Below the pieces are notes generated by a model. That model was not told the origin of the DNA, did no database searches, and was given only the letters and a program-made list of their open reading frames with translations. 64,000 nt of DNA from a virus. Taxonomy: Duplodnaviria; Caudoviricetes. Location of the stretch: IMG/VR virus record IMGVR_UViG_3300018495_000088, positions 45,163 to 109,162 of that record. The stretch is one strand, 5' to 3'. Below are positions 1 to 64,000 of the stretch, in pieces. Numbering within the stretch: position 1 is the stretch's first letter; each line of letters begins with the position of its first letter. The position numbers and the translations under genes were made by a program.

Positions 1-717
1 GTTTCTGGTAATCACCACAATATGATTAGACAGAGACTTGCAGGAGGCAGACACTTCTCCGTAGCTGGTGAGTGGTTCGGCCTAAAGATCTATGCAGATT
101 TTGAGCGTGTTCTTACTGGCGCTGAGGACTGGGCTGCTTTCGTTTCGAAGGTAGCTGAGGCTATCAACCGTTATCTCTACGATGCTCTTTACGCTTCTCT
201 TAGAGGCGCAAAGGACAGCCTTGGTGCAAACTGGGTTAAGTCTGGTGCACTTGAGACTGCTAACAAGGCAACACTCGTAAAGCTTTGCCAGGACATCTCT
301 ATGGCAACTGGCTCTGAGGTTACTATCTTTGGTGCTCGTACTGCTCTCTCTTCTCTTACTGGCATGGCTGATGTAAACTGGGCTCCCGAGTCTGTTAAGA
401 AGGAGTACTACGCAAACGGCGGCATCCTTGGCAACTGGGAAGGCTTCGCTTGCGCAGAAATCGGTCAGGGTCTTAAGAGAGGCGCTGGCATTAATAGTGC
501 TTCTGTTGAGTATCAGCTTGATACCGATAGACTCTACATCATTCCTACTAGCGTAGCAAACAAGTTCATTAAGCTTGTTAACTACGGTGAGACTCAGGTT
601 TCTCAGGTTACCGATAAGGATGTTAACAGAGATATGAGCTACGAATATGAAGTACTCTACAAGATGGGTATTAATGTTATTCTTAACACCGTCTTTGGAG
701 TATGGGAGATTGTATAA
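1..717 (+). CDS. Major capsid protein, C-terminal part (5' end outside the window)
   Basis: Frame 1 is open from base 1 (VSGNHHNMIRQRL...). Strong high-expression codon bias (GCT/AAG/CTT). Ends ...YKMGINVILNTVFGVWEIV, like HK97-fold capsid C-termini. Lies upstream of the head-tail genes. Confidence 0.72.
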   Translation, partial: VSGNHHNMIRQRLAGGRHFSVAGEWFGLKIYADFERVLTGAEDWAAFVSKVAEAINRYLYDALYASLRGAKDSLGANWVKSGALETANKATLVKLCQDISMATGSEVTIFGARTALSSLTGMADVNWAPESVKKEYYANGGILGNWEGFACAEIGQGLKRGAGINSASVEYQLDTDRLYIIPTSVANKFIKLVNYGETQVSQVTDKDVNRDMSYEYEVLYKMGINVILNTVFGVWEIV

Positions 718-757
718 TCTTTAATTAAACATATAGGACAAAAAGGAGAAATTTATT

Positions 758-1303
758 ATGGCTACAAAAAAATCAACAGTTGAAACCGAAGAAATCATCG
801 ATACCGAGGCGGTCGAGGAAGTTAAGCCCGCTCCAAAAAAGGTCAACAAGCCAAAACACGACCCCAATGAACTTATTCTTTGTAGAAGTGTTCGTTTTGG
901 TGAGCTTAGACTTATTGGTCCAAAGACTCGTATGCCTTATAGCTGGGCAAACGAAGGAGATGTGCGAGAGGTTGAATATCAAGACCTTGTATCTTGGAGA
1001 GCACTTCATTCTAGATATCTTTTCGAGCCAATGATTATCATTGAGGACGAGGATATTGTTGAGGAGTGGAAGGCGGATCTTGGGGAACTCTATGATGAAC
1101 TTCAGGACATTGATATTAAAGCAATGTTTAAGCTTCCTCATAGACAGTTTGTCGCACAGCTTAAGAAACTTCCTGCTGGTATGAAGACTACAGTCCAGAA
1201 TATGGCTTATTCTATGATTCAGGATAGAACTCTTTATGACCTTAGAATTATCGACGCTATTGATGAGATTCTTGGTACAGAACTGAAGATGATGATCAAC
1301 TAA
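758..1303 (+). CDS. Phage hypothetical protein following the capsid gene (181 aa)
   Basis: AAGGAG RBS; low-complexity K/E N-terminus; position after capsid. Confidence 0.6.
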   Translation: MATKKSTVETEEIIDTEAVEEVKPAPKKVNKPKHDPNELILCRSVRFGELRLIGPKTRMPYSWANEGDVREVEYQDLVSWRALHSRYLFEPMIIIEDEDIVEEWKADLGELYDELQDIDIKAMFKLPHRQFVAQLKKLPAGMKTTVQNMAYSMIQDRTLYDLRIIDAIDEILGTELKMMIN

Positions 1304-1321
1304 TATAGGGAGGTGTCTTAG

Positions 1322-1744
1322 ATGACTTCCTATGAAGTACTTTATAACCGTGCGTTAGCACAAATCACAGATCCTCTTTTAGCGCAACTGCCTGAAGAGG
1401 ATTTAGAAAACATGCTCCACGATTGGTTACTTGATGCTATTGTCGAACCTGTTGTTGGTGAGTACGACTTCTCCGACAGAGATGATGAATTGAGGCAATT
1501 CAATTTTGACATTTCAGAAAGAGACCAGAAGATACTCTCGATACATATGGTTCGTGCTTGGCTCGCCCCTCAGCTCCGTTCGGTTACATTAACTCAGCAG
1601 GTGTTTAGTGGTAAAGAGACTAAGTATTTTAGTCAGAGTCAACATATCACAGAAATGCGTGCGCTCGATGAACAGCTTCGCAAGGATGCAGACTTGTTAT
1701 TTTGTCGTGGAACATATTTAAAGAATGATTATTTCAATGATTGA
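1322..1744 (+). CDS. Putative head-tail adaptor (140 aa)
   Basis: GGGAGGTG RBS; size, predicted helical character and synteny. Confidence 0.5.
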   Translation: MTSYEVLYNRALAQITDPLLAQLPEEDLENMLHDWLLDAIVEPVVGEYDFSDRDDELRQFNFDISERDQKILSIHMVRAWLAPQLRSVTLTQQVFSGKETKYFSQSQHITEMRALDEQLRKDADLLFCRGTYLKNDYFND

Positions 1745-1755
1745 GGTACATAGTG

Positions 1756-2058
1756 ATGAGAAATATATATGAAAATGTACCGTCGAATCAAATTGAAAAA
1801 CAAAAGCGTTACTTTTATGGCGCTATAATTAATTGTTTGTATCTCTGGGAGGATAACAGTCCTTTTGTAGATGCAACAATTCAAACTTTGATAAATCAAA
1901 TTGGTGGGTCAAATCACTTGTTTGGTTTTCAGCCCGAAGTGCTTACAATTGTAAGCAATTTGGAGACGGCTCGAAGAGAGCCTTCACAATTCCGTAAATG
2001 CATCCTAGATGCCGCCAATTTGGTAGATAAACTGAATGGTGGTGATTCCAATGTTTGA
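1756..2058 (+). CDS. Phage hypothetical protein (about 100 aa)
   Basis: GAGGT RBS at 1743-1747 before GTG1753/ATG1756; overlaps the next gene. Confidence 0.55.
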   Translation: MRNIYENVPSNQIEKQKRYFYGAIINCLYLWEDNSPFVDATIQTLINQIGGSNHLFGFQPEVLTIVSNLETARREPSQFRKCILDAANLVDKLNGGDSNV

Positions 2059-3121
2059 CCATTACAAAAGCCGTATGGCTCACAGAGGCTCTAATATGAG
2101 TGAAATGCTTCGTGCGCAGTCCAATATGGTTATTGAGCAAACTTGGGATCGAGATCCAAATTACCGTCAAGTTTATGTTGTTAAAGTTGAGCATGGGTTG
2201 CCTATGGTGACCTATGAGCATGAATTAATTGATGCAAAGTTTAATGTTGAGTCGTATCAAAGACTTACATCTGACGAGCCCGCTTATCACCTTCAGTTTA
2301 GACACGGTGCCGAAAAACTCAATCCCGATATTGCTATCGGTTCTTATGTATATATGGCCGATGAGGATAATGAGTGGAAGTGGTGGCTAATCGTTGCTTT
2401 AGATGAGCGTCCGCAGTTTAGACAGTACCACATATTGGAAACAAACTGGACTTTAAAGTGGATTGTTGACAATAAGATTTATAGCTGTCTTGCGGTGCAG
2501 AGATATCAAAATAGTTATAGTACTGGACTGCAGTCTGGTATCAGAATTACTGGTGTTGATGATATGACGGCTATTTGGGTGCCGACAAATTCAGAGACGC
2601 AAACCATTGGATATAATCAGAGATTTTTAATTTCAGATGTTGGTAGAATTCCTGCCCTTTGTTATGAAGTGTCTAAAATTTCTGACACATCTCCTGTGGG
2701 ATTAATTAAGTTTAGTCTTGCACAGACAGCATTTAATGAAAGCACTGATAACACCGACTTGATGATTGCTGACTATTGGTCAGACGCCATAGAGCCTATC
2801 GAGTCAGATATTGAGGCAGAGCTTACGAGAGAAGCTAAGATTTCCTATACAGGACAAACTACTACCATTAAGGTAGGAGGAAGTTTTAAAACCTTTACAC
2901 CCTCGTTTACTGCTTCGGATACAAAGGTGAAGAAATGGCTTGTTAGTGACGAGGTGGGCGATATTAGTAGAGATGGCGAGAATTACACTATAGAATATAG
3001 CGGCGAGCAACTTAAATTGAAAGTGGCACGCAATTATTATTTGATTGGAAAAATTTTAACCATACAAGTGGTTGGCACGGACGATAGTACGGCAGAAATA
3101 AAGATTGAGGTGATTGGCTAA
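2051..3121 (+). CDS. Putative head-closure/neck protein with C-terminal Ig-like domain
   Basis: GGTGGTGA RBS before ATG2051 (MFDHYK...); beta-rich last ~95 aa; synteny with SPbeta-like neck genes. Confidence 0.5.
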   Translation: MFDHYKSRMAHRGSNMSEMLRAQSNMVIEQTWDRDPNYRQVYVVKVEHGLPMVTYEHELIDAKFNVESYQRLTSDEPAYHLQFRHGAEKLNPDIAIGSYVYMADEDNEWKWWLIVALDERPQFRQYHILETNWTLKWIVDNKIYSCLAVQRYQNSYSTGLQSGIRITGVDDMTAIWVPTNSETQTIGYNQRFLISDVGRIPALCYEVSKISDTSPVGLIKFSLAQTAFNESTDNTDLMIADYWSDAIEPIESDIEAELTREAKISYTGQTTTIKVGGSFKTFTPSFTASDTKVKKWLVSDEVGDISRDGENYTIEYSGEQLKLKVARNYYLIGKILTIQVVGTDDSTAEIKIEVIG

Positions 3122-3654
3122 TGAAACGAGATATTCAGCACATTGATGATGATATAATCCGTAAAAAGCGTCGTATCGAAGAAATTCTTTATTCTGACGA
3201 GGATATTATCGAGGTATTAGATAACAAGTCTTTGGATCCGACTGTTCCCGAGGATTATGTCGGTGAGAATATATTTGGGTTTTTACGTGTTCCTGGAGTT
3301 CAGGATACTTCCAAAAACTTTATAACTTTTACTATAGATGATATGGGATTGATGCCAGGGAATCAGGTAATGAAATCTCAATATATTCAGTTTGTTGTCT
3401 TTGTACATAAAGATATGGTGAAGACTGACTACGGTATGGAACGTCACGATTTACTCGGATATTTGATTCGGGACATCTTTAATTTATCTAACAAACTTGG
3501 CCCACAAATGGAGCTCGTATCCAATCGCGAGGGCATCACAGACAGAGATTTTTATACCAGAACACTAAAATTTGAGCTTATTGATGATAATTCAACAAAG
3601 TCTTGTAGAACAAACCCTTATGAATATGACAGAATTGTTGGTCATAGGAGGTAA
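3121..3654 (+). CDS. Putative tail terminator/completion protein (177 aa)
   Basis: Translationally coupled (TAATG); size and position before the tail tube. Confidence 0.5.
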   Translation: MKRDIQHIDDDIIRKKRRIEEILYSDEDIIEVLDNKSLDPTVPEDYVGENIFGFLRVPGVQDTSKNFITFTIDDMGLMPGNQVMKSQYIQFVVFVHKDMVKTDYGMERHDLLGYLIRDIFNLSNKLGPQMELVSNREGITDRDFYTRTLKFELIDDNSTKSCRTNPYEYDRIVGHRR

Positions 3655-3657
3655 GTT

Positions 3658-4437
3658 ATGGATATTATCCAAGTAGACGAACTTCGCTTATATTTTGGTG
3701 ATGATATAAAAATTGCAGATGGGGTAGTTTTGAGGTCTCCTACTATTGGACAAATAGTTGAGTATGGGGAGAGTTCGTATTTTTCCGTGCTACAGACTTT
3801 ATGCGCAACGCCTAGTTCTATGAAGGTTCAACTTGATGATATGAAGTTGGACTGGATGAAAGTTACAGATTGGCAATTGTTTACTATGCTTTGTTCTTCT
3901 TTTCGACCAGAACAAACATCGCTGGTCCTTGGTGATTTAGACCTTTCTAAACTCAAACCATATTCTATGGGAGAGACTGAAGAAGTTGTGCTTTCTAATG
4001 AAGATCACACGGTTGTTATTAATGAAATTATATATAATGTGTTGATTACATACTTGAGAAAGATGCATGGGTTTAAGAAACAGGTAGACAAAGCAGGAAA
4101 CAAAATGACACATAAGGTGTTGTTGAATCTTGCTAGGCAGGATGCAAAAATGGCCCAAAACAAACCATACAAATCTTTCTTGTTACCCTTGGTGTCTTCT
4201 TTACAAGGCAGACAAGGATATGAGAAAGAGTATATTCGTAATATGGGCGTTTACGAATTTTTTAATCAAATAAATCGCGCACAAATCATTTGTCAAGCAG
4301 ATGCTGCCCTTGGAGGTATGTATTCTGGCTTTGTGGATACAAAGAAGATGGACAAAACTGTCTTAGATTGGATGCGTGATATTACAGATGAATCGCCCAA
4401 AAATAATAAATCAATTCTTAAAGAAGGGGCTAACTAA
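3658..4437 (+). CDS. Tail-associated hypothetical protein (259 aa)
   Basis: AGGAGGT RBS; lies directly before the tail tube gene. Confidence 0.55.
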   Translation: MDIIQVDELRLYFGDDIKIADGVVLRSPTIGQIVEYGESSYFSVLQTLCATPSSMKVQLDDMKLDWMKVTDWQLFTMLCSSFRPEQTSLVLGDLDLSKLKPYSMGETEEVVLSNEDHTVVINEIIYNVLITYLRKMHGFKKQVDKAGNKMTHKVLLNLARQDAKMAQNKPYKSFLLPLVSSLQGRQGYEKEYIRNMGVYEFFNQINRAQIICQADAALGGMYSGFVDTKKMDKTVLDWMRDITDESPKNNKSILKEGAN

Positions 4438-4449
4438 CCTCTTCTTTTT
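4421..4449 (+). terminator. Probable intrinsic terminator overlapping the stop of 3658..4437
   Basis: AAGAAGGGG-ctaactaa-CCTCTTCTT stem followed by a T-run. Confidence 0.55.
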
Positions 4450-4485
4450 ATATTAAAAAAATTTATTTAATGGAGGAAATATATC

Positions 4486-5259
4486 ATGGCTCAGTATGCA
4501 CTCGATAGAGTTATTAGCGTTGCTGGTACTTACGCAGCAACCAATTCCAAGAAGGGTATTACTGAAGGCGGCCTCGCATTCCTTTGCGACCAGGTCGTAG
4601 ACCCTTCTCTTTCTTTTACCTCTGAAACAGAGGATATCGTAGACGCAAGAAATAATGTAGTAATGCAGCTTCAGGGCGCTCGTGGAGCAACCCTTGGCGC
4701 TTCCAACGCTTTCTTCAACACTCAGATCCTTGCAAACCAGACTGGCGGCAAGGTAGAGGCAATCACCGCAGAGACCTTCGACAAGTACGACATCTGCACT
4801 CTTGATGCAGAGAAGAAGGCAACCCTTACCGTTACACCTTCGGCTGATAGCGAGTATAAGGTGTTCGCTCTTCGTACTGACAATAGCATCACTACTGCAG
4901 AGCCCACCGTTGGTACTTACGCTGACGGTAAGGTAACTGTAGAAAACGGTGTTGAGGGCGACAGAGTTCTCGTTGCTTATACCGCAGAGGTTAAGACTGG
5001 TGAGAAGATCGTTGCTCTTGCAGATGCTCAGAACGAACTTATGAACGTAACTGCAGAAGTTCTTCTTCGTGAACTTTGCGCAGAGGAGCTTTATTATGCT
5101 TACATCATCATGAGAGGTAAGCTCTCTGGTGAGGCTGAGTGGTCTATGACCAGAGATGGTAACCACGCTTTCGAAATTACTGCATTCCCCTCTTATTGCG
5201 ATGCAGAGAGAAAGCTTGTTGAAGTTATTATCGTTAGAGGCGAGGATCTCCTTGCTTAA
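4486..5259 (+). CDS. Major tail (tail tube) protein (257 aa)
   Basis: GGAGG RBS; same strong codon bias as the capsid; beta-rich, acidic; followed by a stable hairpin. Confidence 0.7.
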   Translation: MAQYALDRVISVAGTYAATNSKKGITEGGLAFLCDQVVDPSLSFTSETEDIVDARNNVVMQLQGARGATLGASNAFFNTQILANQTGGKVEAITAETFDKYDICTLDAEKKATLTVTPSADSEYKVFALRTDNSITTAEPTVGTYADGKVTVENGVEGDRVLVAYTAEVKTGEKIVALADAQNELMNVTAEVLLRELCAEELYYAYIIMRGKLSGEAEWSMTRDGNHAFEITAFPSYCDAERKLVEVIIVRGEDLLA

Positions 5260-5273
5260 TTTATAATGTTTAT

Positions 5274-5308
5274 GCTAAGGCGGCTAACACCGCCTTAGCG
5301 CATTATTA
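5274..5308 (+). terminator. Stem-loop after the tail tube gene (weak terminator or mRNA stabiliser)
   Basis: Perfect 10-bp stem GCTAAGGCGG-ctaaca-CCGCCTTAGC; poor U-tract. Confidence 0.55.
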
Positions 5309-5322
5309 AGGAGGTATGACAT

Positions 5323-5688
5323 ATGAATAGAAAGATATGTCGCCAATGCGGAAAAGTGTTTAATTATTGCAGAAGTTGCTCATTTAAACCCATTCCGTGG
5401 AAAGAGGCTGGATTCTGCAGTCGTGAATGTTCTGCAGAACACAAAGAACCAAAAATAAAAGAAGTTATCCCCACAGAGGATGTAGAAGTAGTTGTAATTG
5501 AGGAGGATACATCTACGCCAACAGAAAATGCGATAGAGTGTCCTCATTTTTTTACCGAGGTCGAAGAGTCTGAAATTACATCTACTGAAGAATTTAAGCC
5601 TAAAAAGAAAAGGATTAAAACCATAGAAGTGGGACAAAAGGAGAACAATATAGATGAAAATGAGCAAAATAACGGGTCAGTCATATGA
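5323..5688 (+). CDS. Cys-rich (zinc-finger-like) protein with acidic tail (121 aa)
   Basis: CRQC...CRSC...CSREC at the N-terminus; AAGGAGGT RBS. Confidence 0.6.
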   Translation: MNRKICRQCGKVFNYCRSCSFKPIPWKEAGFCSRECSAEHKEPKIKEVIPTEDVEVVVIEEDTSTPTENAIECPHFFTEVEESEITSTEEFKPKKKRIKTIEVGQKENNIDENEQNNGSVI

Positions 5689-5881
5689 CCCAACAAGAGT
5701 TGTCTATATTACTAACCCAAAACAACATTTTGCATATGCAAGATATTTGGGTGGTTGGCAATATTTTGTAGATATGAGTGCTTCGTCTGATAAAAATGAT
5801 GGTATGGGCGTGTTTATATGGCAAAAATGCCCAGAGACAAGAGAAGCAAAACAAAAGTGGGATAACCACGAATTAGAATAA
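5654..5881 (+). CDS. Small phage hypothetical protein (75 aa)
   Basis: AAGGAG RBS upstream; overlaps the previous gene by 35 nt. Confidence 0.55.
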   Translation: MKMSKITGQSYDPTRVVYITNPKQHFAYARYLGGWQYFVDMSASSDKNDGMGVFIWQKCPETREAKQKWDNHELE

Positions 5882-5916
5882 ATAAAATTTCAAAGAAAGG
5901 AGGGTGTGAATGTACA

Positions 5917-8900
5917 ATGGCACTTTCATTTGAAGAATCTAAAAAACAACTACTTGCCCAGCAGGCGGCCGAGGCACCAGCTATGTTTATGATGAGAAGA
6001 GCGGCTCCTGCCTCGGATTTTTGGATCCCCCATAATGGGTATAGGTGGTTCGAAGATTATTATGATGATAAGATTTCTACGGTTGATGACAATAAAAATA
6101 TTTTCGTACATGACTCGCAGGTAAATATTTCCCAGGAAGTTAACAGCCAATTTGTTCCTTTTGAAATGATGAGACGCTATGACAATATAGATTTGGTTAA
6201 TATGGCGCTCTCGATACATTTTACAACCAGCGACGGTTATCACGGTGCGTCGAACCCTGTGAACGTGGAATATAATGACGAGAAGATTAGATTTGCGTGG
6301 CTTGTTGATGAAAAGGTAACTCATGTAGCAGGCAATATTAAATTTGAAATTCACGCCGATGGTGCAATTACAGATACCAAAGGTAATTCATACGGATATC
6401 GCTGGAAGTCTCAATCTACCGACAAGTTTAATATCGTAAAGTCCTTGTGCGAAGACCCTAATTGCGAACCCGTAGCTGTTAGCGACGATTGGGTTGTAGA
6501 GATAGTTGAGTCTGTCACGGCCTCTGTCGCTGAAAAAATAGCGGAGGCTGAAGTTGGAGCAGAAGTTGCAAAAGCCGAGGCCGCAGCCGCAAAAGCTGAA
6601 ACTGCTGCGAGCAACGCTGAATCTGCAGCGGAAACAGTTGTAAATAATGCATTGGTTGGTTATAGTACGACTACGGAAATGCAGGAGCAGATTGCGCAAG
6701 CAATTGAGAATGCTGATATTGACAATAAGCTTACGGCGTATGCAAAGACGGAAACTGTTAATGCATTAATCGGAGATATTGGCGAAAGCGAGTCTGTTGT
6801 TAGTTATGTTGATAATGCCGTTAAGGGCGTAGATGTCACAGAACAGCTAGCTAATTATGCGTTGAAGGATGAAGTTCCAACTAAACTTAGTGAGCTTGAG
6901 AATGATGCAGAGTATGTAACTACTAGCGAAATGCAGGAGGCAATTGACAGCGTTGATGTGTCTGAGCAGTTGGTTGACTATGCTAAAGCTAAGGACGTTG
7001 ATGATAAGATTTCTGTTGTTCAAACACAAGTTGATACAAACAAGGGCGATATTTCGGCACTTTCTGGTAAGGTTTCGACCAACGAAACTAATATTGGAGA
7101 CTTAACTTCCAACGCAACAACATTAAGTACGAAAATTACCGACTTGGAAGCCGCAGTTAAAGAGATGGCGGATCAAGCTGGTTATGAATATTATGCAACT
7201 TATGGAAAGACCACACTTGAAGCGACTGGCGAGGAGGCTGAAAACGTCTTTACTTTATATGAAGTGGACGGCAGTTCAGAGTCTGTAAAGAGCCAGTTTG
7301 TTATTACGGGTGGCTCTGGGGGCGGAAATGTAGCGGCAACTACTCTTACCGTAACGCGCGTCACATCTTCGCCTTTAACTATTACTACGAGCGATAAAGC
7401 TATAATTGAGTTTAATTGTACATCTTATGATGCAGACGGCGAAACCGTTGATTGCTCTTATACTTGGAAAAAGGGCAGTTCTGTTATTATGTCTGGTTCG
7501 CTTGCACAAGGTCTTAACACCTTTGATTTGAGTGAGTATGTTACAACGGGTACACACAAGTTTACCCTTACTGTTACCGATGAAGGCGGATCTATGTCTG
7601 TTAAAACTTGGACCGTTCAGATGGTCGACGTTCACATCGAATCTTCGTTTAACGATCAAAGAACTTATGTGGCGGGTGATACAGTTAGTTTTACATATAC
7701 ACCCTATGGCGCAATACCAAAGACTGTACATTTTAAGCTCAATGGTGTTGAACTTGAGTCCGTAAATACTACCGCTTCTGGCTTATTGCAATCTTATACA
7801 TTGCCTGCGCAGACTCACGGCGCACATTTGCTTGAAGTTTGGATGACGGCAACTGTAAATAGTGTGGAAATTGAAACACCTCATATTTATAAGGACATCA
7901 TTTGGTATGATTCTGAGTCGGACATTCCTGTTATTGGATGTATTTATCGATATGATTATTACGGCATTGTGGCGGCCCGTCAGTATAATGCAACGGAGAT
8001 TACTTATGTTGTATATGACCCGTCTGCTGAAAACCCAACAGTAATTCGTTATGTTGATGGAGTATCTATTGGCGAACAGACCCTTGAGGGTGCTACCGAT
8101 ACTTGGTCCTATAAGTCTTCTGAAGTTGGCGAAAAAATACTTACCATTGAGTGTGGCGTAACTTCTGTGGAAATCAAACTTGATGTTGCGGAGCTTGGTA
8201 TTAATATTGAGCCTGTTATAGCAGGTTTGGCATTTGACTTTAATCCGACTGGCTATTCCAATAATGACACCGATAGAATTTGGTCTGATGCAAAAACGGG
8301 CATAAAGATGTCTGTGTCTGATAATTTTGACTGGACTAACGGTGGATATCAGAGAGATGAGAATGGTGACACATATTTCTGTGTAAAGGCTGGCACAACG
8401 GCTACTATTAACTACAATCTCTTTGGATCTGATTATGACCCCAAGGCAACAGGCAAAGAGTTTAAGTTTGTATTTAAAACCACAAATGTTAAAAAGCGTA
8501 GTAGCACTTTCTTGTCTTGTATCGACGGCGAAACTCCCATTGGTCTTGATATGAAGGTTGAGAATGCGAAGATTTATGCGAGCAACAAAGAACTTTATGT
8601 TCCTTATTGCGAAGAAGATATCATCGAATTTGAGTTTAATATTAACAAAGACACCGATATTCCTATGGTTATGACATACGAAGATGGTGTTGCTAATAGA
8701 CCTTTGATTTATGCAGCCGACTCGTCATTTATGCAACTTGCGGCACAACCCATTACGATTGGTAGTGCAGACTGTGACGTTCATATTTATCGTATGAAAG
8801 CATATGATACGAGCTTGACAGATAAAGAGATTTTGACAAACTTTATTGCGGATGCTCGTAATGCAGATGAGATGATTGCAAGATATAATCGCAATCAGAT

Positions 8901-11900
8901 TTATGACGAGAATAACGCATTAACACCTGAGACTTTGGCTGAAAAATGTCCAGATCTCCGTATCATTATGATTGATGCACCTTGGTTCACCAATGATAAG
9001 GATGATAAGGTTGGCGGTACTACTATTCGTCAGATTTATAAGGGTGGAGATGCACTATTAGATAACTGGACTTGTACTGGAGCAAAACATAGTGGACAAG
9101 GTACTAGTTCTAATAAGTACGGTTACGCAGGTCGTAACATTAGACTTATTATGAATGAAGATGAATCTTTGTTTACATTTAATGGTACAAATGAAGACGG
9201 AACTCCTATTACTGGCAAGAAAGTTACCTTTACTAGAGGCTCGGTTCCTACTGACTATATGAATATCAAAGTCAACATCGCTTCGTCTGAAAACCAAAAT
9301 AACGCACAGTTTGCTCAGAGATACAATGAGTTCAACCCCGTTGTTAGACTTGCAAAGGTAGATGATCCGAAGGTTAAAGACACTATGGAGTTTCATAACT
9401 GTGTAGTCTTTATTCGTGAGAATGAAGAAGACTTGACGAAACATAGAGAATTCAATGATACTTCTTGGCATTTTTATGCGATCGGTAATATCGGCGACGA
9501 TAAGAAGACAGATAAAACCAGGGTTAATGACTCCAAAGACCCAAAAGAGTGTATTGTTGAAATTACAGACTTTGATGTGCCTTTAGCAGAATTTCCAACT
9601 GGCATTGGTGGTGACTATATTGCCCCCGATGAATTTGTTGCTGGCAATACTGCGTATGATAACCTATATTCTGAATATGCCTATGATGAAGAGGGTAAAT
9701 TTAAAGCTTTTGGCGCAGAATCGTATGAATTTAGATACGAAATGAAGGGAATTACCGATGAACAGAGACAGGCAAATATTGATGCTTGGCGTGAATTCTA
9801 TACGTTTGTTATAACTTCTACCGATGAAGAATTTATTACAAATATTGAGAATTATTTCGTGCTTGACTCGGCATTATATTATTATCTGTTTACTGAAAGA
9901 TATTTGATGGTCGATAACAGAGCAAAGAATAGCTTCTGGCATTATGGTAAATGTGATGATGGTATTTATAGATGGGATTTGTGCTTTGCTTATGATATGG
10001 ACACCTCTCTTGGTATCGACAACACAGGTAAACTTATCCTATCATACGGTCAAGAAGATGTAGATAAAGATGCTTCAGGTGCTTACATCTATAGAGCAGC
10101 AGAAAGTAATTTCTTCTGCCGTATCAGAGATCTTTTTGCCGACAGACTCAAGGGTATGTTCCAGAGCCGCGAAAGTCTCGGCGCATGGAGCTCAACAAGT
10201 CTAATCAATCAGTGGGATAAAGCACAAAGTCAATTTCCTGAAGAACTTTGGAGACTCGATATTCAGAGAAAATATCTTAGAACTTATCAAGGAATATCTA
10301 TTGACAATAGTATCGCGGGTGCTCAGAACCCGATGTTCTTAGAGCCTATGCTGAATGGTCGAAAGAAGTATCAGCGTAGACAGTTTGAGCGCAACCAAGA
10401 ATTGTATATGGCAACAAAGTATGTAAGTACTTTTGCTAAGGATGATTTTATTAGATTGAGATTTAATAATCCAACTAATCCTGTGGTTAAGCAAGATTAT
10501 ACACTTTACCTAACGCCTTATACAGATATGTATATTTCGGCAGAGTTTGGTAATACTGCACCTATTGTATTTAGAGCAAAAGCTGGTGTCGAATATCCTG
10601 TTCGAAGAGAAACCGCTTCCGACACAGCAGATATTGTACTTATTTACGGCGCTTCGTTTATTCAGGCGATTGGTGACTTGTCCAAGTGCTATCTTGGAGA
10701 TAATGACTTTTCGAAGGCATCTCGTTTACAGAGCTTGACGATTGGTAGCGACGTTGAAGGATATGAAAATACTTTCATGACTGGACTGGCTCTTGGTAAC
10801 AATAAGTTACTTGAGTATCTTGATATTCGCAATATTACTGGACTAAATAGCGTTGTTGATTTGTCTAACTGTAACAACCTTATCGAACTTCGGGCCGAGG
10901 GTTCTGGAGCAACAGGTGTTATTTTTGCAAATGGTGGTAAGCTTGAAAAAGCTTATATCCCCGCAGTTACATCTCTCACAATGAAGAATCTTAATGACCT
11001 TGAGGTTCTTGATATTGCAAGTTATGAAAAACTTCAAAAACTTGTAGCTGAGAATATTCATAGAATAGATACTCATGCAATTGTTGATGCTTCCGCAAAT
11101 CTGAACACGGTTAGACTTGTTGGTATTAACTGGTCTAAGAATCTTAATATTCAAAACACCAATGTTCTTGACAGAATGTCTGATATGCGTGGCGTTGACA
11201 ATGACGGATATGAAAATAACACCCCTGTTGTTACTGGTTATATTTGGGTGGCATCTGGCAAAGATAGAGAAATTAGCGAATTTAATGAGTTATGGCCCTA
11301 TCTTACTATTGAAGCGGATGCTGTTACTAAGCAGTTTACGGTTACATTTGTCAATGATGATGGAACCGTATTAGATGTTCAATATGTTGATGCCGAGTCG
11401 CTGCCAGTAGATCCTGTCACCAGAGATGAGAATCCAATTAGTATACCTACAAAGGCAAGTACTATAAGCACACAATATGAATATACAGGATGGGATTCTA
11501 ACTTTATTCCTGTTTGGTCTGATCAGATAATCAAGGCCACCTATACGGAAAAGGTTAGAGAATATACTGTTCAGTATGTTTCTAACAACAATGTGCTTCA
11601 GACTAGTGTTGCACCATATGGTACTATGGTGTCGTATAATGGAGAAATTCCAACGTATACTTCGGGAGAAAGCGCACGTAAATATTACTTGTTTGATAGT
11701 TGGGATAAGTCTGGTTATGTTGATGGCGATAAGGCTATTAATGCAATATTTGATTCGTGTCAGTACGCAGACAAGTATTTTGAAGGGAAAGAGTTATCTT
11801 CTCTTCGCCCTGTTGAAGTTTATATGATGACTAAACTTAATGCGGCTGGAATAATTTCTATGGCAGACTACATTGGGGCTAAGGATTCGTTGACCATTCA

Positions 11901-13017
11901 ATTAGGTAGCGATGTTAGCTGTTCTGATATTGAAGAGAAAGTTCTTATTGGAGAAAAAACAGTATTTACTGGCACAAACCATATTGATACAGGCATTAAA
12001 TTGCTTGCAGAAGATAGGAGTTTTGTTTTAGCCATCGATTATAAGATGGATGAAGAAAATGCTGCTGGTGCTGTTTTGGCACAATGCTTCTCAGGACTTG
12101 ATACAAGCGGTTTCCAGTTAGCATATAATAGCGGGGTAAAACTTGCATGGGGCAGTTCGTCTATGTCTCCATCGGCTGTTTCAAATCGAGAAATGCTTGT
12201 TATTAGGCACATCAAGGGCGAGAATGGCTTGCATGTTTATGCTTCTCAAGTAAAAGCAAATGCACCTCTGTATGGGCATTTGAGTGGAGCTCACAATATG
12301 GCTCATAATGTGTCTCTGGTGTTTGGTTGCAACAAGCTCGAAGATGGTTCTTATGAACAATATGGCATGGGAACAATTTATTGGAGTAAAATCTGGTATG
12401 CAGATTTGGGTGACGAGATGTGTCATCAACTTGCGTATTGGCCGCATGAAGAATTAACACTTGAAGCGTGTTGCGAAACTAATGGTTTATTGAAGCGTAA
12501 TTATTTAAGTGACAATTCTGGTGCACGTTCTTCTGTAACATTTATAGCGTCTACTGTATTATCTCAGCCTATGATTATGGACGAATCTTCATCTTCGAAT
12601 AATGGCGGATGGAAATCATATTCTCTGAATGAATATTTGAATAATAGATTATATTATGCATTAGCAAGTCAGTGGAGGCAGCTGATTAAGCAAGTCAAAG
12701 TTAAATCTTCGGTTGGTAACAAATCTACTGAAATATCTAATTCTGATTGTTATATTTTTGTTCCTTCGATTACCGAGCTTGCTTCTAGCGTAACGGGAGA
12801 ACCTTATGTTAGCGAGGGCACATTAATTAGTCATTTTTCTTCAAATGAATCGAGAATTTGCCGTACATCTGATGGTAATCCCGTACAGTATTGGACGCGT
12901 TCTCCGCATGTTGGTTACACTAATTATGTTCATCGAATAGGCGACAATGGTGCACCCCAAGCGGTTACAGTATTAAATACGCAGGATGTTTATGTTAGAA
13001 TTATGCTTTCTATGTAA
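5917..13017 (+). CDS. Giant multidomain virion protein (2366 aa): BppU-like N-terminus, coiled coil, Ig/LamG-like domains, CotH-kinase-like domain, LRRs, InlB-B-type repeats, DUF6273-like C-terminus
   Basis: AAAGGAGG RBS; motifs IRFAWLVDEKVTHVAGNIKFEI (BppU-like), GQGTSS / DNRAKN / YDMDTSLG (CotH-like), LEYLDIRN..L...VDLSNCNNLIEL (LRR), FTVTFVNDDGTVL, YWTRSP. Confidence 0.75.
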   Translation: MALSFEESKKQLLAQQAAEAPAMFMMRRAAPASDFWIPHNGYRWFEDYYDDKISTVDDNKNIFVHDSQVNISQEVNSQFVPFEMMRRYDNIDLVNMALSIHFTTSDGYHGASNPVNVEYNDEKIRFAWLVDEKVTHVAGNIKFEIHADGAITDTKGNSYGYRWKSQSTDKFNIVKSLCEDPNCEPVAVSDDWVVEIVESVTASVAEKIAEAEVGAEVAKAEAAAAKAETAASNAESAAETVVNNALVGYSTTTEMQEQIAQAIENADIDNKLTAYAKTETVNALIGDIGESESVVSYVDNAVKGVDVTEQLANYALKDEVPTKLSELENDAEYVTTSEMQEAIDSVDVSEQLVDYAKAKDVDDKISVVQTQVDTNKGDISALSGKVSTNETNIGDLTSNATTLSTKITDLEAAVKEMADQAGYEYYATYGKTTLEATGEEAENVFTLYEVDGSSESVKSQFVITGGSGGGNVAATTLTVTRVTSSPLTITTSDKAIIEFNCTSYDADGETVDCSYTWKKGSSVIMSGSLAQGLNTFDLSEYVTTGTHKFTLTVTDEGGSMSVKTWTVQMVDVHIESSFNDQRTYVAGDTVSFTYTPYGAIPKTVHFKLNGVELESVNTTASGLLQSYTLPAQTHGAHLLEVWMTATVNSVEIETPHIYKDIIWYDSESDIPVIGCIYRYDYYGIVAARQYNATEITYVVYDPSAENPTVIRYVDGVSIGEQTLEGATDTWSYKSSEVGEKILTIECGVTSVEIKLDVAELGINIEPVIAGLAFDFNPTGYSNNDTDRIWSDAKTGIKMSVSDNFDWTNGGYQRDENGDTYFCVKAGTTATINYNLFGSDYDPKATGKEFKFVFKTTNVKKRSSTFLSCIDGETPIGLDMKVENAKIYASNKELYVPYCEEDIIEFEFNINKDTDIPMVMTYEDGVANRPLIYAADSSFMQLAAQPITIGSADCDVHIYRMKAYDTSLTDKEILTNFIADARNADEMIARYNRNQIYDENNALTPETLAEKCPDLRIIMIDAPWFTNDKDDKVGGTTIRQIYKGGDALLDNWTCTGAKHSGQGTSSNKYGYAGRNIRLIMNEDESLFTFNGTNEDGTPITGKKVTFTRGSVPTDYMNIKVNIASSENQNNAQFAQRYNEFNPVVRLAKVDDPKVKDTMEFHNCVVFIRENEEDLTKHREFNDTSWHFYAIGNIGDDKKTDKTRVNDSKDPKECIVEITDFDVPLAEFPTGIGGDYIAPDEFVAGNTAYDNLYSEYAYDEEGKFKAFGAESYEFRYEMKGITDEQRQANIDAWREFYTFVITSTDEEFITNIENYFVLDSALYYYLFTERYLMVDNRAKNSFWHYGKCDDGIYRWDLCFAYDMDTSLGIDNTGKLILSYGQEDVDKDASGAYIYRAAESNFFCRIRDLFADRLKGMFQSRESLGAWSSTSLINQWDKAQSQFPEELWRLDIQRKYLRTYQGISIDNSIAGAQNPMFLEPMLNGRKKYQRRQFERNQELYMATKYVSTFAKDDFIRLRFNNPTNPVVKQDYTLYLTPYTDMYISAEFGNTAPIVFRAKAGVEYPVRRETASDTADIVLIYGASFIQAIGDLSKCYLGDNDFSKASRLQSLTIGSDVEGYENTFMTGLALGNNKLLEYLDIRNITGLNSVVDLSNCNNLIELRAEGSGATGVIFANGGKLEKAYIPAVTSLTMKNLNDLEVLDIASYEKLQKLVAENIHRIDTHAIVDASANLNTVRLVGINWSKNLNIQNTNVLDRMSDMRGVDNDGYENNTPVVTGYIWVASGKDREISEFNELWPYLTIEADAVTKQFTVTFVNDDGTVLDVQYVDAESLPVDPVTRDENPISIPTKASTISTQYEYTGWDSNFIPVWSDQIIKATYTEKVREYTVQYVSNNNVLQTSVAPYGTMVSYNGEIPTYTSGESARKYYLFDSWDKSGYVDGDKAINAIFDSCQYADKYFEGKELSSLRPVEVYMMTKLNAAGIISMADYIGAKDSLTIQLGSDVSCSDIEEKVLIGEKTVFTGTNHIDTGIKLLAEDRSFVLAIDYKMDEENAAGAVLAQCFSGLDTSGFQLAYNSGVKLAWGSSSMSPSAVSNREMLVIRHIKGENGLHVYASQVKANAPLYGHLSGAHNMAHNVSLVFGCNKLEDGSYEQYGMGTIYWSKIWYADLGDEMCHQLAYWPHEELTLEACCETNGLLKRNYLSDNSGARSSVTFIASTVLSQPMIMDESSSSNNGGWKSYSLNEYLNNRLYYALASQWRQLIKQVKVKSSVGNKSTEISNSDCYIFVPSITELASSVTGEPYVSEGTLISHFSSNESRICRTSDGNPVQYWTRSPHVGYTNYVHRIGDNGAPQAVTVLNTQDVYVRIMLSM

Positions 13018-13023
13018 AAGGAG

Positions 13024-13347
13024 ATGGCTAAAATGTATTATAAGGTTTTAAAAAACAATAAAGTTATTGATGTTTTAGACCGTCTTGATTATGTTAAATA
13101 TCAATCAAAGCATAAAGCTATGATTGTCTGCCCTCAACATGAGGCGCAGGCAATCATTTCTTCTGACGGCGAATATATTTGGCATGTGCGTGGATTATAT
13201 AGGGTTCCCGTGGACGGCTACGACACAGTTGAGCTTTTTGAGATTGATGAATATGAGTATAGACAGTTAAAAGTACTAAACTTAAAGACTCCAGAGGAAA
13301 TTATCGATGCATATACCTTGATGTTATTGGAGGGCAATGTGTTATGA
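13024..13347 (+). CDS. Small fibre-associated protein, XkdW/YomQ-like position (107 aa)
   Basis: AAGGAG RBS; between a fibre gene and an XkdX-like gene; helical C-terminus TPEEIIDAYTLMLLEG. Confidence 0.5.
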   Translation: MAKMYYKVLKNNKVIDVLDRLDYVKYQSKHKAMIVCPQHEAQAIISSDGEYIWHVRGLYRVPVDGYDTVELFEIDEYEYRQLKVLNLKTPEEIIDAYTLMLLEGNVL

Positions 13348-13484
13348 ACCAATTTATAAAAAGCTTGACTAGATTATATCAGCATAATAAAGTTGACGAG
13401 AAAAAATTAAAAGAATTATTAACGAATAAAAAAATTAATCAGCAGGAATACACTTATATTATTTCTGCTAAGAAGGCGGTGTAA
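13344..13484 (+). CDS. XkdX-like small protein (46 aa; not in the ORF track)
   Basis: GGAGGG RBS; ATGA overlap; MNQFIKSLTRLYQHNKVDEKKLKELLTNKKINQQEYTYIISAKKAV shows the XkdX-like ..KI...EY..I pattern. Confidence 0.65.
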   Translation: MNQFIKSLTRLYQHNKVDEKKLKELLTNKKINQQEYTYIISAKKAV

Positions 13485-13485
13485 T

Positions 13486-14352
13486 ATGTACACTATTTTA
13501 CTCGGCGAAAGTAATGAGCTTATAACAAGTGTGCGAGAAAGAATTATGCAGCGCAGCAAACTTGTCGATGCTCTTCATTTTCTTGTAGATCCCACATATA
13601 AAGGGATTGATATGTCAGACTTCACAGTGACGATGGAGTACGTTACGCCCGTTAGTAGAGAGTATCGAACTGAGACTCTTGTGAAGTCTGAGGCGCTGTA
13701 TAAGGAAAGATTAGAATATAAACTTCCTTTTGATACCGATTTAACTAAAGAAGCGGGTAAAATTGAAATAACACTTACATTTACTAAGGTAGAAATGGAT
13801 CCTGATGGCAATGCTATACAGCGTGTTAGAAAAACAAGCCCCGCTACTGTTACAATTATTCCTTGCGCCGCTTGGTGCAATGTTGTTCCAGATAGTGCTC
13901 TTAGCGCCCTTGACCAGAGACTTCTTAAAGTTGATGCGGCCATTTCTGCCCTTAATGATATGAGTACTTATCTTGATGATAACAAAGCAGACAATATTAT
14001 TATTGATATGGAGGCAAACACTATTCAGCTTACTGCAAATGGAGCGCCCATAGGAGATAAATGCGAAATGCCTGCCAAAGGACATGATTGCGGCATCGAA
14101 AGCTTTGTTATTAGCGTAGATGATGAGATTATTATTACTTTGACAACGGGTCAAGTTATTAATCTTGGTCAGGTAATCGGGGCGTCTGGCGCAACTTTTG
14201 TTCCGCATATTTCGGATGATCTTATTCTCAGCTGGACAAACGATAAAAACTTGGAGAACCCCAATCCCGTTGATCTTTCGCCTTTTAATGACTGGGTAGA
14301 GCTTGGCGACGATGGTGAAGAATCTACCCAGCATAATTGGGAATATATTTAA
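13486..14352 (+). CDS. BppU-like baseplate/fibre anchor protein (288 aa)
   Basis: LEYKLPFDTDLTKEAGKIEITLTF N-terminal domain; GATFVPHISDDLILSWTNDKNLENPNPVDL motif; ends NWEYI. Confidence 0.55.
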   Translation: MYTILLGESNELITSVRERIMQRSKLVDALHFLVDPTYKGIDMSDFTVTMEYVTPVSREYRTETLVKSEALYKERLEYKLPFDTDLTKEAGKIEITLTFTKVEMDPDGNAIQRVRKTSPATVTIIPCAAWCNVVPDSALSALDQRLLKVDAAISALNDMSTYLDDNKADNIIIDMEANTIQLTANGAPIGDKCEMPAKGHDCGIESFVISVDDEIIITLTTGQVINLGQVIGASGATFVPHISDDLILSWTNDKNLENPNPVDLSPFNDWVELGDDGEESTQHNWEYI

Positions 14353-14410
14353 TTGGTAATGACAGTTAAATCTGTTGTTATAAAATATTTTTAGAAAGGA
14401 AGGTGAAAAC

Positions 14411-15793
14411 ATGGCAAACGTGCGTTTTCTGAGTGTAAAATTACGCTCAACATTTGATGCGCTACTTACCAAAGAAGCAAATGCCTTGTATTGGATTGAG
14501 GAAACTCAAGAATTATACAAGGGCTCGACGCTTTATGGCACTGGTGCACTCGTAACGGATAAAGTCGCTGGACTTCTGTCGCCCGAAGACTATGTTAAGT
14601 TTCAGGAACTTACGGCTTCTGGTGGCGGACTTAGCAATTTAAAGCCTGTTGATGGAACCATTAGTATTCTTGATGATGCTAATGGCGGCAAAACTATTAG
14701 CGTGGCTATCTCGCCTGACGTTGGAAACCAGCTTGTTGCTGTTGAAGGCGGTTTGTTCGTTCCTACGGCAGTTGTACCTGAGTACTCTATCGAGAGGCAG
14801 ACAGAAGCAGAAGATGGGTTTGCAGTCAGCTATAAGCTGAAGAAGACTGTCGACGGCGTCGAATTCTATGTAGGAGACACTATTAACATCGCTCGCGACC
14901 TCGTATTGAAAAGAGCAACCCTTGAAACAGTAATTGAGGATGGTGTTCCTTATGAAGAGGCGAAAGTCGGTGATCCTTACATTAAAATGGAGTTTAATGA
15001 TGCTAATACATCTAATCTCTATATTCCTGTTAAGGGTCTTGTAGACAATTATTCTGCGGGGTCTGGCATCGAAATTATTGATAACGAAATTAACATTAAG
15101 CTTGCCGATGTGTCTCACGGTCTGCATTTTGTGGACGGCGCTATGTCTCTTGCTCTTGCAACTCGCAAGGTTGATGGTGCTATGTCTAAGGAAGACAAAC
15201 TTATCATTGATTCTATTCCTTCTGTTTATGTAGCACGCAAGTATGACATCACGGACACTCCTGAGGGAACACTTGTAAACTACGGTGAGAAGGAAATCCG
15301 TGTTATGTGTCCTGCTGATGCAAAATTCGTTAAACAAACCGTTGGCGCCAATGGCAATCCCAATATGTATTATATGACATTCAAGGCGTATGCTCCTGAG
15401 GGTGCCGTAAGCTTTAAAGAGGGCGACAGAGGTGTTATTATTGATGAAATACATACCTTCGATGATTCTGCTGCAGGAGTAGATGAGTTTGGTCGCAAAT
15501 ATAGCGTTGTTTGGCTTGCTCTCGCATCTTATGACCCCGCTTCTGATACTTGGACTTATTTTGGTAAGAATTCTTCTGAATCTAAGTATATTGGTTGGGA
15601 TTACGTGGTAGAGTGGTATGGCGAGAACGGCAAGATTGCTTGCGATTCTATTCGTATCAATCTTAGTAATGAAGATTGTCATAACAATACTAAGCCTTAC
15701 TATATGGCTAATTATGTCACCTCTGTTGAGGTAGACGAACTCAAGGAGTCTGTTTATGAAATTGAACGGGCTAATACTTGGGGCGAATTATAA
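14411..15793 (+). CDS. Fibre/appendage segment protein (460 aa)
   Basis: N-terminal domain related to those of 15858/18003/18832; GDTINIARDLV and YSAGSGIEI fibre motifs; ends TWGEL. Confidence 0.6.
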   Translation: MANVRFLSVKLRSTFDALLTKEANALYWIEETQELYKGSTLYGTGALVTDKVAGLLSPEDYVKFQELTASGGGLSNLKPVDGTISILDDANGGKTISVAISPDVGNQLVAVEGGLFVPTAVVPEYSIERQTEAEDGFAVSYKLKKTVDGVEFYVGDTINIARDLVLKRATLETVIEDGVPYEEAKVGDPYIKMEFNDANTSNLYIPVKGLVDNYSAGSGIEIIDNEINIKLADVSHGLHFVDGAMSLALATRKVDGAMSKEDKLIIDSIPSVYVARKYDITDTPEGTLVNYGEKEIRVMCPADAKFVKQTVGANGNPNMYYMTFKAYAPEGAVSFKEGDRGVIIDEIHTFDDSAAGVDEFGRKYSVVWLALASYDPASDTWTYFGKNSSESKYIGWDYVVEWYGENGKIACDSIRINLSNEDCHNNTKPYYMANYVTSVEVDELKESVYEIERANTWGEL

Positions 15794-15857
15794 TTAAATA
15801 CTTAAACAATATTAATAATTATTAAAACAAAATTTTAATTTTTAGGAGGAAATTATC

Positions 15858-17912
15858 ATGGCTAACGAAATGATCAAATTTTTAAGAGGTAACGTAGCTT
15901 CCCTTCCTGCAACTGCAACCCCTGGTGCAGTGTATTTTACCAAAGATGAAGGTCTTTACCTTGGTCTTGAAGATGGTTCCTACCATCGTTATGGTGATTT
16001 TATCACTGTAAATGATGTAGCTTCCCTTCCTGCTGACGGCGCACATGAAACTTGCATGTATTACTGCGTAGCAGAAAATGTACTTGCTAAGTGGAATGGC
16101 TCTAGCTGGACCCAGATTAACAAGCAGAAGACTCTTGCAGAACTTGGTGGTGTAGCTAAGTCTGTTTACGAGGCTAAGATCGCTCTTCTTGAGAAGGCTG
16201 ACTCTGATAACGCTACTGCTATTTCTGGTGTTGACACTAGACTTCAGGCAGCAGAAGAGAAGCTTAAGTCTGTTGCTACTACCGAGGGTCTTGGTGAACT
16301 TACTGATCGTGTAACCACTGCAGAGGGCGATATCGATGACCTTGAGGCTGCTATCGGTGAAGGTGGTTCTGTAACCCTTGCTATCGCTGATGCTAAGCAG
16401 GCTGGTCTTGATGCTAAGGCACTTGCTGAGACTAAGACTACTATGGCTGAGGTTGAAGCTAAGAACTATGCAACCAAGGAAGAAGCTAAGGGTTATGCAG
16501 ATGCTAAGGATACTGCTATTGGTAATGCTCAGGCCAAGGCGGACGAGGCTTATACTCTTGCTAGTGGCAAGGCTACTATGGAAGAAGTTAACACCGCTAT
16601 TGGCAATGCAGGTCACGCTGTAAAGTCCGAGGTTGACCAGGCTATTGCTGATCTCGATGCTGCTTATAAGAAGGCTGACGGCGACATGAAGACCGAGCTC
16701 GAAGGCAAGATTGGCGCAAAGGTTGACCAGTCTGCTTATGATGCTAAGGTTGCTGAGCTTGTTGGTGCCGACACTACCCTTCAGGGTAACATTGATGCTC
16801 TTGCTGGCAAGGTTGGTACTCCTACCGAGGGCAAGACCATCGTTGAGATGATTGCAGACGCTCAGACTGCTGCTACTTACGATGACACTAAGGTTAAGGA
16901 AGACATCAAGGCTAATGCTGATGCTATTGATGCAATCGAAGCAGATTACCTGAAGAAGGCTGACAAGGATGGTCTTCAGGAGCAGATTACTGCCAACGCT
17001 AATGCGATTACTCTTCTGACTAACGGTGTATCCGCAGAAGAGGTTGATGGTGTTAACGACCTTATCCAGTATGTTAAGGAGCATGGTCCTGAAGTAACTG
17101 GTATGAAGGAAGACATTGCCGATAACGCAAAGGCAATTTCTGACCACGAGACTCTTGCTGCTGAGACTTATGAAACTAAGACAGATGCTGGCAATAAGCT
17201 TACTGAGGCTAAGGGTTACACCGATACCGAGGTAGCTAAGGACAGAGCAAGACTTGATGCTCTTGAGCTGATTGACCATGACCACTCTAACAAGGGTGTT
17301 CTTGACGGCATTACCGCCGAGAAGGTATCCGCTTGGGATGCATCTGAGCAGAATGCTAAGGATTATGTTGATGGCAAGATTACCGATCTGAAGATTGGTG
17401 ACTATGCTAAGCAGTCCGACCTTGATACTCATACTGGAGATACTGTTGCTCACATCACTGCTGCAGAGCGTGAAGCTTGGAACAAGGCAGAACAGAATGC
17501 TAAGGACTATGCAGATGGTCTTGCAGGCAACTATGCCGAAGCTGAGCACGAGCATGTAGTTGCTGATATTACTGACTTCGAGGATACAGTAGAAGCAAGA
17601 ATTACCGCTAAGGGTTATGCTACTACTGGTTATGCAGACGACAAGGCTTCTGCCGCTCAGTCTGCTGCTGAAGCAAAGGCTGCAGAACTTGATTCTGCGC
17701 TTAAGACTGAACTTGAGGGCAAGATTACTTCTGGTGATTCTGCTACTCTTGCTTCTGCCAATGCTTATGCCGACACTGCTAAGAGCGAGGCAATTGCTGC
17801 TGCTAAGACCGAGACCGAGTCTCAGGTTAAGGCTCTTGCTGAGGGTCAGGTTACTACTAACAAGAATGACATTGCAAGTCTGTTTGAGCAGCTTCAGTGG
17901 GGTTCTTTTTAA
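15858..17912 (+). CDS. Ala-rich coiled-coil fibre protein, probably high copy number (684 aa)
   Basis: AGGAGG RBS; capsid-like codon bias; repeated AK.YAD/AK.YTD and HxH motifs; ends QWGSF; followed by a strong terminator. Confidence 0.7.
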   Translation: MANEMIKFLRGNVASLPATATPGAVYFTKDEGLYLGLEDGSYHRYGDFITVNDVASLPADGAHETCMYYCVAENVLAKWNGSSWTQINKQKTLAELGGVAKSVYEAKIALLEKADSDNATAISGVDTRLQAAEEKLKSVATTEGLGELTDRVTTAEGDIDDLEAAIGEGGSVTLAIADAKQAGLDAKALAETKTTMAEVEAKNYATKEEAKGYADAKDTAIGNAQAKADEAYTLASGKATMEEVNTAIGNAGHAVKSEVDQAIADLDAAYKKADGDMKTELEGKIGAKVDQSAYDAKVAELVGADTTLQGNIDALAGKVGTPTEGKTIVEMIADAQTAATYDDTKVKEDIKANADAIDAIEADYLKKADKDGLQEQITANANAITLLTNGVSAEEVDGVNDLIQYVKEHGPEVTGMKEDIADNAKAISDHETLAAETYETKTDAGNKLTEAKGYTDTEVAKDRARLDALELIDHDHSNKGVLDGITAEKVSAWDASEQNAKDYVDGKITDLKIGDYAKQSDLDTHTGDTVAHITAAEREAWNKAEQNAKDYADGLAGNYAEAEHEHVVADITDFEDTVEARITAKGYATTGYADDKASAAQSAAEAKAAELDSALKTELEGKITSGDSATLASANAYADTAKSEAIAAAKTETESQVKALAEGQVTTNKNDIASLFEQLQWGSF

Positions 17913-17939
17913 TAGAATCTAAATATAAATAAACTTAAT

Positions 17940-17970
17940 AGGCTAGTGGGGAAACCCACTAGCCTTCTTT
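17940..17970 (+). terminator. Intrinsic terminator
   Basis: Perfect 11-bp stem AGGCTAGTGGG-GAAA-CCCACTAGCCT then TCTTT. Confidence 0.8.
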
Positions 17971-18002
17971 AAAAAAAATAACCGAATGACGAGGAAACAA
18001 CG

Positions 18003-18669
18003 ATGGCAATACTTAAACCGCTTAGAGGACACAGTTCCTCATTGAATGCACGACCCTTATGTGACGGTTCTATTTATTTTTGCGTTGATACTGGCCTGTT
18101 GTATGTTGATTGTGAAGACGACAAAGGTAATTTGGTGCGTTTAAATGTGCTTGCGGATCGTGCCAATAAAGTAGGATATACGATAGACGATGTAGACGTA
18201 GAGATCAAAGCCTCAGAAATAGCTACTAAGGAATATGTGCGTGGGTTATTGATGGATAATGGAAATTTTACCAAAGAAATTATTTTTGAAATGATTTACC
18301 CCTGTTGGTTCCATTTATATATCGACATCAGATGTATCTCCGTTAGTTTTGTTTGGATTTGGTTCTTGGGAGAAAATTGAAGACAGATTTTTACTTGCGT
18401 CAAGTTCTACTTATTCAATTAATACTGAGGGCGGCGAAGCTACCCACACATTGACAGTAGATGAGATGCCTACGCACGCACACGATTTCAATAGACATCA
18501 ATTATGGACTACGGAAACTGCGCCCGAAACCAGTTTGGAACAAGGTTATGGCGTCACTAACAAATCCGTTGCGATTTATAGAGATACGACCACAACTGCG
18601 GGGAGCGGAATGTCTCACAATAATATGCCTCCGTATCTTGCGGTAAATATATGGAAAAGAGTTAACTGA
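18003..18669 (+). pseudogene. Fibre-tip/baseplate protein (T4 gp10 C-terminal-like domain) split by a +1 frameshift at 18299-18302; pseudogene, sequencing error or programmed shift
   Basis: Removing one C from TAC CCC TGT joins 18003..18380 to the 18349..18669 frame and restores IYPVGSIYISTSDVSP..LFGFGSWEKIEDRFLL...GGEATHTLTVDEMPTHAH...HNNMPPYLAVNIWKRV (221 aa). Confidence 0.75.
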
Positions 18670-18755
18670 TATATTTATTTTATAAAAATAGAATTTTTGG
18701 GCATATTTAATGCTTAAAACTTGAAAATTACAAATAATTAATTTTGAAAACAACA

Positions 18756-18805
18756 GTTGGCTTTGTAGTCAGAGACACGAAGAAAACTTTTTATATAAAG
18801 CCAAC
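18756..18805. repeat. Intergenic inverted repeat (12-bp arms, 26-nt spacer) upstream of the 1303-aa fibre gene
   Basis: GTTGGCTTTGTA (18756-18767) pairs with TATAAAGCCAAC (18794-18805), one G-U pair. Confidence 0.55.
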
Positions 18806-18831
18806 ATTCTTACTTAGAAGGGAGAATAGAA

Positions 18832-21800
18832 ATGGCACTTTGGAAACCATTTAGAGGCAGTCGTGCAGATTTAGATGCTGTTGCTAAACGTGACGGTTAT
18901 GTTTATTTTTGTGACGATGGAGCCTTATTCTTTGATTATACAGATAAAAATGGTAATCTACAAAGAAAACAAATTAACGCTAAAGACGCCGAAACGCTTA
19001 CAGGCATGTCTTTAGATCAAATTCAAAAATCCATCTCTTGGAACGACCTGCTTAACAAACCCGAACTTGGTCTTATTGCCGTATATGACGAAATTAGCAA
19101 AGGTCTTCTTACCGAAGATGTTCAGGAAACTCTTGATAAGATAGATACTATCGAGAGCGTTTATGAAACAAAGACTGGCTCTTCGATAAAATTAGATGAA
19201 GCTAAGGCTTATGCTGACGCTAACCTTGAAACTGCAAAGTCTTACACTGATGAGAAAATAGCAAACATTCCAGCTGTAGATTCTTATACCAAACCAGAAA
19301 TTGATGCCGCTTTAGAAAACAAAGCAAACAACGATCACGATCATGATGATATTTATTATACAGAAGCAGAGATTGATGTAAAGCTTTCTGGCAAATCCGA
19401 CACTGGTCATACTCATAGCAATTATGCACCTACTTCACGAACTGTTAACGGAAAAGAACTTTCTTCCAACATTACCCTTTCTGCTTCTGATGTCGGTGCT
19501 GATGCAAGCGGTTCTGCTAATACAGCTTTAAATTCTGCAAAGTCTTATACCGACGATGCGATTGAAGCACTTGGCGATACTTATTACACCGAGGCAGAAA
19601 TTGATACAAAGCTTGCATCTAAATCGGATTCAACACATAATCACGACTCTAAATACGACACAAAGGGTTCTGCTTCTGCTGTTCAAACAAATTTAGATGT
19701 AGTAAGCGATACACTCGATTCTCACACAGACGATTCTGACATCCACGTAACTACAACAAATAAGTCTAACTGGAATACTGCTTATACTCATTCTCAATCT
19801 ACTCATGCAAGAACAGATGCAACAAAAGTCGCAGATTCCACAACTAATGGTAATATTCTTATCAATGGAAGTGAAACAAATGTTTACACACATCCCAACT
19901 CTGGCGTAACTGCTGGCACTTATAAGAGCGTGACAGTAAATGCACAAGGTCATGTTACTGGCGGTACGAATCCGACTACATTGGCTGGATATGGAATTAC
20001 CGATGCCGAGACTAAGGGTGCGGCAAGTAGTGCTCTTGCAAGTGCAAAAGAATATACGGACTCTGTAGCATCTGGTAAAGCTAATACAAACCACAATCAC
20101 GACACTACTTATGATAAAAAGGGTGCTGCTGATAGCGCATTGGCTTCTGCAAAATCCTATGCTGATTCTGCCGCTACTACTGCTGCAAATGCTGTTAAGA
20201 ATGACCTATTAAACGGTGCTGGCACAGCTTATGATACTCTTAAAGAACTTGGTGATTTGATTGACGACAATGCAGATGCGATTGATGCGCTTGAAACTGT
20301 TGCCGCTGGCAAAGCTGACAAAACTCATACTCATGCGATTTCGGATGTATCTGGTCTTCAGTCTGCTCTTGATGGTAAGGCAGCCTCTTCTCACGGAACA
20401 CACGTTTCTTATAGTGCTACGGCTCCTGTAATGGACGGTACTGCAAGCGTTGGCACCGCAAGTACCGTTGCAAGAAGCGACCATAAACATCCTACCGACA
20501 CAAGCCGTGCATCTAAAACAGAATTTGATTCTCATACAAGCAATACAACAGCGCATATTACTTCAACAGAAAGAAGCAATTGGAATGCTGCTAAGACACA
20601 CGCTGATTCCGCTCACGCACCTTCTAATGCTGAAAAGAATCAGAACGCATTTAGCAATATTAAGGTAGGTTCTACTACCGTCGCTGCTGATGCTGCAACT
20701 GACACTGTTGAGTTTGTAGGCAGCAACGTCACTATTACTCCTGATACGACTAATGACAAAGTGACCTTTACTGTTGCTGATGGTAGCACAAGTGGAAAGG
20801 GTGTTGTACAACTCACCAACAGTACATCAAGCACTTCTACTACTACCGCTGCAACACCAAGTAGTGTTAAATCGGCTTATGATTTAGCAAATACTGCTAA
20901 GACAAATGCTGCAACCGCACAGTCTAGAGCGGATAGCGCTTATTCTTTGGCTGAAGGCAAAGTTGATAGTTTATCAGACTTAGGTGTAACTGCTACCGCT
21001 ACCGAGTTGAATTATGTTGATGGAGTAACTTCAAATATTCAGACTCAACTGGATGGTAAGGCACCTTCTTCTCACAATCAATCCGCTAGTACTATCACAA
21101 GCGGAACTTTATCTTCTGATAGATTGCCTACCGTTCCGATTTCTAAGGGTGGCACAGGTGCAACAACTGCGGCTGGTGCTCTTACTAATTTAGGAATTAC
21201 AGCTACTGCTGCGGAACTGAACAAAATGGATGGTGTAACAGCTACAACAACTGAGCTTAACTATGTGGATGGAGTTACAAGTAATATTCAGACGCAGTTG
21301 GATGGAAAATTGGATAAAACAACAAAATACGCTGGTAGTTCAAGCACAGGTGGTGCTGCTAATAGTGCAGTTAAAGCAACTCAAGACGGCAGTGGTAATA
21401 CTATTACAAGTACTTATGCAACAAAGGCTGAATTAGATTCAGCTAAATCAAGCTTGCAAACTTCTATTAACGGAAAAGCAAATAGTTCGCATATACATTC
21501 TATTTCTAATGTAACTAATTTACAAAGTTCATTAGACGCAAAACAAGCAACTGTCACAGGTGCTGCGACAACTATCACAGGTTCCAATCTTACCGCTTCA
21601 AGAGCTTTAATTTCTAACTCTTCTGGTAAGGTTGCGGTTTCAGACATAACATCCACGGAATTAGCGTATTTGGACGGCGTTACAAGTAACATCCAAACAC
21701 AACTTGATGCCAGGGCAAATAAGTCAGATATTGCAACAACGATAATGCAGGGTACTGCTACCCAAAATACTACCTATTGGAAAATCTCTGGTTTCGGCAA

Positions 21801-22743
21801 TTGGGGCACAGGAACATGGATGCAAAAAGGTTTTTCCATGCTTATCACTTCAAGAGCGGGCGAAATGGTTTGGGTTAGCCTTGCAGCAAACGACTCTAAT
21901 ACAAGTGCGGGAGCTATTCGTCTTATCAACCGATATTCCAAGATCGCTGCGATACATTACAGTGTTTCGGAAAGCGCAATTTATGTAACTGCAGCTGGCT
22001 GGGCTAATAATATTTGTGCTCATATTCTCTCTAATGTAAATGGAGATTATGTGCCTACCATTGCAAGTGCAAGTGCCTTGCCAAGTGATGCAGTTTCAAT
22101 TAATATTATAGAATTTGGTATTGACGGTACAGGCACTGTCGTTGGAGATAATTCAGTGCCTCTTGCAATGGGCGGCTCCACAACAAGACCAACCTATAAT
22201 AGTAAAGACCTTGCTTTAAAGAGTGACGTCGATGCCATTACGCTAGACACTCTAGGTGGAAATGATAGATATTATACTGAGTCCGAGATTGATAGCAAGG
22301 TGTCAACTTTGAACACCGCTATTAATGGCAAGGCAGCGTCTTCTCACACTCACGATGACAGATATTATACAGAAGCAGAAATCAACGCCAAGGTGGACAC
22401 TTTAAATACTGCTATCGCTGGCAAAGCTCCAAGTGTGCATAGTCACGGTCATATACAAGATGGTACTGTAGGTATGAAGACTTCAGATTCCAATGAAGTG
22501 AGTTTTTCGTCTAACGCTAATTATATCTATTTTGGATATGACAATCGCATGGGTTCAACTGGCATAGTTGATACTTATAAGTTCGGAAAACATAGCGGAA
22601 CAGCTAGTGCTGCAGATGGTAATATCGAATGTGGTTCATTGGCAGCAGGAAGAACTCTTAAGGGTGGAACTGTAACTGTCGGCAACGCAGCTACATTACA
22701 ATATGATTCTACAAATCAATGTCTTAACTTTGTATTCGGATAA
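18832..22743 (+). CDS. Long tail-fibre-like protein with HxH motifs and internal repeats (1303 aa)
   Basis: Repeats YYTE[A/S]EI (4x) and TEL.Y.DGVTSNIQTQLD (3x); GVVQLTNSTSSTSTTTAATPSSVKSAYD fibre motif; many HxH motifs; ends CLNFVFG. Confidence 0.75.
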   Translation: MALWKPFRGSRADLDAVAKRDGYVYFCDDGALFFDYTDKNGNLQRKQINAKDAETLTGMSLDQIQKSISWNDLLNKPELGLIAVYDEISKGLLTEDVQETLDKIDTIESVYETKTGSSIKLDEAKAYADANLETAKSYTDEKIANIPAVDSYTKPEIDAALENKANNDHDHDDIYYTEAEIDVKLSGKSDTGHTHSNYAPTSRTVNGKELSSNITLSASDVGADASGSANTALNSAKSYTDDAIEALGDTYYTEAEIDTKLASKSDSTHNHDSKYDTKGSASAVQTNLDVVSDTLDSHTDDSDIHVTTTNKSNWNTAYTHSQSTHARTDATKVADSTTNGNILINGSETNVYTHPNSGVTAGTYKSVTVNAQGHVTGGTNPTTLAGYGITDAETKGAASSALASAKEYTDSVASGKANTNHNHDTTYDKKGAADSALASAKSYADSAATTAANAVKNDLLNGAGTAYDTLKELGDLIDDNADAIDALETVAAGKADKTHTHAISDVSGLQSALDGKAASSHGTHVSYSATAPVMDGTASVGTASTVARSDHKHPTDTSRASKTEFDSHTSNTTAHITSTERSNWNAAKTHADSAHAPSNAEKNQNAFSNIKVGSTTVAADAATDTVEFVGSNVTITPDTTNDKVTFTVADGSTSGKGVVQLTNSTSSTSTTTAATPSSVKSAYDLANTAKTNAATAQSRADSAYSLAEGKVDSLSDLGVTATATELNYVDGVTSNIQTQLDGKAPSSHNQSASTITSGTLSSDRLPTVPISKGGTGATTAAGALTNLGITATAAELNKMDGVTATTTELNYVDGVTSNIQTQLDGKLDKTTKYAGSSSTGGAANSAVKATQDGSGNTITSTYATKAELDSAKSSLQTSINGKANSSHIHSISNVTNLQSSLDAKQATVTGAATTITGSNLTASRALISNSSGKVAVSDITSTELAYLDGVTSNIQTQLDARANKSDIATTIMQGTATQNTTYWKISGFGNWGTGTWMQKGFSMLITSRAGEMVWVSLAANDSNTSAGAIRLINRYSKIAAIHYSVSESAIYVTAAGWANNICAHILSNVNGDYVPTIASASALPSDAVSINIIEFGIDGTGTVVGDNSVPLAMGGSTTRPTYNSKDLALKSDVDAITLDTLGGNDRYYTESEIDSKVSTLNTAINGKAASSHTHDDRYYTEAEINAKVDTLNTAIAGKAPSVHSHGHIQDGTVGMKTSDSNEVSFSSNANYIYFGYDNRMGSTGIVDTYKFGKHSGTASAADGNIECGSLAAGRTLKGGTVTVGNAATLQYDSTNQCLNFVFG

Positions 22744-22755
22744 GGAGGTGTCCAT

Positions 22756-25700
22756 ATGAGTTTACAAGTATGGTTGCCTCTAAATGGTAATCTAGAAAAT
22801 CTTGGATTGTCGGATTTATCCTTCAGAGTTGTTAACTACAGCAATGCTATTAGTTCAGCAACTTCTGGCGGTAAAGTCGTTTCTGGATTATACAAAAGAA
22901 CTACTAAAGAAACGGCTGATTATATTATCAGCGATAAAAATATTACATTAGATGGCGATGTAACAATGTGTTGTTGGGCTAAAGTAACTGGAATTGGTTA
23001 TAGTGGAACAGCAAACGGCCTCTTTGGGCAGCATGGGCATCAAACAGGTGGACTGGGTATCACGATGAAGGATGTTAGCTCTACTGACTTACGAATGAGC
23101 GTCAATACAGGTTTATATGGCGACAGTCATGGTGGCTCTAGTGACAGAACTTATTGCACATATTACGGTTCAACTAACATTTATAATGCGTGGCATCATT
23201 TATGTTTAACTTATGATAGTAAAACAAAACAGTTACGCATGTATGTAGATGGCAAATTAGAGAATATTCAAGGTTGTGGCTCTTATGCTACGCTAAATGG
23301 TAATAACATTACTCCCAGACCTGTAATCTTATTTGCTTGGTCTACTGACCACCTTAGCTCAAGTATTGTAAATTATCGTCCACCTTGTGAACTAAATGAT
23401 GTTCGTATTTATGACCATGTGCTGTCCGTCAAAGAAATTAAAGAGATATCTAAAGGTCTTGTTGCTCATTATCAGCTAAAACCCACTAATATCACAAATT
23501 ATGCAAAGAGTACTCCGTTCAGTATTTATAATAACTATGGAGTAGGAGCAACTTTAACACAGTTAAGTGAACGATTTATGGGTTATCCTGTTTATAGATT
23601 AACAATGACTCCTACTAGTGCAAGTGTTAGTAGTTTTCAAACCGAGTTGTGGTCACATGGTGTGTGTCATGGTCGGTGGACATTTAATGCAAACACAAAA
23701 TATTGTTACTGGTTATACTATAGACCTGTTAGCCACAATGATATTCGAGCAGGTGGCACAGCAAGTAATATTAATGGATGGACAGAGATTGCTCCTCAAT
23801 ATATTGAAGATGGCTGGTATAGAGTTGGTCAATATAGAAACGGTAGTGTTACTTCAACTCAAGCAGATGACATATATACGTCATTTATAACTCCTTCAGC
23901 AGCAGCTGGTGTTCCAATTACTATTGATTTTTGTGCTCCGCATCTAATTGGTGGGTTATCTGAGATTATTGAGACTTACGATGGAGTAGTAGCTGAGGAT
24001 AACAAAGTACACGATGTATCTGGCTATGGTAATCATTTAAATATTACTGGTTCAATTGCAGCAAATAGTACAAGTCCGAGATACAGTAACAGTCTTGATT
24101 TTAATCAAACTGGTTATCTAAAGAAAACAGACTTTAACATGACCACGAATGAGTTTACCATCACATTCTGGTTGAATCCTCCCTACTCAATCAACGCACA
24201 ACATTTTATATGTGGTACATTTAATAGCTGGACTGGTAACGGATTCGGTATGTGGAGAGACAGCACAGGTGGTGGATATAGTTTGCTGTATAGGTCAAAT
24301 AGTGAGGGTGGTCACACAGGGCTCCCAGCAGTTACGCCTCCTCATGATACATGGAGTCATATAGCAATTGTTTACACTGGCACTCAAGGTATTGTTTATC
24401 TGAACGGGGCCGAAGTAGCTAGAGTAAATGGTGGCTCAAGTGGCACAGTGTCACACCCTGTTCTTTATTTAGGTAACTCAATGTATAGTGAGGTTGCATC
24501 ACAAACAGATGAAGCATCTATGTCTGACTTCAGATTCTATGCTACAGCGTTATCAGCTTCTGATATTGAAGGATTATATAAACACGGTGCTTCTATAGCA
24601 AAAGATGGCACCTTATTCGCATACGACTTTAACGAGTTCAATCCAAATGCAAAAAGTGGTGTTGATAAAGATGGTACTGCTTCTAGTTGCAGTCTTAACA
24701 CTAAAGTAAGTCCTACTGCGGACATGAAGCTTAAAACTTTAGAAGATGGTTCTTCTTGGGCAAGAATACATTATTTGGATCTAACAAATGATAAAACATT
24801 CTTTGCTAATGCTGCTGAGGTTGCTAAATGTAGTAGAAACAATCGTTTTAGCCGTATGAGAGATGTTGATAAGTTTAAGAGTCAACCCTCCCTTTCTAGT
24901 GGTTATACTGAACTTGAGTATATTCAGTCTAGCGGAACACAGTATATTAATACTGGAATTGCTCCAACAAGCGATATGAAGGTTGAAATTTCCTTTATAC
25001 CTACAAATGGATTAACAGAACATTCAATTTTTGGTTCGTCTTGGGCTGTAGATGGATTCTTCCTAATGATTTATCAAGGAAAAATTAGATTCCATTCAGG
25101 TGGTTCAGTTATTGATGCTGTTTCATGTTCAGCAGGAAACAGATATATAATGGAATGTACAAACAGTTATATTAAAATCAACGGTACCAGTTATAGCATT
25201 TCAGGTGGAGCAAATACTGCTAATAATATCCTTCTTCTTGGCGACATGGGATACAACGAAAGTTGTCGTGGTATTGGTAAAATTGAATACGCTAAGATAT
25301 GGGCAGATGGTAAACTCGTTCGTAACTTTGTTCCTTGTAAAAATGCAGGTGGCACAGTTGGTTTATATGATTTAGTTGAAGATAAATTCTACACTAATGC
25401 AGGAAGTGGCTCGTTCACAGCAGGTACTTTTGTAAGTAAGTATGAGTTCATGTTAACTTATCCAGCCCTATCCAGTACTGAATATAATAGATGGACTCAG
25501 ACATCATCACCTAATGCTACGTCCGTTACAGGATATACCCCTATCCATATTGCTTGGCCAGCTCACAGTGCAGGTATTCGCAAACATGGTAGTGCTTCTT
25601 TGTACAACTGTGACAGTGGTGACACTTGGTATGCTCCTATTGGACAGTATAGTATTTGGGAAGGTGGCATTCCCGCGGCAAATGGAAATATGCAACTTCA

Positions 25701-25797
25701 AACAGAACTTTGGGTTAGAACAGATAAATCTGCTGATGCTACTCAAACAAAAATTTATGATGGTACTATAGTAGCATCAAACTTTATTGAATTATAA
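22756..25797 (+). CDS. LamG/concanavalin-like multidomain adhesin (1013 aa)
   Basis: MSLQVWLPLNG start; WHHLCLTYD..LRMYVDG..LNDVRIYDHVLS and WSHIAIVY..MSDFRFYATALS LamG motifs; SGYTELEYIQSSGTQYINTG domain. Confidence 0.75.
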   Translation: MSLQVWLPLNGNLENLGLSDLSFRVVNYSNAISSATSGGKVVSGLYKRTTKETADYIISDKNITLDGDVTMCCWAKVTGIGYSGTANGLFGQHGHQTGGLGITMKDVSSTDLRMSVNTGLYGDSHGGSSDRTYCTYYGSTNIYNAWHHLCLTYDSKTKQLRMYVDGKLENIQGCGSYATLNGNNITPRPVILFAWSTDHLSSSIVNYRPPCELNDVRIYDHVLSVKEIKEISKGLVAHYQLKPTNITNYAKSTPFSIYNNYGVGATLTQLSERFMGYPVYRLTMTPTSASVSSFQTELWSHGVCHGRWTFNANTKYCYWLYYRPVSHNDIRAGGTASNINGWTEIAPQYIEDGWYRVGQYRNGSVTSTQADDIYTSFITPSAAAGVPITIDFCAPHLIGGLSEIIETYDGVVAEDNKVHDVSGYGNHLNITGSIAANSTSPRYSNSLDFNQTGYLKKTDFNMTTNEFTITFWLNPPYSINAQHFICGTFNSWTGNGFGMWRDSTGGGYSLLYRSNSEGGHTGLPAVTPPHDTWSHIAIVYTGTQGIVYLNGAEVARVNGGSSGTVSHPVLYLGNSMYSEVASQTDEASMSDFRFYATALSASDIEGLYKHGASIAKDGTLFAYDFNEFNPNAKSGVDKDGTASSCSLNTKVSPTADMKLKTLEDGSSWARIHYLDLTNDKTFFANAAEVAKCSRNNRFSRMRDVDKFKSQPSLSSGYTELEYIQSSGTQYINTGIAPTSDMKVEISFIPTNGLTEHSIFGSSWAVDGFFLMIYQGKIRFHSGGSVIDAVSCSAGNRYIMECTNSYIKINGTSYSISGGANTANNILLLGDMGYNESCRGIGKIEYAKIWADGKLVRNFVPCKNAGGTVGLYDLVEDKFYTNAGSGSFTAGTFVSKYEFMLTYPALSSTEYNRWTQTSSPNATSVTGYTPIHIAWPAHSAGIRKHGSASLYNCDSGDTWYAPIGQYSIWEGGIPAANGNMQLQTELWVRTDKSADATQTKIYDGTIVASNFIEL

Positions 25798-25812
25798 GGA
25801 GATGATAAATAA

Positions 25813-26052
25813 ATGCAAGTAAAAGATTTAATTGTTACTGGCAACGCTAGAATTCTCGGCAACCTATATACTAATACTAAGATTACGGTAGATTCTGCAT
25901 TATCTAACACGTCTATTAATCCTGTTCAAAATAAGGTTATAAAGGCTGCGTTAGATGCCAAGGCACCCGCATATACCTATGGCACAGCAGATGTTACTGT
26001 GGGTGGTACAAGTAGTGCGGCCACAGGCACATTACATTTTGTATATGAATAA
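25813..26052 (+). CDS. Small fibre adaptor protein (79 aa)
   Basis: AAGGAG RBS; VDSALSNTSINPVQNKVI fibre motif; ends GTLHFVYE. Confidence 0.6.
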   Translation: MQVKDLIVTGNARILGNLYTNTKITVDSALSNTSINPVQNKVIKAALDAKAPAYTYGTADVTVGGTSSAATGTLHFVYE

Positions 26053-26063
26053 GAGGTGAGATT

Positions 26064-27272
26064 ATGGCTAAAAAAATGCTTTTAACCATAGATGGCACCT
26101 ATAGAAATATAAAAAAAGCCTACATTACTGTGAACGGTGTTTATCATAAAGTGAAAAAGGCATTTATTACTGTAGGCGGTGTTTATCACCCCGTATGGAA
26201 CGCCAATCCTACCTCTGAACCCACTTATTGGGGCACTTCAGAGAATTTATATGCCCCAGTAAGTCAGCTAGCAGCAACTTCTGTTGGTAATTACGCCTTA
26301 TTTGGTGGAGGGTATGATCCTAGCCTTGATAACAATGAAGCTTTCTCAAGATGTGAGGGCTATAGTTCATCACTTACACATACAAGCCTAACGCCTTTGA
26401 ATGCGACATCATATTCGGCTCTTAGGCTCGCTGCAACTACTGTTGGAGGATATGCCATATTCGGTGGTGGCGAGAGCGATACGCTCGATACTCTTGATTT
26501 GATAAATGACTTTGCAAATAATCACATAACGGCATACAATACTTCATTGACAGACCAAGGTACTCTAACTAATAGTAGACTTGGTGTTGAAGCCTCTAGG
26601 TTGGCGGCTACGACGGTTGGCAATTATGCTTTGTTCGGAGGCGGATATAATAAATGGCACGTATTTGAAAATTGGCAATATAAAACCAAGGAAGCCTGGC
26701 AAAATCATGTGACGGCATATAATTCCTCACTGACAAAATCTGTGCCAGGCGGATTAAACTTGGGAAGACGCGGTTTGGCTGCAACAACTGTTGGAAATTA
26801 TGCTTTATTTGGTGGTGGAATTCAAAGCGGTACAACCAGTAGTATTGTTGATACATATAACACATCTTTGACCAAAGGAACGGCAACTTCTTTGTCCGTA
26901 CCAAGAGATGACTTAACCGCTACGACAGTTGGTGGATATGCAATTTTCGCGGGAGGTTGGAATGATGGCGACGTGAATACGGTTGATGCATATAATACGT
27001 CTTTAACAAGGGTGTCCTGCTCACCGCTGCAAACTGCTCGTGATAAACTTAATTCAACTACCTTGGGCGATTTCGCATTCATTGGATGTAGTGAAGCAAC
27101 TACAAATATTGATGTGTATGACAAAAATTTGACAAAAGTATTTATTTTACAAACACTGCAAGCAAGATGTTTTTACGGGGCGGCCACAATTGGCAACTAT
27201 GCTTTGTTCGGTGGTGGCGACGTAACGGGTATCGGCGTGACCGCAAGAGTCGACGTTTTTACTATAGTTTAA
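26064..27272 (+). CDS. Kelch-like beta-propeller receptor-binding protein (402 aa)
   Basis: Seven repeats of LAATTVGNYALFGGG...AYN.SLT; N-terminal KKAYITVNGVYHKVKK attachment-type motif. Confidence 0.7.
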   Translation: MAKKMLLTIDGTYRNIKKAYITVNGVYHKVKKAFITVGGVYHPVWNANPTSEPTYWGTSENLYAPVSQLAATSVGNYALFGGGYDPSLDNNEAFSRCEGYSSSLTHTSLTPLNATSYSALRLAATTVGGYAIFGGGESDTLDTLDLINDFANNHITAYNTSLTDQGTLTNSRLGVEASRLAATTVGNYALFGGGYNKWHVFENWQYKTKEAWQNHVTAYNSSLTKSVPGGLNLGRRGLAATTVGNYALFGGGIQSGTTSSIVDTYNTSLTKGTATSLSVPRDDLTATTVGGYAIFAGGWNDGDVNTVDAYNTSLTRVSCSPLQTARDKLNSTTLGDFAFIGCSEATTNIDVYDKNLTKVFILQTLQARCFYGAATIGNYALFGGGDVTGIGVTARVDVFTIV

Positions 27273-27295
27273 CTTATTAAAAAGGAGATAACAAA

Positions 27296-27727
27296 ATGAA
27301 AAAATATGCAATTTGGAATAAAACCGATCCAATTATTACGCCTATTGGTGAAGTATTAACAGCAGAACAATGGATTGACAGATATCCTGTTGCAGGCGTA
27401 GAATCTATTACAGTGTTATGCGCTGCAGGTGAAATTAATGGTGCATTTTTTGGAACTTTAGGTCAGGTCGTCGAAGCCTACGAAGACCAAGGTTGCGATT
27501 TTTCTGAATGTACCACGCCAGAGGAAAAATTAGCAACAATCGAGGCTTTTGATGATGCTAAAGCGGCAGAAAAGATTGCGGCACAAGTAGCTTCTCAGGA
27601 GGCGGCCAAGGTGGCGGCCGAAGAAGAGAGAGCCAATGCTGAATTAACAGCTATGTCTCTTGCAAGTATCGCAGCTAGTATGGAGTATCAGAACATGTTA
27701 ACACTTGATGATGCTGAGGAGGTGTAA
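27296..27727 (+). CDS. Fibre-associated protein, XkdW-like position (143 aa)
   Basis: AAGGAG RBS; Ala-rich helical C-terminus; immediately precedes an XkdX-family gene. Confidence 0.55.
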   Translation: MKKYAIWNKTDPIITPIGEVLTAEQWIDRYPVAGVESITVLCAAGEINGAFFGTLGQVVEAYEDQGCDFSECTTPEEKLATIEAFDDAKAAEKIAAQVASQEAAKVAAEEERANAELTAMSLASIAASMEYQNMLTLDDAEEV

Positions 27728-27729
27728 TC

Positions 27730-27861
27730 ATGAATTACGAAAGAGTAAAGTATTACTACGAAGCAGGTCTTTGGAGTCTTCCTATGGTGAAAATGGCCGT
27801 TCGTAAGGGTGTTATTACTAGAGAGCAGTATAAAGAAATTACAGGAGTAGAATATAAGTAA
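27730..27861 (+). CDS. XkdX-family protein (43 aa; not in the ORF track)
   Basis: GGAGGTG RBS; MNYERVKYYYEAGLWSLPMVKMAVRKGVITREQYKEITGVEYK fits the XkdX pattern (YY..GLW...V..AV..G.IT..QYKEITG). Confidence 0.85.
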   Translation: MNYERVKYYYEAGLWSLPMVKMAVRKGVITREQYKEITGVEYK

Positions 27862-27876
27862 TTCTATCCAAACTAT

Positions 27877-27910
27877 AAACCCATAGAGTAACCCTCTATG
27901 GGTTTCTTTT
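27877..27910 (+). terminator. Intrinsic terminator
   Basis: 12-bp stem AAACCCATAGAG-taacc-CTCTATGGGTTT then CTTTT. Confidence 0.8.
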
Positions 27911-27930
27911 AAGAAAGGAGTTGATACAAA

Positions 27931-30771
27931 ATGGCAAAAAAATATCTTGTACAACACCGCAGAGGCACCATTCAAGAATGGGAAAACGATGCCATTGTCC
28001 CACTTGAGGGTGAGATTGTCATTGAAATTGATTACATCAACTCATTGCACAAACTCAAAATTGGTGACGGTGTGCATTCATATGCGGAGTTAAAATATTT
28101 ACAAGCAGGCGGAGATCCTGTTATTCAAGAATTAATTAAAATTTTGCCCCGTGTTGTTACGGTCACATTGGATGTAAACCGATGGGCAAAGAACGAAAAT
28201 AGTTCAGCTTGTTTCAGTCAGACCGTGGCGTTAGATAAAATAACCTCGCGTAGCCGACTAGACTTGCAACCAGACACAGATATGCTTAATGAATTTAAAG
28301 AACTGGGCGTATCTTTCGTAACTGAAAATCAAAATGGCACTCTTTGGGTGCACTCGGTCGGAGCTAAGCCGACCACTACATATATAATGCAGGCTACAAT
28401 TGTCGAAACTGAAGTAGAGGTAGAGCTTGAGAAGATAGTCGGTACGCCGATTGGAGTTACAAATCCTCATAAGCAACCCGACTGGAACCAAGCCGATCCT
28501 ACACAGCTAGACTTTATATATAATAAACCTATCTTTGGCGGATTTGCGTTCAAAGATGTGATAACTTGGGCAGATCTCCCAGAGGATGTTCGGGCGGCTT
28601 TAGATAAAGCTAATTCAGCGTTGCAGCCTTACACGGAGTCTGACCCGACCGTGCCCGCTTGGGCGAAGAATCCTACCAAGCCCACATACGCTGTTAATGA
28701 AATTGCTGGAGCTCTCGCATATACTCGGCAAGAGCTTACCGAGGAGCAGAAAGCACAGGTGCGTTCTAATATCGGCGCAGGCGCGAGCAGTTTCTCTGGT
28801 GATTATAATGATTTGATTAATAAACCTTTTATTCCCTCCGTAGATGGATTAGTGACAAGGGAATATGTCGATGAAGAGCTTAGTTATAAGGTGGATAAAG
28901 TTTCGGGTAAAGGATTGTCTACGAATGACTTCACAAATGCCTATAAGAAGAAAATAGATTCGGCATTACAGTCGTATACCGAGTCTGATCCCACCGTTCC
29001 CTCTTGGGCAAAAGCTTCGGAAAAACCTACATATACGGCAAATGAGGTGGGAGCAATTTCGTATAATACCGCCCAGAATTTAACTGAGGCTCAAAAGGCC
29101 CAAGCAAGAGCTAATCTCGGCACGACTATTGGAACTCCCGCGCCTCCAGGTGAGGATGGATACTCTCCGAGCGCAAAGGTAATAAAGACTGGGAAAACTG
29201 CAACTATAACAATCACCGATAAAACAGGCACCACAACAGCAAGTGTAAGTGACGGTGCAGATGGTGTAGATGGTGCAGACGGTACTTCCGTAGCCATTGA
29301 AAGTATTACCGAAAGTGACGTGGACGGCGGATTAAATGTTGTAACTTTCTCAGATGGCAAGACGCTGACAATTAAAAATGGTTCTAGCGGCGTGGGCTCC
29401 GATGGTAACGATGGCGAGAACGGTATAAGTCCTACGGTTGCGGTTAGCAAAATAGGAACCACAACTACTATTGCTATCACAGATGTTAACGGCACTCAAA
29501 CAGCGACTATTAACGACGGTGAAAAAGGAGAGGACGGACAATCATGTACTCACTCTTGGAATGGTACGACTCTTACTGTAACATCTGCAAGCGGAACATC
29601 CTCTGCAAATCTTAAGGGAGAGAGCGGTACATCTGTTGTCGTTAGCAACGTCTCTACTTCTTCTGTGGATGGTGGATCTAATGTTGTAACATTTTCAGAT
29701 GGCAATACTTTGACTATTAAGAATGGACAAAGAGGATCCGATGGTTCATCTATTTCTATCTCATCGATTGAAGAGGTTGGTGGCTATCAAGAGGGAAAAG
29801 TCATTCTTGGTGTAGAAAAAATAACTTCCGATACCTATGCGAATGGAGTTACCTATGTAGACGAAAAGTTTATTCTACTTGACATCTATCCGAAACCCAA
29901 CGGTACGGTTATGGTTACCTACGGCGGGCTAACAAAGACGATTACTGATACAAGTGGGGCGGAAAGCCCGAGTGCACAACGAGTATTCTTCGGCACTTTC
30001 AATGGTGTCTCAGATGAAGTGATAACCCCTACATCAGGCAGATTGACGATTGAGGGTGATTATAATAGTTTTGGCTGTGGTGTCTTTTACTCTTCTGGAC
30101 AAGTATCTACTGCGGGTTCTTGCGTGATAGCAGTCATAAATTGTGGACACATTAAATTTATTCCAGACAACGCATTTTCCGATTGCAAAAAGCTAACAGA
30201 CATAGAAATTCCGTATGATGTAGAGATGATCGGCCATATGGCATTTGCAAATTGTACTAGCCTTAAGAATGTAAAACTCCCTGATAGTGTGGCGCATATT
30301 GGAGTTATGGCGTTCTGTAATTGCACAAGCCTATCAAGTATTGTAATTCCAGCCAGCGTAACAATTATTGAGATGTTCGCTTTTGTTCTTGATTCAGGTT
30401 ATAGTAGAACTGTTTTTATGAAATCTACCATTCCCCCGACTTTTCCTGATGGGGAATTTGGTCAGTTTGCCACAGATGGTACACATAAAATTGTAGTACC
30501 TTATGGTTACGCCGAAATATATAAAACCACAAGTGATTGGAGCGGATATGCGAACTACATCATTGAAGGTGATACTAATAATATTTTTGCCGAAGACGAT
30601 GGTAGTGCTAATATCATAACATTTTCTGATGGTAAAACTTTGACTATTAAGAATGGTACAAAAGGATCTACTCCTATTAGGGGCGTAGATTATTATACCG
30701 AGGCAGATAAACAAGAAATGATTAATCTTGTTCTTGCCGCACTTCCTGAGTGGAAGGGAGGTAGTTACTAA
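27931..30771 (+). CDS. Fibre protein with Mtd-N/hyaluronidase-N-like anchor, collagen-like segments and BspA-type LRR domain (946 aa)
   Basis: RRGT..EW...PLEGEI...KLKIGDGVHSYAELKY N-terminus; ESDPTVP.WAK (2x); NVVTFSDGKTLTIKNG-like (3x); IG.MAF.NCTSL..V.LPDSV LRR; ends EWKGGSY. Confidence 0.75.
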   Translation: MAKKYLVQHRRGTIQEWENDAIVPLEGEIVIEIDYINSLHKLKIGDGVHSYAELKYLQAGGDPVIQELIKILPRVVTVTLDVNRWAKNENSSACFSQTVALDKITSRSRLDLQPDTDMLNEFKELGVSFVTENQNGTLWVHSVGAKPTTTYIMQATIVETEVEVELEKIVGTPIGVTNPHKQPDWNQADPTQLDFIYNKPIFGGFAFKDVITWADLPEDVRAALDKANSALQPYTESDPTVPAWAKNPTKPTYAVNEIAGALAYTRQELTEEQKAQVRSNIGAGASSFSGDYNDLINKPFIPSVDGLVTREYVDEELSYKVDKVSGKGLSTNDFTNAYKKKIDSALQSYTESDPTVPSWAKASEKPTYTANEVGAISYNTAQNLTEAQKAQARANLGTTIGTPAPPGEDGYSPSAKVIKTGKTATITITDKTGTTTASVSDGADGVDGADGTSVAIESITESDVDGGLNVVTFSDGKTLTIKNGSSGVGSDGNDGENGISPTVAVSKIGTTTTIAITDVNGTQTATINDGEKGEDGQSCTHSWNGTTLTVTSASGTSSANLKGESGTSVVVSNVSTSSVDGGSNVVTFSDGNTLTIKNGQRGSDGSSISISSIEEVGGYQEGKVILGVEKITSDTYANGVTYVDEKFILLDIYPKPNGTVMVTYGGLTKTITDTSGAESPSAQRVFFGTFNGVSDEVITPTSGRLTIEGDYNSFGCGVFYSSGQVSTAGSCVIAVINCGHIKFIPDNAFSDCKKLTDIEIPYDVEMIGHMAFANCTSLKNVKLPDSVAHIGVMAFCNCTSLSSIVIPASVTIIEMFAFVLDSGYSRTVFMKSTIPPTFPDGEFGQFATDGTHKIVVPYGYAEIYKTTSDWSGYANYIIEGDTNNIFAEDDGSANIITFSDGKTLTIKNGTKGSTPIRGVDYYTEADKQEMINLVLAALPEWKGGSY

Positions 30772-31907
30772 TGGCATTACCTAGTGGATATACACAAATT
30801 GAATATATTCAAAGTACGGGAACGCAGTATATCGATACAGGCGTCATCCCAAATCAAAATACTTGCATTGTTTGTAAGGGAAGACTTATTGCCAGCGATG
30901 ATGATAATTATCTTTTTGGTTCAAGTGGTTTTAATAATTCGCAACAATTTTATTTTGGAACTCATGTAAATAATTACGGAGAAAGCACACACTATTGCGG
31001 ATATGGTGCAGAAGTAAAGTGGTTTCCTGATTCATATATTACTCATGGTGCTATAACTCTTTTTACTAATTCGCAAACTTGGTTTTTCGACAGCGATTCG
31101 CTAAGCGAAACGATATCGTTTGTCCCCACAACATTCGTAGGAGCTGGAAGTATTTATCTTTTTGCTTGTAATTTCGGAGATAGTTTGGATTACCTTCAAT
31201 ATGGCAAAGCTACGATTTATTCATTTACTATTATTAGCAATGGCACAGTTCTTCGTGAGTTTATTCCTTGTGTTGATTTAAATGGCGTTGCGGGGATGTA
31301 TGATACGATAAATGGCGAATTTTATACCGACGTGGCAGGAGGGTCTTTTATAGCGGGTGAGCCAACTGAATTTAAGGTTGTTAATTCTGCAAGACTTAAC
31401 GGTGCAATAAAAGCTTCTGCTGATACCATTAGATTGAAAACTGATGGCGTAAATCAAATTTTATGGAATGAATTAACTGGGTTTGCAGATGCTATTGGAT
31501 CTATTATAGCTGCAAAAGACTCTAAAATTGCTACGGGAACAATTAAATCCGAATCGGATACTGAATTTGTTGTTAGTGGTTTAGGATTTGCGCCAACTCG
31601 AATAGCTGTGTATTTAAATGATTTAGTAGGTATTTCGGATAGTGAATTAGAAAGTGGTTATTTTGAAGAAATACCTATTTATATGTTGCGTAATTTGTCT
31701 GGTGGGGTTTTTGGAAGTAATCTCACACAGGTGCTCTTTTTATCAATTGAATATGTAGAAGAAGTAGATGATTCGGGTGATACTTATGAGTATCCATATA
31801 TTAACGGAAATTTTTATGCCAGACAGAATCAAATCACCCTCACAGAGGATGGATTTATAGTGGATATTCCAAGGAATGCACGATATGGCTATATTGCAAT
31901 AGGCTGA
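30771..31907 (+). CDS. Fibre-tip/adhesin protein (378 aa)
   Basis: TAATG coupling; LPSGYTQIEYIQSTGTQYIDTG domain shared with 22756..25797; internal ADTIRLKT...GFADAIGSI motif. Confidence 0.6.
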   Translation: MALPSGYTQIEYIQSTGTQYIDTGVIPNQNTCIVCKGRLIASDDDNYLFGSSGFNNSQQFYFGTHVNNYGESTHYCGYGAEVKWFPDSYITHGAITLFTNSQTWFFDSDSLSETISFVPTTFVGAGSIYLFACNFGDSLDYLQYGKATIYSFTIISNGTVLREFIPCVDLNGVAGMYDTINGEFYTDVAGGSFIAGEPTEFKVVNSARLNGAIKASADTIRLKTDGVNQILWNELTGFADAIGSIIAAKDSKIATGTIKSESDTEFVVSGLGFAPTRIAVYLNDLVGISDSELESGYFEEIPIYMLRNLSGGVFGSNLTQVLFLSIEYVEEVDDSGDTYEYPYINGNFYARQNQITLTEDGFIVDIPRNARYGYIAIG

Positions 31908-31918
31908 GGTAATATATA

Positions 31919-32173
31919 ATGAAATATTATAAACAATTAAATAAAAACAATGAAGTCGTTGCCCTCTTAACTTATGATTTCGAGCCAAATATTACTGACA
32001 GCTTGATGATTAGAATAACCGCAGAAGAGTACGAAAATATCGACGAAGAGTGGAGAGCAAATGCAAAAATTGAAATTTCTCCCAAAGTAGTGGGGCGACG
32101 TGTAAGAGAAATGGAAAAATTTCTTAAAGCAAAGGCTTATGATGCTGTATCAGAGCAAACAAATGAAATATAA
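31919..32173 (+). CDS. Small fibre-associated protein (84 aa)
   Basis: GAGGT RBS; ITAEEYE motif often seen in small genes following fibre tips. Confidence 0.55.
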   Translation: MKYYKQLNKNNEVVALLTYDFEPNITDSLMIRITAEEYENIDEEWRANAKIEISPKVVGRRVREMEKFLKAKAYDAVSEQTNEI

Positions 32174-32210
32174 ATAATTTTAATCAAACGATTATGAAAG
32201 GAGCGATAAT

Positions 32211-32600
32211 ATGATTCGGGGAGCAACTACATGTTTTAAATTCGAGCTACCATATGAATTTGAACAAATTTACTCGGTTAAAATTATGTTTTGGCAAGAC
32301 CACAATGATGGCCCTTCGGAGAGCCGCCCTTTGCCAATTATTAAAACAAAATCTCATTGTTTCCAAACGGCTAGAAATGAGTTAGCCGTTAATTTAACAC
32401 CCGAGGAAACGCTGAGATTCTCCGATGAGCGAAAGGCGTATCGTCAGTTATCTGCGGTGGCGGCTGATGGATCGAGATTTTTGAGCCATGAGGAAATGTT
32501 TACAGTTTATCCTGCAAAAGATGAAATTGTGGATGACGATGATATTATTCTCCCGCCTGAAGACGATGGATTCATTATTTTAGATGGTGGTCGTATTTAA
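32211..32600 (+). CDS. Small BppU-like anchor protein (129 aa)
   Basis: AAAGGAG RBS; MIRGATT.F.FELP start; LAVNLTPEETLRF; ends IILDGGRI. Confidence 0.55.
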   Translation: MIRGATTCFKFELPYEFEQIYSVKIMFWQDHNDGPSESRPLPIIKTKSHCFQTARNELAVNLTPEETLRFSDERKAYRQLSAVAADGSRFLSHEEMFTVYPAKDEIVDDDDIILPPEDDGFIILDGGRI

Positions 32601-32612
32601 AAGGAGGCAAAA

Positions 32613-35600
32613 ATGATGATAGATGAAACACAAGATATTATAGTGGTTAACGAGCCTTCTTATGTTGAAGAAACAACAAAGGTGGAATTGCCCGACCCAA
32701 TTGTCACTAAGACAGAAGAAGCTTTTCCACCTTTGGGTATACCTAATGAGCAGTTAAAGCATACGCTTTTAACAGAACTTGAGGTAGATGACCAGCATCC
32801 GATAGAGGCAGTCACGGGACTGAGGACAGCTATTGACGAGATTAATTCTTTAAAGTCTATTTATTCGGACGGCACGGGAACTGCTGATTACTATGAATGG
32901 GCTGGCGATCCTCGTGATGCTGTAGGTTATTTTGTTAGTCTTGTGCCTCATAGCTCAATGATTAAGATTTGTAATGGCAAAAACATCTTTGGTGTTACCG
33001 TAGATAGGGCTGGTTTTATTGGACACGAGGGATTCGTGGAGGTTGAGCAACGTGATGGAGTTACAAGAAAAGTACGCGTCGGGCGTGACGAGCAGTACGC
33101 CCTTGTTGCGACTTCTGGCTTCGTTGAGGTAAGATGCGAGGTTGATGTTGCAGAGGGCGATTATGTTATCTCAAATGAATTCGGCAAGGCACAAAAGGCG
33201 AGATCTGAATACGGATATAAGGTTATTGACTTAGAAACCAAGCACGACATTAAGTATGCGGTTATAGCGCTGGGTGTTCAGGCTGATATTACCGAAGATA
33301 TTGGGCGCGATTTAATGGATTTAAACGAGCGCATGAGTGACGCCGAAAAGAATATTACATCTTTGGCGGCGGCATTGGAGGACAATACTGACGAGATAGA
33401 TGAGCTCAAAGAAGACGTTTCTCAGCTCCAAGAGCTCGACACTCAAGTGAAAAATGCGGCGTTAACTGCAGCTCAAGCAAAAGCTATTGCTGCAAGTGCA
33501 GTTGCTAGCGCTGAAACTTGGCGTAATGAAGCCGTAGAAGAAGCAAATAAGGCGTTTTCTGAGGCAGTTAAAGTAAGAGAAGAATTTGAAAAAGAAACAT
33601 CCGATATGAAGAAGGGTCTGGAGACTGCCTCTTTAGAACTTCAAGAAGCCAAAGAGGATTTGTGGCGAGAACAAGGTAAAATGCAGAATAGCCTTAATGA
33701 TGTAGACGACTATTTTAGAGGTATGCGCCACGATTTAATTCCCTTGTATTCTTGGAGCGGAGAAGAAGGAGAATCTATTGCTGGATTTGTAAGCCAGGCG
33801 GATGCCGACAGAGCAGTTCTGGGCGGGATCGTTGAATGGAAAAATGGCGAGGGTGTAAACTCACTGGCTGGTTATGTTGCAGAAGCAACGGGTGAATACG
33901 CTACAGTAAAAGAGTTAGCCGAATATAAATTTAAAGATGAGACAGGCAAAGAGTATACGGCTACTGCTGCATTGGATGCATATGCCAAAGCAAATGAGGC
34001 GGCAATTAATGCAATAGTAGGCATCGATGGCAGTCTTGCTGGACTTACAAGTAGGGTTGATAAGAATACTTCGTCCGTTACAACTCTAGCTTCGCATATC
34101 ATTGGTGATTATGTTTCTATTGGAGCCTGGGACGAAAAGAAGGCTGAAGTTGGTAATATTTATTATGGAACTGTTGACGATAGAATTGTATATTATTATC
34201 ACAATGGCACAGAGTGGAAGTCAGCGGCAAGCATAGCTTCGATTACCTCCATAGATAAAAGTCTTGTTTATTATGTACCTAGTAATAAATTATATTACTA
34301 TTATAAAGATGGAACTTGGCAAAGTACTGAGAAATCCTACGAGGCAGGTCTCGGTGGCTCTATCGCGGGTGTTCAACAGACTGCTGACGAGAATAGTGCT
34401 AAGATTGAGATGATTACTAGTCTTGAGGGCGAATTCGGAGAAGCCATAGCTGGACTTGTTACTGTAAGTGGCGAAGACAGAGCCGAGCTCGATGCTTTGG
34501 CTCAGTATGGCTATATAGACGAAAATGGAGAAAAACATTGCGGTGCCGCAGGCATTATGGCTGAGGTTGATAAAAACAAAGCAGCCATTGAAGCGATTGC
34601 GGGCATAGATGGTGATATTGCAGGATTTAAAGCACAAGTAGATAAGAACTCTTCTTATGCTACTATGCTCGCAGAAAGAGTTATGGGAACATGTGTTACC
34701 ATTCCTTTAACTAATGATAGCTTAAGTAAAGACACCTCGACTGTATATTATGACAGTTCGGCAAATTTATATTGGTATTATGCTGGTGGAAAATGGAATA
34801 GTACTTCGAACTGGGGCACGATTGCAAGTGCCGCTTTGAGCACTAGCGAGGTTTACTATGTTGTTGGTTCAAAGCTGTATTGGTATTATAAAGATGGTAC
34901 CTGGAAGAGTAATACAAGTGCTTATGATGCTGGTCTGTCCGCTACAATTGGTGGCATTCAGGTTGAGACCGACGAGAACTCAGCTAAGATCGATCAATTG
35001 ACTTCTTGGCAAGGAGATACGAATAGTTCTCTTACACTTATTAGACAAAAGTCAGATGCTAATGGAGCTTCTATTCAGCTTTTGGCGGCTAATATTGATA
35101 AGCATAGCGTTGGCGAACGTTCACAGGCTAATGGGTTTACACTAGAACAAGCCATAGACATATTAGAGCCAGGTGCGGTTTATGTGCCCACAATCGATCA
35201 TACTGAGACGTATACAAAGTCTGACGGCAGTGTGGTCACTTATTCTTTTACTAAAGGCAACTCGTATGAATGGGTTGATACTGGCACATGGAATGAATCT
35301 ATTGGAAAGGTTATCTTTTTTGCTACCCCTCCTGCGGGAACTGCTTATGAATTTTGGTATAAAAATAGTGCTTCCTCTGATGGTTATGAGGGATACACAT
35401 TATATAAACCTGACTCGTCCCAAAACTGGGTTTCCGTAGCTTCTCTTAAGGGTAGTGCTAGTAACAGAGCGGTCAGTCAAATTAGACAGGATGCAAATAG
35501 TATTGCGCTCGAAGTAACTAACGCCCGAGGCAGTGCTGCTACATTGGGTGCTCGTCTTACTGAAACCGAAGCTGAAGTTCAAAGTGTTGCTGCTTGGTCA

Positions 35601-38126
35601 AAAGATGTTAATGGCAACCAATATAACTTGGCAACTATCAAACAGACCGCAGACAGCGCAGGCGCAAGTATTGCCCAAGTCGTGACGGCAGTTGGTAAAG
35701 ATGGCGAGGTTAATGCTTCGACTATTGTACAAGCAGTTAATGAAGATGGTTCGGGTGTGTTTATTAATGCCGATCATATCCAATTTGAGGGATTTGTAAG
35801 CTTTGCAAATAAATCTGAGACGGTATTTTCTACTCAGGTAGAATATGCATTGTCAAGTTCAAGCTCCGCATTTGTTGCACTTACAGAATGGTCTACTTCT
35901 GCTCCTACGTGGCGAGCTGATGCTTATATGTGGCAGAGAACCGTTATTACCAAGGGTGATGGGTCGGTGGTTACATCTAATCCGACTTGTATACAAGGAG
36001 CTAAGGGCGAGGACGGTACAGGAGTATCGATTAAAGGTGTTGCATATGTAAATGGCGTCGTTGGAGACTCTATGATTGGTGGCGTATATGCGATATATAA
36101 AGATAAAAATTTTACAAGTCAAATTACGGGTGCAGTCGATGGAGATTCTTATCTGATTGACGGATATCTATTTGTATATAGTGGCAGTGGAGACGCCTTT
36201 GTTTGCTCTGGTAAAATTCAGGGTGACCAAGGAGAACCTGGAGCGGCTGTTACAGCAGTCGTTAATTATTATATGGCATCTTCTCGAAGTGCTGGTGTTG
36301 CCGCAGGAGATGGTGGCGAGATCGCTGATGAACAATGGACTACGACCATACAGAATATGACCGCAAACAAACCTTATCTGTGGAATTATGAAATAAGTAT
36401 ATATACAGACACCACATCGCAGTCAACTAATCCTGTTATCATAGGTAGATATGGCTCGGATGGTAGAGGTATTGCGGCAATACAAGAGTTTTATTGTATT
36501 AGTGCTAGCACTTCTTGTTCTACGCCTACGGATGCAACATTGAATGCGGCAGGTTCATTTGGTGGAATGGCCATCCCAGATATGTGGTATACCACTTCTC
36601 CTTCGACCACTCAAGCATATAGATATTTGTGGAATTGCGAGAGAATTATTTATACAGACGGAACATCCGAAACTTTCCCGCCTGCCAATATTGGTACACA
36701 CGGCGAACAGGGCGATGCTGGAGTGCCTGTTAAGGAAATACGAAAAGAGTATTATCTGTCAACCTCGAAAACTGCTTGTATTGGTGGCGTATGGGGTACG
36801 GAAATATATAATTTTGCAAATGCAAAAAATAAATATTTGTGGACACGCGATGTAATTGTTTATGCAGACAATACCGAGGAAGAGCAAACTCCTGTATACG
36901 ATCCTACATATACATCAATTGCTCAGTGGTGTATTGAGGAAGGCAAAACCTTGATTGATGGCGCAAATATTGCGACGGGTACGATTGCTGCGGCACAAAT
37001 TGCGGCAAATTCTATTACTGCAGATAAACTTGCAGTAGGGGCTCTTACGGCGGATAGTATTACAGTAAAATCATCGGGTGGTAACACCATATTCCATGCC
37101 AGTACAACAAGTCGTGAGGTTCAGGCAGGAGGCTTTTATATAGATACAAATTCATTGTATTCTCATACTACATTTGCGAACTCTGGTCTTATTTTAAGCA
37201 GCACAGGAACAAACGGTGCTTTTAGTGTTAATGGCAGTACATCTCAAAGCGGATGGAAAATTCTTGCTGGTACTCAGGGTGAAACCACTAAGAATTTTGG
37301 CATTGATAGCAGCGGATATTTATACGCATCGGGTGCGAATGTTTCTGGTACCATCACAGCATCAGAGGGTGAAATAGGTGGATTTACTGTTGGAACCAAT
37401 TCGCTGCGTACTGGAACTAGGAGCTACTTCTATAGCGCACAACCTGATATGATGCCAGGCGTATATATCACCCCAGACTTATCTAAAGAGGCTTCTAGCG
37501 CAATATTTACATCTGCTAATAGTGGAGGAATTAGTTTCGGTACAAACAATGCATCGAGCGGACTTTATTCACAACAGTGTATTTATGCGGGTAGACATGT
37601 TATTAGAGGTAAGATTGGAGCTGCGAAATGGGCGGGCACTACGTTGACCAGTAGTGGACTTTATTTCTTGTATAATACTTCGGGCGATATATCTCCGATA
37701 TACGAAACAAATTATTGTATTGGCCAAATAGTGTGCAACGATGGCAAGGTTACTCTTGAAGGTAGTGCTTGGTATGACAACTCAGGCCTTGCGATTAGTT
37801 CTGCTCGATTATTAAAAGATAATATAGCCTCTCTTGATAATCGTCATTCGGTATTTTTCGACAACTTGATACCTAGGTCGTTTACTTATAAAGATGGCAC
37901 AAGCAATCGCACTCACTATGGTCTTGTAGTTGATGAACTTAAGTCTGCAATGGACGCCGCAGGAATCACGCCCGCAGAATGCGCTGCATATTGTCTTACA
38001 GACCCCGAAAATCCCGATGGAGACGGCGGCATCAGATATTCCGAGCTAATAGCTCTGTGTATTAAAGAGATACAAACACTTAAACAAAAGGTAAAAGAAT
38101 TAGAAAAGGAGAACGCAAATGAATAA
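32613..38126 (+). CDS. Large tail spike/fibre (1837 aa) with N-terminal peptidase-G2-like and C-terminal peptidase-S74-like chaperone domains
   Basis: ADYYEW..D...GYFV...IFGV...AGFIG...G.VEVR...V.EGDYV (G2-like); coiled coil; about 195-aa tandem duplication; IDGANIATGTI; SARLLKDNI...THYGLV...IRYSELIAL.IKEIQ (S74-like). Confidence 0.75.
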   Translation: MMIDETQDIIVVNEPSYVEETTKVELPDPIVTKTEEAFPPLGIPNEQLKHTLLTELEVDDQHPIEAVTGLRTAIDEINSLKSIYSDGTGTADYYEWAGDPRDAVGYFVSLVPHSSMIKICNGKNIFGVTVDRAGFIGHEGFVEVEQRDGVTRKVRVGRDEQYALVATSGFVEVRCEVDVAEGDYVISNEFGKAQKARSEYGYKVIDLETKHDIKYAVIALGVQADITEDIGRDLMDLNERMSDAEKNITSLAAALEDNTDEIDELKEDVSQLQELDTQVKNAALTAAQAKAIAASAVASAETWRNEAVEEANKAFSEAVKVREEFEKETSDMKKGLETASLELQEAKEDLWREQGKMQNSLNDVDDYFRGMRHDLIPLYSWSGEEGESIAGFVSQADADRAVLGGIVEWKNGEGVNSLAGYVAEATGEYATVKELAEYKFKDETGKEYTATAALDAYAKANEAAINAIVGIDGSLAGLTSRVDKNTSSVTTLASHIIGDYVSIGAWDEKKAEVGNIYYGTVDDRIVYYYHNGTEWKSAASIASITSIDKSLVYYVPSNKLYYYYKDGTWQSTEKSYEAGLGGSIAGVQQTADENSAKIEMITSLEGEFGEAIAGLVTVSGEDRAELDALAQYGYIDENGEKHCGAAGIMAEVDKNKAAIEAIAGIDGDIAGFKAQVDKNSSYATMLAERVMGTCVTIPLTNDSLSKDTSTVYYDSSANLYWYYAGGKWNSTSNWGTIASAALSTSEVYYVVGSKLYWYYKDGTWKSNTSAYDAGLSATIGGIQVETDENSAKIDQLTSWQGDTNSSLTLIRQKSDANGASIQLLAANIDKHSVGERSQANGFTLEQAIDILEPGAVYVPTIDHTETYTKSDGSVVTYSFTKGNSYEWVDTGTWNESIGKVIFFATPPAGTAYEFWYKNSASSDGYEGYTLYKPDSSQNWVSVASLKGSASNRAVSQIRQDANSIALEVTNARGSAATLGARLTETEAEVQSVAAWSKDVNGNQYNLATIKQTADSAGASIAQVVTAVGKDGEVNASTIVQAVNEDGSGVFINADHIQFEGFVSFANKSETVFSTQVEYALSSSSSAFVALTEWSTSAPTWRADAYMWQRTVITKGDGSVVTSNPTCIQGAKGEDGTGVSIKGVAYVNGVVGDSMIGGVYAIYKDKNFTSQITGAVDGDSYLIDGYLFVYSGSGDAFVCSGKIQGDQGEPGAAVTAVVNYYMASSRSAGVAAGDGGEIADEQWTTTIQNMTANKPYLWNYEISIYTDTTSQSTNPVIIGRYGSDGRGIAAIQEFYCISASTSCSTPTDATLNAAGSFGGMAIPDMWYTTSPSTTQAYRYLWNCERIIYTDGTSETFPPANIGTHGEQGDAGVPVKEIRKEYYLSTSKTACIGGVWGTEIYNFANAKNKYLWTRDVIVYADNTEEEQTPVYDPTYTSIAQWCIEEGKTLIDGANIATGTIAAAQIAANSITADKLAVGALTADSITVKSSGGNTIFHASTTSREVQAGGFYIDTNSLYSHTTFANSGLILSSTGTNGAFSVNGSTSQSGWKILAGTQGETTKNFGIDSSGYLYASGANVSGTITASEGEIGGFTVGTNSLRTGTRSYFYSAQPDMMPGVYITPDLSKEASSAIFTSANSGGISFGTNNASSGLYSQQCIYAGRHVIRGKIGAAKWAGTTLTSSGLYFLYNTSGDISPIYETNYCIGQIVCNDGKVTLEGSAWYDNSGLAISSARLLKDNIASLDNRHSVFFDNLIPRSFTYKDGTSNRTHYGLVVDELKSAMDAAGITPAECAAYCLTDPENPDGDGGIRYSELIALCIKEIQTLKQKVKELEKENANE

Positions 38127-38364
38127 CGAACGTCCAATGATTTTAGATATCGAAGATTTTAAGCAGCAGATAGTTGCGATAATCAATGAGGCAATGCAGG
38201 TGAAAAATATTCCCTGCTTTATACTTGAACCTATTGTGAATGAACTTGCTGCTCAGGTAAGTATGGGCGCAAAAGCTGAGCTTGAACGTGCGAGAAAGCA
38301 AGAAGCAAAGGAGAAAGCTAATGAATCTGATAGAATGTATAATGACAAACAGTCTGTGGTATAA
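38119..38364 (+). CDS. Small helical protein of the type found after tail spikes (81 aa)
   Basis: AAAGGAG RBS; overlaps both neighbours; FKQQIVAIINE...IPCFILEPIV. Confidence 0.6.
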   Translation: MNNERPMILDIEDFKQQIVAIINEAMQVKNIPCFILEPIVNELAAQVSMGAKAELERARKQEAKEKANESDRMYNDKQSVV

Positions 38365-39394
38365 ACGGACTGAACATAATAGTAAGCCCGTAGGAGTGCT
38401 TTGGCACGATACTGGTGCTGGAAATCCTAATGTTAAGCGCTATGTACAGCCTATGGAAACGGATGCGAATTATAACGAGATGATTAGAATTTTAGGTAAA
38501 AACAATAATGCTAATGACTGGAATCACGCCCAGGTAGAGAAGGGTGTCAATGCAATGATTGGTAAATTGGCAAATGGCTCGATTGGCACGGTCCAGACTG
38601 GTGACTGGGAGATGGCTCCTTGGGGTTGTTATTATAACACTAAGGGCTCTTGTAACGGATATATTAAGGTTGCGGGACAGACTGTATATCAAGGTAAACA
38701 TTGGATTCAGATAGAAATCTGCGATGACGGTTACAAGGATAAGAACTATTTTGAAAAAGTCTACAAGGAAGCTTGCGAGTTCACCGCTTATATATGCAAG
38801 ATGTTTGATATCGACCCTTATGGTACTGTTGATTTCAATGGTGTTAAGGTGCCGACAATTCTTTGCCATAATGATGCATATAAACTGAAACTTGGTAGCA
38901 ATCACGGAGATGTTTATCTGTGGTTCAAGGCAATGGGAATGGCACAGAATATGGACAAGGTAAGAGCTGACGTTGCGGCTCTTATGGGTATTGCAAAGGA
39001 GGAAAACAATATGAGTATGTTTAAGCTTGGCGACGAGGTTAAAATTAAGCCTGAGGTTACGACTTATTATAATGGGGTGACTATGCCCCAGTGGGTCAAG
39101 AAGGCTACACTTTATGTGCGTGGATTTAAGACTGAGGATAGAGTTGTAATTTCGACGCTAAAGTCTGGTGCTGTTACTGGCACTGTGTATGAGAAGGATT
39201 TGGAGTTTGCGGACGGAAGAGTTCCCGAAGCGAAAGAAGAGCCTAAGGTTGAGACTCCCAAGGTCGAAGTTCCTAGGGTTGAAATCCCTAAAGTTGAGGT
39301 TCCTGTGACGGAGCCTAAGAATGAATCGAAGATGAGTTTCATTGAATTTTTACGTGAACTTTTATCTACCATTCTGAAGATATTTCAAAAGTAA
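38321..39394 (+). CDS. Endolysin, N-acetylmuramoyl-L-alanine amidase (Amidase_2-like) with SH3-like C-terminal domain (357 aa)
   Basis: AAGGAG RBS before ATG38321; GVLWHDTGAGNP, WIQIEICDD and ILCHND..SNHGD zinc-amidase motifs; FKLGDEVKI...PQWV domain; PKVE repeats; amphipathic C-terminal helix. Confidence 0.8.
   Translation: MNLIECIMTNSLWYKRTEHNSKPVGVLWHDTGAGNPNVKRYVQPMETDANYNEMIRILGKNNNANDWNHAQVEKGVNAMIGKLANGSIGTVQTGDWEMAPWGCYYNTKGSCNGYIKVAGQTVYQGKHWIQIEICDDGYKDKNYFEKVYKEACEFTAYICKMFDIDPYGTVDFNGVKVPTILCHNDAYKLKLGSNHGDVYLWFKAMGMAQNMDKVRADVAALMGIAKEENNMSMFKLGDEVKIKPEVTTYYNGVTMPQWVKKATLYVRGFKTEDRVVISTLKSGAVTGTVYEKDLEFADGRVPEAKEEPKVETPKVEVPRVEIPKVEVPVTEPKNESKMSFIEFLRELLSTILKIFQK
38995..39013 (+). 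promoter_or_regulatory. Internal in-frame ribosome-binding site and start codon in the endolysin
   Basis: AAAGGAGG (38995-39002), 8 nt, ATG39011 in frame, exactly at the catalytic/binding domain junction. Confidence 0.6.
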
Positions 39395-39398
39395 GGAT

Positions 39399-39428
39399 GG
39401 GCCTGGCAGTAGCTGGGCCCTATTTTTT
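39399..39428 (+). terminator. Intrinsic terminator after the endolysin
   Basis: GGGCCTGGC-agta-GCTGGGCCC then TATTTTTT. Confidence 0.8.
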
Positions 39429-39457
39429 AATTAATGATTAAAAGGAGAAATACTATT

Positions 39458-39994
39458 ATGAAGATTTATGATTTTTGCGAAGAATTATCAAAGGGTGAAG
39501 TTATTATGTCTGAATTAATTGCCGTAAAAAAATATATATCATCGGCAGAAAAAATCAGACTTGCAAAAAGAGTGTTAGATTCCAGCGTCGAGTATGATCG
39601 AGGTTTGATTAAATTCGATAGTTATAAGAAGCATATGACATTTATTTTTGCTGTTATTGAAGCACACACTGATCTACGTTTTGCAGACGATTGGTCTGAA
39701 AGAATGCAGGAATATGATGTACTATGCGAAAATGAATTATTTGATGCAATTATTGATACGTTTAGAAGAGATTATCAGGTCTCCTTGGAGATACTTGATA
39801 TGATGTATAATGATATGCTTGCTGATAACTCTATTGAGGCAAGTATGGCAAAGCTGGCAACAAGTATGTCTGAGAATTTAGATGTGCTTGTAGGCGCTTT
39901 GGCTGACAAACTTGAAAATCTTGATATTGAGAAAATTATTCCAAAAGATTTGGATTTAGATAAATTAATGGGGTTGTTAAATAACCTTAAATAA
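39458..39994 (+). CDS. Acidic helical protein, possible tail assembly chaperone (178 aa)
   Basis: AAAGGAG RBS before ATG39458; two genes upstream of the TMP. Confidence 0.5.
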   Translation: MKIYDFCEELSKGEVIMSELIAVKKYISSAEKIRLAKRVLDSSVEYDRGLIKFDSYKKHMTFIFAVIEAHTDLRFADDWSERMQEYDVLCENELFDAIIDTFRRDYQVSLEILDMMYNDMLADNSIEASMAKLATSMSENLDVLVGALADKLENLDIEKIIPKDLDLDKLMGLLNNLK

Positions 39995-40014
39995 ATTATG
40001 GAGGAGTTGATGGT

Positions 40015-40593
40015 ATGGCTAAGTCTATAATTGAACGGGCGCTCAGCCAGGCTGAAAAAGAATTCTTTAAAAAGAATAGAGAAAAAGCAAAAGAGGCGTT
40101 AAAAAGAGCTGTACCTAAGGTAAAACAAGATTTGTATGATCTTATAGAAAAAGAAGTAGTAGAGAAGTATTATGACGATTACACTCCATCGAAGTATAAG
40201 CGTACAAAAAATATTTTAAATGCGTTTTATGTGTTGGATACAGCAGATGATGATGGCAATGTGGAATTTAAAATTGGATGGGATCATAGATATTTAGAAG
40301 GTCTGTATCATAGTGGATCTAAATATCATCAGTCTGGCGACGAGTGGATCGATTTTTACAGCAGGAGCGATGATGACGATAACGGTATCGTAGAAACTGG
40401 CTGGATATTTACTAATTTTATGGAAGGTATACACCCTGCATATTTCGTTGACAAGGAAACTGGGATGTTGATCAACAATTCTGTACAGGGATATCCCTCT
40501 TATTTATATTTAAGAGACGCGTTACAAAAATACTCTCGTCAAAATAAAGCAAGACAAATATTGATTAAAGAACTAAAGAAACTCTACGGATAA
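40015..40593 (+). CDS. Phage protein preceding the TMP, possible neck/tail-completion family (192 aa)
   Basis: GGAGGAG RBS; KYYDDYTPSKYKRT motif. Confidence 0.55.
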   Translation: MAKSIIERALSQAEKEFFKKNREKAKEALKRAVPKVKQDLYDLIEKEVVEKYYDDYTPSKYKRTKNILNAFYVLDTADDDGNVEFKIGWDHRYLEGLYHSGSKYHQSGDEWIDFYSRSDDDDNGIVETGWIFTNFMEGIHPAYFVDKETGMLINNSVQGYPSYLYLRDALQKYSRQNKARQILIKELKKLYG

Positions 40594-40606
40594 AGGAGGT
40601 GAAATT

Positions 40607-43600
40607 ATGGCAGGAAAATATGAAGACGCAATTGGTGGCGTAAATATAAACCTTAGCATCAATGAAGTTTTGGATGAAAAATCGCATAAAAAAGTCGCCG
40701 ACAAGATAGACGAAACTAAAAAGAACGCCGAGAAGCCAATAAAAATTAAGATTGATAGTGGCGAGATGGATGAACTGCTAAATCAGGAAAAAGAAATAGT
40801 TAAAACAATTAAACAGCTTGGTCGTCTTAAAGTTGATGCAAAAGGCATTTCTGGGCTGCTTAATGGTGGTATGTCCAAGGCAGATATTCAAAAAACCATA
40901 GATGCTTTAAATAGTTTGTATGAAGTACAAAATAAAATCAGACAAGTTAGCGGTAACACTAAAAGAACTGGTTCAGATTTCCTAAGCGGGTTTAGCGCCA
41001 ACGATATTAAAACAGATTTGCTTCCAAAATTACAGGAGCAATTAAGCGAGCTAAATAAGTTGGGCTTGGACAATATCGAACAGCTTAGAGAAAGAGAGCG
41101 TTTGCAGGGCCGATTATCAAAAATAACAAAAAAAGATTTAGAGCGTGCAAAAGCCAGAGTTGTCGATGGCGGAGATGCAGACTTAGAGGCGAAAGCTATT
41201 GAAAATATAGTTATTGGTCGCCGAAAAGTCGTTGAAGAGATGAAAACTAGTGGGTTGTTTAGTGAACAGGAAATTAAAGACATTGAACGACAAAACAAAG
41301 GGCTGGCCGAACAAATTGCGCTGTTGCGCTCAATTAGAGTTGCCAAGGTTAAAGATGGCGAAAAGATTGTAGTACAAAAAGACGGTGATAAGACTGTCTC
41401 ACTCGAAGAGGGAGAGCTTCCTCCTGCTAGAAAGCCTCGGGCCCAAAAGCCAAAGACAGAAACACCTCCGCCTATTGTAACAGAAAATAGCGCACTACAA
41501 CAACTCAAAAGAGATGCAGAAACCGCATCTAAAGCATTTGGCGAGGCAGAAAATAAGCTGCATGATATATATGAAGCTGAAAGAAAATTAGATGAACAAA
41601 TTGAACTCGCTGGGCTTGTTGATTATAGCGAAAAATATAAAACAGCTATTAACGCAAGAGAACAGGCTCTTTCTGGCTTGCGAGGTGGCATTTCCAAGAA
41701 GAGAGACCATGTTGCAAAAGAAATACAAGTTCGAGGCGCTGTTGGTAAGCTAAAAGACAGTGGTGCGTTATCAGATGAAGCTCTTGCTTCGATACAGAGA
41801 GATGTTCTAGAATATAATTTAGCCGTTCGCGGAAAATATGAAAAAACTACTAAAGAACAGCTGGATAAAATGTTTGCTAAGATTTTTGATAAAATCGATA
41901 AAAGCACGTTAAAACAGACGTCGGAATATCGGAATCTTGGCTGGCAGCAAGAAGAACAGGATATTAATGGTCTTTTAGCAAAAAAGAGACAACTGGCTGT
42001 CGAGCACAAGGCAGCGGCTAAAGCTTATAATGATGCCGCAGATGCAAGCTCGGAGGCTCATAAGAAACTTCATGCAGCCGAAGACGGTGATGACTCGGCA
42101 GTTAGAGCCGCCGAAGAAAAAGCAAGACTTGAGGCGGAAGCTGCGGCTGCAGAAAAGGCAAGACTTGAAGAAGAGGCAAGGTTGCGGGAAGAGACGCATC
42201 GTGCAGAGGAGGCTCGTAGAGCCGAAGAAGAGAGGTTTGCAAGGGAACGCGAAGAAGCCGAAAGACGCGCTCTTGAATTGGCGCAACAGAGGGCCGAAGA
42301 AGAAGCAAGAATTGCGGCCGAGAAAGAGAAACAATCCCCACAAAGTTCCGCAGGCACTCAACAGGAGATTAAATCTCAGGAAGAGCTGCAAAAGAAAATA
42401 GAGGATACTAATCGCATTATTAAAATTCAAAAGCAATGGCTCGAATATTTAGATCCTGTTCTTGACGACGAAAATTTCAAAACATCTGGTAAGAGAGAGG
42501 CAACAGAGCAATTAAAAAGCAAAACTCTCAACTTGTTGGATGTTCGCAGGAATCCAGACCAGTATGCGCATCTTTCGGATTATGAGATAAAAGCAGAACT
42601 TGCTCAGTCTCAAGCGTACAAAGAGGCCGAGCGTCAAGGCGTTGCATTAAGCACATTAACCAGATATCATACAGATGCGGTTTTTGTTCATGATCAGAAT
42701 ATTAAAAAACTGCAAGATGAAAGAGCTTTGCACGCTAAAATTTTAGAAGATGCCGAGAATGAACTTGAAGTTCTGCAGAAGCAGCTACAAGTAGAAACAA
42801 ATGCGGAAAAGGTTCGTAAACATAATTTCAAGCGCACAGTAAACGAAAAGCCAGGAAGATTCAGAATAAAAAAGCAAGAATCGCAAGCATATGAAACCGA
42901 ATCTGGGCAGCTGTCTTTGTTCCCCGACGCTAAAGAAGATATAGAAACAGCAGATAATCTTGCTGAGGCTAATGAAAAGGTTGCAAAGTCAAGAAAAAAA
43001 GTAAATGATGCCGTAGAAGGCACGCAGATGACAATTGACGATATTGTACCTGCGAGTGCGGAAGATGCTGCGCCCAAAGTGGAGGCCGAAGCAAAAGCAA
43101 TTGATAAGGTTGGTAAGACCGCTGAAAAGGCTGCGGGCAGCAAGAAGAAGTTCGCCAAAGCGAATAGCGAAGTGGCTGCGAGCACTACTCCTTCAATCGA
43201 AGGCTTGAAGGCCGAAGCAGACGCGATTGAAGATGTTGACGAGGCTGTAAATAGTTTTAAAACAAGATCTGGAATTGGGCCAATGTCAGGGTTCGGCAGT
43301 GAGTCCATGGATAACTTCAATCTACCCAAGGATTATTTGGGAGAAAAAGGCCAAGATGCCGTTCAAATGTTTGCAAAACTAAAGAGCGAGATTGAAGAGC
43401 TTACGGGAAAGCCTGTAACTATTGATTTTGTATCTGATGTTAACGATGAGGGTCAGCTTGAGGCCGTAGGCGCAACTCTTAAGTATGTAAACGAAGAGGC
43501 GGGTGTTACCGTCAAACAGTTTTATGACATTCAACGCAATCAAGATGGAATTTTAACAGCTGTACAATCACATGAAAAGGCGACTTTGGCAGCAAGCAAG

Positions 43601-46600
43601 GCGGCAAAGGCATTCAATACCGAAATGCAACAGAAACTTGCTCTGGAGCAGGTTAAAACCCTTGAATCGAGGATGGGTTCTCTTAAAGATACAACGGGTG
43701 AGTTTGCTCTGGCTTTACGTAACGCTCAAGTTGCCGCAAAGAAGATAGACGGCGAAGAGGGATTAAAAGAATTTAATTTAAGTTTGCGTGTTGCAGGTGA
43801 AAAGGCTAAACAGCTTAAGTCTGGACTCAAAGGACAAAATACACTCGATACCATAGCCTCTATGGAACGTGCGTTATTGACATTACCAAGCAGATTAGAT
43901 GAGGTTAAACGCCGTTTGAACGCCCTCGGTGATGTTGATGGCGCAGATGCAATCGGTGATGTTTTACGTTCAGTTAACGAAGAATATCAACAGTTTTTAA
44001 GCAGTAATAATTCTGAAGACAAGGTTAAATTGTTCAGATCTCTAACATCTTCTATGGTTTGGGCCAACGCAGAAATGCGTAATCTAAGTGGTAAAAGCGC
44101 TGAGATTAAGAGGCAGGAAACCGAGGTTGACAAAGAAGAACTTGCTAAACAAAAATTAGAAAGAGCTTCTTATATTGGCTGGTGGAAAGATGCTTTAAAC
44201 GAACAGGCCGAAGAAGAAGATAAAGTTAGAGCTCGCCAAAAGCAAGAACAGTCTTATTCTGATTGGTGGAATAAAGCTTTATTTGACCAGGAGCAGGCAG
44301 AAAAGGCAAAGGACGAAAGAGTAATTGCCGCACGTAAAAAAAGAGAAGAAGAATATGAGAAGTGGTGGCTTAAGGCACTGCACGATAGAGAGCAGGCCGA
44401 GCAGAAAAAGGCTGACGCTCCTAATCTGAATTATGGCAAGACTACTGCAAGTTCTGCGGTGCGTAAGCGAGATAATATACAAGGCGAAATTGATGCGCTC
44501 GGTGTAATTAATCCTGAGATTTTAGCCAAAATAGATGCTTATAAGGCTAAAGTTAAAGAGGTTGTTGATTTAAGAGATAAATTTGCAGGCGACTCCAGTG
44601 TGGCAAAAGACCCAGAGTTAGTTAAGCAATTCCAAAAGGCGTCCGCCGAGGCGGAGCGTGCTCGCAGAGGTATTAAGGCTGTAATAGACGAAGAACAGAA
44701 GATGATTCAGATGTCTGAGGAGCAAGGATTTTTTCCTAAGGATTTAGCCCCCGATCAAATGTCTGATCTCCAGGACACAATGCTTAAGTTAGTTAAAACT
44801 ACGTCCCAAGGAAGAGTTGAGATTAAGGGCTGGAACGATGATAATACAAAATTGTATTATACCGTCACAGATTCCAAGGGCGCCGTTGAAGAAATGACTA
44901 TGGCTCTTGGCCAAGGTACCAACAGATTATATCAATATCGCACAGCTACCAAAGAAACAGGAACCTTATTTGAACAGGTTTTTAAGGGCATTAAGGTTAA
45001 AGCTAAAGAACTCCTTTCGTTTGTTATTGGTGGCGGAAGTGTTTATAAAGTTATTGAGTTATTCAGACAGGGCATTCAGTATGTAAGAGAGATTGACCTT
45101 GCGTTGACTGAGCTCAAGAAGGTAACAGATGAGACAGAAGAAAGTTATGATAGATTCTTAGAGACTGCGGCGAAGACTGGTGCTAGACTTGGCACTACGA
45201 TTTCTGCGGTAACTGAGGCGACAGCGACATTTGCTAAACTTGGATATACCATGGAGCAGGCTACTGAAATGGCTGAGTCTGCGATTGTATATAAGAATGT
45301 TGGTGACAACATCGCAAGCACTGAGGATGCTGCAGACAGTATTATCAGTACAATGAAGGGCTTTAGACTTGAAGCATCTGAGTCTATGGCTATCGTGGAT
45401 AGATTCAATGAGGTAGGCAACCGCTTTGCGATCACTTCTCAGGGCATTGGCGAGGCATTGAGACTTTCTGCTAGTGCTTTGAGCGAGGGCGGAAACTCTC
45501 TTGACGAATCTATTGCGCTTATCGCAGCGGCCAACGAGGTAGTAAACGACCCTTCGAGTGTAGGTACTGCGCTTAAGACCTTAACTTTGAGGCTTAGAGG
45601 TTCTAAAACAGAACTCGAAGAAATGGGCGAAGATGTAACCGATATGGCTACAACAACTTCCCAGCTCCAAGCGAAATTATTAGCTCTAACTGGTGGACAA
45701 GTTGACATCATGTTAGATGAAAATACATTTAAGAATTCTACTCAGATTCTTAGAGAGATGGCAGAAGCATGGGAGGATATGAATGATATCCAACGTGCAT
45801 CGGCTCTCGAATTAATGGGTGGCAAACGTCAAGCCAATGTTCTTTCCGCCCTCATCCAAAACTTCGACACGGTAGAAAAAGCAATCGAAACCTCCGCTAA
45901 CAGCGCGGGTTCGGCACTAAAAGAGAACGAACGCTACCTTGATTCTATCCAAGGTAAGATTGACCAATTCAACAACGCTCTCCAGTCTATGTGGAGCGGT
46001 ACGCTTGATAGTGGCCTGGTTAAATGGTTTGTAAATCTGGGTACTGAGCTTGTTAAGGTAGTGGATACACTTGGATTAATCCCAAGTATCTTATTATCTA
46101 TTGGGTCATTTAAGATACTTCAATCGCTTTTTAAAGGTACAGATATTATCGGTTTTATAAAGAGTATCGGTGCTTTGACAATGGGAACTAAGGTCTTTGA
46201 GGCAGAAACAAGAAAAGCTTCTTTTGCTCTTATAGGTGAAACAATTAACACCAAACTTGCGGGGTCTGCACTTGTTGAGTATGCAGTTAAGATGAAACTA
46301 GCTAAAGCTGCAGACATTTCTAAAATGACAACGACTCAGCTTCTAGGTCTAAGCTTCAAAGCCTTGGGTGTTGCGATATTAGATGCAACCAAAGCCGTTC
46401 TTGCATTCTTGTTTACAAACCCTGTTGGTTGGATAATTCTTGCAATTGGCGCTATTGCTGGTGGCGTTGCAATATTCAATCACTTCCATAAAACTACAGA
46501 AGAACTCACCGAGGAATTAGGTGAACTCAAAAACGAACTTCGAGATATTCAAGGTGAGTTAGAGTCTCTTAACTCTGAACTAGAGACAACAGAGTCACGT

Positions 46601-49600
46601 ATGGCAGAGCTTCTTGCAATGGATAGCTTGTCGTTTGCGGAAAAAGAAGAACTTGATAGATTGCGCAAACAAAATGATGAACTGCAAAGAAGCATAGATT
46701 TAAACGAGCAAAAACAAAAGAACGCCCAAAGAGCTGCCGAAAAGACTTTTGTCCAAGTAGCTGAATCTATAGTTGATAAAGATACTTACGACTATGGCGG
46801 CAAGCGTGGATTCTGGGATAAATTATTTGGCTCTCAAGCACAAGCTTACGGTCAGAGTATGAGCGCCGATGAATATATCGACGCGATGATGGTCGAATAC
46901 GACAAGCATCTGGAATATCAAAAGGATCAAGAAGCCAATGGTTATAACTGGTGGACTGCGAAAGACCCCAAGGCTAATCCCGAGAAATATGCAGGACAAA
47001 TACAAGATTATATTGATCAGCTTACAGAGGCTGCGGACGGCATTGATTATGATACCGCTGGTACGGCAACGAAAGAATGGTTAGATTATATTTATAATCT
47101 TGAAGATAAATGGGCGATTCACCAGGGCGGAGAGAACGCCAAAACAAATGCTATAACGCGCATCTTTAATAAAGATGAATTTGAGGGCGTTTCAGAAGAA
47201 ATTGACAGTCTTGTAAAAAAATATAAGGCTACTGGGGATGCAACAATATTAGATCAAATTGGCATTCAGGCAAGTAAAGCAAAAGAGGATCTTGATGCAG
47301 TCGGATTGTCTGTTGATAATGTAGTTGACTATTTTACACTTGAAAGCAACGGGCCTAATTTAAGTACGATTGAGGGCATTACTGAAGTTTACCAAGATGG
47401 TATTAATATATTAGGAAAATATAAAAATGCTAGAGACGAGATTCTTGGTCAAGATGAGAATGGCGAAAACATTACGTGGAACAATCTCTTTACGACAGAC
47501 GAAGATGGTAAAAAAGTTGCCGACAACTTAAAGATCGCGTCTATACTTGAAGGTTCCGATGAGGCTATTCGACAAGAATTCACCAAGATGGTTGAGGCTG
47601 TTGAGAATGGCGAAATGGAAGTAGATGCAGCTCTTGCCAAGTGGAATGTATCTGGTTTCGGTAAAGTTTTAGACAATCTTAACAACGAATTTGAGTCAGT
47701 CAATAACGAAATGTTCGCAAATATCGCGGACGACATTCATGGCTTAATTGATACGGTAAGTGAACTCCAGTCGGCGCTTGAGGATGTAGCAGGTACCATA
47801 GATTTGTTGAGTGTCGCAGAAGAACAGATGGCTAATAGTGGCCAAATTTCTGTTAAAACAGCCCTCGACCTAATGGAAACTACCGATGACTACAGCAAGG
47901 TTGTAACTGTTCAAAACGGAGTGCTTAAATTAGCTACGGGTGCCCAAGAGTATTTAACTCAGTCAAAATTTAATTCAATTAAAACTCAATTAGAAGCCAG
48001 TGCTGCATTAGCGGAAAACACATATCAGACTGCATTAGCATCTAATACCGAATTGGATTATGCCGACAATGCAAATGTTGTAATGACAGCAGAAAGTATT
48101 AAAGCAGAGGCAATCGGCAGAGTTTCGGCTGTCGTAGTAGCCCTAGGTGCCGCTATGGATGAGATTATGGCTGGCAACTTCGGCTCGGCTTTTTCTTCAT
48201 TCGGAAGTACATATAAATCTGCTACCGCTACTGTTGTTGCACAATCTAATGCGATGAAAACATCCATCGCTGAATTGCAGCGAGACGCTGAAAATAAAAG
48301 AGCATTGGCCGATGTATATTCTTTCGCCGATGATTATGAGAGTTTCAAAAATAATTATGACTTCGATAAAACTCCTGGCGATAAGTATGACGACGACAAA
48401 GATGCAGCACTAGATGCCTTCCAGAGAGCGATGGATTACTGGGAGAATCGTATCGCCGCTAACCAAGCGAGGTATGACCAGCTTCAAAATGACATCGATT
48501 TACTGGAATCTAAGAATCAAAAAGCAAGTACTGAATATTACAAAGAGCAGATTGGATTATTACAAGAATTTAACGACAAAGGCGTACTAGTAGGTGGTAC
48601 GATGCACCTTCTTGCACAGAAGAGATCAGAGGCTTATACTTATCTGAAATCTCTACAAGAAGGTAGCGAAGAATGGTGGGAAGTGGCCAATGTTATTAAT
48701 GACATTGAGTCAGAAATAGACGAAGTCACTGCATCCGTCGTTGACCTACAGGATGCAATGGCGGAAACCGAATGGTATAAATATGAGGAATTCGGCAACC
48801 GTCTTGATGATATCACAAGCAAGCTTGAGACGATTCGAAATCTCATCGCACCCAATGGCGAAGAAGATTGGTTTGATGATGAGGGAAACTGGAACGAGGC
48901 TGGAGTTGCATATTTGGGATCATATATACAAGATCTTGCAGATTTTAACGAAGGTCTGGCGAGAGCAAAAGAAGAATATGCAAAATACACCGAAGAATAT
49001 GCGGGGAATGAAGGCTATTATGCGAATCTCGGCATCCACTCTGAGCAAGAATTATATGACAAGCGAGAAGAACTAATAGAGCAACAATACGACTACGCCG
49101 AGTCTATTAACGACACTGAGCAGTCTGTTATTGATATGTATGAAAGCAACATTGATGCTATAGAAGAATATACAGACAAACTTGTTGATAGTTACAATGA
49201 TTACATTGACAGCGTGAAAGAGGCGCTTGATGCTGAAAGAGATTTGTACAATTTTAAGAAGAATGTTCAAAAGCAGACAAAAGATATTGCAGCCATTGAA
49301 CGTCGTATAGCAAGCTTGTCGGGTTCAACTAACGCTTCAGATATTGCAGAGCGCAGACGACTTGAAGCAGACTTGTATGGAGCTAGAGAAGAGCTTGATG
49401 ATACATATTACGAACACGCAAAAGAAACTCAGCAAGAAGCGCTTGATAATGAGGCGGAAGCATACGAAGAAACTATGAATAGATTCATAGAGGGGCTTCG
49501 TTTGGGTCTCGACCAAGCTACGGTTAATATGGATGAGTTCTTGATGAGCGTAACCTCTATGGTAACTTTAAATGCAAATACGGTACTTGCTAAGTATGAA

Positions 49601-50764
49601 GCGACAGAATTGCCTCTCGGCGACGCCATTACCAATCCTTGGAAAGCGGCAATAGAAAAAGTTGGCAAGTATGACGGTGATGCTCTTGCATTAATAAACA
49701 AATGGACCCAGGGGGGGTTCTTCGATGATTATAAGACGGGAGTAAGTAGTGATCTTTCATCTCCATGGAATGCGGGCTCTATTGCGGCAGATGCGTTCAA
49801 AACTAGTGTAGATACGGTTATGGACGACGTGGTTGCAAAGATTCAAACCAATGTTAAAACTGCATCTGATGAGCTGTCTGAGCTTTATAGTCAAATACTT
49901 GATACTGAGAAGAGGGCTCAAAACGTAGGTGCCGAAGGTGGTTCTAGCAACAACGGTAATAATACACACGGCAACTTTGAGAATGTAGTGGCGGACAAAC
50001 CTCAAGTTGAAGCTCCAAAGGTTGAAGCTAAACCCTTAACAGAAGCTCAAAAACTAGTACCTCAAATTACTAGATTTGGCACCGCAGAAGGAAGTGGTAT
50101 GAACGCAGGAAGCAAGGGAGGAGATAATGGTGTTGTTGAATGGGATGGCGAGAGCTTCAAGGTTCAAAATTCAGGAATTACATATCGTCCAGGACAACCT
50201 TTGTATGATGCTGCTGTTAAACATTTAAAATTTGGTGACAGACAAATTTTCGGATGGCGCGGAGGAGTATACGGATACCTTGACGGCGTGATTCAACGAC
50301 TAGAGGGTAGAACCTTATCAAAAGCTGGATACAATAATCTAGTTGCCTATGCGAAGAAGAAATACTCGAAATTCGCCAAAGGTACCACAGGCACCAAGCG
50401 TGACGAATGGGCAATCACCGATGAACCTCAGTTCGGAGACGAGCTTGTTCTCGTTCCTGGCAAGGATGGAAATCTTTCCTTTATGCGTAAGGGTACAGGC
50501 GTTGTTCCCGCAGACCTCACAGCCAACCTTATGGAATGGGGTAAGTTTGATCCTAGTTCTATGAACCTTGGCAGTGGCGTAAATGTCAATATGATTAACA
50601 ATGCAGTCAACAAGCCCGAATTCAATCTCAGTGTAGATAACTTCTTGAGATGCGATAATGTATCTCAAGACAGCCTGCCTGAACTGAAACAATTTGTAAA
50701 AGAACAAATGAACTCTCTGGTTAAACAGATGAATTATAGTCTGAAGAAATCAGGAGCTAGATAA
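40607..50764 (+). CDS. Tail tape measure protein (3385 aa)
   Basis: Largely helical; TP901-type core (EIDLALTELKKVTDET...FNEVGNRFAITS...VGTALKTLTLRLRG); hydrophobic segment NPVGWIILAIGAIAGGV; C-terminal KFAKGT; followed by Dit and Tal. Confidence 0.9.
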   Translation: MAGKYEDAIGGVNINLSINEVLDEKSHKKVADKIDETKKNAEKPIKIKIDSGEMDELLNQEKEIVKTIKQLGRLKVDAKGISGLLNGGMSKADIQKTIDALNSLYEVQNKIRQVSGNTKRTGSDFLSGFSANDIKTDLLPKLQEQLSELNKLGLDNIEQLRERERLQGRLSKITKKDLERAKARVVDGGDADLEAKAIENIVIGRRKVVEEMKTSGLFSEQEIKDIERQNKGLAEQIALLRSIRVAKVKDGEKIVVQKDGDKTVSLEEGELPPARKPRAQKPKTETPPPIVTENSALQQLKRDAETASKAFGEAENKLHDIYEAERKLDEQIELAGLVDYSEKYKTAINAREQALSGLRGGISKKRDHVAKEIQVRGAVGKLKDSGALSDEALASIQRDVLEYNLAVRGKYEKTTKEQLDKMFAKIFDKIDKSTLKQTSEYRNLGWQQEEQDINGLLAKKRQLAVEHKAAAKAYNDAADASSEAHKKLHAAEDGDDSAVRAAEEKARLEAEAAAAEKARLEEEARLREETHRAEEARRAEEERFAREREEAERRALELAQQRAEEEARIAAEKEKQSPQSSAGTQQEIKSQEELQKKIEDTNRIIKIQKQWLEYLDPVLDDENFKTSGKREATEQLKSKTLNLLDVRRNPDQYAHLSDYEIKAELAQSQAYKEAERQGVALSTLTRYHTDAVFVHDQNIKKLQDERALHAKILEDAENELEVLQKQLQVETNAEKVRKHNFKRTVNEKPGRFRIKKQESQAYETESGQLSLFPDAKEDIETADNLAEANEKVAKSRKKVNDAVEGTQMTIDDIVPASAEDAAPKVEAEAKAIDKVGKTAEKAAGSKKKFAKANSEVAASTTPSIEGLKAEADAIEDVDEAVNSFKTRSGIGPMSGFGSESMDNFNLPKDYLGEKGQDAVQMFAKLKSEIEELTGKPVTIDFVSDVNDEGQLEAVGATLKYVNEEAGVTVKQFYDIQRNQDGILTAVQSHEKATLAASKAAKAFNTEMQQKLALEQVKTLESRMGSLKDTTGEFALALRNAQVAAKKIDGEEGLKEFNLSLRVAGEKAKQLKSGLKGQNTLDTIASMERALLTLPSRLDEVKRRLNALGDVDGADAIGDVLRSVNEEYQQFLSSNNSEDKVKLFRSLTSSMVWANAEMRNLSGKSAEIKRQETEVDKEELAKQKLERASYIGWWKDALNEQAEEEDKVRARQKQEQSYSDWWNKALFDQEQAEKAKDERVIAARKKREEEYEKWWLKALHDREQAEQKKADAPNLNYGKTTASSAVRKRDNIQGEIDALGVINPEILAKIDAYKAKVKEVVDLRDKFAGDSSVAKDPELVKQFQKASAEAERARRGIKAVIDEEQKMIQMSEEQGFFPKDLAPDQMSDLQDTMLKLVKTTSQGRVEIKGWNDDNTKLYYTVTDSKGAVEEMTMALGQGTNRLYQYRTATKETGTLFEQVFKGIKVKAKELLSFVIGGGSVYKVIELFRQGIQYVREIDLALTELKKVTDETEESYDRFLETAAKTGARLGTTISAVTEATATFAKLGYTMEQATEMAESAIVYKNVGDNIASTEDAADSIISTMKGFRLEASESMAIVDRFNEVGNRFAITSQGIGEALRLSASALSEGGNSLDESIALIAAANEVVNDPSSVGTALKTLTLRLRGSKTELEEMGEDVTDMATTTSQLQAKLLALTGGQVDIMLDENTFKNSTQILREMAEAWEDMNDIQRASALELMGGKRQANVLSALIQNFDTVEKAIETSANSAGSALKENERYLDSIQGKIDQFNNALQSMWSGTLDSGLVKWFVNLGTELVKVVDTLGLIPSILLSIGSFKILQSLFKGTDIIGFIKSIGALTMGTKVFEAETRKASFALIGETINTKLAGSALVEYAVKMKLAKAADISKMTTTQLLGLSFKALGVAILDATKAVLAFLFTNPVGWIILAIGAIAGGVAIFNHFHKTTEELTEELGELKNELRDIQGELESLNSELETTESRMAELLAMDSLSFAEKEELDRLRKQNDELQRSIDLNEQKQKNAQRAAEKTFVQVAESIVDKDTYDYGGKRGFWDKLFGSQAQAYGQSMSADEYIDAMMVEYDKHLEYQKDQEANGYNWWTAKDPKANPEKYAGQIQDYIDQLTEAADGIDYDTAGTATKEWLDYIYNLEDKWAIHQGGENAKTNAITRIFNKDEFEGVSEEIDSLVKKYKATGDATILDQIGIQASKAKEDLDAVGLSVDNVVDYFTLESNGPNLSTIEGITEVYQDGINILGKYKNARDEILGQDENGENITWNNLFTTDEDGKKVADNLKIASILEGSDEAIRQEFTKMVEAVENGEMEVDAALAKWNVSGFGKVLDNLNNEFESVNNEMFANIADDIHGLIDTVSELQSALEDVAGTIDLLSVAEEQMANSGQISVKTALDLMETTDDYSKVVTVQNGVLKLATGAQEYLTQSKFNSIKTQLEASAALAENTYQTALASNTELDYADNANVVMTAESIKAEAIGRVSAVVVALGAAMDEIMAGNFGSAFSSFGSTYKSATATVVAQSNAMKTSIAELQRDAENKRALADVYSFADDYESFKNNYDFDKTPGDKYDDDKDAALDAFQRAMDYWENRIAANQARYDQLQNDIDLLESKNQKASTEYYKEQIGLLQEFNDKGVLVGGTMHLLAQKRSEAYTYLKSLQEGSEEWWEVANVINDIESEIDEVTASVVDLQDAMAETEWYKYEEFGNRLDDITSKLETIRNLIAPNGEEDWFDDEGNWNEAGVAYLGSYIQDLADFNEGLARAKEEYAKYTEEYAGNEGYYANLGIHSEQELYDKREELIEQQYDYAESINDTEQSVIDMYESNIDAIEEYTDKLVDSYNDYIDSVKEALDAERDLYNFKKNVQKQTKDIAAIERRIASLSGSTNASDIAERRRLEADLYGAREELDDTYYEHAKETQQEALDNEAEAYEETMNRFIEGLRLGLDQATVNMDEFLMSVTSMVTLNANTVLAKYEATELPLGDAITNPWKAAIEKVGKYDGDALALINKWTQGGFFDDYKTGVSSDLSSPWNAGSIAADAFKTSVDTVMDDVVAKIQTNVKTASDELSELYSQILDTEKRAQNVGAEGGSSNNGNNTHGNFENVVADKPQVEAPKVEAKPLTEAQKLVPQITRFGTAEGSGMNAGSKGGDNGVVEWDGESFKVQNSGITYRPGQPLYDAAVKHLKFGDRQIFGWRGGVYGYLDGVIQRLEGRTLSKAGYNNLVAYAKKKYSKFAKGTTGTKRDEWAITDEPQFGDELVLVPGKDGNLSFMRKGTGVVPADLTANLMEWGKFDPSSMNLGSGVNVNMINNAVNKPEFNLSVDNFLRCDNVSQDSLPELKQFVKEQMNSLVKQMNYSLKKSGAR

Positions 50765-50769
50765 CCAAT

Positions 50770-50795
50770 AAGGTGGGGAGAAATCCCCACCTTTA
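50770..50795 (+). terminator. Intrinsic terminator/hairpin after the TMP
   Basis: AAGGTGGGGA-GAAA-TCCCCACCTT. Confidence 0.7.
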
Positions 50796-50852
50796 ATAAT
50801 AGGAGAATGTATAGATGAATAAAAATATTGAAGTAGTTAAGGAGGGAACCTT

Positions 50853-51971
50853 ATGGTAAATCCTCATAAAATAAAGTACAACAACACCCTTAGCACCGCA
50901 TTGGTCACAGACTTGCTTGTTTGCGTAGCCTTTGAGGGTGATAACGGTGAAGTTAATTCTTATCTAAACCGAGAAGCTGTGGCTAGCGAAACCTATGATG
51001 GCCGCTACAGAAGAGTCCATAGCTATAAATATAACGAATTTTTCTCGCCTAAGTTTACATTTATTAAGAAAAATTTCGGCGACTTTGAAATGAGAGAAGT
51101 GCGTGAAGTGCTCAAGTGGTTGACCTCAACATCTCAACCTACACTTCTTGAAGCATATTACGAACACCAAGATTATAATAATACAGTTGATTGGGCCGCT
51201 ATTGGAGGCTGGACTGAGATTAGCACCTATAAGCTTGGCAACAATAGAACAATCGGCATAACTGCCACTTTTGAATCTTGTATGCCATATGCTTTGTCTA
51301 CTTTGTATACTAAAACTAAAACTGTTACCAATCTTGCAGACAATAAGATTGTTATTCCCGTAGATACAGATGAATCTCAGGTGCCGATTTACCCTCGCGT
51401 TAAAATCAGACATCACGGTCTTATGATAGAGACGCTTCCTGGTGCACAATATAATGTTTTATCTGATATGGTTCCTAATACTGCATATTACGATAGAAGT
51501 ATTGGAAAGTACTACTGGAAGTCTGAAGAAAAAACGAGTAGCATTGAAAAACCTACATACAATTGGGAAATAATTCTTGTTGAAAATGCGGATGCTGTTC
51601 AGTGGGAAAAGAACAAAATATATTATGACCAAAGGATGTATTATTGGGTTGATCCATATTATTTTCATGCGAAAGATAGTTATAATTTAACAACGACTAG
51701 TGTCAGAATTAGAAATAAAAACACTGATTTCCTTACCCAAAATAGCGAGTATACTTCTACTACTGTTGTTAAGAACAATAACTCCTCAGAAGAGATTGTC
51801 ATTGATGGGGCTAATAAAATCATTTTTAGCAATAGTGTTAATCGTATCTTTGGGGATGATTTTAATTTAGAGTGGTTGGAATTGCGTGACGGTGAAAATG
51901 AAATTACCGTTGAGGGCAATTGCGATATAGAAATTTCGTGGAGAGAGCCGCGCAAGATTGGTGAATGGTAA
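50853..51971 (+). CDS. Distal tail protein (Dit) with an internal insertion (372 aa)
   Basis: Follows the TMP; EVLKWLT, YPRVKI and C-terminal DFNLEWLELRDGENEITVEGNC..EISWREP Dit-like motifs. Confidence 0.75.
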   Translation: MVNPHKIKYNNTLSTALVTDLLVCVAFEGDNGEVNSYLNREAVASETYDGRYRRVHSYKYNEFFSPKFTFIKKNFGDFEMREVREVLKWLTSTSQPTLLEAYYEHQDYNNTVDWAAIGGWTEISTYKLGNNRTIGITATFESCMPYALSTLYTKTKTVTNLADNKIVIPVDTDESQVPIYPRVKIRHHGLMIETLPGAQYNVLSDMVPNTAYYDRSIGKYYWKSEEKTSSIEKPTYNWEIILVENADAVQWEKNKIYYDQRMYYWVDPYYFHAKDSYNLTTTSVRIRNKNTDFLTQNSEYTSTTVVKNNNSSEEIVIDGANKIIFSNSVNRIFGDDFNLEWLELRDGENEITVEGNCDIEISWREPRKIGEW

Positions 51972-51983
51972 GGTGGTGGCGTT

Positions 51984-54900
51984 ATGAAGTTATCAATTCC
52001 ACGAGACCAATTTTTAAACCCCAACCCTCCTCGTGTATTCTTATGCAATACCTCAAAAAAAGTGCTGGGTGAATTGCCTGCCACTTCCGTTAATTTAAAT
52101 GCGAAATGGCGTTCATATAGTGAGCTATCTTTTGAGATACAGAGAACTTATGTAGATTTAATTGAGGGAGGCTCGAAAATCCATCCCTTGTATGATAAAG
52201 CAGAGGCTCCTAGAAATTGTCTTCTTGAGGGGTATGGATACTTTTCGATTCAAGATGTTGATGATAAAAGCGGAGATAACGATATTAAATCTATAACTGC
52301 ATTCTCGCTTGAGTATGCAACCTCTAATAAATATCTGACCAATTGGCATATTAATACAGGAGAAATTGATAGTAAAGAAGTTTTATACAACGAAAAACTT
52401 CACGGCATCGACTACAATACTGATGCAGATTCGTTTTACAAACTTGCATCAGGAGAATTCGACCCGTTTGAAAGCTATTACAAAAAGACACAAACGGAAG
52501 ATTCGTATACCTGGGAGCAGGTGGCTATTGCCGATTCCGAGGAATATGCAAAGTATATTAATAGCACTTCTGGTAACGAATACGAAAAGCTTTATATGAA
52601 GAACTTCCCCAATGTTCAATTTTACAATAGAAATAGGCCCGAACTTTCTCTTTTGCATTTAGTGTTTGAGCACATTCCTGGTTGGGAAATAGGCAATGTA
52701 GACCAATCGCTTTGGCGCAAAGAACGAAAGTTTAGTGAGGATAGGGTTTCTGTTTATGACTTCCTTAATACGACCGTTGCCGAAACATTTAAGTGTATGT
52801 TTATATGGGACTCCTTAAGCGGCCTTGTTCATGTCTACGAGGAAGTTGAAGATGATGAAATTGAAAACGAAGCGTCAACCCGTTGGGAGACTGACGTTTT
52901 TATATCAAAAGATAATCTTGCTTCGGAATGTTCTGTGCAATACTCTTCCGACGATATAAAAACTAAGCTTGTAGTCACAGGTTCCGATAACCTCGATATC
53001 CGAGAGGTCAACCTGGGTAGAAACGAGATTATGGACTTAAGCTTCTATCACACAGAAGAGTGGATGGAGCCCGATCTATTTGACGCTTATTCCAATTATC
53101 TGGCTGCCGTCAAGGAAGCAGACACAGGAAAAGATGAGTTTGGTAATAAAAGTTCTATATATCCTACGTCTTATTCTGAGGCTATGCAAGGCTGGGTAAC
53201 TGCCAATAATCGTTATAACGATATAACGCATCACATTCCAGCACATGGCAATGTGGTTTTAATTGGAGATCCTTTCAAAAAATTGTATTGTTCATTTACT
53301 CCTGTCGACACCGCATATACAAATGTGACAATTTCAAGCTCTACAAAGTGGGTCGACAGTATCTATTCTGATGCACAATTTACCAAGGAGATAACTGGTG
53401 TAAATAACGGAACAGAATATTATGTCCAAGGATTTAGACTAAAGTATATTGCGGGAGACGGAAGGTTTCAAGCTGTTGAAAATATGTCCGCCAGCGCTAA
53501 TACAGCATTAGTTAAAAAGCTTAATTTATATCATGTTGACGATGATACGGAGGCAAATAAGTCCGACAATATTTTATTAAAACTTAAAAATTCGGCATCG
53601 GACGTTGTTACTATTCGAATTTATGATAAGAAACAAATTGCATCCTCATATGATCCCGATGTAAATTATTATCTTAAAAATGACAAGGGTGTATATGCAA
53701 AGACTGTAATTGGAGATCAGGTGCAGTTTAATGATCGAAAGGCGGAATACGGAGATAAGTTATACACCAATGATTATCGCATTCAATCTATTGTTATACG
53801 AGCTTCTCATGGTGCACCTGAAGCGGCAGATACATACACCCTAACCGAGTGGACCAGCGGTAGTTTGACTGCTCAAAAGATGGGACTACAAGATTACAAA
53901 ATTACTTACATTGGAACAATGGGCGCGTATTTTGTTTTAGCTACCGATGAAAAGAGAGTTGAAAATCTGCAGGATTACGGTGTTAATTTGCTCAAAGAGA
54001 GACATGAAACATATACGACCATTTTTCAAACTCAGACCGAAGCAATGTTCTCTCAGGAAAAATATCAATGTATTGCACAAGATGAAGAGCCTGAAGGAGA
54101 TTATGTTGATGGAACAAGATGGTTAGACACTAATAGCAACCCTGTTGTACTTAATGCATACAATGGAACAACCAACAAATGGGATAAAATTGAAGCTTCG
54201 TTGTCTGAGAATGACCAGAAGAATTATGAAAACTACCAACGGTACATTGATAATTATGAGAAGTTAAGATCTGTGCAATCTGTTTTGTCCAAAAAGGAAC
54301 GTGAGTCTATTTACTGTTTAAATGGTTATGCGATATCTGATGAAATAATTGATATTAAAAATTATATTATGGATAGCGATGGTGAACTACGATATAACGG
54401 TAAAACGCTAGAGGGTCGTTTGATGGACATAGCTAAAAAGCACTTTAGTGGTTATGGTTGTGCAAGAGTCGATATGGAGCAAAGGCTACCTCTGTACAAG
54501 TTCAGCACTGGTTTTGACACGAGTCATACGTTTGCTGTTTATCTTAGGGGTAAGACTCCTTATGTGGCATATGCAAATTCTCAGGGTGTATATCAAATGA
54601 TTATGGAATATATCCGAGACAAGACCGAAATGAGCAACTTTTTCACCAAAGACCAATGGATTCGTTTGTCTCCGTTTATTAAAGAAGACGAGTACAATGA
54701 CTCTAATTTCTTACTTACTGGATATGAGTCCGAAGAAGAAAGAATAAAAATATGCGAAGAGCTTATGGAGTCTGCGGCAAAAGAATTGAAAACACTCTGT
54801 CAGCCTAGCCTATCTTTCTCTATGACTATGGCGAATATTTTGGCTTTGCCTGAATTTGAACCTTTATTCAATCAATTCCAACTCGGCAACTTTATTAAGG

Positions 54901-55865
54901 TTGGCATTAGAGATGGATATGTTAAAAGATCAAGATTACTTGAAGTTAATATGAGCTTTGATGATTTGACTGATTTTTCTTGCACTTTCGGAAATTTAGT
55001 AACAACAAAATCAGAGATCGACAAACACGCAGAACTTCTTGCTCAGGCGGTTTCTGCAGGTAAACAGGTTGCGACGGCGGCAGGCGAATGGCAGAGGGCT
55101 GTTGACAAAGTAAACAAGCTCGAAGAAGATATTTCCAATGGTCTTCGTGATGCTGCTCTAGCTGTTGGTAAGGCAAGCGGTCAGGCTATTTCTTGGGATT
55201 CTACTGGTATGCATTTTAGAAAATATAAAGACGGGTCTACTACGGAATTCGAACCAGAAGAAATGGCAATCATCAATAATTCTCTCGTGGCAACGAATGA
55301 CTCGTGGAGAACATCTAAAGCTGCGTTTGGTAAGTATTTTATCAATGGAGAAGAGCGCTGGGGCCCGATTGCGGAATATGTTACGGCTGACACCATTGAG
55401 GGTAAATTTATTAAAGGTGGAACTATTCAGATTGGTGATGAAACAAAAGAAGGCGGAAGCTTATTCATTGTTAATGAAGATGGAAGCGTCCAAATTAAAT
55501 CTGGCGGCACTAATTATGTTAACGCTCTTAAACAAATTGACGATGCATATAGATATCAATTAATTTTAACATATGATAAATCTACTATTTTTTCCGATGC
55601 TAAAGACGCTTGTTTAGTTACATGTACTATTTATGATTATAATGAAAACGTGACGCAGGAATTTATAGAAAAGGGTGCAAAATTTTCATGGATTCGTTCT
55701 TCTTATGGAGGAGATGACTCTGAATGGAATGAAGCACACAAAGAAAATCAAACAAATACATTAACAATTACAACGGAAGATGTCATAAAAAATGCCACAT
55801 TTTCTTGCAGTGTAACCATTGATGATGAATTATTAAAAACAGAAGAAACAGAAGAAGCAGTTTAA
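51984..55865 (+). CDS. Tal/baseplate hub-tail spike protein (1293 aa)
   Basis: Follows Dit; YSELSFEI, DIREVNLG, P.LSFSMTMAN...FQLGNFIKV motifs of SPbeta-like Tal proteins. Confidence 0.75.
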   Translation: MKLSIPRDQFLNPNPPRVFLCNTSKKVLGELPATSVNLNAKWRSYSELSFEIQRTYVDLIEGGSKIHPLYDKAEAPRNCLLEGYGYFSIQDVDDKSGDNDIKSITAFSLEYATSNKYLTNWHINTGEIDSKEVLYNEKLHGIDYNTDADSFYKLASGEFDPFESYYKKTQTEDSYTWEQVAIADSEEYAKYINSTSGNEYEKLYMKNFPNVQFYNRNRPELSLLHLVFEHIPGWEIGNVDQSLWRKERKFSEDRVSVYDFLNTTVAETFKCMFIWDSLSGLVHVYEEVEDDEIENEASTRWETDVFISKDNLASECSVQYSSDDIKTKLVVTGSDNLDIREVNLGRNEIMDLSFYHTEEWMEPDLFDAYSNYLAAVKEADTGKDEFGNKSSIYPTSYSEAMQGWVTANNRYNDITHHIPAHGNVVLIGDPFKKLYCSFTPVDTAYTNVTISSSTKWVDSIYSDAQFTKEITGVNNGTEYYVQGFRLKYIAGDGRFQAVENMSASANTALVKKLNLYHVDDDTEANKSDNILLKLKNSASDVVTIRIYDKKQIASSYDPDVNYYLKNDKGVYAKTVIGDQVQFNDRKAEYGDKLYTNDYRIQSIVIRASHGAPEAADTYTLTEWTSGSLTAQKMGLQDYKITYIGTMGAYFVLATDEKRVENLQDYGVNLLKERHETYTTIFQTQTEAMFSQEKYQCIAQDEEPEGDYVDGTRWLDTNSNPVVLNAYNGTTNKWDKIEASLSENDQKNYENYQRYIDNYEKLRSVQSVLSKKERESIYCLNGYAISDEIIDIKNYIMDSDGELRYNGKTLEGRLMDIAKKHFSGYGCARVDMEQRLPLYKFSTGFDTSHTFAVYLRGKTPYVAYANSQGVYQMIMEYIRDKTEMSNFFTKDQWIRLSPFIKEDEYNDSNFLLTGYESEEERIKICEELMESAAKELKTLCQPSLSFSMTMANILALPEFEPLFNQFQLGNFIKVGIRDGYVKRSRLLEVNMSFDDLTDFSCTFGNLVTTKSEIDKHAELLAQAVSAGKQVATAAGEWQRAVDKVNKLEEDISNGLRDAALAVGKASGQAISWDSTGMHFRKYKDGSTTEFEPEEMAIINNSLVATNDSWRTSKAAFGKYFINGEERWGPIAEYVTADTIEGKFIKGGTIQIGDETKEGGSLFIVNEDGSVQIKSGGTNYVNALKQIDDAYRYQLILTYDKSTIFSDAKDACLVTCTIYDYNENVTQEFIEKGAKFSWIRSSYGGDDSEWNEAHKENQTNTLTITTEDVIKNATFSCSVTIDDELLKTEETEEAV

Positions 55866-55882
55866 GGAAGGAGGATATTCTA

Positions 55883-58726
55883 ATGGCATTAAAAACTTTT
55901 CACTCATCGACAATAACATTTTTAGATAGAACTGATGAGCGTATTTTGGAAACCTATATTCAATCTAATCATCCCACGGTACAAATTAAAAATGCAAACA
56001 CAGGAGAATATACTCCCGACTGGAGTATTACACATCTAGTATTAGAAGCCGATGTGTTTGTAAACTCCACTGAAATTACAAACGACGCACAAACCATAAT
56101 TAATTGGTATAAAAAAATTGATGGAATTGAAACGTTGATAGGAACGGGTCGTTCGATTACTATTTCTTCTAATGTATTAGAAGCCATTCCCGTTATTACC
56201 TATGTTTGCAGGGCAGAATATCAAAAATTAAAGGCTGTTGCTCAAACAACTTACACCCGTGCAGATACAGGGGTGGATGGTGCAGATGCTTCTGCGCCCA
56301 TTATCCTTGCCCAATACTCTGCAGATGGAATTTCTGGTTGGACAACGAGCTTAAATACATCAACGCACAGATACATTCGTCTTTCGTATGACAGCGGAGC
56401 AACGTGGACAAACTCTATTAAAATTGTAGGCGAAGACGGAAAATCTGTATCACTAGAAGGTACCGCTTACTATAATGGTATTTTGCTCAAATCTCATATA
56501 GGTCAAGCTATAACTTTGTATCGAGATGAAACTTGGTTGGAAACTTCAAAGATAACTACTGCAAACAATGGCGATTCATACATTGTGCAAGGTTATCTTT
56601 GCGTTTATAACTCTACTATCGGAAGCTTTGTTTGTACGGCATTGATTCGTGGTGAAAAGGGCGCCGATGGTCAGTCTTCCTATTTATATATCCGTTATGC
56701 AACGAACTCGGATGGTACCGATATGTCGAGCAATCCTGCGGGAATGACATATATCGGGTCTGTTGTTACAAATAGCTCACAGGCTCCAACTATCCCCCAG
56801 GCTTATGCTTGGAGAAAATTTGTCGGAGAAGATGCAAAGAGCATTGTGCTATCTGGAAGTGCTCAGGTATTTAAAGTTAACACTGAGGGCGAGGTTTATC
56901 CTTCGACTATTTCTGTGACGGCTCAAGCAATTAATACTTCGGTTCGCTTCTGGACATATAGTGTAAATGGTGGTGTTAGTTTTACTAGTACGGTGCCTGC
57001 GGGCGTTACTGTGAATGGTACTATAATTACTGTTAACGGAAAGCTAATGGATAAAGAAACTCTTGTGTTCCGTGCAGACGATAATAATGGTCATAGTGAT
57101 GTATTTACTGTATACAAGGCTTACGATGGTACAAACGGAACAGACGGCACCCCTGGCGAAACATCTTCTATTGCCTTTTTAACCAACGAGAATGTGTCAT
57201 TTGCGGCAAACGCTAAGGGTGAGGCGTATGGTACTGTAATTTCTACAAATGTCGTTGCTTATGAAGGCACTAAAAAGGTGCGTCCCAAACTCGGTACTAT
57301 TATTACGAGCAGTCTCCCTGCTGGTATGACAATCGCTGTGGATGAAGAAACTTCTGCGCTAACCGACAGCGAAGTTGTTTTGTTTATTACCATTGCAAAT
57401 GGTTCAACTCTTGGCTTAAACTCAAGCACAAGTGGAACAATTACTATCCCCGTTACTAGTCCTATCAGTACTAACTTAAAGCTTAGTTGGAGTAAAATTA
57501 ACACGGGAGCAACGGGTGCGGGCATTAATTCTGTAACCGTTGCTTATGGTGTGTCGAGCAGTTCTGCGGTACATCCTATATCTTGGCAGCCAACGCTTCC
57601 TGAGGTAGCCGAGGGTCAGTATTTATGGACCCGTACTGTTACAGACTATACAGATCCTGAGATTGTGGATACAGTAACTTATATTTATGCTAAACAAGGT
57701 AGTAAGGGCGACACTGGTGGAAGCGGCTCATCTGTCACAGTGTCTTCGATTCAATACCAAGCAGGAACATCGGCAACAATTGCTCCAACTGGTGCGTGGT
57801 CAAATGCTATTGTCGAGGCAGATGAGGGCGAATATCTTTGGACTAAGACGACATTCTCAGATGGTAAAATAGCATACGGTGTTGCGAAACAAGGCACAGA
57901 TGGTGCAGTTGGTGTCCCTGGTGTCGATGCGGTTACTTTCCAAGTTTATTCAAGCGACGGTTATGCTTTGTCTGTTAATACACCTAGTGTCACGTTGCAA
58001 ACTTTTGCTTATGTGGGAAATGTTGCAATTACGGCTGATGTGACATACCAATGGTATGCTTATAATAATGGCTGGACTGCAATATCTGGTGCTACTATGG
58101 GATATCTTGAAATTTCTCGTGAGGACGTATCATTTAGCAAAAGCTATATGTGTAAGATGACATTTGACGGTGTTGAGTATACGAGCGTAGCGACTATTGA
58201 CGACAAGAATGATGAGAACAAAGTTTTCACAACTAAGCCATCTGCTTATACCGCAGGAGATCTTTGGATAGTAGGAGCTGATTATGCTCCGAGCGGAGTT
58301 GAGGTTGGTACGCTGCTGAGGGCAGAACATACGAATACTGCATATGCGGATGGTGATTGGATTACAGCTACTAAATATGATGATAAGATTAACCAGCTTA
58401 AGAGTAGTATTGATGCTTATGACCAATATTTTTCATTTGATTCCGCTGAAGGTTTAAAGATTAGTGCAAGAGATGCTAACGGAGTAGTTTCTAAGTTCTC
58501 CACATCTTTGACTAATGAAAGACTAGCTTTCAATTATAACAATCAAGCGATTGCTTATATTGATGGCACAAAAATGAACATTAAAGAGGCTGAAATAGAA
58601 TCGCCTCTTACCATTACGGGTAAGTATTCAGGAAGTACAATGCTTCAAGCACCCGTAATAAATATCGGTAATTTTAGTATTATAGTCGAAAGCAATGGAA
58701 GCCTTTCGATAGTAGCAAATACATAA
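55883..58726 (+). CDS. Tail tip/central fibre protein with collagen-like linkers (947 aa)
   Basis: SSTITFLDRTD start; G.DG linkers; GQYLWTRTVT.Y repeats; C-terminal beta-rich segment. Confidence 0.7.
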   Translation: MALKTFHSSTITFLDRTDERILETYIQSNHPTVQIKNANTGEYTPDWSITHLVLEADVFVNSTEITNDAQTIINWYKKIDGIETLIGTGRSITISSNVLEAIPVITYVCRAEYQKLKAVAQTTYTRADTGVDGADASAPIILAQYSADGISGWTTSLNTSTHRYIRLSYDSGATWTNSIKIVGEDGKSVSLEGTAYYNGILLKSHIGQAITLYRDETWLETSKITTANNGDSYIVQGYLCVYNSTIGSFVCTALIRGEKGADGQSSYLYIRYATNSDGTDMSSNPAGMTYIGSVVTNSSQAPTIPQAYAWRKFVGEDAKSIVLSGSAQVFKVNTEGEVYPSTISVTAQAINTSVRFWTYSVNGGVSFTSTVPAGVTVNGTIITVNGKLMDKETLVFRADDNNGHSDVFTVYKAYDGTNGTDGTPGETSSIAFLTNENVSFAANAKGEAYGTVISTNVVAYEGTKKVRPKLGTIITSSLPAGMTIAVDEETSALTDSEVVLFITIANGSTLGLNSSTSGTITIPVTSPISTNLKLSWSKINTGATGAGINSVTVAYGVSSSSAVHPISWQPTLPEVAEGQYLWTRTVTDYTDPEIVDTVTYIYAKQGSKGDTGGSGSSVTVSSIQYQAGTSATIAPTGAWSNAIVEADEGEYLWTKTTFSDGKIAYGVAKQGTDGAVGVPGVDAVTFQVYSSDGYALSVNTPSVTLQTFAYVGNVAITADVTYQWYAYNNGWTAISGATMGYLEISREDVSFSKSYMCKMTFDGVEYTSVATIDDKNDENKVFTTKPSAYTAGDLWIVGADYAPSGVEVGTLLRAEHTNTAYADGDWITATKYDDKINQLKSSIDAYDQYFSFDSAEGLKISARDANGVVSKFSTSLTNERLAFNYNNQAIAYIDGTKMNIKEAEIESPLTITGKYSGSTMLQAPVINIGNFSIIVESNGSLSIVANT

Positions 58727-58741
58727 GAGAGGTGAAAAAGA

Positions 58742-60808
58742 ATGGCAACTATTAATGGTACTTCGGTAGAAGGCATGACCCTTCAAGCCGATTATTCATA
58801 TACACAAAATACATCTGCCAACACATCAACCGTAACTGTTATATTAAAGCTGATAGGGCACTATGCATTATATGCGTCTGCACTAAACGGTTCATATATT
58901 TCAGTTGGTGGCAGTAAGACAAACTATAGCAAATCAATTAGTTATGGCGGTGCATCAACCACAAGTACGGAGTTAACAAGAAAAACCGTTACCGTATCTC
59001 ACAATAGCGATGGTACGGCTACTTGCAATATCTCAGGCACATTTGTTATGAACGGCACATATCGTAGCACATATGTTAGCACTATGTCTGTTAATCAGAC
59101 GATTACTCTGCCTAAGATTGCAAGAGCTTCGGGTTTGAATCTGGGGTCGAGTATGAATACAGGCTCGGCATTATCGGGAACTATATCGCCCTCGTCTTCG
59201 TCGTTCAATCATAAGATAGAGCTTAAGATTGGATCTACTGTTAAGCATACTATTAGTTTGGCGGCAGGTACAAATTCATTTAGCTACACAATACCACATT
59301 CGTGGTTCCCGAGTAGTACAAGTGGCACAATTACGGTTGCGTTGCATACATATAACGGCACTTCTCTTGTGGCAAGCACGTCAAAGAATATTGTTGCAAA
59401 TGTGCCTACGTCTGTGGTACCGTCTGTTAGTGCTTTTACGGCGGCAATAGCGGCAAATGGATTGAGTGGTTTATATGTGCAAAGTAAAACCACGGCCAAG
59501 CTAACGGCTACGGCCACAGCGGGAAGTGGAAGCTCTATTAAATCTTATACCTATACTGGTCCAAGCATATCTACCACAACAACAGCAAACAATGCTACAA
59601 CTGGAGTAATTCAGTCTTCGGGCACATTGACATATACCGTTCAAGTACAAGACGCTCGTGGTAGAACGGCTAGTAGACAGGTCACAATATCAGTACAACC
59701 ATATGCTCCTCCAACCATTGGTCCAGTTGCGGTGCAACGCTGCGATGCTAATGGCAATATTACTCAGAGTGGCACCTATGCAAGATACACGGTAAACTCG
59801 TCTTATTCATCTGTTGGTGGCAAGAATACTCGTACTGTAACCGTGGCATATAGTAGCAACAATGGTTCTACTTATTCTGCAGAAACAACACTTCAATCAG
59901 GAACAGATACTTCTTCCACAAAGACAGGAACATATGGAGGCGGTGCGTTTGCTCTTGCTAGCACATATGTAATTAGATTCACCATCAAAGATGCTTATGG
60001 TGCAACAAGCACAATTACAGCCCCTCTTATGTCTGCGGCTAGACCTATTAATGTTCGTTCTAATGGTAAGGGCGTTGCTATTGGAGGCATGTCTACTAAG
60101 GATGAATTTGAAATATTTATGAATGCTGATTTTAATAATAACGTTAATATTGATGGAAATGCAACAGTTGCAGGAACGCTTAATGGCGTGACTGTTGGGC
60201 AAGGAACATATGTAGTTGGCGGGGCTAAAACGGTAACAAGCGAAAACTGGGTAACCAGTTCTCCAAGTTTTATTGGGTCTTATAATAATACCGATGGAAT
60301 TTGGTACAATACTATCAGTGTACGTCATAGAAATGGGCAAACAGATGGAACAGGTTATGGCATGCAAATTAGATCGAGACTAACTGCTAACGATTCATTA
60401 TCGTGGAGGCAACAAAATAATAATGTGTGGACTGGTTGGCAGACGTTGCTTGATACTGAAAATGTCAAAGATTATGTTATTGAGGCTGGTGCCTCTAACG
60501 GATGGACGTGGAGAAAATGGAATGGTGGACGAATGGAACTTTATGGCACTGCAAGCCATAACCCAACGGCACTTAATGATGGAGTTAATACTATGACTGT
60601 AACTTTGCCAGTATCTTTTATAAATACAGGCTTTACTGTCTTACTTACACCTGCAAAATGTGGCTTACTTGTTTCTAGTTTCGGTGACTGTAATGGAAGT
60701 AATGCAATTACTCACACGGTTAATAGTTTTGCTTTATCATATAAATATAATCACGGCCAAGCATATACAGTTAATTTTAATGTAATGGTCATTGGCGGAT
60801 GGAAATAA
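58742..60808 (+). CDS. Siphovirus minor tail/receptor-binding protein, DUF859-like (688 aa)
   Basis: QNTSANTSTVTV, VSHNSDGT, TLPKIARAS, VQDARGRT, QRCDANG, GKGVAIG motifs; C-terminal WTWRKWNGGRMELYG domain. Confidence 0.7.
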   Translation: MATINGTSVEGMTLQADYSYTQNTSANTSTVTVILKLIGHYALYASALNGSYISVGGSKTNYSKSISYGGASTTSTELTRKTVTVSHNSDGTATCNISGTFVMNGTYRSTYVSTMSVNQTITLPKIARASGLNLGSSMNTGSALSGTISPSSSSFNHKIELKIGSTVKHTISLAAGTNSFSYTIPHSWFPSSTSGTITVALHTYNGTSLVASTSKNIVANVPTSVVPSVSAFTAAIAANGLSGLYVQSKTTAKLTATATAGSGSSIKSYTYTGPSISTTTTANNATTGVIQSSGTLTYTVQVQDARGRTASRQVTISVQPYAPPTIGPVAVQRCDANGNITQSGTYARYTVNSSYSSVGGKNTRTVTVAYSSNNGSTYSAETTLQSGTDTSSTKTGTYGGGAFALASTYVIRFTIKDAYGATSTITAPLMSAARPINVRSNGKGVAIGGMSTKDEFEIFMNADFNNNVNIDGNATVAGTLNGVTVGQGTYVVGGAKTVTSENWVTSSPSFIGSYNNTDGIWYNTISVRHRNGQTDGTGYGMQIRSRLTANDSLSWRQQNNNVWTGWQTLLDTENVKDYVIEAGASNGWTWRKWNGGRMELYGTASHNPTALNDGVNTMTVTLPVSFINTGFTVLLTPAKCGLLVSSFGDCNGSNAITHTVNSFALSYKYNHGQAYTVNFNVMVIGGWK

Positions 60809-60863
60809 AAAGAACCCTCCAGAAGAACAAAAATATTTTTTATATTAAGGGAGGTGGAATCAA

Positions 60864-61481
60864 ATGGGAGAACAAATTGAGGCGCTGAAATTTCTCGGAG
60901 TGCCAGTGATCGCTATTGCAATTGCACTTGGATTGCTTTTTGTGCTTAATATCATTGGAAGCATTTTGGACTTTAAGGGGAAAGTATGGCCCGAAATCAT
61001 TAATTTCCGAGGATGGCGTAGAAGAAAGAAAGAAGAAAAAGCAAAGAAAGAGTCGTTATTGGAAGATGTCAAAACAACTCTTGATGAAATGAAAGTTCAT
61101 TATAGCCCAGAAAAGATTGCAGAAAGAGATGCGTGGATGTGCTGGGTCAATAGCAGAGCAAAAGTTTATGATGCGGCTTTAGAGGATTTGCTGCTGATGC
61201 AAGATAGACTTAAGGAGAACAACGAAATAACCTTAAACTTATATATCAATACCAATAGGCATCGCATATTAGACTTTGCTAGAATGGTAGCCGATGACGA
61301 TGTTCTTGTGTCGCAAGAAGAGTTTAATCGTATATATACAGTCAACGAAGAATATCATGAAATTCTTAAAAAATACAATCAACAAAATGGTGAGGTTGAT
61401 AAGGCGATGAAACTCATTGACGAGGCATATAATTATAGACTCAAGCATCGTTCGTTTATCGAAGATATTAGAGGATTGTAA
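60864..61481 (+). CDS. Membrane protein of the lysis region, one N-terminal TM helix (205 aa)
   Basis: GGGAGGTGG RBS; hydrophobic N-terminus; RHRILDFA...EEFN...QNGEV motif seen before holins in Clostridia-type phages. Confidence 0.6.
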   Translation: MGEQIEALKFLGVPVIAIAIALGLLFVLNIIGSILDFKGKVWPEIINFRGWRRRKKEEKAKKESLLEDVKTTLDEMKVHYSPEKIAERDAWMCWVNSRAKVYDAALEDLLLMQDRLKENNEITLNLYINTNRHRILDFARMVADDDVLVSQEEFNRIYTVNEEYHEILKKYNQQNGEVDKAMKLIDEAYNYRLKHRSFIEDIRGL

Positions 61482-61497
61482 TAAGGGAGTGTTATGT

Positions 61498-61890
61498 ATG
61501 GATAAGAAAATGAAAATACAAACCTCAAAGAAGCTTGCAGTTTTTTCTTGTGTCTGTTTTGCCGTAGCCATTGTATTTAGCATAATTATATTTACTTACT
61601 GCGCTGTCACGGACAAGATGCCCGACATGACGGTATTGATCACTCTTGTTACGGTTACTGGTGCGGCGTTCGGTGTTACTATGGCAACATATAGCAATAA
61701 AAGTAGATATGAAAATGTAATAAAAGAACAGCGTGCAACTTTAAAAATGAAATATTTAATTTTAAAAGATGTTGGAGCTTTAGATGAGTATCGTTTACAA
61801 ATGGAACTTGAGAATGAATTGTCCAAGATCGAGAGTGATGTAGAGACTGAAAAGTCTGCTGCTAATCAAGATGTATCATATAATGCATAA
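61498..61890 (+). CDS. Holin-like protein with two TM helices (130 aa)
   Basis: AAGGGAG RBS before ATG61498; TSKKL + TM1 + TM2 + Y.NKSR.EN. Confidence 0.6.
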   Translation: MDKKMKIQTSKKLAVFSCVCFAVAIVFSIIIFTYCAVTDKMPDMTVLITLVTVTGAAFGVTMATYSNKSRYENVIKEQRATLKMKYLILKDVGALDEYRLQMELENELSKIESDVETEKSAANQDVSYNA

Positions 61891-61904
61891 AGGAGAAATG
61901 AATT

Positions 61905-62237
61905 ATGACTATTAGTGATTGGATTAATGTTATTATTAGTGTATTATCTGGCATAGCGGTTTGTGTTCCGCTTGTTATTAAGCTGGTGGAATATATTAAG
62001 AAAGCCGTACAAGAAAAGAACTGGGCAAGTCTTATGGCGCTGGTGCTTCGTTTGATGACTGAGGCAGAGAATCTCTATGAGACAGGTGCTGAAAGAAAAG
62101 AATATGTAATGAGCACAATTAAGGGCATGGAAGATGTTCTTAATTATGATATTAATGAGGAAGTTATTGGCTCTATGATAGATTCTATCGTTGCTGCTTC
62201 CAAGACTATCAATGCCAAGGTAGTAGAAACTAAGTAA
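61905..62237 (+). CDS. Holin, LL-H-like family (110 aa)
   Basis: AAGGAG RBS; N-terminal TM; EAENLY.TGAERKEYV motif. Confidence 0.75.
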   Translation: MTISDWINVIISVLSGIAVCVPLVIKLVEYIKKAVQEKNWASLMALVLRLMTEAENLYETGAERKEYVMSTIKGMEDVLNYDINEEVIGSMIDSIVAASKTINAKVVETK

Positions 62238-62245
62238 TACTCTTT

Positions 62246-62284
62246 AAGGGGATACAGATTATTTTCTGTATCCCCTTTTCTTTT
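62246..62284. terminator. Terminator between the converging holin and RHH genes
   Basis: Perfect 13-bp stem AAGGGGATACAGA-ttattt-TCTGTATCCCCTT then TTCTTTT; the RHH stop codon lies in the loop. Confidence 0.75.
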
Positions 62285-62426
62285 GCGTTTCTAAATATTC
62301 TTTTATAACATATTGCAGAAAATTATTCACGCTTCTATTTTCCTTGAACGCCTGCATTTCGATTTGTAATTTTAATTCTTCTGGAACTCTAAAAGTTATT
62401 GCTTTTGTTCCCTCTTTCATTACCAT
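62259..62426 (-). CDS. Ribbon-helix-helix (Arc/CopG-like) DNA-binding protein (55 aa)
   Basis: GAGGTG RBS; KAITFRVPEELKLQIEMQAFKENRSVNNFLQYVIKEYL is a typical RHH pattern; has its own consensus promoter. Confidence 0.8.
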   Translation of the reverse strand: MVMKEGTKAITFRVPEELKLQIEMQAFKENRSVNNFLQYVIKEYLETQKKRGYRK

Positions 62427-62444
62427 CTTTATCACCTCAAAAAT

Positions 62445-62473
62445 ATTATAAATAAATTGCAAGGTGATGTCAA
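62445..62473 (-). promoter_or_regulatory. Consensus sigma-A promoter for the RHH gene
   Basis: Minus strand TTGACA (62473-62468), 17 bp, TATAAT (62450-62445). Confidence 0.85.
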
Positions 62474-62545
62474 ATTTTTGTTGACAAGGTGCAGTCACTA
62501 TGATATTGTAAATCCAAGGAAGTGATTGCACTTATATGCAATCAT
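62464..62545. repeat. Four copies of a GTGAYTGCAY-like 10-mer in alternating orientation (operator or tubC-like sites)
   Basis: GTGATGTCAA 62464 (+, degenerate), GTGCAGTCAC 62489 (-), GTGATTGCAC 62522 (+), ATGCAATCAT 62536 (-); the last two form TGATTGCA-N6-TGCAATCA. Confidence 0.55.
62481..62509 (+). promoter_or_regulatory. Sigma-A promoter for tubR-tubZ
   Basis: TTGACA (62481-62486), 17 bp, extended -10 TGaTATTGT (62501-62509). Confidence 0.75.
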
Positions 62546-62564
62546 ACGAAAGGGGAGTGTATCA

Positions 62565-62816
62565 ATGGCAATCAATCGAACTCATTTGATTTTAATGACA
62601 ATTTTATCCAAGAACAATGCAATATCCGCTGGTACGGCTATTAGTACAGAAGAAATAAAACAATATTGTGCAGTAGGTAAGAGTAATACAACTTTGCACA
62701 GAGCTTTCTGCTTCTTGCGCTCAGAAGCCTACATAGAACAAGGTGTTAAGGATGGAAAGTTCTTTACATACTATATTACAAATCAAGGAATACAAAAATT
62801 AAAGGAGATGTTATAA
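62565..62816 (+). CDS. tubR: TubR-like winged-helix centromere-binding adaptor (83 aa)
   Basis: AAGGGGAG RBS; wHTH pattern (EEIKQY..KSNTTLHRAF..L....YIEQG.KDGK..TYYITNQG); abuts tubZ. Confidence 0.7.
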   Translation: MAINRTHLILMTILSKNNAISAGTAISTEEIKQYCAVGKSNTTLHRAFCFLRSEAYIEQGVKDGKFFTYYITNQGIQKLKEML

Positions 62817-63836
62817 ATGAGAGAACAATTTGGAGTTTTAGCTTTAGGACAATGCGGAGGAAATATAGGAAAGGAATTTGAGGACTTGGGTTACACTACC
62901 GTTTATGTAAACACAAGCAAAGAGGATCTTGCAACAGTTAAGGGAACTCATAAAATTCATATACCTGGTGCGGATGGGGTTGCGAAGGATAGAAAAAGAG
63001 TGCTTCAACTAGCATCAGAACACATCGGAGATATTGTAGAAAAAATTACCACTCTTCTACCACAAAAATATATAATTTGCACGTTTAGCGCAAGCGGTGG
63101 AACGGGCTCTGGTTTGAGTGTGCCTTTAATGGCTTATTTAGCCCAAATAGGACGCGTTTGTATCCCAGCCATAGTTTTACCCAATGATGCGATGGAAAGC
63201 GCCAAGGCGTGCGAAAATGCATATAATGCGTGCGTGGAAGTTATGGGTATTAAAAATTTAGGAGCAACCTTCTTGCTTGATAATTCTAAATATGATAAGT
63301 TTGCAATTAATAGTAAATTTGCAAGAGAGCTCGACGCGTTCATTTGTCTTAAGAATGTTAGTATGTATGGAAATATTGACAAGGCAGAGCGTAAACAAGT
63401 ACTGTCTTGTCCAGGAATTTCTGTTATAGGTAAGTCGAGTAAAGCCAAGAGTACGGCTCCTGAGATTGTAGAAAGCTTGCACAGCGGAATTTATGCCGAA
63501 ATTGCCTCAAAAACTGCATACTACTTAGCGATTTCTACATCAAACAGATCATTAGACACCAACTCTATATCCAAAACTTTTAATGGAATTTATGATGTTT
63601 TCTCTGGTGTTTCTGAGTCTACAACAATTGCAGTAGTTACTGGCCTCCAATGGCCACAACAAAGAATTTTAAAGTTTAAGAATAAATTAGAGGAAACTGT
63701 TAAGACTATGAATGATACTAACTTTGTTCAGGATTTTGCACCGCTTGAACCGCTTAAGGGATTGTCATTCACACCGACAACAGTTCAGCCTCAAGCGTCT
63801 AGTGCTAGAGACATTTTACTAAGCCTAATGAAATAA
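62817..63836 (+). CDS. tubZ: TubZ tubulin/FtsZ-family GTPase (339 aa)
   Basis: GQCGGNIG, VNTSKEDL, G.AKDRK, tubulin signature SGGTGSG, FLLDN, GNIDKAE (T7-like loop); the motif series matches my recollection of Clostridium botulinum phage c-st TubZ. Confidence 0.88.
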   Translation: MREQFGVLALGQCGGNIGKEFEDLGYTTVYVNTSKEDLATVKGTHKIHIPGADGVAKDRKRVLQLASEHIGDIVEKITTLLPQKYIICTFSASGGTGSGLSVPLMAYLAQIGRVCIPAIVLPNDAMESAKACENAYNACVEVMGIKNLGATFLLDNSKYDKFAINSKFARELDAFICLKNVSMYGNIDKAERKQVLSCPGISVIGKSSKAKSTAPEIVESLHSGIYAEIASKTAYYLAISTSNRSLDTNSISKTFNGIYDVFSGVSESTTIAVVTGLQWPQQRILKFKNKLEETVKTMNDTNFVQDFAPLEPLKGLSFTPTTVQPQASSARDILLSLMK

Positions 63837-63837
63837 T

Positions 63838-63866
63838 GAGGTCACCGAAAGGTGGCCTTATTTTTT
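63838..63866 (+). terminator. Intrinsic terminator after tubZ
   Basis: AGGTCACC-GAAA-GGTGGCCT then TATTTTTT. Confidence 0.8.
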
Positions 63867-63878
63867 GCGATTATAGTC

Positions 63879-63909
63879 AAAAGAAAAGCCCTATGCAGAT
63901 GCATAGGAC
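63879..63909 (-). terminator. Intrinsic terminator for a converging minus-strand gene
   Basis: Minus strand GTCCTATGC-atct-GCATAGGGC then TTTTCTTTT. Confidence 0.7.
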
Positions 63910-63915
63910 ATTGTA

Positions 63916-64000
63916 TTAATATAGTTTTCTAGATGTGTTGTTAATATCATTTTCAATCCATTTATTAATTTTCATTATATCTTCGAAAGTTATAGTTTCA
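63916..64000 (-). CDS. 3' end of a minus-strand gene entering from the right edge
   Basis: Open frame ...ETITFEDIMKINKWIENDINNTSRKLY* ends just before the minus-strand terminator. Confidence 0.4.
   Translation of the reverse strand, partial: ETITFEDIMKINKWIENDINNTSRKLY

Follow-up and report, generated by a model that had tools for sequence, protein, structure and literature searches.

A candidate modular tail fibre built through recurring C-terminal tails and N-terminal domains in an uncultured siphophage

The window analysed here is a 64,000-nucleotide stretch from the 109-kb genome of an uncultured siphophage, which carries an SPP1_Dit gene at 50853 and also a PhageMin_Tail gene. We propose, giving the proposal about an even chance, that the genes lying between 13486 and 22743 together specify a single modular tail fibre of several proteins, in which C-terminal tails containing tryptophan (W tails) dock to the N-terminal domains (N-domains) of the proteins that follow. 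A BppU-like anchor (13486) would sit on the baseplate, and its flexible acidic C-terminal region would end in a W-x-x-hydrophobic peptide that docks into 14411 at its small N-terminal beta domain. The W-G-E-L tail of 14411 would dock likewise to the coiled-coil rod 15858 at its N-domain, and the invariant W-G-S-F of the rod would dock to the N-domain of an exchangeable tip, namely 18832 and/or the Gp10_C-tipped 18003/18349. The contact between tail and domain, its stoichiometry (three tails per trimer, giving a collinear or a branching fibre) and the attachment of the anchor to Dit are what we infer. The sequence-only reading had suggested a head-to-tail chain of 7-8 gene products; comparative evidence fits its serial order, but the chain shrinks to 4 to 5 products, that is 13486, 14411 and 15858, followed by 18832 and/or 18003, the genes from 22756 to 27727 having neither element.

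The W tails and the proteins that bear them

Sequence and translation confirmed that the ORF at 13486-14352 ends in NWEYI, that at 14411-15793 in TWGEL and that at 15858-17912 in QWGSF, all following the pattern W-x-x-hydrophobic with W at position -4. Throughout the 109-kb genome, W at -4 combined with a hydrophobic last residue was found solely in these three proteins and in the major capsid protein. These W tails are far more than chance gives. Among 120 homologues of 14411, W stood at -4 in 117 and the remaining 3 had one extra residue, so that the tail was kept in 120/120, and every one of the 120 endings read W-x-[ED]-[LMIW]. The 120 homologues of 15858 were selected on residues 1-75 alone, ignoring the C-terminus; W was at -4 in 111 of them and 4 more had 1-2 extra residues, so the tail was kept in 115/120. 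In this set F at -1 was invariant and G occupied -3 in 104 of the 111, compared with an entropy of ~2-3 bits at the positions upstream of the tail. The W-G-x-F ending was kept across lengths of 387-869 aa, and a relative of 1296 aa also terminates in it. The anchor tail was kept in 11 of 12 relatives, which span three different N-terminal types. The last residue differs by type: it varies in the anchor, is L/M in the 14411-type and is invariably F in the rod-type.

The aromatic C-terminal motifs proposed earlier for 13486, 14411 and 15858 are therefore real, being kept in 120/120 and 115/120 homologues of the latter two. The endings CLNFVFG, NFIEL and LHFVYE, proposed as further motifs of this kind, were set aside as joints because they lack W and no gene with an N-domain comes after them. 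When the C-termini of 18832-type proteins were compared, no conservation was seen, and a W tail was present in only one of 150 proteins bearing the tip-type (18832-type) N-domain, these being the best 150 of 1826 clusters.

The anchor protein (13486..14352, plus strand, 288 aa) was assigned by AF2, Foldseek and VIA. An Ig-like BppU-type domain is predicted for residues 1-128, followed by a long helix over residues 141-166 and a beta domain over 170-252; an acidic linker, predicted as disordered, then leads to N-W-E-Y-I, the last five codons lying at 14335-14349. The AF2 model had a pLDDT of 71.6, with values below 50 for residues 268-288; the last 21 residues are thus predicted to be disordered, as expected of a docking peptide. 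Foldseek matched the model to the TP901-1 baseplate (4V96, E 1.2e-6) and to the N-terminal domain of TP901-1 ORF48 (3UH8, E 1e-4). VIA gave Z 10.4 to 4V96_AQ (rmsd 3.5, 113 aligned residues) and Z 10.2 to 3UH8, as compared to Z 6-7 for generic Ig entries. Pfam BppU_N matched neither 13486 (E<0.1) nor 13 members of its family (E<=5), and the protein is therefore classed as BppU-like by fold only. The model supports this class, and the BppU-like anchor of the sequence-only reading agrees with the fold (Z 10.4 to TP901-1 BppU) in spite of the missing Pfam match.

The first in-line segment (14411..15793, plus strand, 460 aa) opens with a divergent N-domain (~14411-14545), which is followed by Ig-like beta domains and a C-terminal helix and, at the end, by the tail T-W-G-E-L (codons 15776-15790). 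Its AF2 model (pLDDT 78.8) showed the tail as coil, was uninformative on cis contacts and gave no hint of a partner. Pfam gave no match for this protein, and Foldseek with the model gave generic Ig-like matches and nothing else. The rod segment (15858..17912, plus strand, 684 aa) consists of an N-domain (~15858-16001), an Ala/Glu/Lys-rich stretch read as coiled coil, and the tail Q-W-G-S-F (codons 17895-17909). Pfam and PHROGs gave no match or no convincing domain match for the rod, and a receptor-binding domain was not detectable in it.

The N-terminal domain, the tips and the downstream genes

The N-terminal stretches quoted in the sequence-only reading are present at the starts of ORFs 14411, 15858, 18003 and 18832. 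Their relatedness was significant in part: the N-domain of 15858 aligned with those of 18003/18832 in hhalign at 91% probability (E 9e-7), and an HMM of the tip-type, built from 150 database proteins, matched the 15858 N-domain at E 7e-6, while the relation of 14411 was weak (E 0.008-0.035). It is linked to the others through short 14411-type relatives, which the tip-type HMM matches weakly (E 2-3e-3). By HMM and hhalign comparison, the 14411-, rod- and tip-types of the N-domain are distinct. In the AF2 model of 14411 the domain is predicted as a strand, a helix and three strands, with a pLDDT of ~90. Searches for an internal N-domain in the ORFs of the locus found none. A search for fusions of rod and tip gave none, and the sole rod-type N-domain protein longer than 1197 aa terminated in a W tail as well.

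The 18832-type N-domain family comprises 1826 protein clusters. In all of the best 150 of these the domain begins at residue 1, and the bodies behind it span 90-1598 aa; a domain fixed at residue 1 before such varied bodies would, judged from the sequences, be typical of a shared attachment module, and the tips are exchangeable. Neither the W tail nor the N-domain has a Pfam family, and the fibre proteins had no match among deposited phages (INPHARED) by megablast and tblastn. Canonical Mtd_N was considered as an identity for the N-domain and rejected, as 14411, 15858, 18003 and 18832 had no match to PF18454 in Pfam and hhalign against canonical Mtd_N starts was not significant (E>0.1). A PDB profile search gave weak, repeat-summed matches to designed PQQ-type propeller blades, which were not counted as homology.

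Directly 3' of the rod gene, a scan for terminator-like elements found a palindromic hairpin with an 11-bp stem (17940..17965). It is followed by a short tip fibre with a frame break (18003..18669, plus strand), which combines a tip-type N-domain in frame 1 (18003-18380) with Gp10_C, read from 18301 onward in frame +1; the break falls on four consecutive C at 18299-18302. Gp10_C (PF21939) matched 18301-18669 at E 1.7e-11 (45.6 bits, the cut-off being 27), and unbroken single-ORF proteins with a tip-type N-domain and Gp10_C exist (P0336 and others). The long distal fibre (18832..22743, plus strand, 1303 aa) has a tip-type N-domain at ~18832-18969, with scores of 82-96 bits for the 18832-type N-domain HMM, followed by Phage_fiber_2 and PTR repeats (Pfam), and lacks a W tail.

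Four genes on the plus strand between 22756 and 27727 have neither N-domain nor W tail as judged by Pfam, PHROGs and the N-domain HMM, which gave no match to any of them. They are 22756, with two Laminin_G_3 lectin-like domains (Pfam/PHROGs), 25813 (79 aa), 26064, with Kelch-like repeats, and 27296 (143 aa). IMG/VR yielded no relatives of either 22756 or 26064. The latter has 5 strict Kelch-like repeats at 46-58 aa spacing and 2 degenerate ones seen by eye, with no Pfam match (E<0.1). The assignment of 27296 and 25813 as an XkdW/XkdX pair found no such Pfam match at E<0.1 either. Further downstream lies a separate fibre protein of 946 aa (27931..30771, plus strand) with an Mtd_N-type start (22.9 bits in Pfam, under the cut-off of 26.3), CFSR and LRR_5. 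It is one ORF here and corresponds to two adjacent genes in the relative L006: residues 4-159 match an entire L006 protein of 163 aa (E 4e-31) and residues 166-260 match the beginning of the L006 gene that follows (E 4e-16). Thus, adjacent genes of such a cluster can encode collinear fibre segments, which speaks indirectly for a serial fibre.

Gene order in relatives and competing explanations

The order of anchor (tail), segment (domain and tail), rod (domain and tail) and tip (domain) recurs in ~20 related metagenomic contigs, the first protein having the tail only, the middle proteins both elements and the tip proteins the N-domain only. This comparative evidence is compatible with W-tailed proteins being upstream segments to which N-domain proteins may attach. 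Three informative rearrangements keep W-G-x-F upstream of a tip-type N-domain. In L029 the rod-type N-domain protein has no tail, and a different protein of 1092 aa, carrying L-T-W-G-E-F, lies directly before the tip gene; in L001 an extra tip-type segment, inserted ahead of another tip-type gene, terminates in W-G-T-F. The two elements were absent together in L003, where the tail is missing from the anchor homologue and the N-domain from the protein after it, and L005 has neither element, with no anchor gene seen there. Some observations count against serial docking. LRR_5 genes often sit between the rod and tip genes of relatives, and covariation between rod tail and tip N-domain was not visible in 18 pairs, W, G and F being invariant there. 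One phage lineage with conserved synteny supplies every context, and the co-occurrence is therefore partly inheritance.

Several relatives (L006, L008, L010 and L021) have one acceptor more than donors, so that a strictly linear chain fails there, and acceptor excess in some relatives likely reflects branching or alternative tips. It also speaks for an explanation in which each N-domain protein binds the BppU-like anchor or another baseplate site independently, the W tails serving chaperone, tail tube or host contact. The canonical Mtd_N proteins in the same clusters, which have no W donor upstream, are consistent with such independent binding, as is the 4V96 fold match of the anchor, since in TP901-1 one BppU trimer carries several receptor-binding trimers. 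However, this would leave the coiled-coil rod as a fibre in which no binding domain is detectable and which yet has an invariant four-residue tip. The tail is missing from tip-type proteins and stays adjacent to a tip-type gene through rearrangements. Independent binding is, in our judgement, unlikely.

The settings in which the tail occurs bear on another explanation, in which the N-domain would nucleate trimerisation and the W tail would cap its own helix or coiled coil, with no partner contact and with gene order being inherited synteny. The tail indeed comes after a helix in 14411 and after the stretch read as coiled coil in 15858, coiled coils of other relatives close with a related E-I-D-x-L-F type ending, and a single lineage supplies all contexts. 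The anchor tail, however, follows a 20-residue disordered acidic linker and no helix, and the same tail is found on anchors with three unrelated N-terminal types. Moreover, in L029 the rod-type protein has lost the tail, which has moved to a different one, and tip-type fibres fold without a tail. We hold a purely intrinsic role in folding to be quite improbable. That 14411 and 15858, each holding both elements in one chain, form head-to-tail homopolymers of variable fibre length is very doubtful, since the type-specific tails (L/M in the 14411-type, invariant F in the rod-type) and the distinct N-domain types favour ordered hetero-pairs.

Serial docking may take a more specific form, which we put forward tentatively and with less than even confidence. 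The last residue would be type-specific and each peptide would bind only the matching type of N-domain, so that the 4-5 products would order themselves into a segmented or branched fibre, and tips could be exchanged freely among thousands of gut and rumen phages. If the joint is real, a four-residue C-terminal tail together with an unnamed N-terminal domain of more than 1800 protein clusters would provide a sequence rule for which genes of uncultured phages form one fibre, and in which order. Exchangeable host-range tips would become identifiable, and in engineered phages the joint would serve as a compact connector of natural origin by which receptor-binding modules can be exchanged.

Comparison with known fibre systems

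Serial and branched phage fibres are already known, as in T4 gp34-37 and BppU-BppL. The sequence-only reading knew of no description of such an architecture; precedents exist in the long tail fibre of T4 and in BppU with its BppL, and the fibre proposed here would be a variant of a known principle with a recurring tail and N-domain. In TP901-1, BppU (ORF48) carries the BppL receptor-binding trimers on the Dit ring. Like it, 13486 is predicted to begin with a BppU N-domain fold and to continue with a long helix and a C-terminal beta domain, the phage has an SPP1-type Dit, and the anchor is followed by proteins sharing an N-terminal attachment module. Unlike it, 13486 has no Pfam sequence match and its gene is 36 kb upstream of Dit; here a disordered C-terminal peptide would make the attachment, and the proteins so attached carry a further tail themselves, giving serial segments.

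Chaperone-usher pili use an N-terminal extension as donor and an incomplete Ig fold as acceptor. The sole point in common with this donor-strand complementation, the analogy drawn by the sequence-only reading, is the idea of a terminal peptide binding or completing the next subunit, whereas the putative donor here is C-terminal and the acceptor would be a small strand-helix-three-strand domain. The beta-prism of Mtd from Bordetella phage BPP-1 is presumed to attach to the fibre end (PMC10743442). The N-domains of 14411, 15858, 18003 and 18832 differ from Mtd in matching neither Pfam Mtd_N nor, by hhalign, the canonical group. They resemble it in being small conserved N-terminal beta domains before a variable body; in addition, 27931 has a sub-threshold Mtd_N, and in L029 a canonical Mtd_N protein bears a W tail.

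The T4 long tail fibre is unrelated in sequence and, to our knowledge, does not reuse one standard joint, in contrast to the fibre considered here, in which each junction has a tail and an N-domain of like kind. What the two would share is one fibre made from the products of adjacent genes, these being gp34-37 in proximal-to-distal order in T4 (PMC3004832).

Genomic setting of the fibre-like genes

The 109-kb phage genome is a single contig whose right-hand 64 kb form the window, with all the large genes carried on the + strand. Head and tube-like genes lie at 1-5688 and fibre-like genes at 5917 to 38126; after the latter come an amidase-type lysin, a tape measure of 3385 aa (PhageMin_Tail), an SPP1-type Dit and tail-tip proteins. 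The tape measure, Dit and tail-tip proteins mark the phage as a long-tailed siphophage. Deposited phage genomes gave no match to the region, either by DNA or with two region proteins as query. In the related contig L002 (282-8597), two ORFs with a 277-aa gene between them make up the homologue of the 2366-aa protein (window 5917-13017); that gene was judged, by eye only, to encode a GIY-YIG homing endonuclease.

C-terminal W tails, N-terminal domains and the anchor

The ORFs of the anchor 13486, the first segment 14411 and the rod 15858 were confirmed, together with their ends (NWEYI, TWGEL and QWGSF, respectively), each with W at -4 and a hydrophobic residue in last place. Elsewhere in the whole genome, the same ending was found in the major capsid protein only. 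The sequence-only reading had claimed six short aromatic C-terminal motifs, but the ends of the long distal fibre 18832 and of the downstream genes 22756 and 25813 are without W and have no N-domain gene next to them. Proteins of the 18832 type had C-termini unrelated to one another, and a search of IMG/VR for relatives of the downstream genes 22756 or 26064 found none.

Among the listed homologues of 14411, 117 of 120 carried W at -4, and the remaining 3 had the same motif plus one residue. The 120 homologues of 15858 were chosen by residues 1-75 alone; W was at -4 in 111, and 4 more ended in W-G-[ST]-F with one or two residues after it. In these 111, F at -1 was invariant and G at -3 was found in 104, while positions -20 to -7 had an entropy of ~2 to 3 bits. 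The W tails, kept in homologues of both proteins, are under strong selection. The 15858 homologues with the tail vary in length from 387 to 869 aa; a longer relative (1296 aa), which has additional globular inserts, also kept the motif at its C-terminus. The last residue was L or M in the 14411 type as against F in the rod type. The major capsid protein (gene end at window 22-717; genome 44773-45879) terminates V-W-E-I-V, an ending also kept in the relatives L008, L009, L014, L019 and L021.

A related N-terminal domain had been proposed for four genes. A tip-type HMM, derived from 150 proteins of the 18832 type in the database, matched 18832, the short tip fibre 18003 and also 15858 (E 7e-6), and hhalign related the rod type to the tip type with a probability of 91% (E 9e-7). 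The start of 14411 was related to the other N-domains weakly (E 0.008-0.035); the link passed through short members of the 14411 family, for which the tip-type HMM gave weak matches (E 2-3e-3). The AF2 model of this start showed a strand, a short helix and three strands (pLDDT ~90). The N-domains had no match in Pfam. Within a 1.84-billion-protein library, 1826 clusters carried the tip-type domain; among the best 150 it began at residue 1 in every case, with bodies of 90 to 1598 aa behind it and a W-type tail in 1 of the 150.

The tip-type N-domain of 18003 is separated from a Gp10_C domain, which carries on in the +1 frame past a run of four C at window 18299-18302 (genes 18003-18380 and 18301-18669). 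Removal of one base at this run would join both domains in one ORF, and intact homologues with both exist as single ORFs. The frame break may be erroneous, mark a pseudogene or reflect a programmed shift. Directly 3' of the rod gene, ahead of the two tip genes, lies a perfect 11-bp palindromic hairpin (window 17940-17965).

In the AF2 model of 13486 (pLDDT 71.6), a beta domain (1-128) is followed by a helix (141-166) and another beta domain; the tail (268-288) had a pLDDT below 50. Although Pfam did not detect a BppU-like domain, the proposed BppU-like nature of this anchor was borne out by predicted fold: residues 1-128 aligned with the TP901-1 BppU N-domain (Z 10.4 with 4V96, Z 10.2 with 3UH8), and also with chains from the baseplates of phages 80alpha and NF5; generic Ig matches lay clearly below these. 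Anchors of relatives had three different N-terminal types, and had in common a C-terminal module, an acidic linker and a Y-I-W-x-x tail.

Gene order in related contigs

We compared ~20 related contigs from IMG/VR, ENA and Logan. Tails and N-domains were conserved, and their distribution and order followed one series in nearly all ~20: a W-tailed anchor lacking an N-domain, a 14411-type protein, a rod ending W-G-x-F, and a tip-type protein without tail. In L006, L008, L010 and L021, acceptors exceeded donors by one. LRR_5 genes often sit between rod and tip genes, and canonical Mtd_N proteins of the same clusters are without a W donor. Surplus acceptors, LRR_5 insertions and such Mtd_N proteins argue against a strict chain. 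The LRR_5 genes are of BspA type, in one to four copies with a common N-terminal stretch and a common ending (L001 13742-15868; L034 442-1491; L037 1577-5816; L035 309-1511).

Three contigs that depart from this series are informative. L001 has an additional tip-type segment, which is inserted ahead of another tip-type gene and terminates W-G-T-F. In the TAG-recoded L029, a rod-type N-domain protein is without tail, and another protein (1092 aa), ending L-T-W-G-E-F, immediately precedes the tip gene. The tip fibre gene of this 98-kb Logan contig is open only with TAG read as Q, and an integrase gene adjoins its fibre cluster. The anchor homologue of L003 is without W tail, and the protein after it shares its C-terminal domain, but neither its start nor its end, with 14411; L005 had neither element, and no anchor gene was seen there. 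Consecutive fibre genes of L003 (9596-12368) and L005 (9755-15846), without W tail or N-domain, have ends (V-I-E-F and E-I-D-x-L-F) and starts of other kinds that likewise recur, which suggests that further junction types exist.

The separate fibre protein 27931 (window 27931-30771) is a single ORF here, and L006 (16326-17619) has in its place two genes that lie next to each other and overlap: in 27931, residues 4-159 are the complete 163-aa L006 protein, and residues 166-260 the start of the next gene. Successive parts of one fibre can therefore be encoded by neighbouring genes of the cluster. This junction is of another type and follows a T-I-T-E-V ending, which recurs in L006, L008, L011, L014, L019 and L028.

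Fibre model and known systems

The best-supported arrangement, as read from the genes, would be a modular fibre running from the BppU-like anchor through 14411 and the rod 15858 to an exchangeable tip. At every joint, a W peptide at the C-terminus of one protein would pair with the N-domain of the next; we infer this contact, as well as stoichiometry and branching.

We rate this fibre as a variant on known systems, since serial fibres, BppU holding BppL and N-terminal anchor modules are already known. BppU holding BppL is the known counterpart to the BppU-like anchor 13486. The Mtd beta-prism is a known N-terminal anchor module (PMC10743442), as the N-domains would be here, although these were not significantly related in sequence to the starts of canonical Mtd_N type, of which 27931 has one. 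A serial fibre, as proposed here, is already known from T4 gp34-37 (PMC3004832).

Follow-up and report, generated by a model that had tools for sequence, protein, structure and literature searches.

A strongly codon-adapted fibre gene of giant gut siphoviruses that may encode the shaft of a plug-and-socket appendage

Described appendages of similar plan

Phage fibres are thought of as assemblies of fixed composition, present in 3-18 copies, and to our knowledge the formation of a filament by self-concatenation has not been described for them. T4 fibritin (wac) is an accessory whisker, found in few copies at the neck. It is anchored by its N-terminus, continues as a long, segmented coiled coil of three chains and closes with a tiny C-terminal element, a foldon of 27 residues that brings its own trimer into register. 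In chaperone-usher pili, the terminal strand of one subunit completes the next subunit to give a linear donor-strand polymer, the length of which is affected by a terminating subunit. Mtd of BPP-1 is a trimeric fibre protein with a short, virion-proximal N-terminal beta module, and it is not known to have a plug peptide. In the T4 long tail fibre gp34-gp35-gp36-gp37, consecutive genes correspond to consecutive segments joined from C-terminus to N-terminus (PMC5537660). Finally, phi29 gp8.5 has two small N-terminal beta barrels, a trimeric base and a helical stem, and is dispensable; each virion carries 165 copies (PMC6542822).

Here we describe a fibre gene found in a window of 64,000 nucleotides, the whole stretch of phage DNA that was analysed. 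Its product combines a small double beta module at the N-terminus (the socket), a predicted helical rod and a short C-terminal peptide (the plug). The plan, like the accessory role, is similar to that of fibritin, but instead of a foldon the protein has a tail of 4-6 residues that directly follows the last helix and is common to neighbouring proteins; neither a Pfam match to Fibritin_C nor sequence similarity to fibritin was found. While each segment of the T4 long tail fibre is used once and its joints are unrelated, the module described here appears to use one repeated plug/socket pair, with one segment over-expressed. The likeness to Mtd, for which there was also an Atlas feature lead, lies in a short, probably virion-proximal N-terminal beta module on a putatively trimeric fibre protein. 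The structural match of Mtd (1yu0) to residues 48-89 (Z 4.6, rmsd 1.7 Å over 39 residues) ties with many unrelated entries and is within noise, and Mtd_N (PF18454) was matched neither by the whole protein at E 0.01 nor by 11 N-terminal fragments at E 5.

The donor-strand pili resemble the present protein by analogy, in that its predicted terminal strand would extend or complete the next beta module. Unlike the pili, to which it has no homology, the protein would form long trimeric rods assembled in the cytoplasm with no usher or chaperone. phi29 gp8.5 would share with it the order of N-terminal beta domains followed by a helical stem, which the AF2 models predict for the present protein, and also docking by strand donation, which is predicted as well. 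In contrast, gp8.5 has 280 aa, is encoded next to the capsid gene and lacks a docking tail at its C-terminus, and no sequence or fold match between the two was found in PDB sequence, Foldseek or VIA searches. While the strand donor in phi29 is the capsid protein, the best candidates here are found among the fibre proteins, and the present protein is one of them.

Codon usage and flanking signals of the fibre gene

The sequencing runs listed for the region 13400..19400 are all DNA runs, from animal faeces and bovine samples, with no RNA run among them, and the source of the fibre gene is a giant long-tailed phage (siphovirus) of the animal gut. Because the tape measure protein has 3385 aa, a tail length of about 0.5 μm is expected. 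The clade consists of gut siphoviruses of about 150-170 kb, throughout which the fibre is codon-tuned like the capsid and tail tube. Table 1 lists the features of the fibre module, of which the anchor-type gene is the first. In the related loci, the fibre gene is always within such a run of anchor, adaptor and tip genes, and never in the head module. In the present assembly, an indel of 1 nt within the run of C at 18299..18302 splits the short tip fibre gene.

Table 1. Features of the fibre module, with positions in the window
Feature	Position	Strand	Remarks
Anchor-type protein, 288 aa	13486..14352	+	No socket; W plug ..HNWEYI after an acidic linker; CAI 0.38
Adaptor-type fibre protein, 460 aa	14411..15793	+	Adaptor-class N-terminal socket MANVRF..ALYWIEETQELYKG; plug ..ANTWGEL; CAI 0.46
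AT-rich leader, possible late promoter	15794..15844	+	From sequence inspection
Strong Shine-Dalgarno and start context GGAGGAAATTATCATGGC	15845..15862	+	Otherwise only at the tail tube gene, 4472..4490
Fibre gene, 684 aa	15858..17912	+	Codon use like that of major structural proteins
Socket subdomain 1, residues 1-47	15858..15998	+	K-F-L-R-G .. L .. G .. Y-F motif common to tip fibres
Socket subdomain 2, residues 48-90	15999..16127	+	V..LP..G..YY..W module; small beta domain
Neck W-x-Q-I-N-K-Q-K-T-L-A-E-L-G-G-V	16107..16154	+	Invariant columns W84..V99; transition into the rod
Segmented alpha-helical rod, residues 101-678 (predicted)	16158..17891	+	Mosaic, length-variable among homologues; HxH and HxxDxxxHIT fibre motifs
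C-terminal plug ..EQLQWGSF-COOH, residues 677-684	17886..17909	+	Always at the extreme protein end
Hairpin, 11-bp stem and GAAA loop	17940..17965	+	Followed by TCTTT and then A8 (17966..17978); from fold and conservation
Short tip fibre	18003..18669	+	Socket and tail-collar-like C-terminal domain; no plug
Long tip fibre, 1303 aa	18832..22743	+	N-terminal socket, Phage_fiber_2 and PTR repeats; no W plug; CAI 0.38

A sequence-only reading of this DNA had claimed that the fibre gene shows the same extreme codon bias as the capsid and tail-tube genes, unlike the neighbouring fibre genes. We calculated the codon adaptation of every gene with the capsid gene (1..717) and the tail-tube gene (4486..5259) as the reference set. 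The fibre gene had a CAI of 0.738, while no other gene of the window outside the reference set exceeded 0.512, the neighbouring fibre genes had 0.26-0.46 and the window median was about 0.33. Thus, the claim was borne out, with the gene placed above every other fibre gene. Its Nc of 31.0 was the minimum of the window. Compared with the rest of the window, it uses AAG for 97% of Lys (43% elsewhere), CAG for 100% of Gln (39%), CTT for 83% of Leu (33%) and GCT for 65% of Ala (34%). In a reference-free PCA of codon fractions over the 109-kb record, the gene was likewise one of the five most extreme. When the relatives were scored against each genome's own capsid and tube, the orthologue ranked 1st of 184 genes in one complete genome (G004) and 5th of 185 in another (G001), and it ranked 1st to 3rd by codon adaptation in 10 of 10 related loci, where the adaptor and tip genes were low. 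In one of the loci (L010), the orthologue adjoins another protein, of 696 aa, that has both a socket and a plug ending in F and is likewise codon-adapted.

The leader of the gene resembles that of the tail tube. The ribosome-binding leader GGAGGAAAT..ATCATGGC precedes only the fibre gene and the tail-tube gene within the window, and the pattern GGAGGAAAN{3,6}ATGGC has two matches in 64 kb, at 4472 (tail tube) and 15845 (fibre gene), with 0.01 expected by chance. The 64-nt spacer 5' of the fibre gene is AT-rich, and comparable AT-rich leaders are found 5' of the tail tube gene and of a 157-aa gene adjoining the capsid gene. Both the tail-tube-like leader and the AT-rich upstream tract noticed earlier are therefore present. 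A scan for sigma-70 promoters found no more sites than in shuffled sequence and none that was convincing 5' of the fibre gene, and no common late-promoter motif could be defined by eye in the AT-rich leaders.

The GAAA-loop hairpin reported after the gene was also found. It is strong (dG -23.2 kcal/mol, z -5.5), and its position is kept in 9 of 11 loci with compensatory stem changes (covariation). Because its U-tract is only UCUUU, followed by A8, the hairpin on the + strand falls below the T-run rule of the consensus scanner; judged from its sequence, it is likely an intrinsic terminator, an attenuator or a 3' end stabiliser. Taken together, the clade-wide codon adaptation, the tail-tube RBS and a conserved, likely terminator of its own support well, if indirectly, that the fibre gene is highly expressed. 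The idea that the protein is produced at the level of a major structural protein is supported by codon adaptation, as a proxy of copy number, and by the RBS and hairpin, and the level itself is probable.

The predicted socket, rod and plug

The shared N-terminal domain and the C-terminal WGSF motif that had been assigned to the fibre protein were both recovered. A profile of residues 1-90 also matched the short tip fibre (E 4e-9) and the long tip fibre (E 2e-5), and the iterated profile added the adaptor. A stretch of 32 residues of the fibre protein is 47% identical to the long tip fibre, in which the socket is followed by a related QINAKDAETLTG that resembles the neck of the fibre protein. 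At the other end, W681 and F684 of the plug are invariant in an alignment of 27 sequences. AF2 models have strands at residues 8-51 and 67-89 and helices at 101-678. The protein is probably a trimer with a helical rod of about 580 residues, or about 85 nm if straight; both the trimer state and the rod length lean on a poor full-length monomer model with a pTM of 0.20.

With a W-x-QINKQ socket at residue 1 and a terminal W-x-x-F, the protein belongs to a plug-and-socket fibre family that is large, unannotated and known from metagenomes only. The family socket always begins at residue 1, and the plug is at the extreme C-terminus even in a homologue of 1296 aa. The N-terminal signature and the plug are present in 119 of 121 close homologues. 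Among the wider family (142 cluster representatives at E<=1e-30), a W plug, mostly W-[GS]-x-F, closes 118 of the 128 diverse representatives that have 400 aa or more, and socket and plug co-occur in about 92-98% of family members.

No PHROG or Pfam match was found for the whole protein (Pfam E 0.01), including Phage_fiber_2 (PF03406); a motif of the HxxDxxxH(I/V)T..W repeat type may be present. None of 50,697 records of cultured phages was matched in tblastn with the whole protein or with residues 1-125, and the PDB sequence search gave nothing beyond a short fibre-motif match and chance Ig matches. Profile positions 530-578 have a local match to Gp15 of the Listeria PSA shoulder (6r5w, E 0.007). 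With the model of the N-terminal domain, Foldseek gave nothing at E<=0.001, while the best match in VIA fold searches was the collagen XV trimerisation domain at Z 5.7. All VIA matches were below Z 8, among them a weak likeness of socket subdomain 2 to the N-terminal domains of Mtd and tailspikes.

Predicted docking and proposed assembly of the fibre

It appears that the terminal W-x-x-hydrophobic peptide and the small N-terminal beta module wire several fibre proteins in gene order. In 11 loci, the next protein had a socket for 27 of 39 W-plug proteins, versus 6 of 195 plug-less proteins (Fisher p 2e-20, which is not a true probability because the loci are related). The gene immediately upstream of the fibre gene is without a standard plug in three loci. 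Plugs of the fibre family always end in F, and the 19 plugs of upstream anchors and adaptors end in L, M, I or E, never in F. These classes fit a class-specific pairing, in which the adaptor plug would bind the socket of the fibre protein and the F plug of the fibre protein would bind the tip sockets. Whether the plug has S or E at position -2 showed no clear covariation with the socket columns of the same protein (maximum z 3.2, without tree correction).

The sequence-only reading had further suggested that the protein could add to itself end to end. We predicted the complex of three N-terminal fragments (residues 1-135) with three C-terminal fragments (residues 625-684). The protein's own plug against its own socket scored 0.68, and the best of three controls scored 0.00. 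The calibration, in which 58 of 80 solved complexes and 2 of 110 mismatched pairs came up to this mark, had settings other than the author-built alignments and the 3+3 layout used here. Three runs agreed in at least 96% of contacts with a partner pLDDT of at least 91. The last eight residues are predicted to add as a strand onto strand 3-11 in the N-terminal module of another trimer. The predicted contacts are between residues 3-11, 15-17, 23 and 26, the predicted plug-binding surface of socket subdomain 1, and residues 674 and 677-684, and they include the invariant F8, G11, L16, G23, W681 and F684.

Since there is no solved relative, the passing score does not stem from a known structure. 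Nevertheless, the test is known to pass close cousins of the true partner too, and the pass may therefore reflect the interface of the adaptor plug with the socket of the fibre protein instead of true self-pairing. Because the adaptor plugs are related to that of the fibre protein but belong to another class, self-pairing is only plausible. What stands of the suggested self-association is thus a predicted docking on invariant residues that a cousin plug could also pass.

Since both ends of the pair are on the fibre protein, and since the protein appears strongly translated from its own terminated unit, far above its neighbours, head-to-tail joining is the most likely reading. We propose, with a probability of about 40%, that the protein forms the shaft of a modular fibre of the plug-and-socket kind, as a high-copy subunit of which several are joined head to tail. 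We infer copy number, docking, polymerisation and read-through as follows. A low-copy anchor would offer its plug, and a low-copy adaptor with both socket and plug would be placed between anchor and shaft. The last seven to eight residues of one shaft trimer would dock on strand 3-11 in the N-terminal module of the next trimer, as in the predicted complex, and several shaft units would so be joined head to tail between adaptor and tip. The tip fibres, having a socket and no plug, would end the chain. Made at a low level past the hairpin, they may act as chain terminators, in which case the filament length would depend on how much shaft is made per tip. Capping by tips made through terminator read-through would fit the order of the genes, the conserved hairpin and the tip genes' low codon adaptation. 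The full form of this proposal is a true homopolymer of 85-nm trimeric rods joined by W-G-S-F strand docking, started by the adaptor and stopped by the plug-less tips, with a length set kinetically by the shaft/tip ratio at a leaky terminator and no ruler protein; we regard this form as possible, with the odds somewhat against it.

Capsid-level codon adaptation would also suit a protein present in hundreds of copies on a lattice. The protein could be an accessory fibre of many independent trimers, with the N-terminal beta modules on capsid hexamers, three-fold sites or tail rings and the distal plug free or occasionally bound to a tip protein, which we consider unlikely. There are precedents in phi29 gp8.5, which has the layout predicted here, is present in 165 copies and has its barrel completed by the major capsid protein, through the C-terminal strand of the latter (PMC6542822), and in SPP1 gp12, a trimer at hexamer centres (PMC7602432). 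The capsid protein of the clade ends in ..FGVWEIV, with a W at -4 like the plugs, and Thrax2 and AM5, which are without the fibre, are also without the W in the capsid tail. Furthermore, the fibre is dispensable, as it is absent from complete relatives in which its slot is taken by other codon-adapted fibre genes. However, the W tail of the capsid protein is kept in the complete genomes G008, G009 and G012, which have neither the family nor a detectable socket, and therefore it looks structural and not like a dedicated plug; the capsid C-terminus as a high-copy plug, modelled on phi29, is weakened accordingly. A decorating fibre also does not sit well with the constant place of the gene inside the anchor-adaptor-tip run instead of the head module, with a close relative (G003) whose capsid and tube are nearly the same (tube 89% identical) and whose socket is of another type, with 49% identity over residues 1-135, or, less tellingly, with the lack of a fold match to the gp8.5 base in the Foldseek and VIA lists.

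The gene order and the plug-socket adjacency suit an ordered chain, and this would be so even if each chain had one anchor, one adaptor, one shaft and one tip (1:1:1:1), as in the T4 long tail fibre, and the shaft protein were over-expressed to make up for inefficient trimer folding, to give an assembly excess or to release free fibres. The distinct plug classes suggest a pair-specific docking that would prevent self-addition, and tandem fusions are absent from 121 homologues; a Rosetta-stone search found no fused plug-socket junction in these homologues or in longer proteins. We hold a single-unit shaft to be doubtful, less probable than a decorating fibre, since it leaves unexplained why in every genome this member alone, among stoichiometric partners, has capsid-like codons, a tail-tube RBS and its own likely terminator, and since the self-docking prediction passed. 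It is very improbable that the codon bias is unrelated to expression and reflects a recent transfer from a differently biased genome or a repetitive Ala-rich composition. Although the gene has a GC of 0.47 in a window with an average of about 0.40, and its rod is a mosaic between homologues, the synonymous choices match those of the capsid and tube genes of the same genome, which also have a GC of 0.47. The bias is uniform across conserved and variable parts of the gene (CAI 0.63-0.91 in all 100-codon windows) and was seen again in all relatives tested, each with reference genes of its own, so this explanation is largely refuted.

If self-docking is true, the head-to-tail shaft would be a new construction of virion appendages, polymerisation with chain terminators, and the peptide-domain pair would offer a compact connector with which modular receptor-binding fibres could be engineered. 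If the homopolymer is true, the appendages of giant gut siphoviruses would be very long and would vary in length, possibly as micrometre-scale 'fishing lines'. Even if the protein decorates a lattice, the plug-and-socket code would help to annotate the long and so far unannotated fibre regions of large Firmicutes phages. In two loci (G008 and L011), the C-terminal motif of the module is ..NGGNA instead, and the downstream genes have a different N-terminal module.

Expression signals of the fibre gene

Codon adaptation (CAI) was computed for every gene with the capsid and tail tube genes as the reference. The fibre gene at 15858..17912 scored 0.738, while the next gene scored 0.512 and the neighbouring fibre genes 0.26-0.46, confirming a codon bias like that of capsid and tail tube and unlike that of the other fibre genes. 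Its Nc (31.0) was the lowest in the window. The bias lies in synonymous choice (AAG for 97% of Lys, CAG for 100% of Gln, CTT for 83% of Leu, GCT for 65% of Ala), follows the codons preferred by capsid and tube, and is uniform along the gene (0.63-0.91 in each 100-codon window). Principal component analysis of codon fractions, which uses no reference set, placed the fibre gene among five outliers of the record, the others being the capsid and tube genes, a 157-aa gene next to capsid, and a single gene on the minus strand. The leader GGAGGAAAN{3,6}ATGGC matched twice in 64 kb (0.01 expected), at the tube gene and the fibre gene, in agreement with the leader likeness claimed by the sequence-only reading. 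The GAAA-loop terminator proposed there stands as a hairpin of 11 pairs (dG -23 kcal/mol, z -5.5), but its U-tract is short (UCUUU).

Features discussed in the text (window positions unless a genome or locus is named; G000, whole record; G001 and G004, related phage genomes; L010, related locus)
Feature	Position	Remarks
Major capsid protein	1..717	partial gene, C-terminal two thirds; capsid likeness
Gene just after capsid gene	758..1303	intermediate CAI, 0.49-0.51
Tail tube	4486..5259	matches a PHROG of virion structural proteins; identity taken from gene position and codon use
Anchor (module gene 1)	13486..14352	small protein; acidic linker, then end ..Y-x-W-x-x-hydrophobic
Adaptor (module gene 2)	14411..15793	related N-terminal module at start, similar W tail at end
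Target fibre (module gene 3)	15858..17912 (+)	684 aa
Hairpin	17940..17965	
Tip fibres (module gene 4, one or more)	18003..18669; 18832..22743	start module MAL[WF]K..RG...DGY.YFC, different end
Tape measure protein	40607..50764	3385 aa
tRNA array	G000 34875..35567	8 genes, ~9.6-10.3 kb upstream of window
157-aa gene	G000 44277..44750	directly before capsid gene, just upstream of window; orthologues L010:301-777, L013:670-1140
Capsid gene pieces	G001 24199..24621; 26616..27032	~2 kb between
GIY-YIG-like protein	G001 25060..25953	within the ~2-kb insert
Tape measure ORF	G001 58302..75341	5679 codons
Tape measure ORF	G004 33336..44336	3666 codons
Two extra genes	G004 75352..76220	between putative portal and protease genes
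696-aa protein	L010:12459-14549	behind the fibre orthologue

G004 (170 kb) and G001 (168 kb), two related genomes that are complete and carry terminal repeats, were each scored on their own capsid and tube, and the fibre orthologue ranked 1st of 184 genes and 5th of 185, respectively. Across ten related loci from IMG/VR it ranked 1st to 3rd, in each case on a par with capsid, tube and the 157-aa gene, and the genes immediately flanking it there were low in codon adaptation. A hairpin of -18 to -22 kcal/mol lies 16-37 nt past the stop codon in 9 of 11 loci, with stems that vary in sequence yet keep pairing. This conservation is the strongest argument that the expression signal is functional. 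Since codon rank and hairpin are conserved across relatives, we infer with good support that the fibre is highly expressed, as implied by the suggested production at major-structural-protein levels, and the protein is likely present in high copy number.

The fibre protein and its two ends

The AlphaFold2 monomer has a beta-rich N-terminal region (residues 8-89, pLDDT ~80; mean pLDDT 77 for the N-terminal fragment modelled by itself), segmented helices (101-678) and a short tail. The helices would form a straight rod of ~85 nm, and the protein is probably trimeric. Searched against 1.84 billion proteins, a profile of residues 1-135 matched 769 cluster representatives at E<=1e-10, of which 142 reached E<=1e-30, and without exception the match began at residue 1. 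Searches of Pfam, PHROG, PDB and cultured phages gave no match to the family, and no annotated family explains the fibre. Fold searches found weak likeness only (Z<=5.7): to collagen trimerisation domains, and to modules at the N-terminus of phage fibres and tailspikes, Mtd among them.

In the family alignment, conservation is highest over the first 120 residues, where W-x-QINKQKTLAELGGV is invariant; the rod is a mosaic, and the protein ends in W-G-S/E-F, whose W and F never vary. Both the N-terminal double beta module (the socket) and the terminal motif (the plug) occur in 119 of 121 close homologues and in 118 of 128 diverse representatives (>=400 aa). Thus, the reported N-terminal domain and C-terminal WGSF on one protein are real, and more general than first described.

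The C-terminus was modelled against its own N-terminus, using three copies of residues 1-135 and three of 625-684, with the C-terminal piece scored. The pair passed with a score of 0.68 (best of three controls, 0.00). In the calibration, 58 of 80 solved complexes came up to this mark, as did 2 of 110 mismatched pairs; our test differs from that calibration in its own alignments and 3+3 layout. Contacts agreed by at least 96% among three runs, with partner pLDDT of at least 91. The predicted interface is three-fold symmetric (674 and 677-684 against 3-11, 15-17, 23 and 26), with 681-683 alongside 8-10 and Phe684 packing on L9, G11, L16 and Y26. Nine positions are invariant in residues 1-47, and four of them (F8, G11, L16 and G23) are among the contacts, as are the plug's own invariant W681 and F684. 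PDB sequence searches found no solved relative that the model could recall. The docking mechanism, as predicted at residue level, has good support. Self-docking of the fibre is less well supported, because the test, which supports binding without showing it, also passes close cousins of a true partner, and the plug of the upstream adaptor is such a cousin.

A proposed plug-and-socket module and the probable excess of the fibre

The gene order of anchor-type, adaptor-type, target and one or more tip-type fibres is repeated in the window and the ten related loci. Among 234 adjacent gene pairs, a socket protein followed a W-tail protein in 27 of 39 cases and a protein without the tail in 6 of 195 (p 2e-20, with independence overstated, the loci being related). 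The complete genome G008 lacks the target family, and its slot is filled by two other codon-adapted fibre-like genes ending ..NGGNA, behind which genes start with a different N-terminal module. Locus L011 has both end-motif systems and obeys the same pairing rule. End motifs and start modules therefore switch together, as docking would predict. The slot genes (G008 114408..118069, locus L099, and L011:4781-6892; 414, 796 and 703 aa) end in ..L-x-[LF]-[ND]-[CG]-G-G-[AS]-N and a module of the R..W..GE..IKIGDG type opens the genes after them; this looks like a second plug-and-socket code.

If the fibre were an over-produced single-unit shaft, a single link of a 1:1 chain, codon tuning would have to be alike in its partners; it is not in any genome, so that, judging from codon use, something must be in many more copies than adaptor and tips, and we consider such a shaft improbable. 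Head-to-tail concatenation, to which we give a probability of about 0.4, would account for this excess by units joining head to tail, and also for both ends on one protein, the in-line gene position and the putative terminator ahead of the tip genes. Against it, the target plug is always Phe-ended while the final residue of the 19 anchor and adaptor plugs is L, M, I or E, which hints at pair-specific docking; no tandem fusion was found among 121 homologues, and no covariation of a plug variant with its own socket.

It is rather unlikely, if less so than the shaft, that the fibre decorates the capsid or tail in an array. There are good precedents: the phi29 head fibre gp8.5 (165 copies) has a helical stem behind two small beta barrels at its N-terminus, and a barrel completed by the C-terminal strand of the capsid protein, and SPP1 gp12 trimers are located at hexamer centres. 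The capsid protein of the target phage ends in ..FGVWEIV. However, this tail is kept in complete relatives without the target fibre or any detectable socket, and the target gene is never in the head module. Other readings take the remaining probability. Of the self-polymerising filament first proposed, predicted docking and likely high copy number are supported; self-polymerisation is the leading explanation, still unproven. The target is probably a trimeric phage fibre, and only confirmation of the homopolymer reading would make it an assembly principle of a categorically new kind.

The capsid C-terminus FG-x-W-x-x-[VIA] (697..717 and 29 related loci) is clade-wide, down to 39% identity; Bacillus Thrax2 and Lactococcus AM5 have another end in its place. 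The 696-aa protein of G003, the closest relative, has a tip-type socket and an F-ended plug (..AISWIEF), is codon-adapted (CAI 0.56, AAG for 89% of Lys), and is a candidate second repeating unit. The first tip fibre is one short gene broken into ORFs 18003..18380 and 18349..18669 where a CCCC run (18299..18302) has one C too many, which may reflect misassembly, a true frameshift mutation or a slippage site; its product has an N-terminal socket and a tail-collar-like C-terminal domain (..IYPVGSIYIS..NMPPYLAVNIW..). The two extra genes of G004, absent from this window's genome, encode a 75-aa protein with a V..LP..Y..W module and a W plug (..AGWIKL) and a 209-aa fibre-like protein, and may specify a small plug-and-socket appendage in the head module.

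Genome setting and other codon-adapted genes

The 109-kb record has an estimated completeness of 63%, and the window is its right-hand 64 kb. The capsid protein is ~29% identical to those of giant siphoviruses of Bacillus (Tsamsa-like), Lactococcus (949 group) and Clostridioides. Some 34 kb of fibre-like genes separate the tube gene from the tape measure gene. Strong GGAGG ribosome-binding sites across the window point to a Firmicutes host, and metagenomes carrying this DNA are animal-faeces and bovine only; no RNA run carries it. At the usual 1.5 A per tape measure residue, the tape measure ORFs imply tails of ~0.5, 0.85 and 0.55 um (window, G001 and G004), among the longest inferred for any phage; fibre size (546-695 aa) does not track tape measure length.

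The tRNA array comprises Ala(UGC), Glu, Asn, Asp, Tyr, Thr(UGU), Met and Arg(UCG). The target fibre is richest in Ala, Asp, Glu and Thr (jointly 46% of its residues), and the phage tRNAs may serve this most demanding late protein; their anticodons are not a simple match to the preferred codons GCT and ACT. The 157-aa beta-rich protein equals capsid in codon adaptation across all genomes examined (CAI 0.73 in G000) and is likely a capsid decoration or scaffold protein. In G001, the sequence ..TTTAATTGCTGGAAG..CTAAAGACA..ACAACGTAA recurs in similar form behind both the tail tube gene (downstream of 31537) and the first piece of the capsid gene, and the insertions resemble group I introns, placed in the two genes of highest expression.
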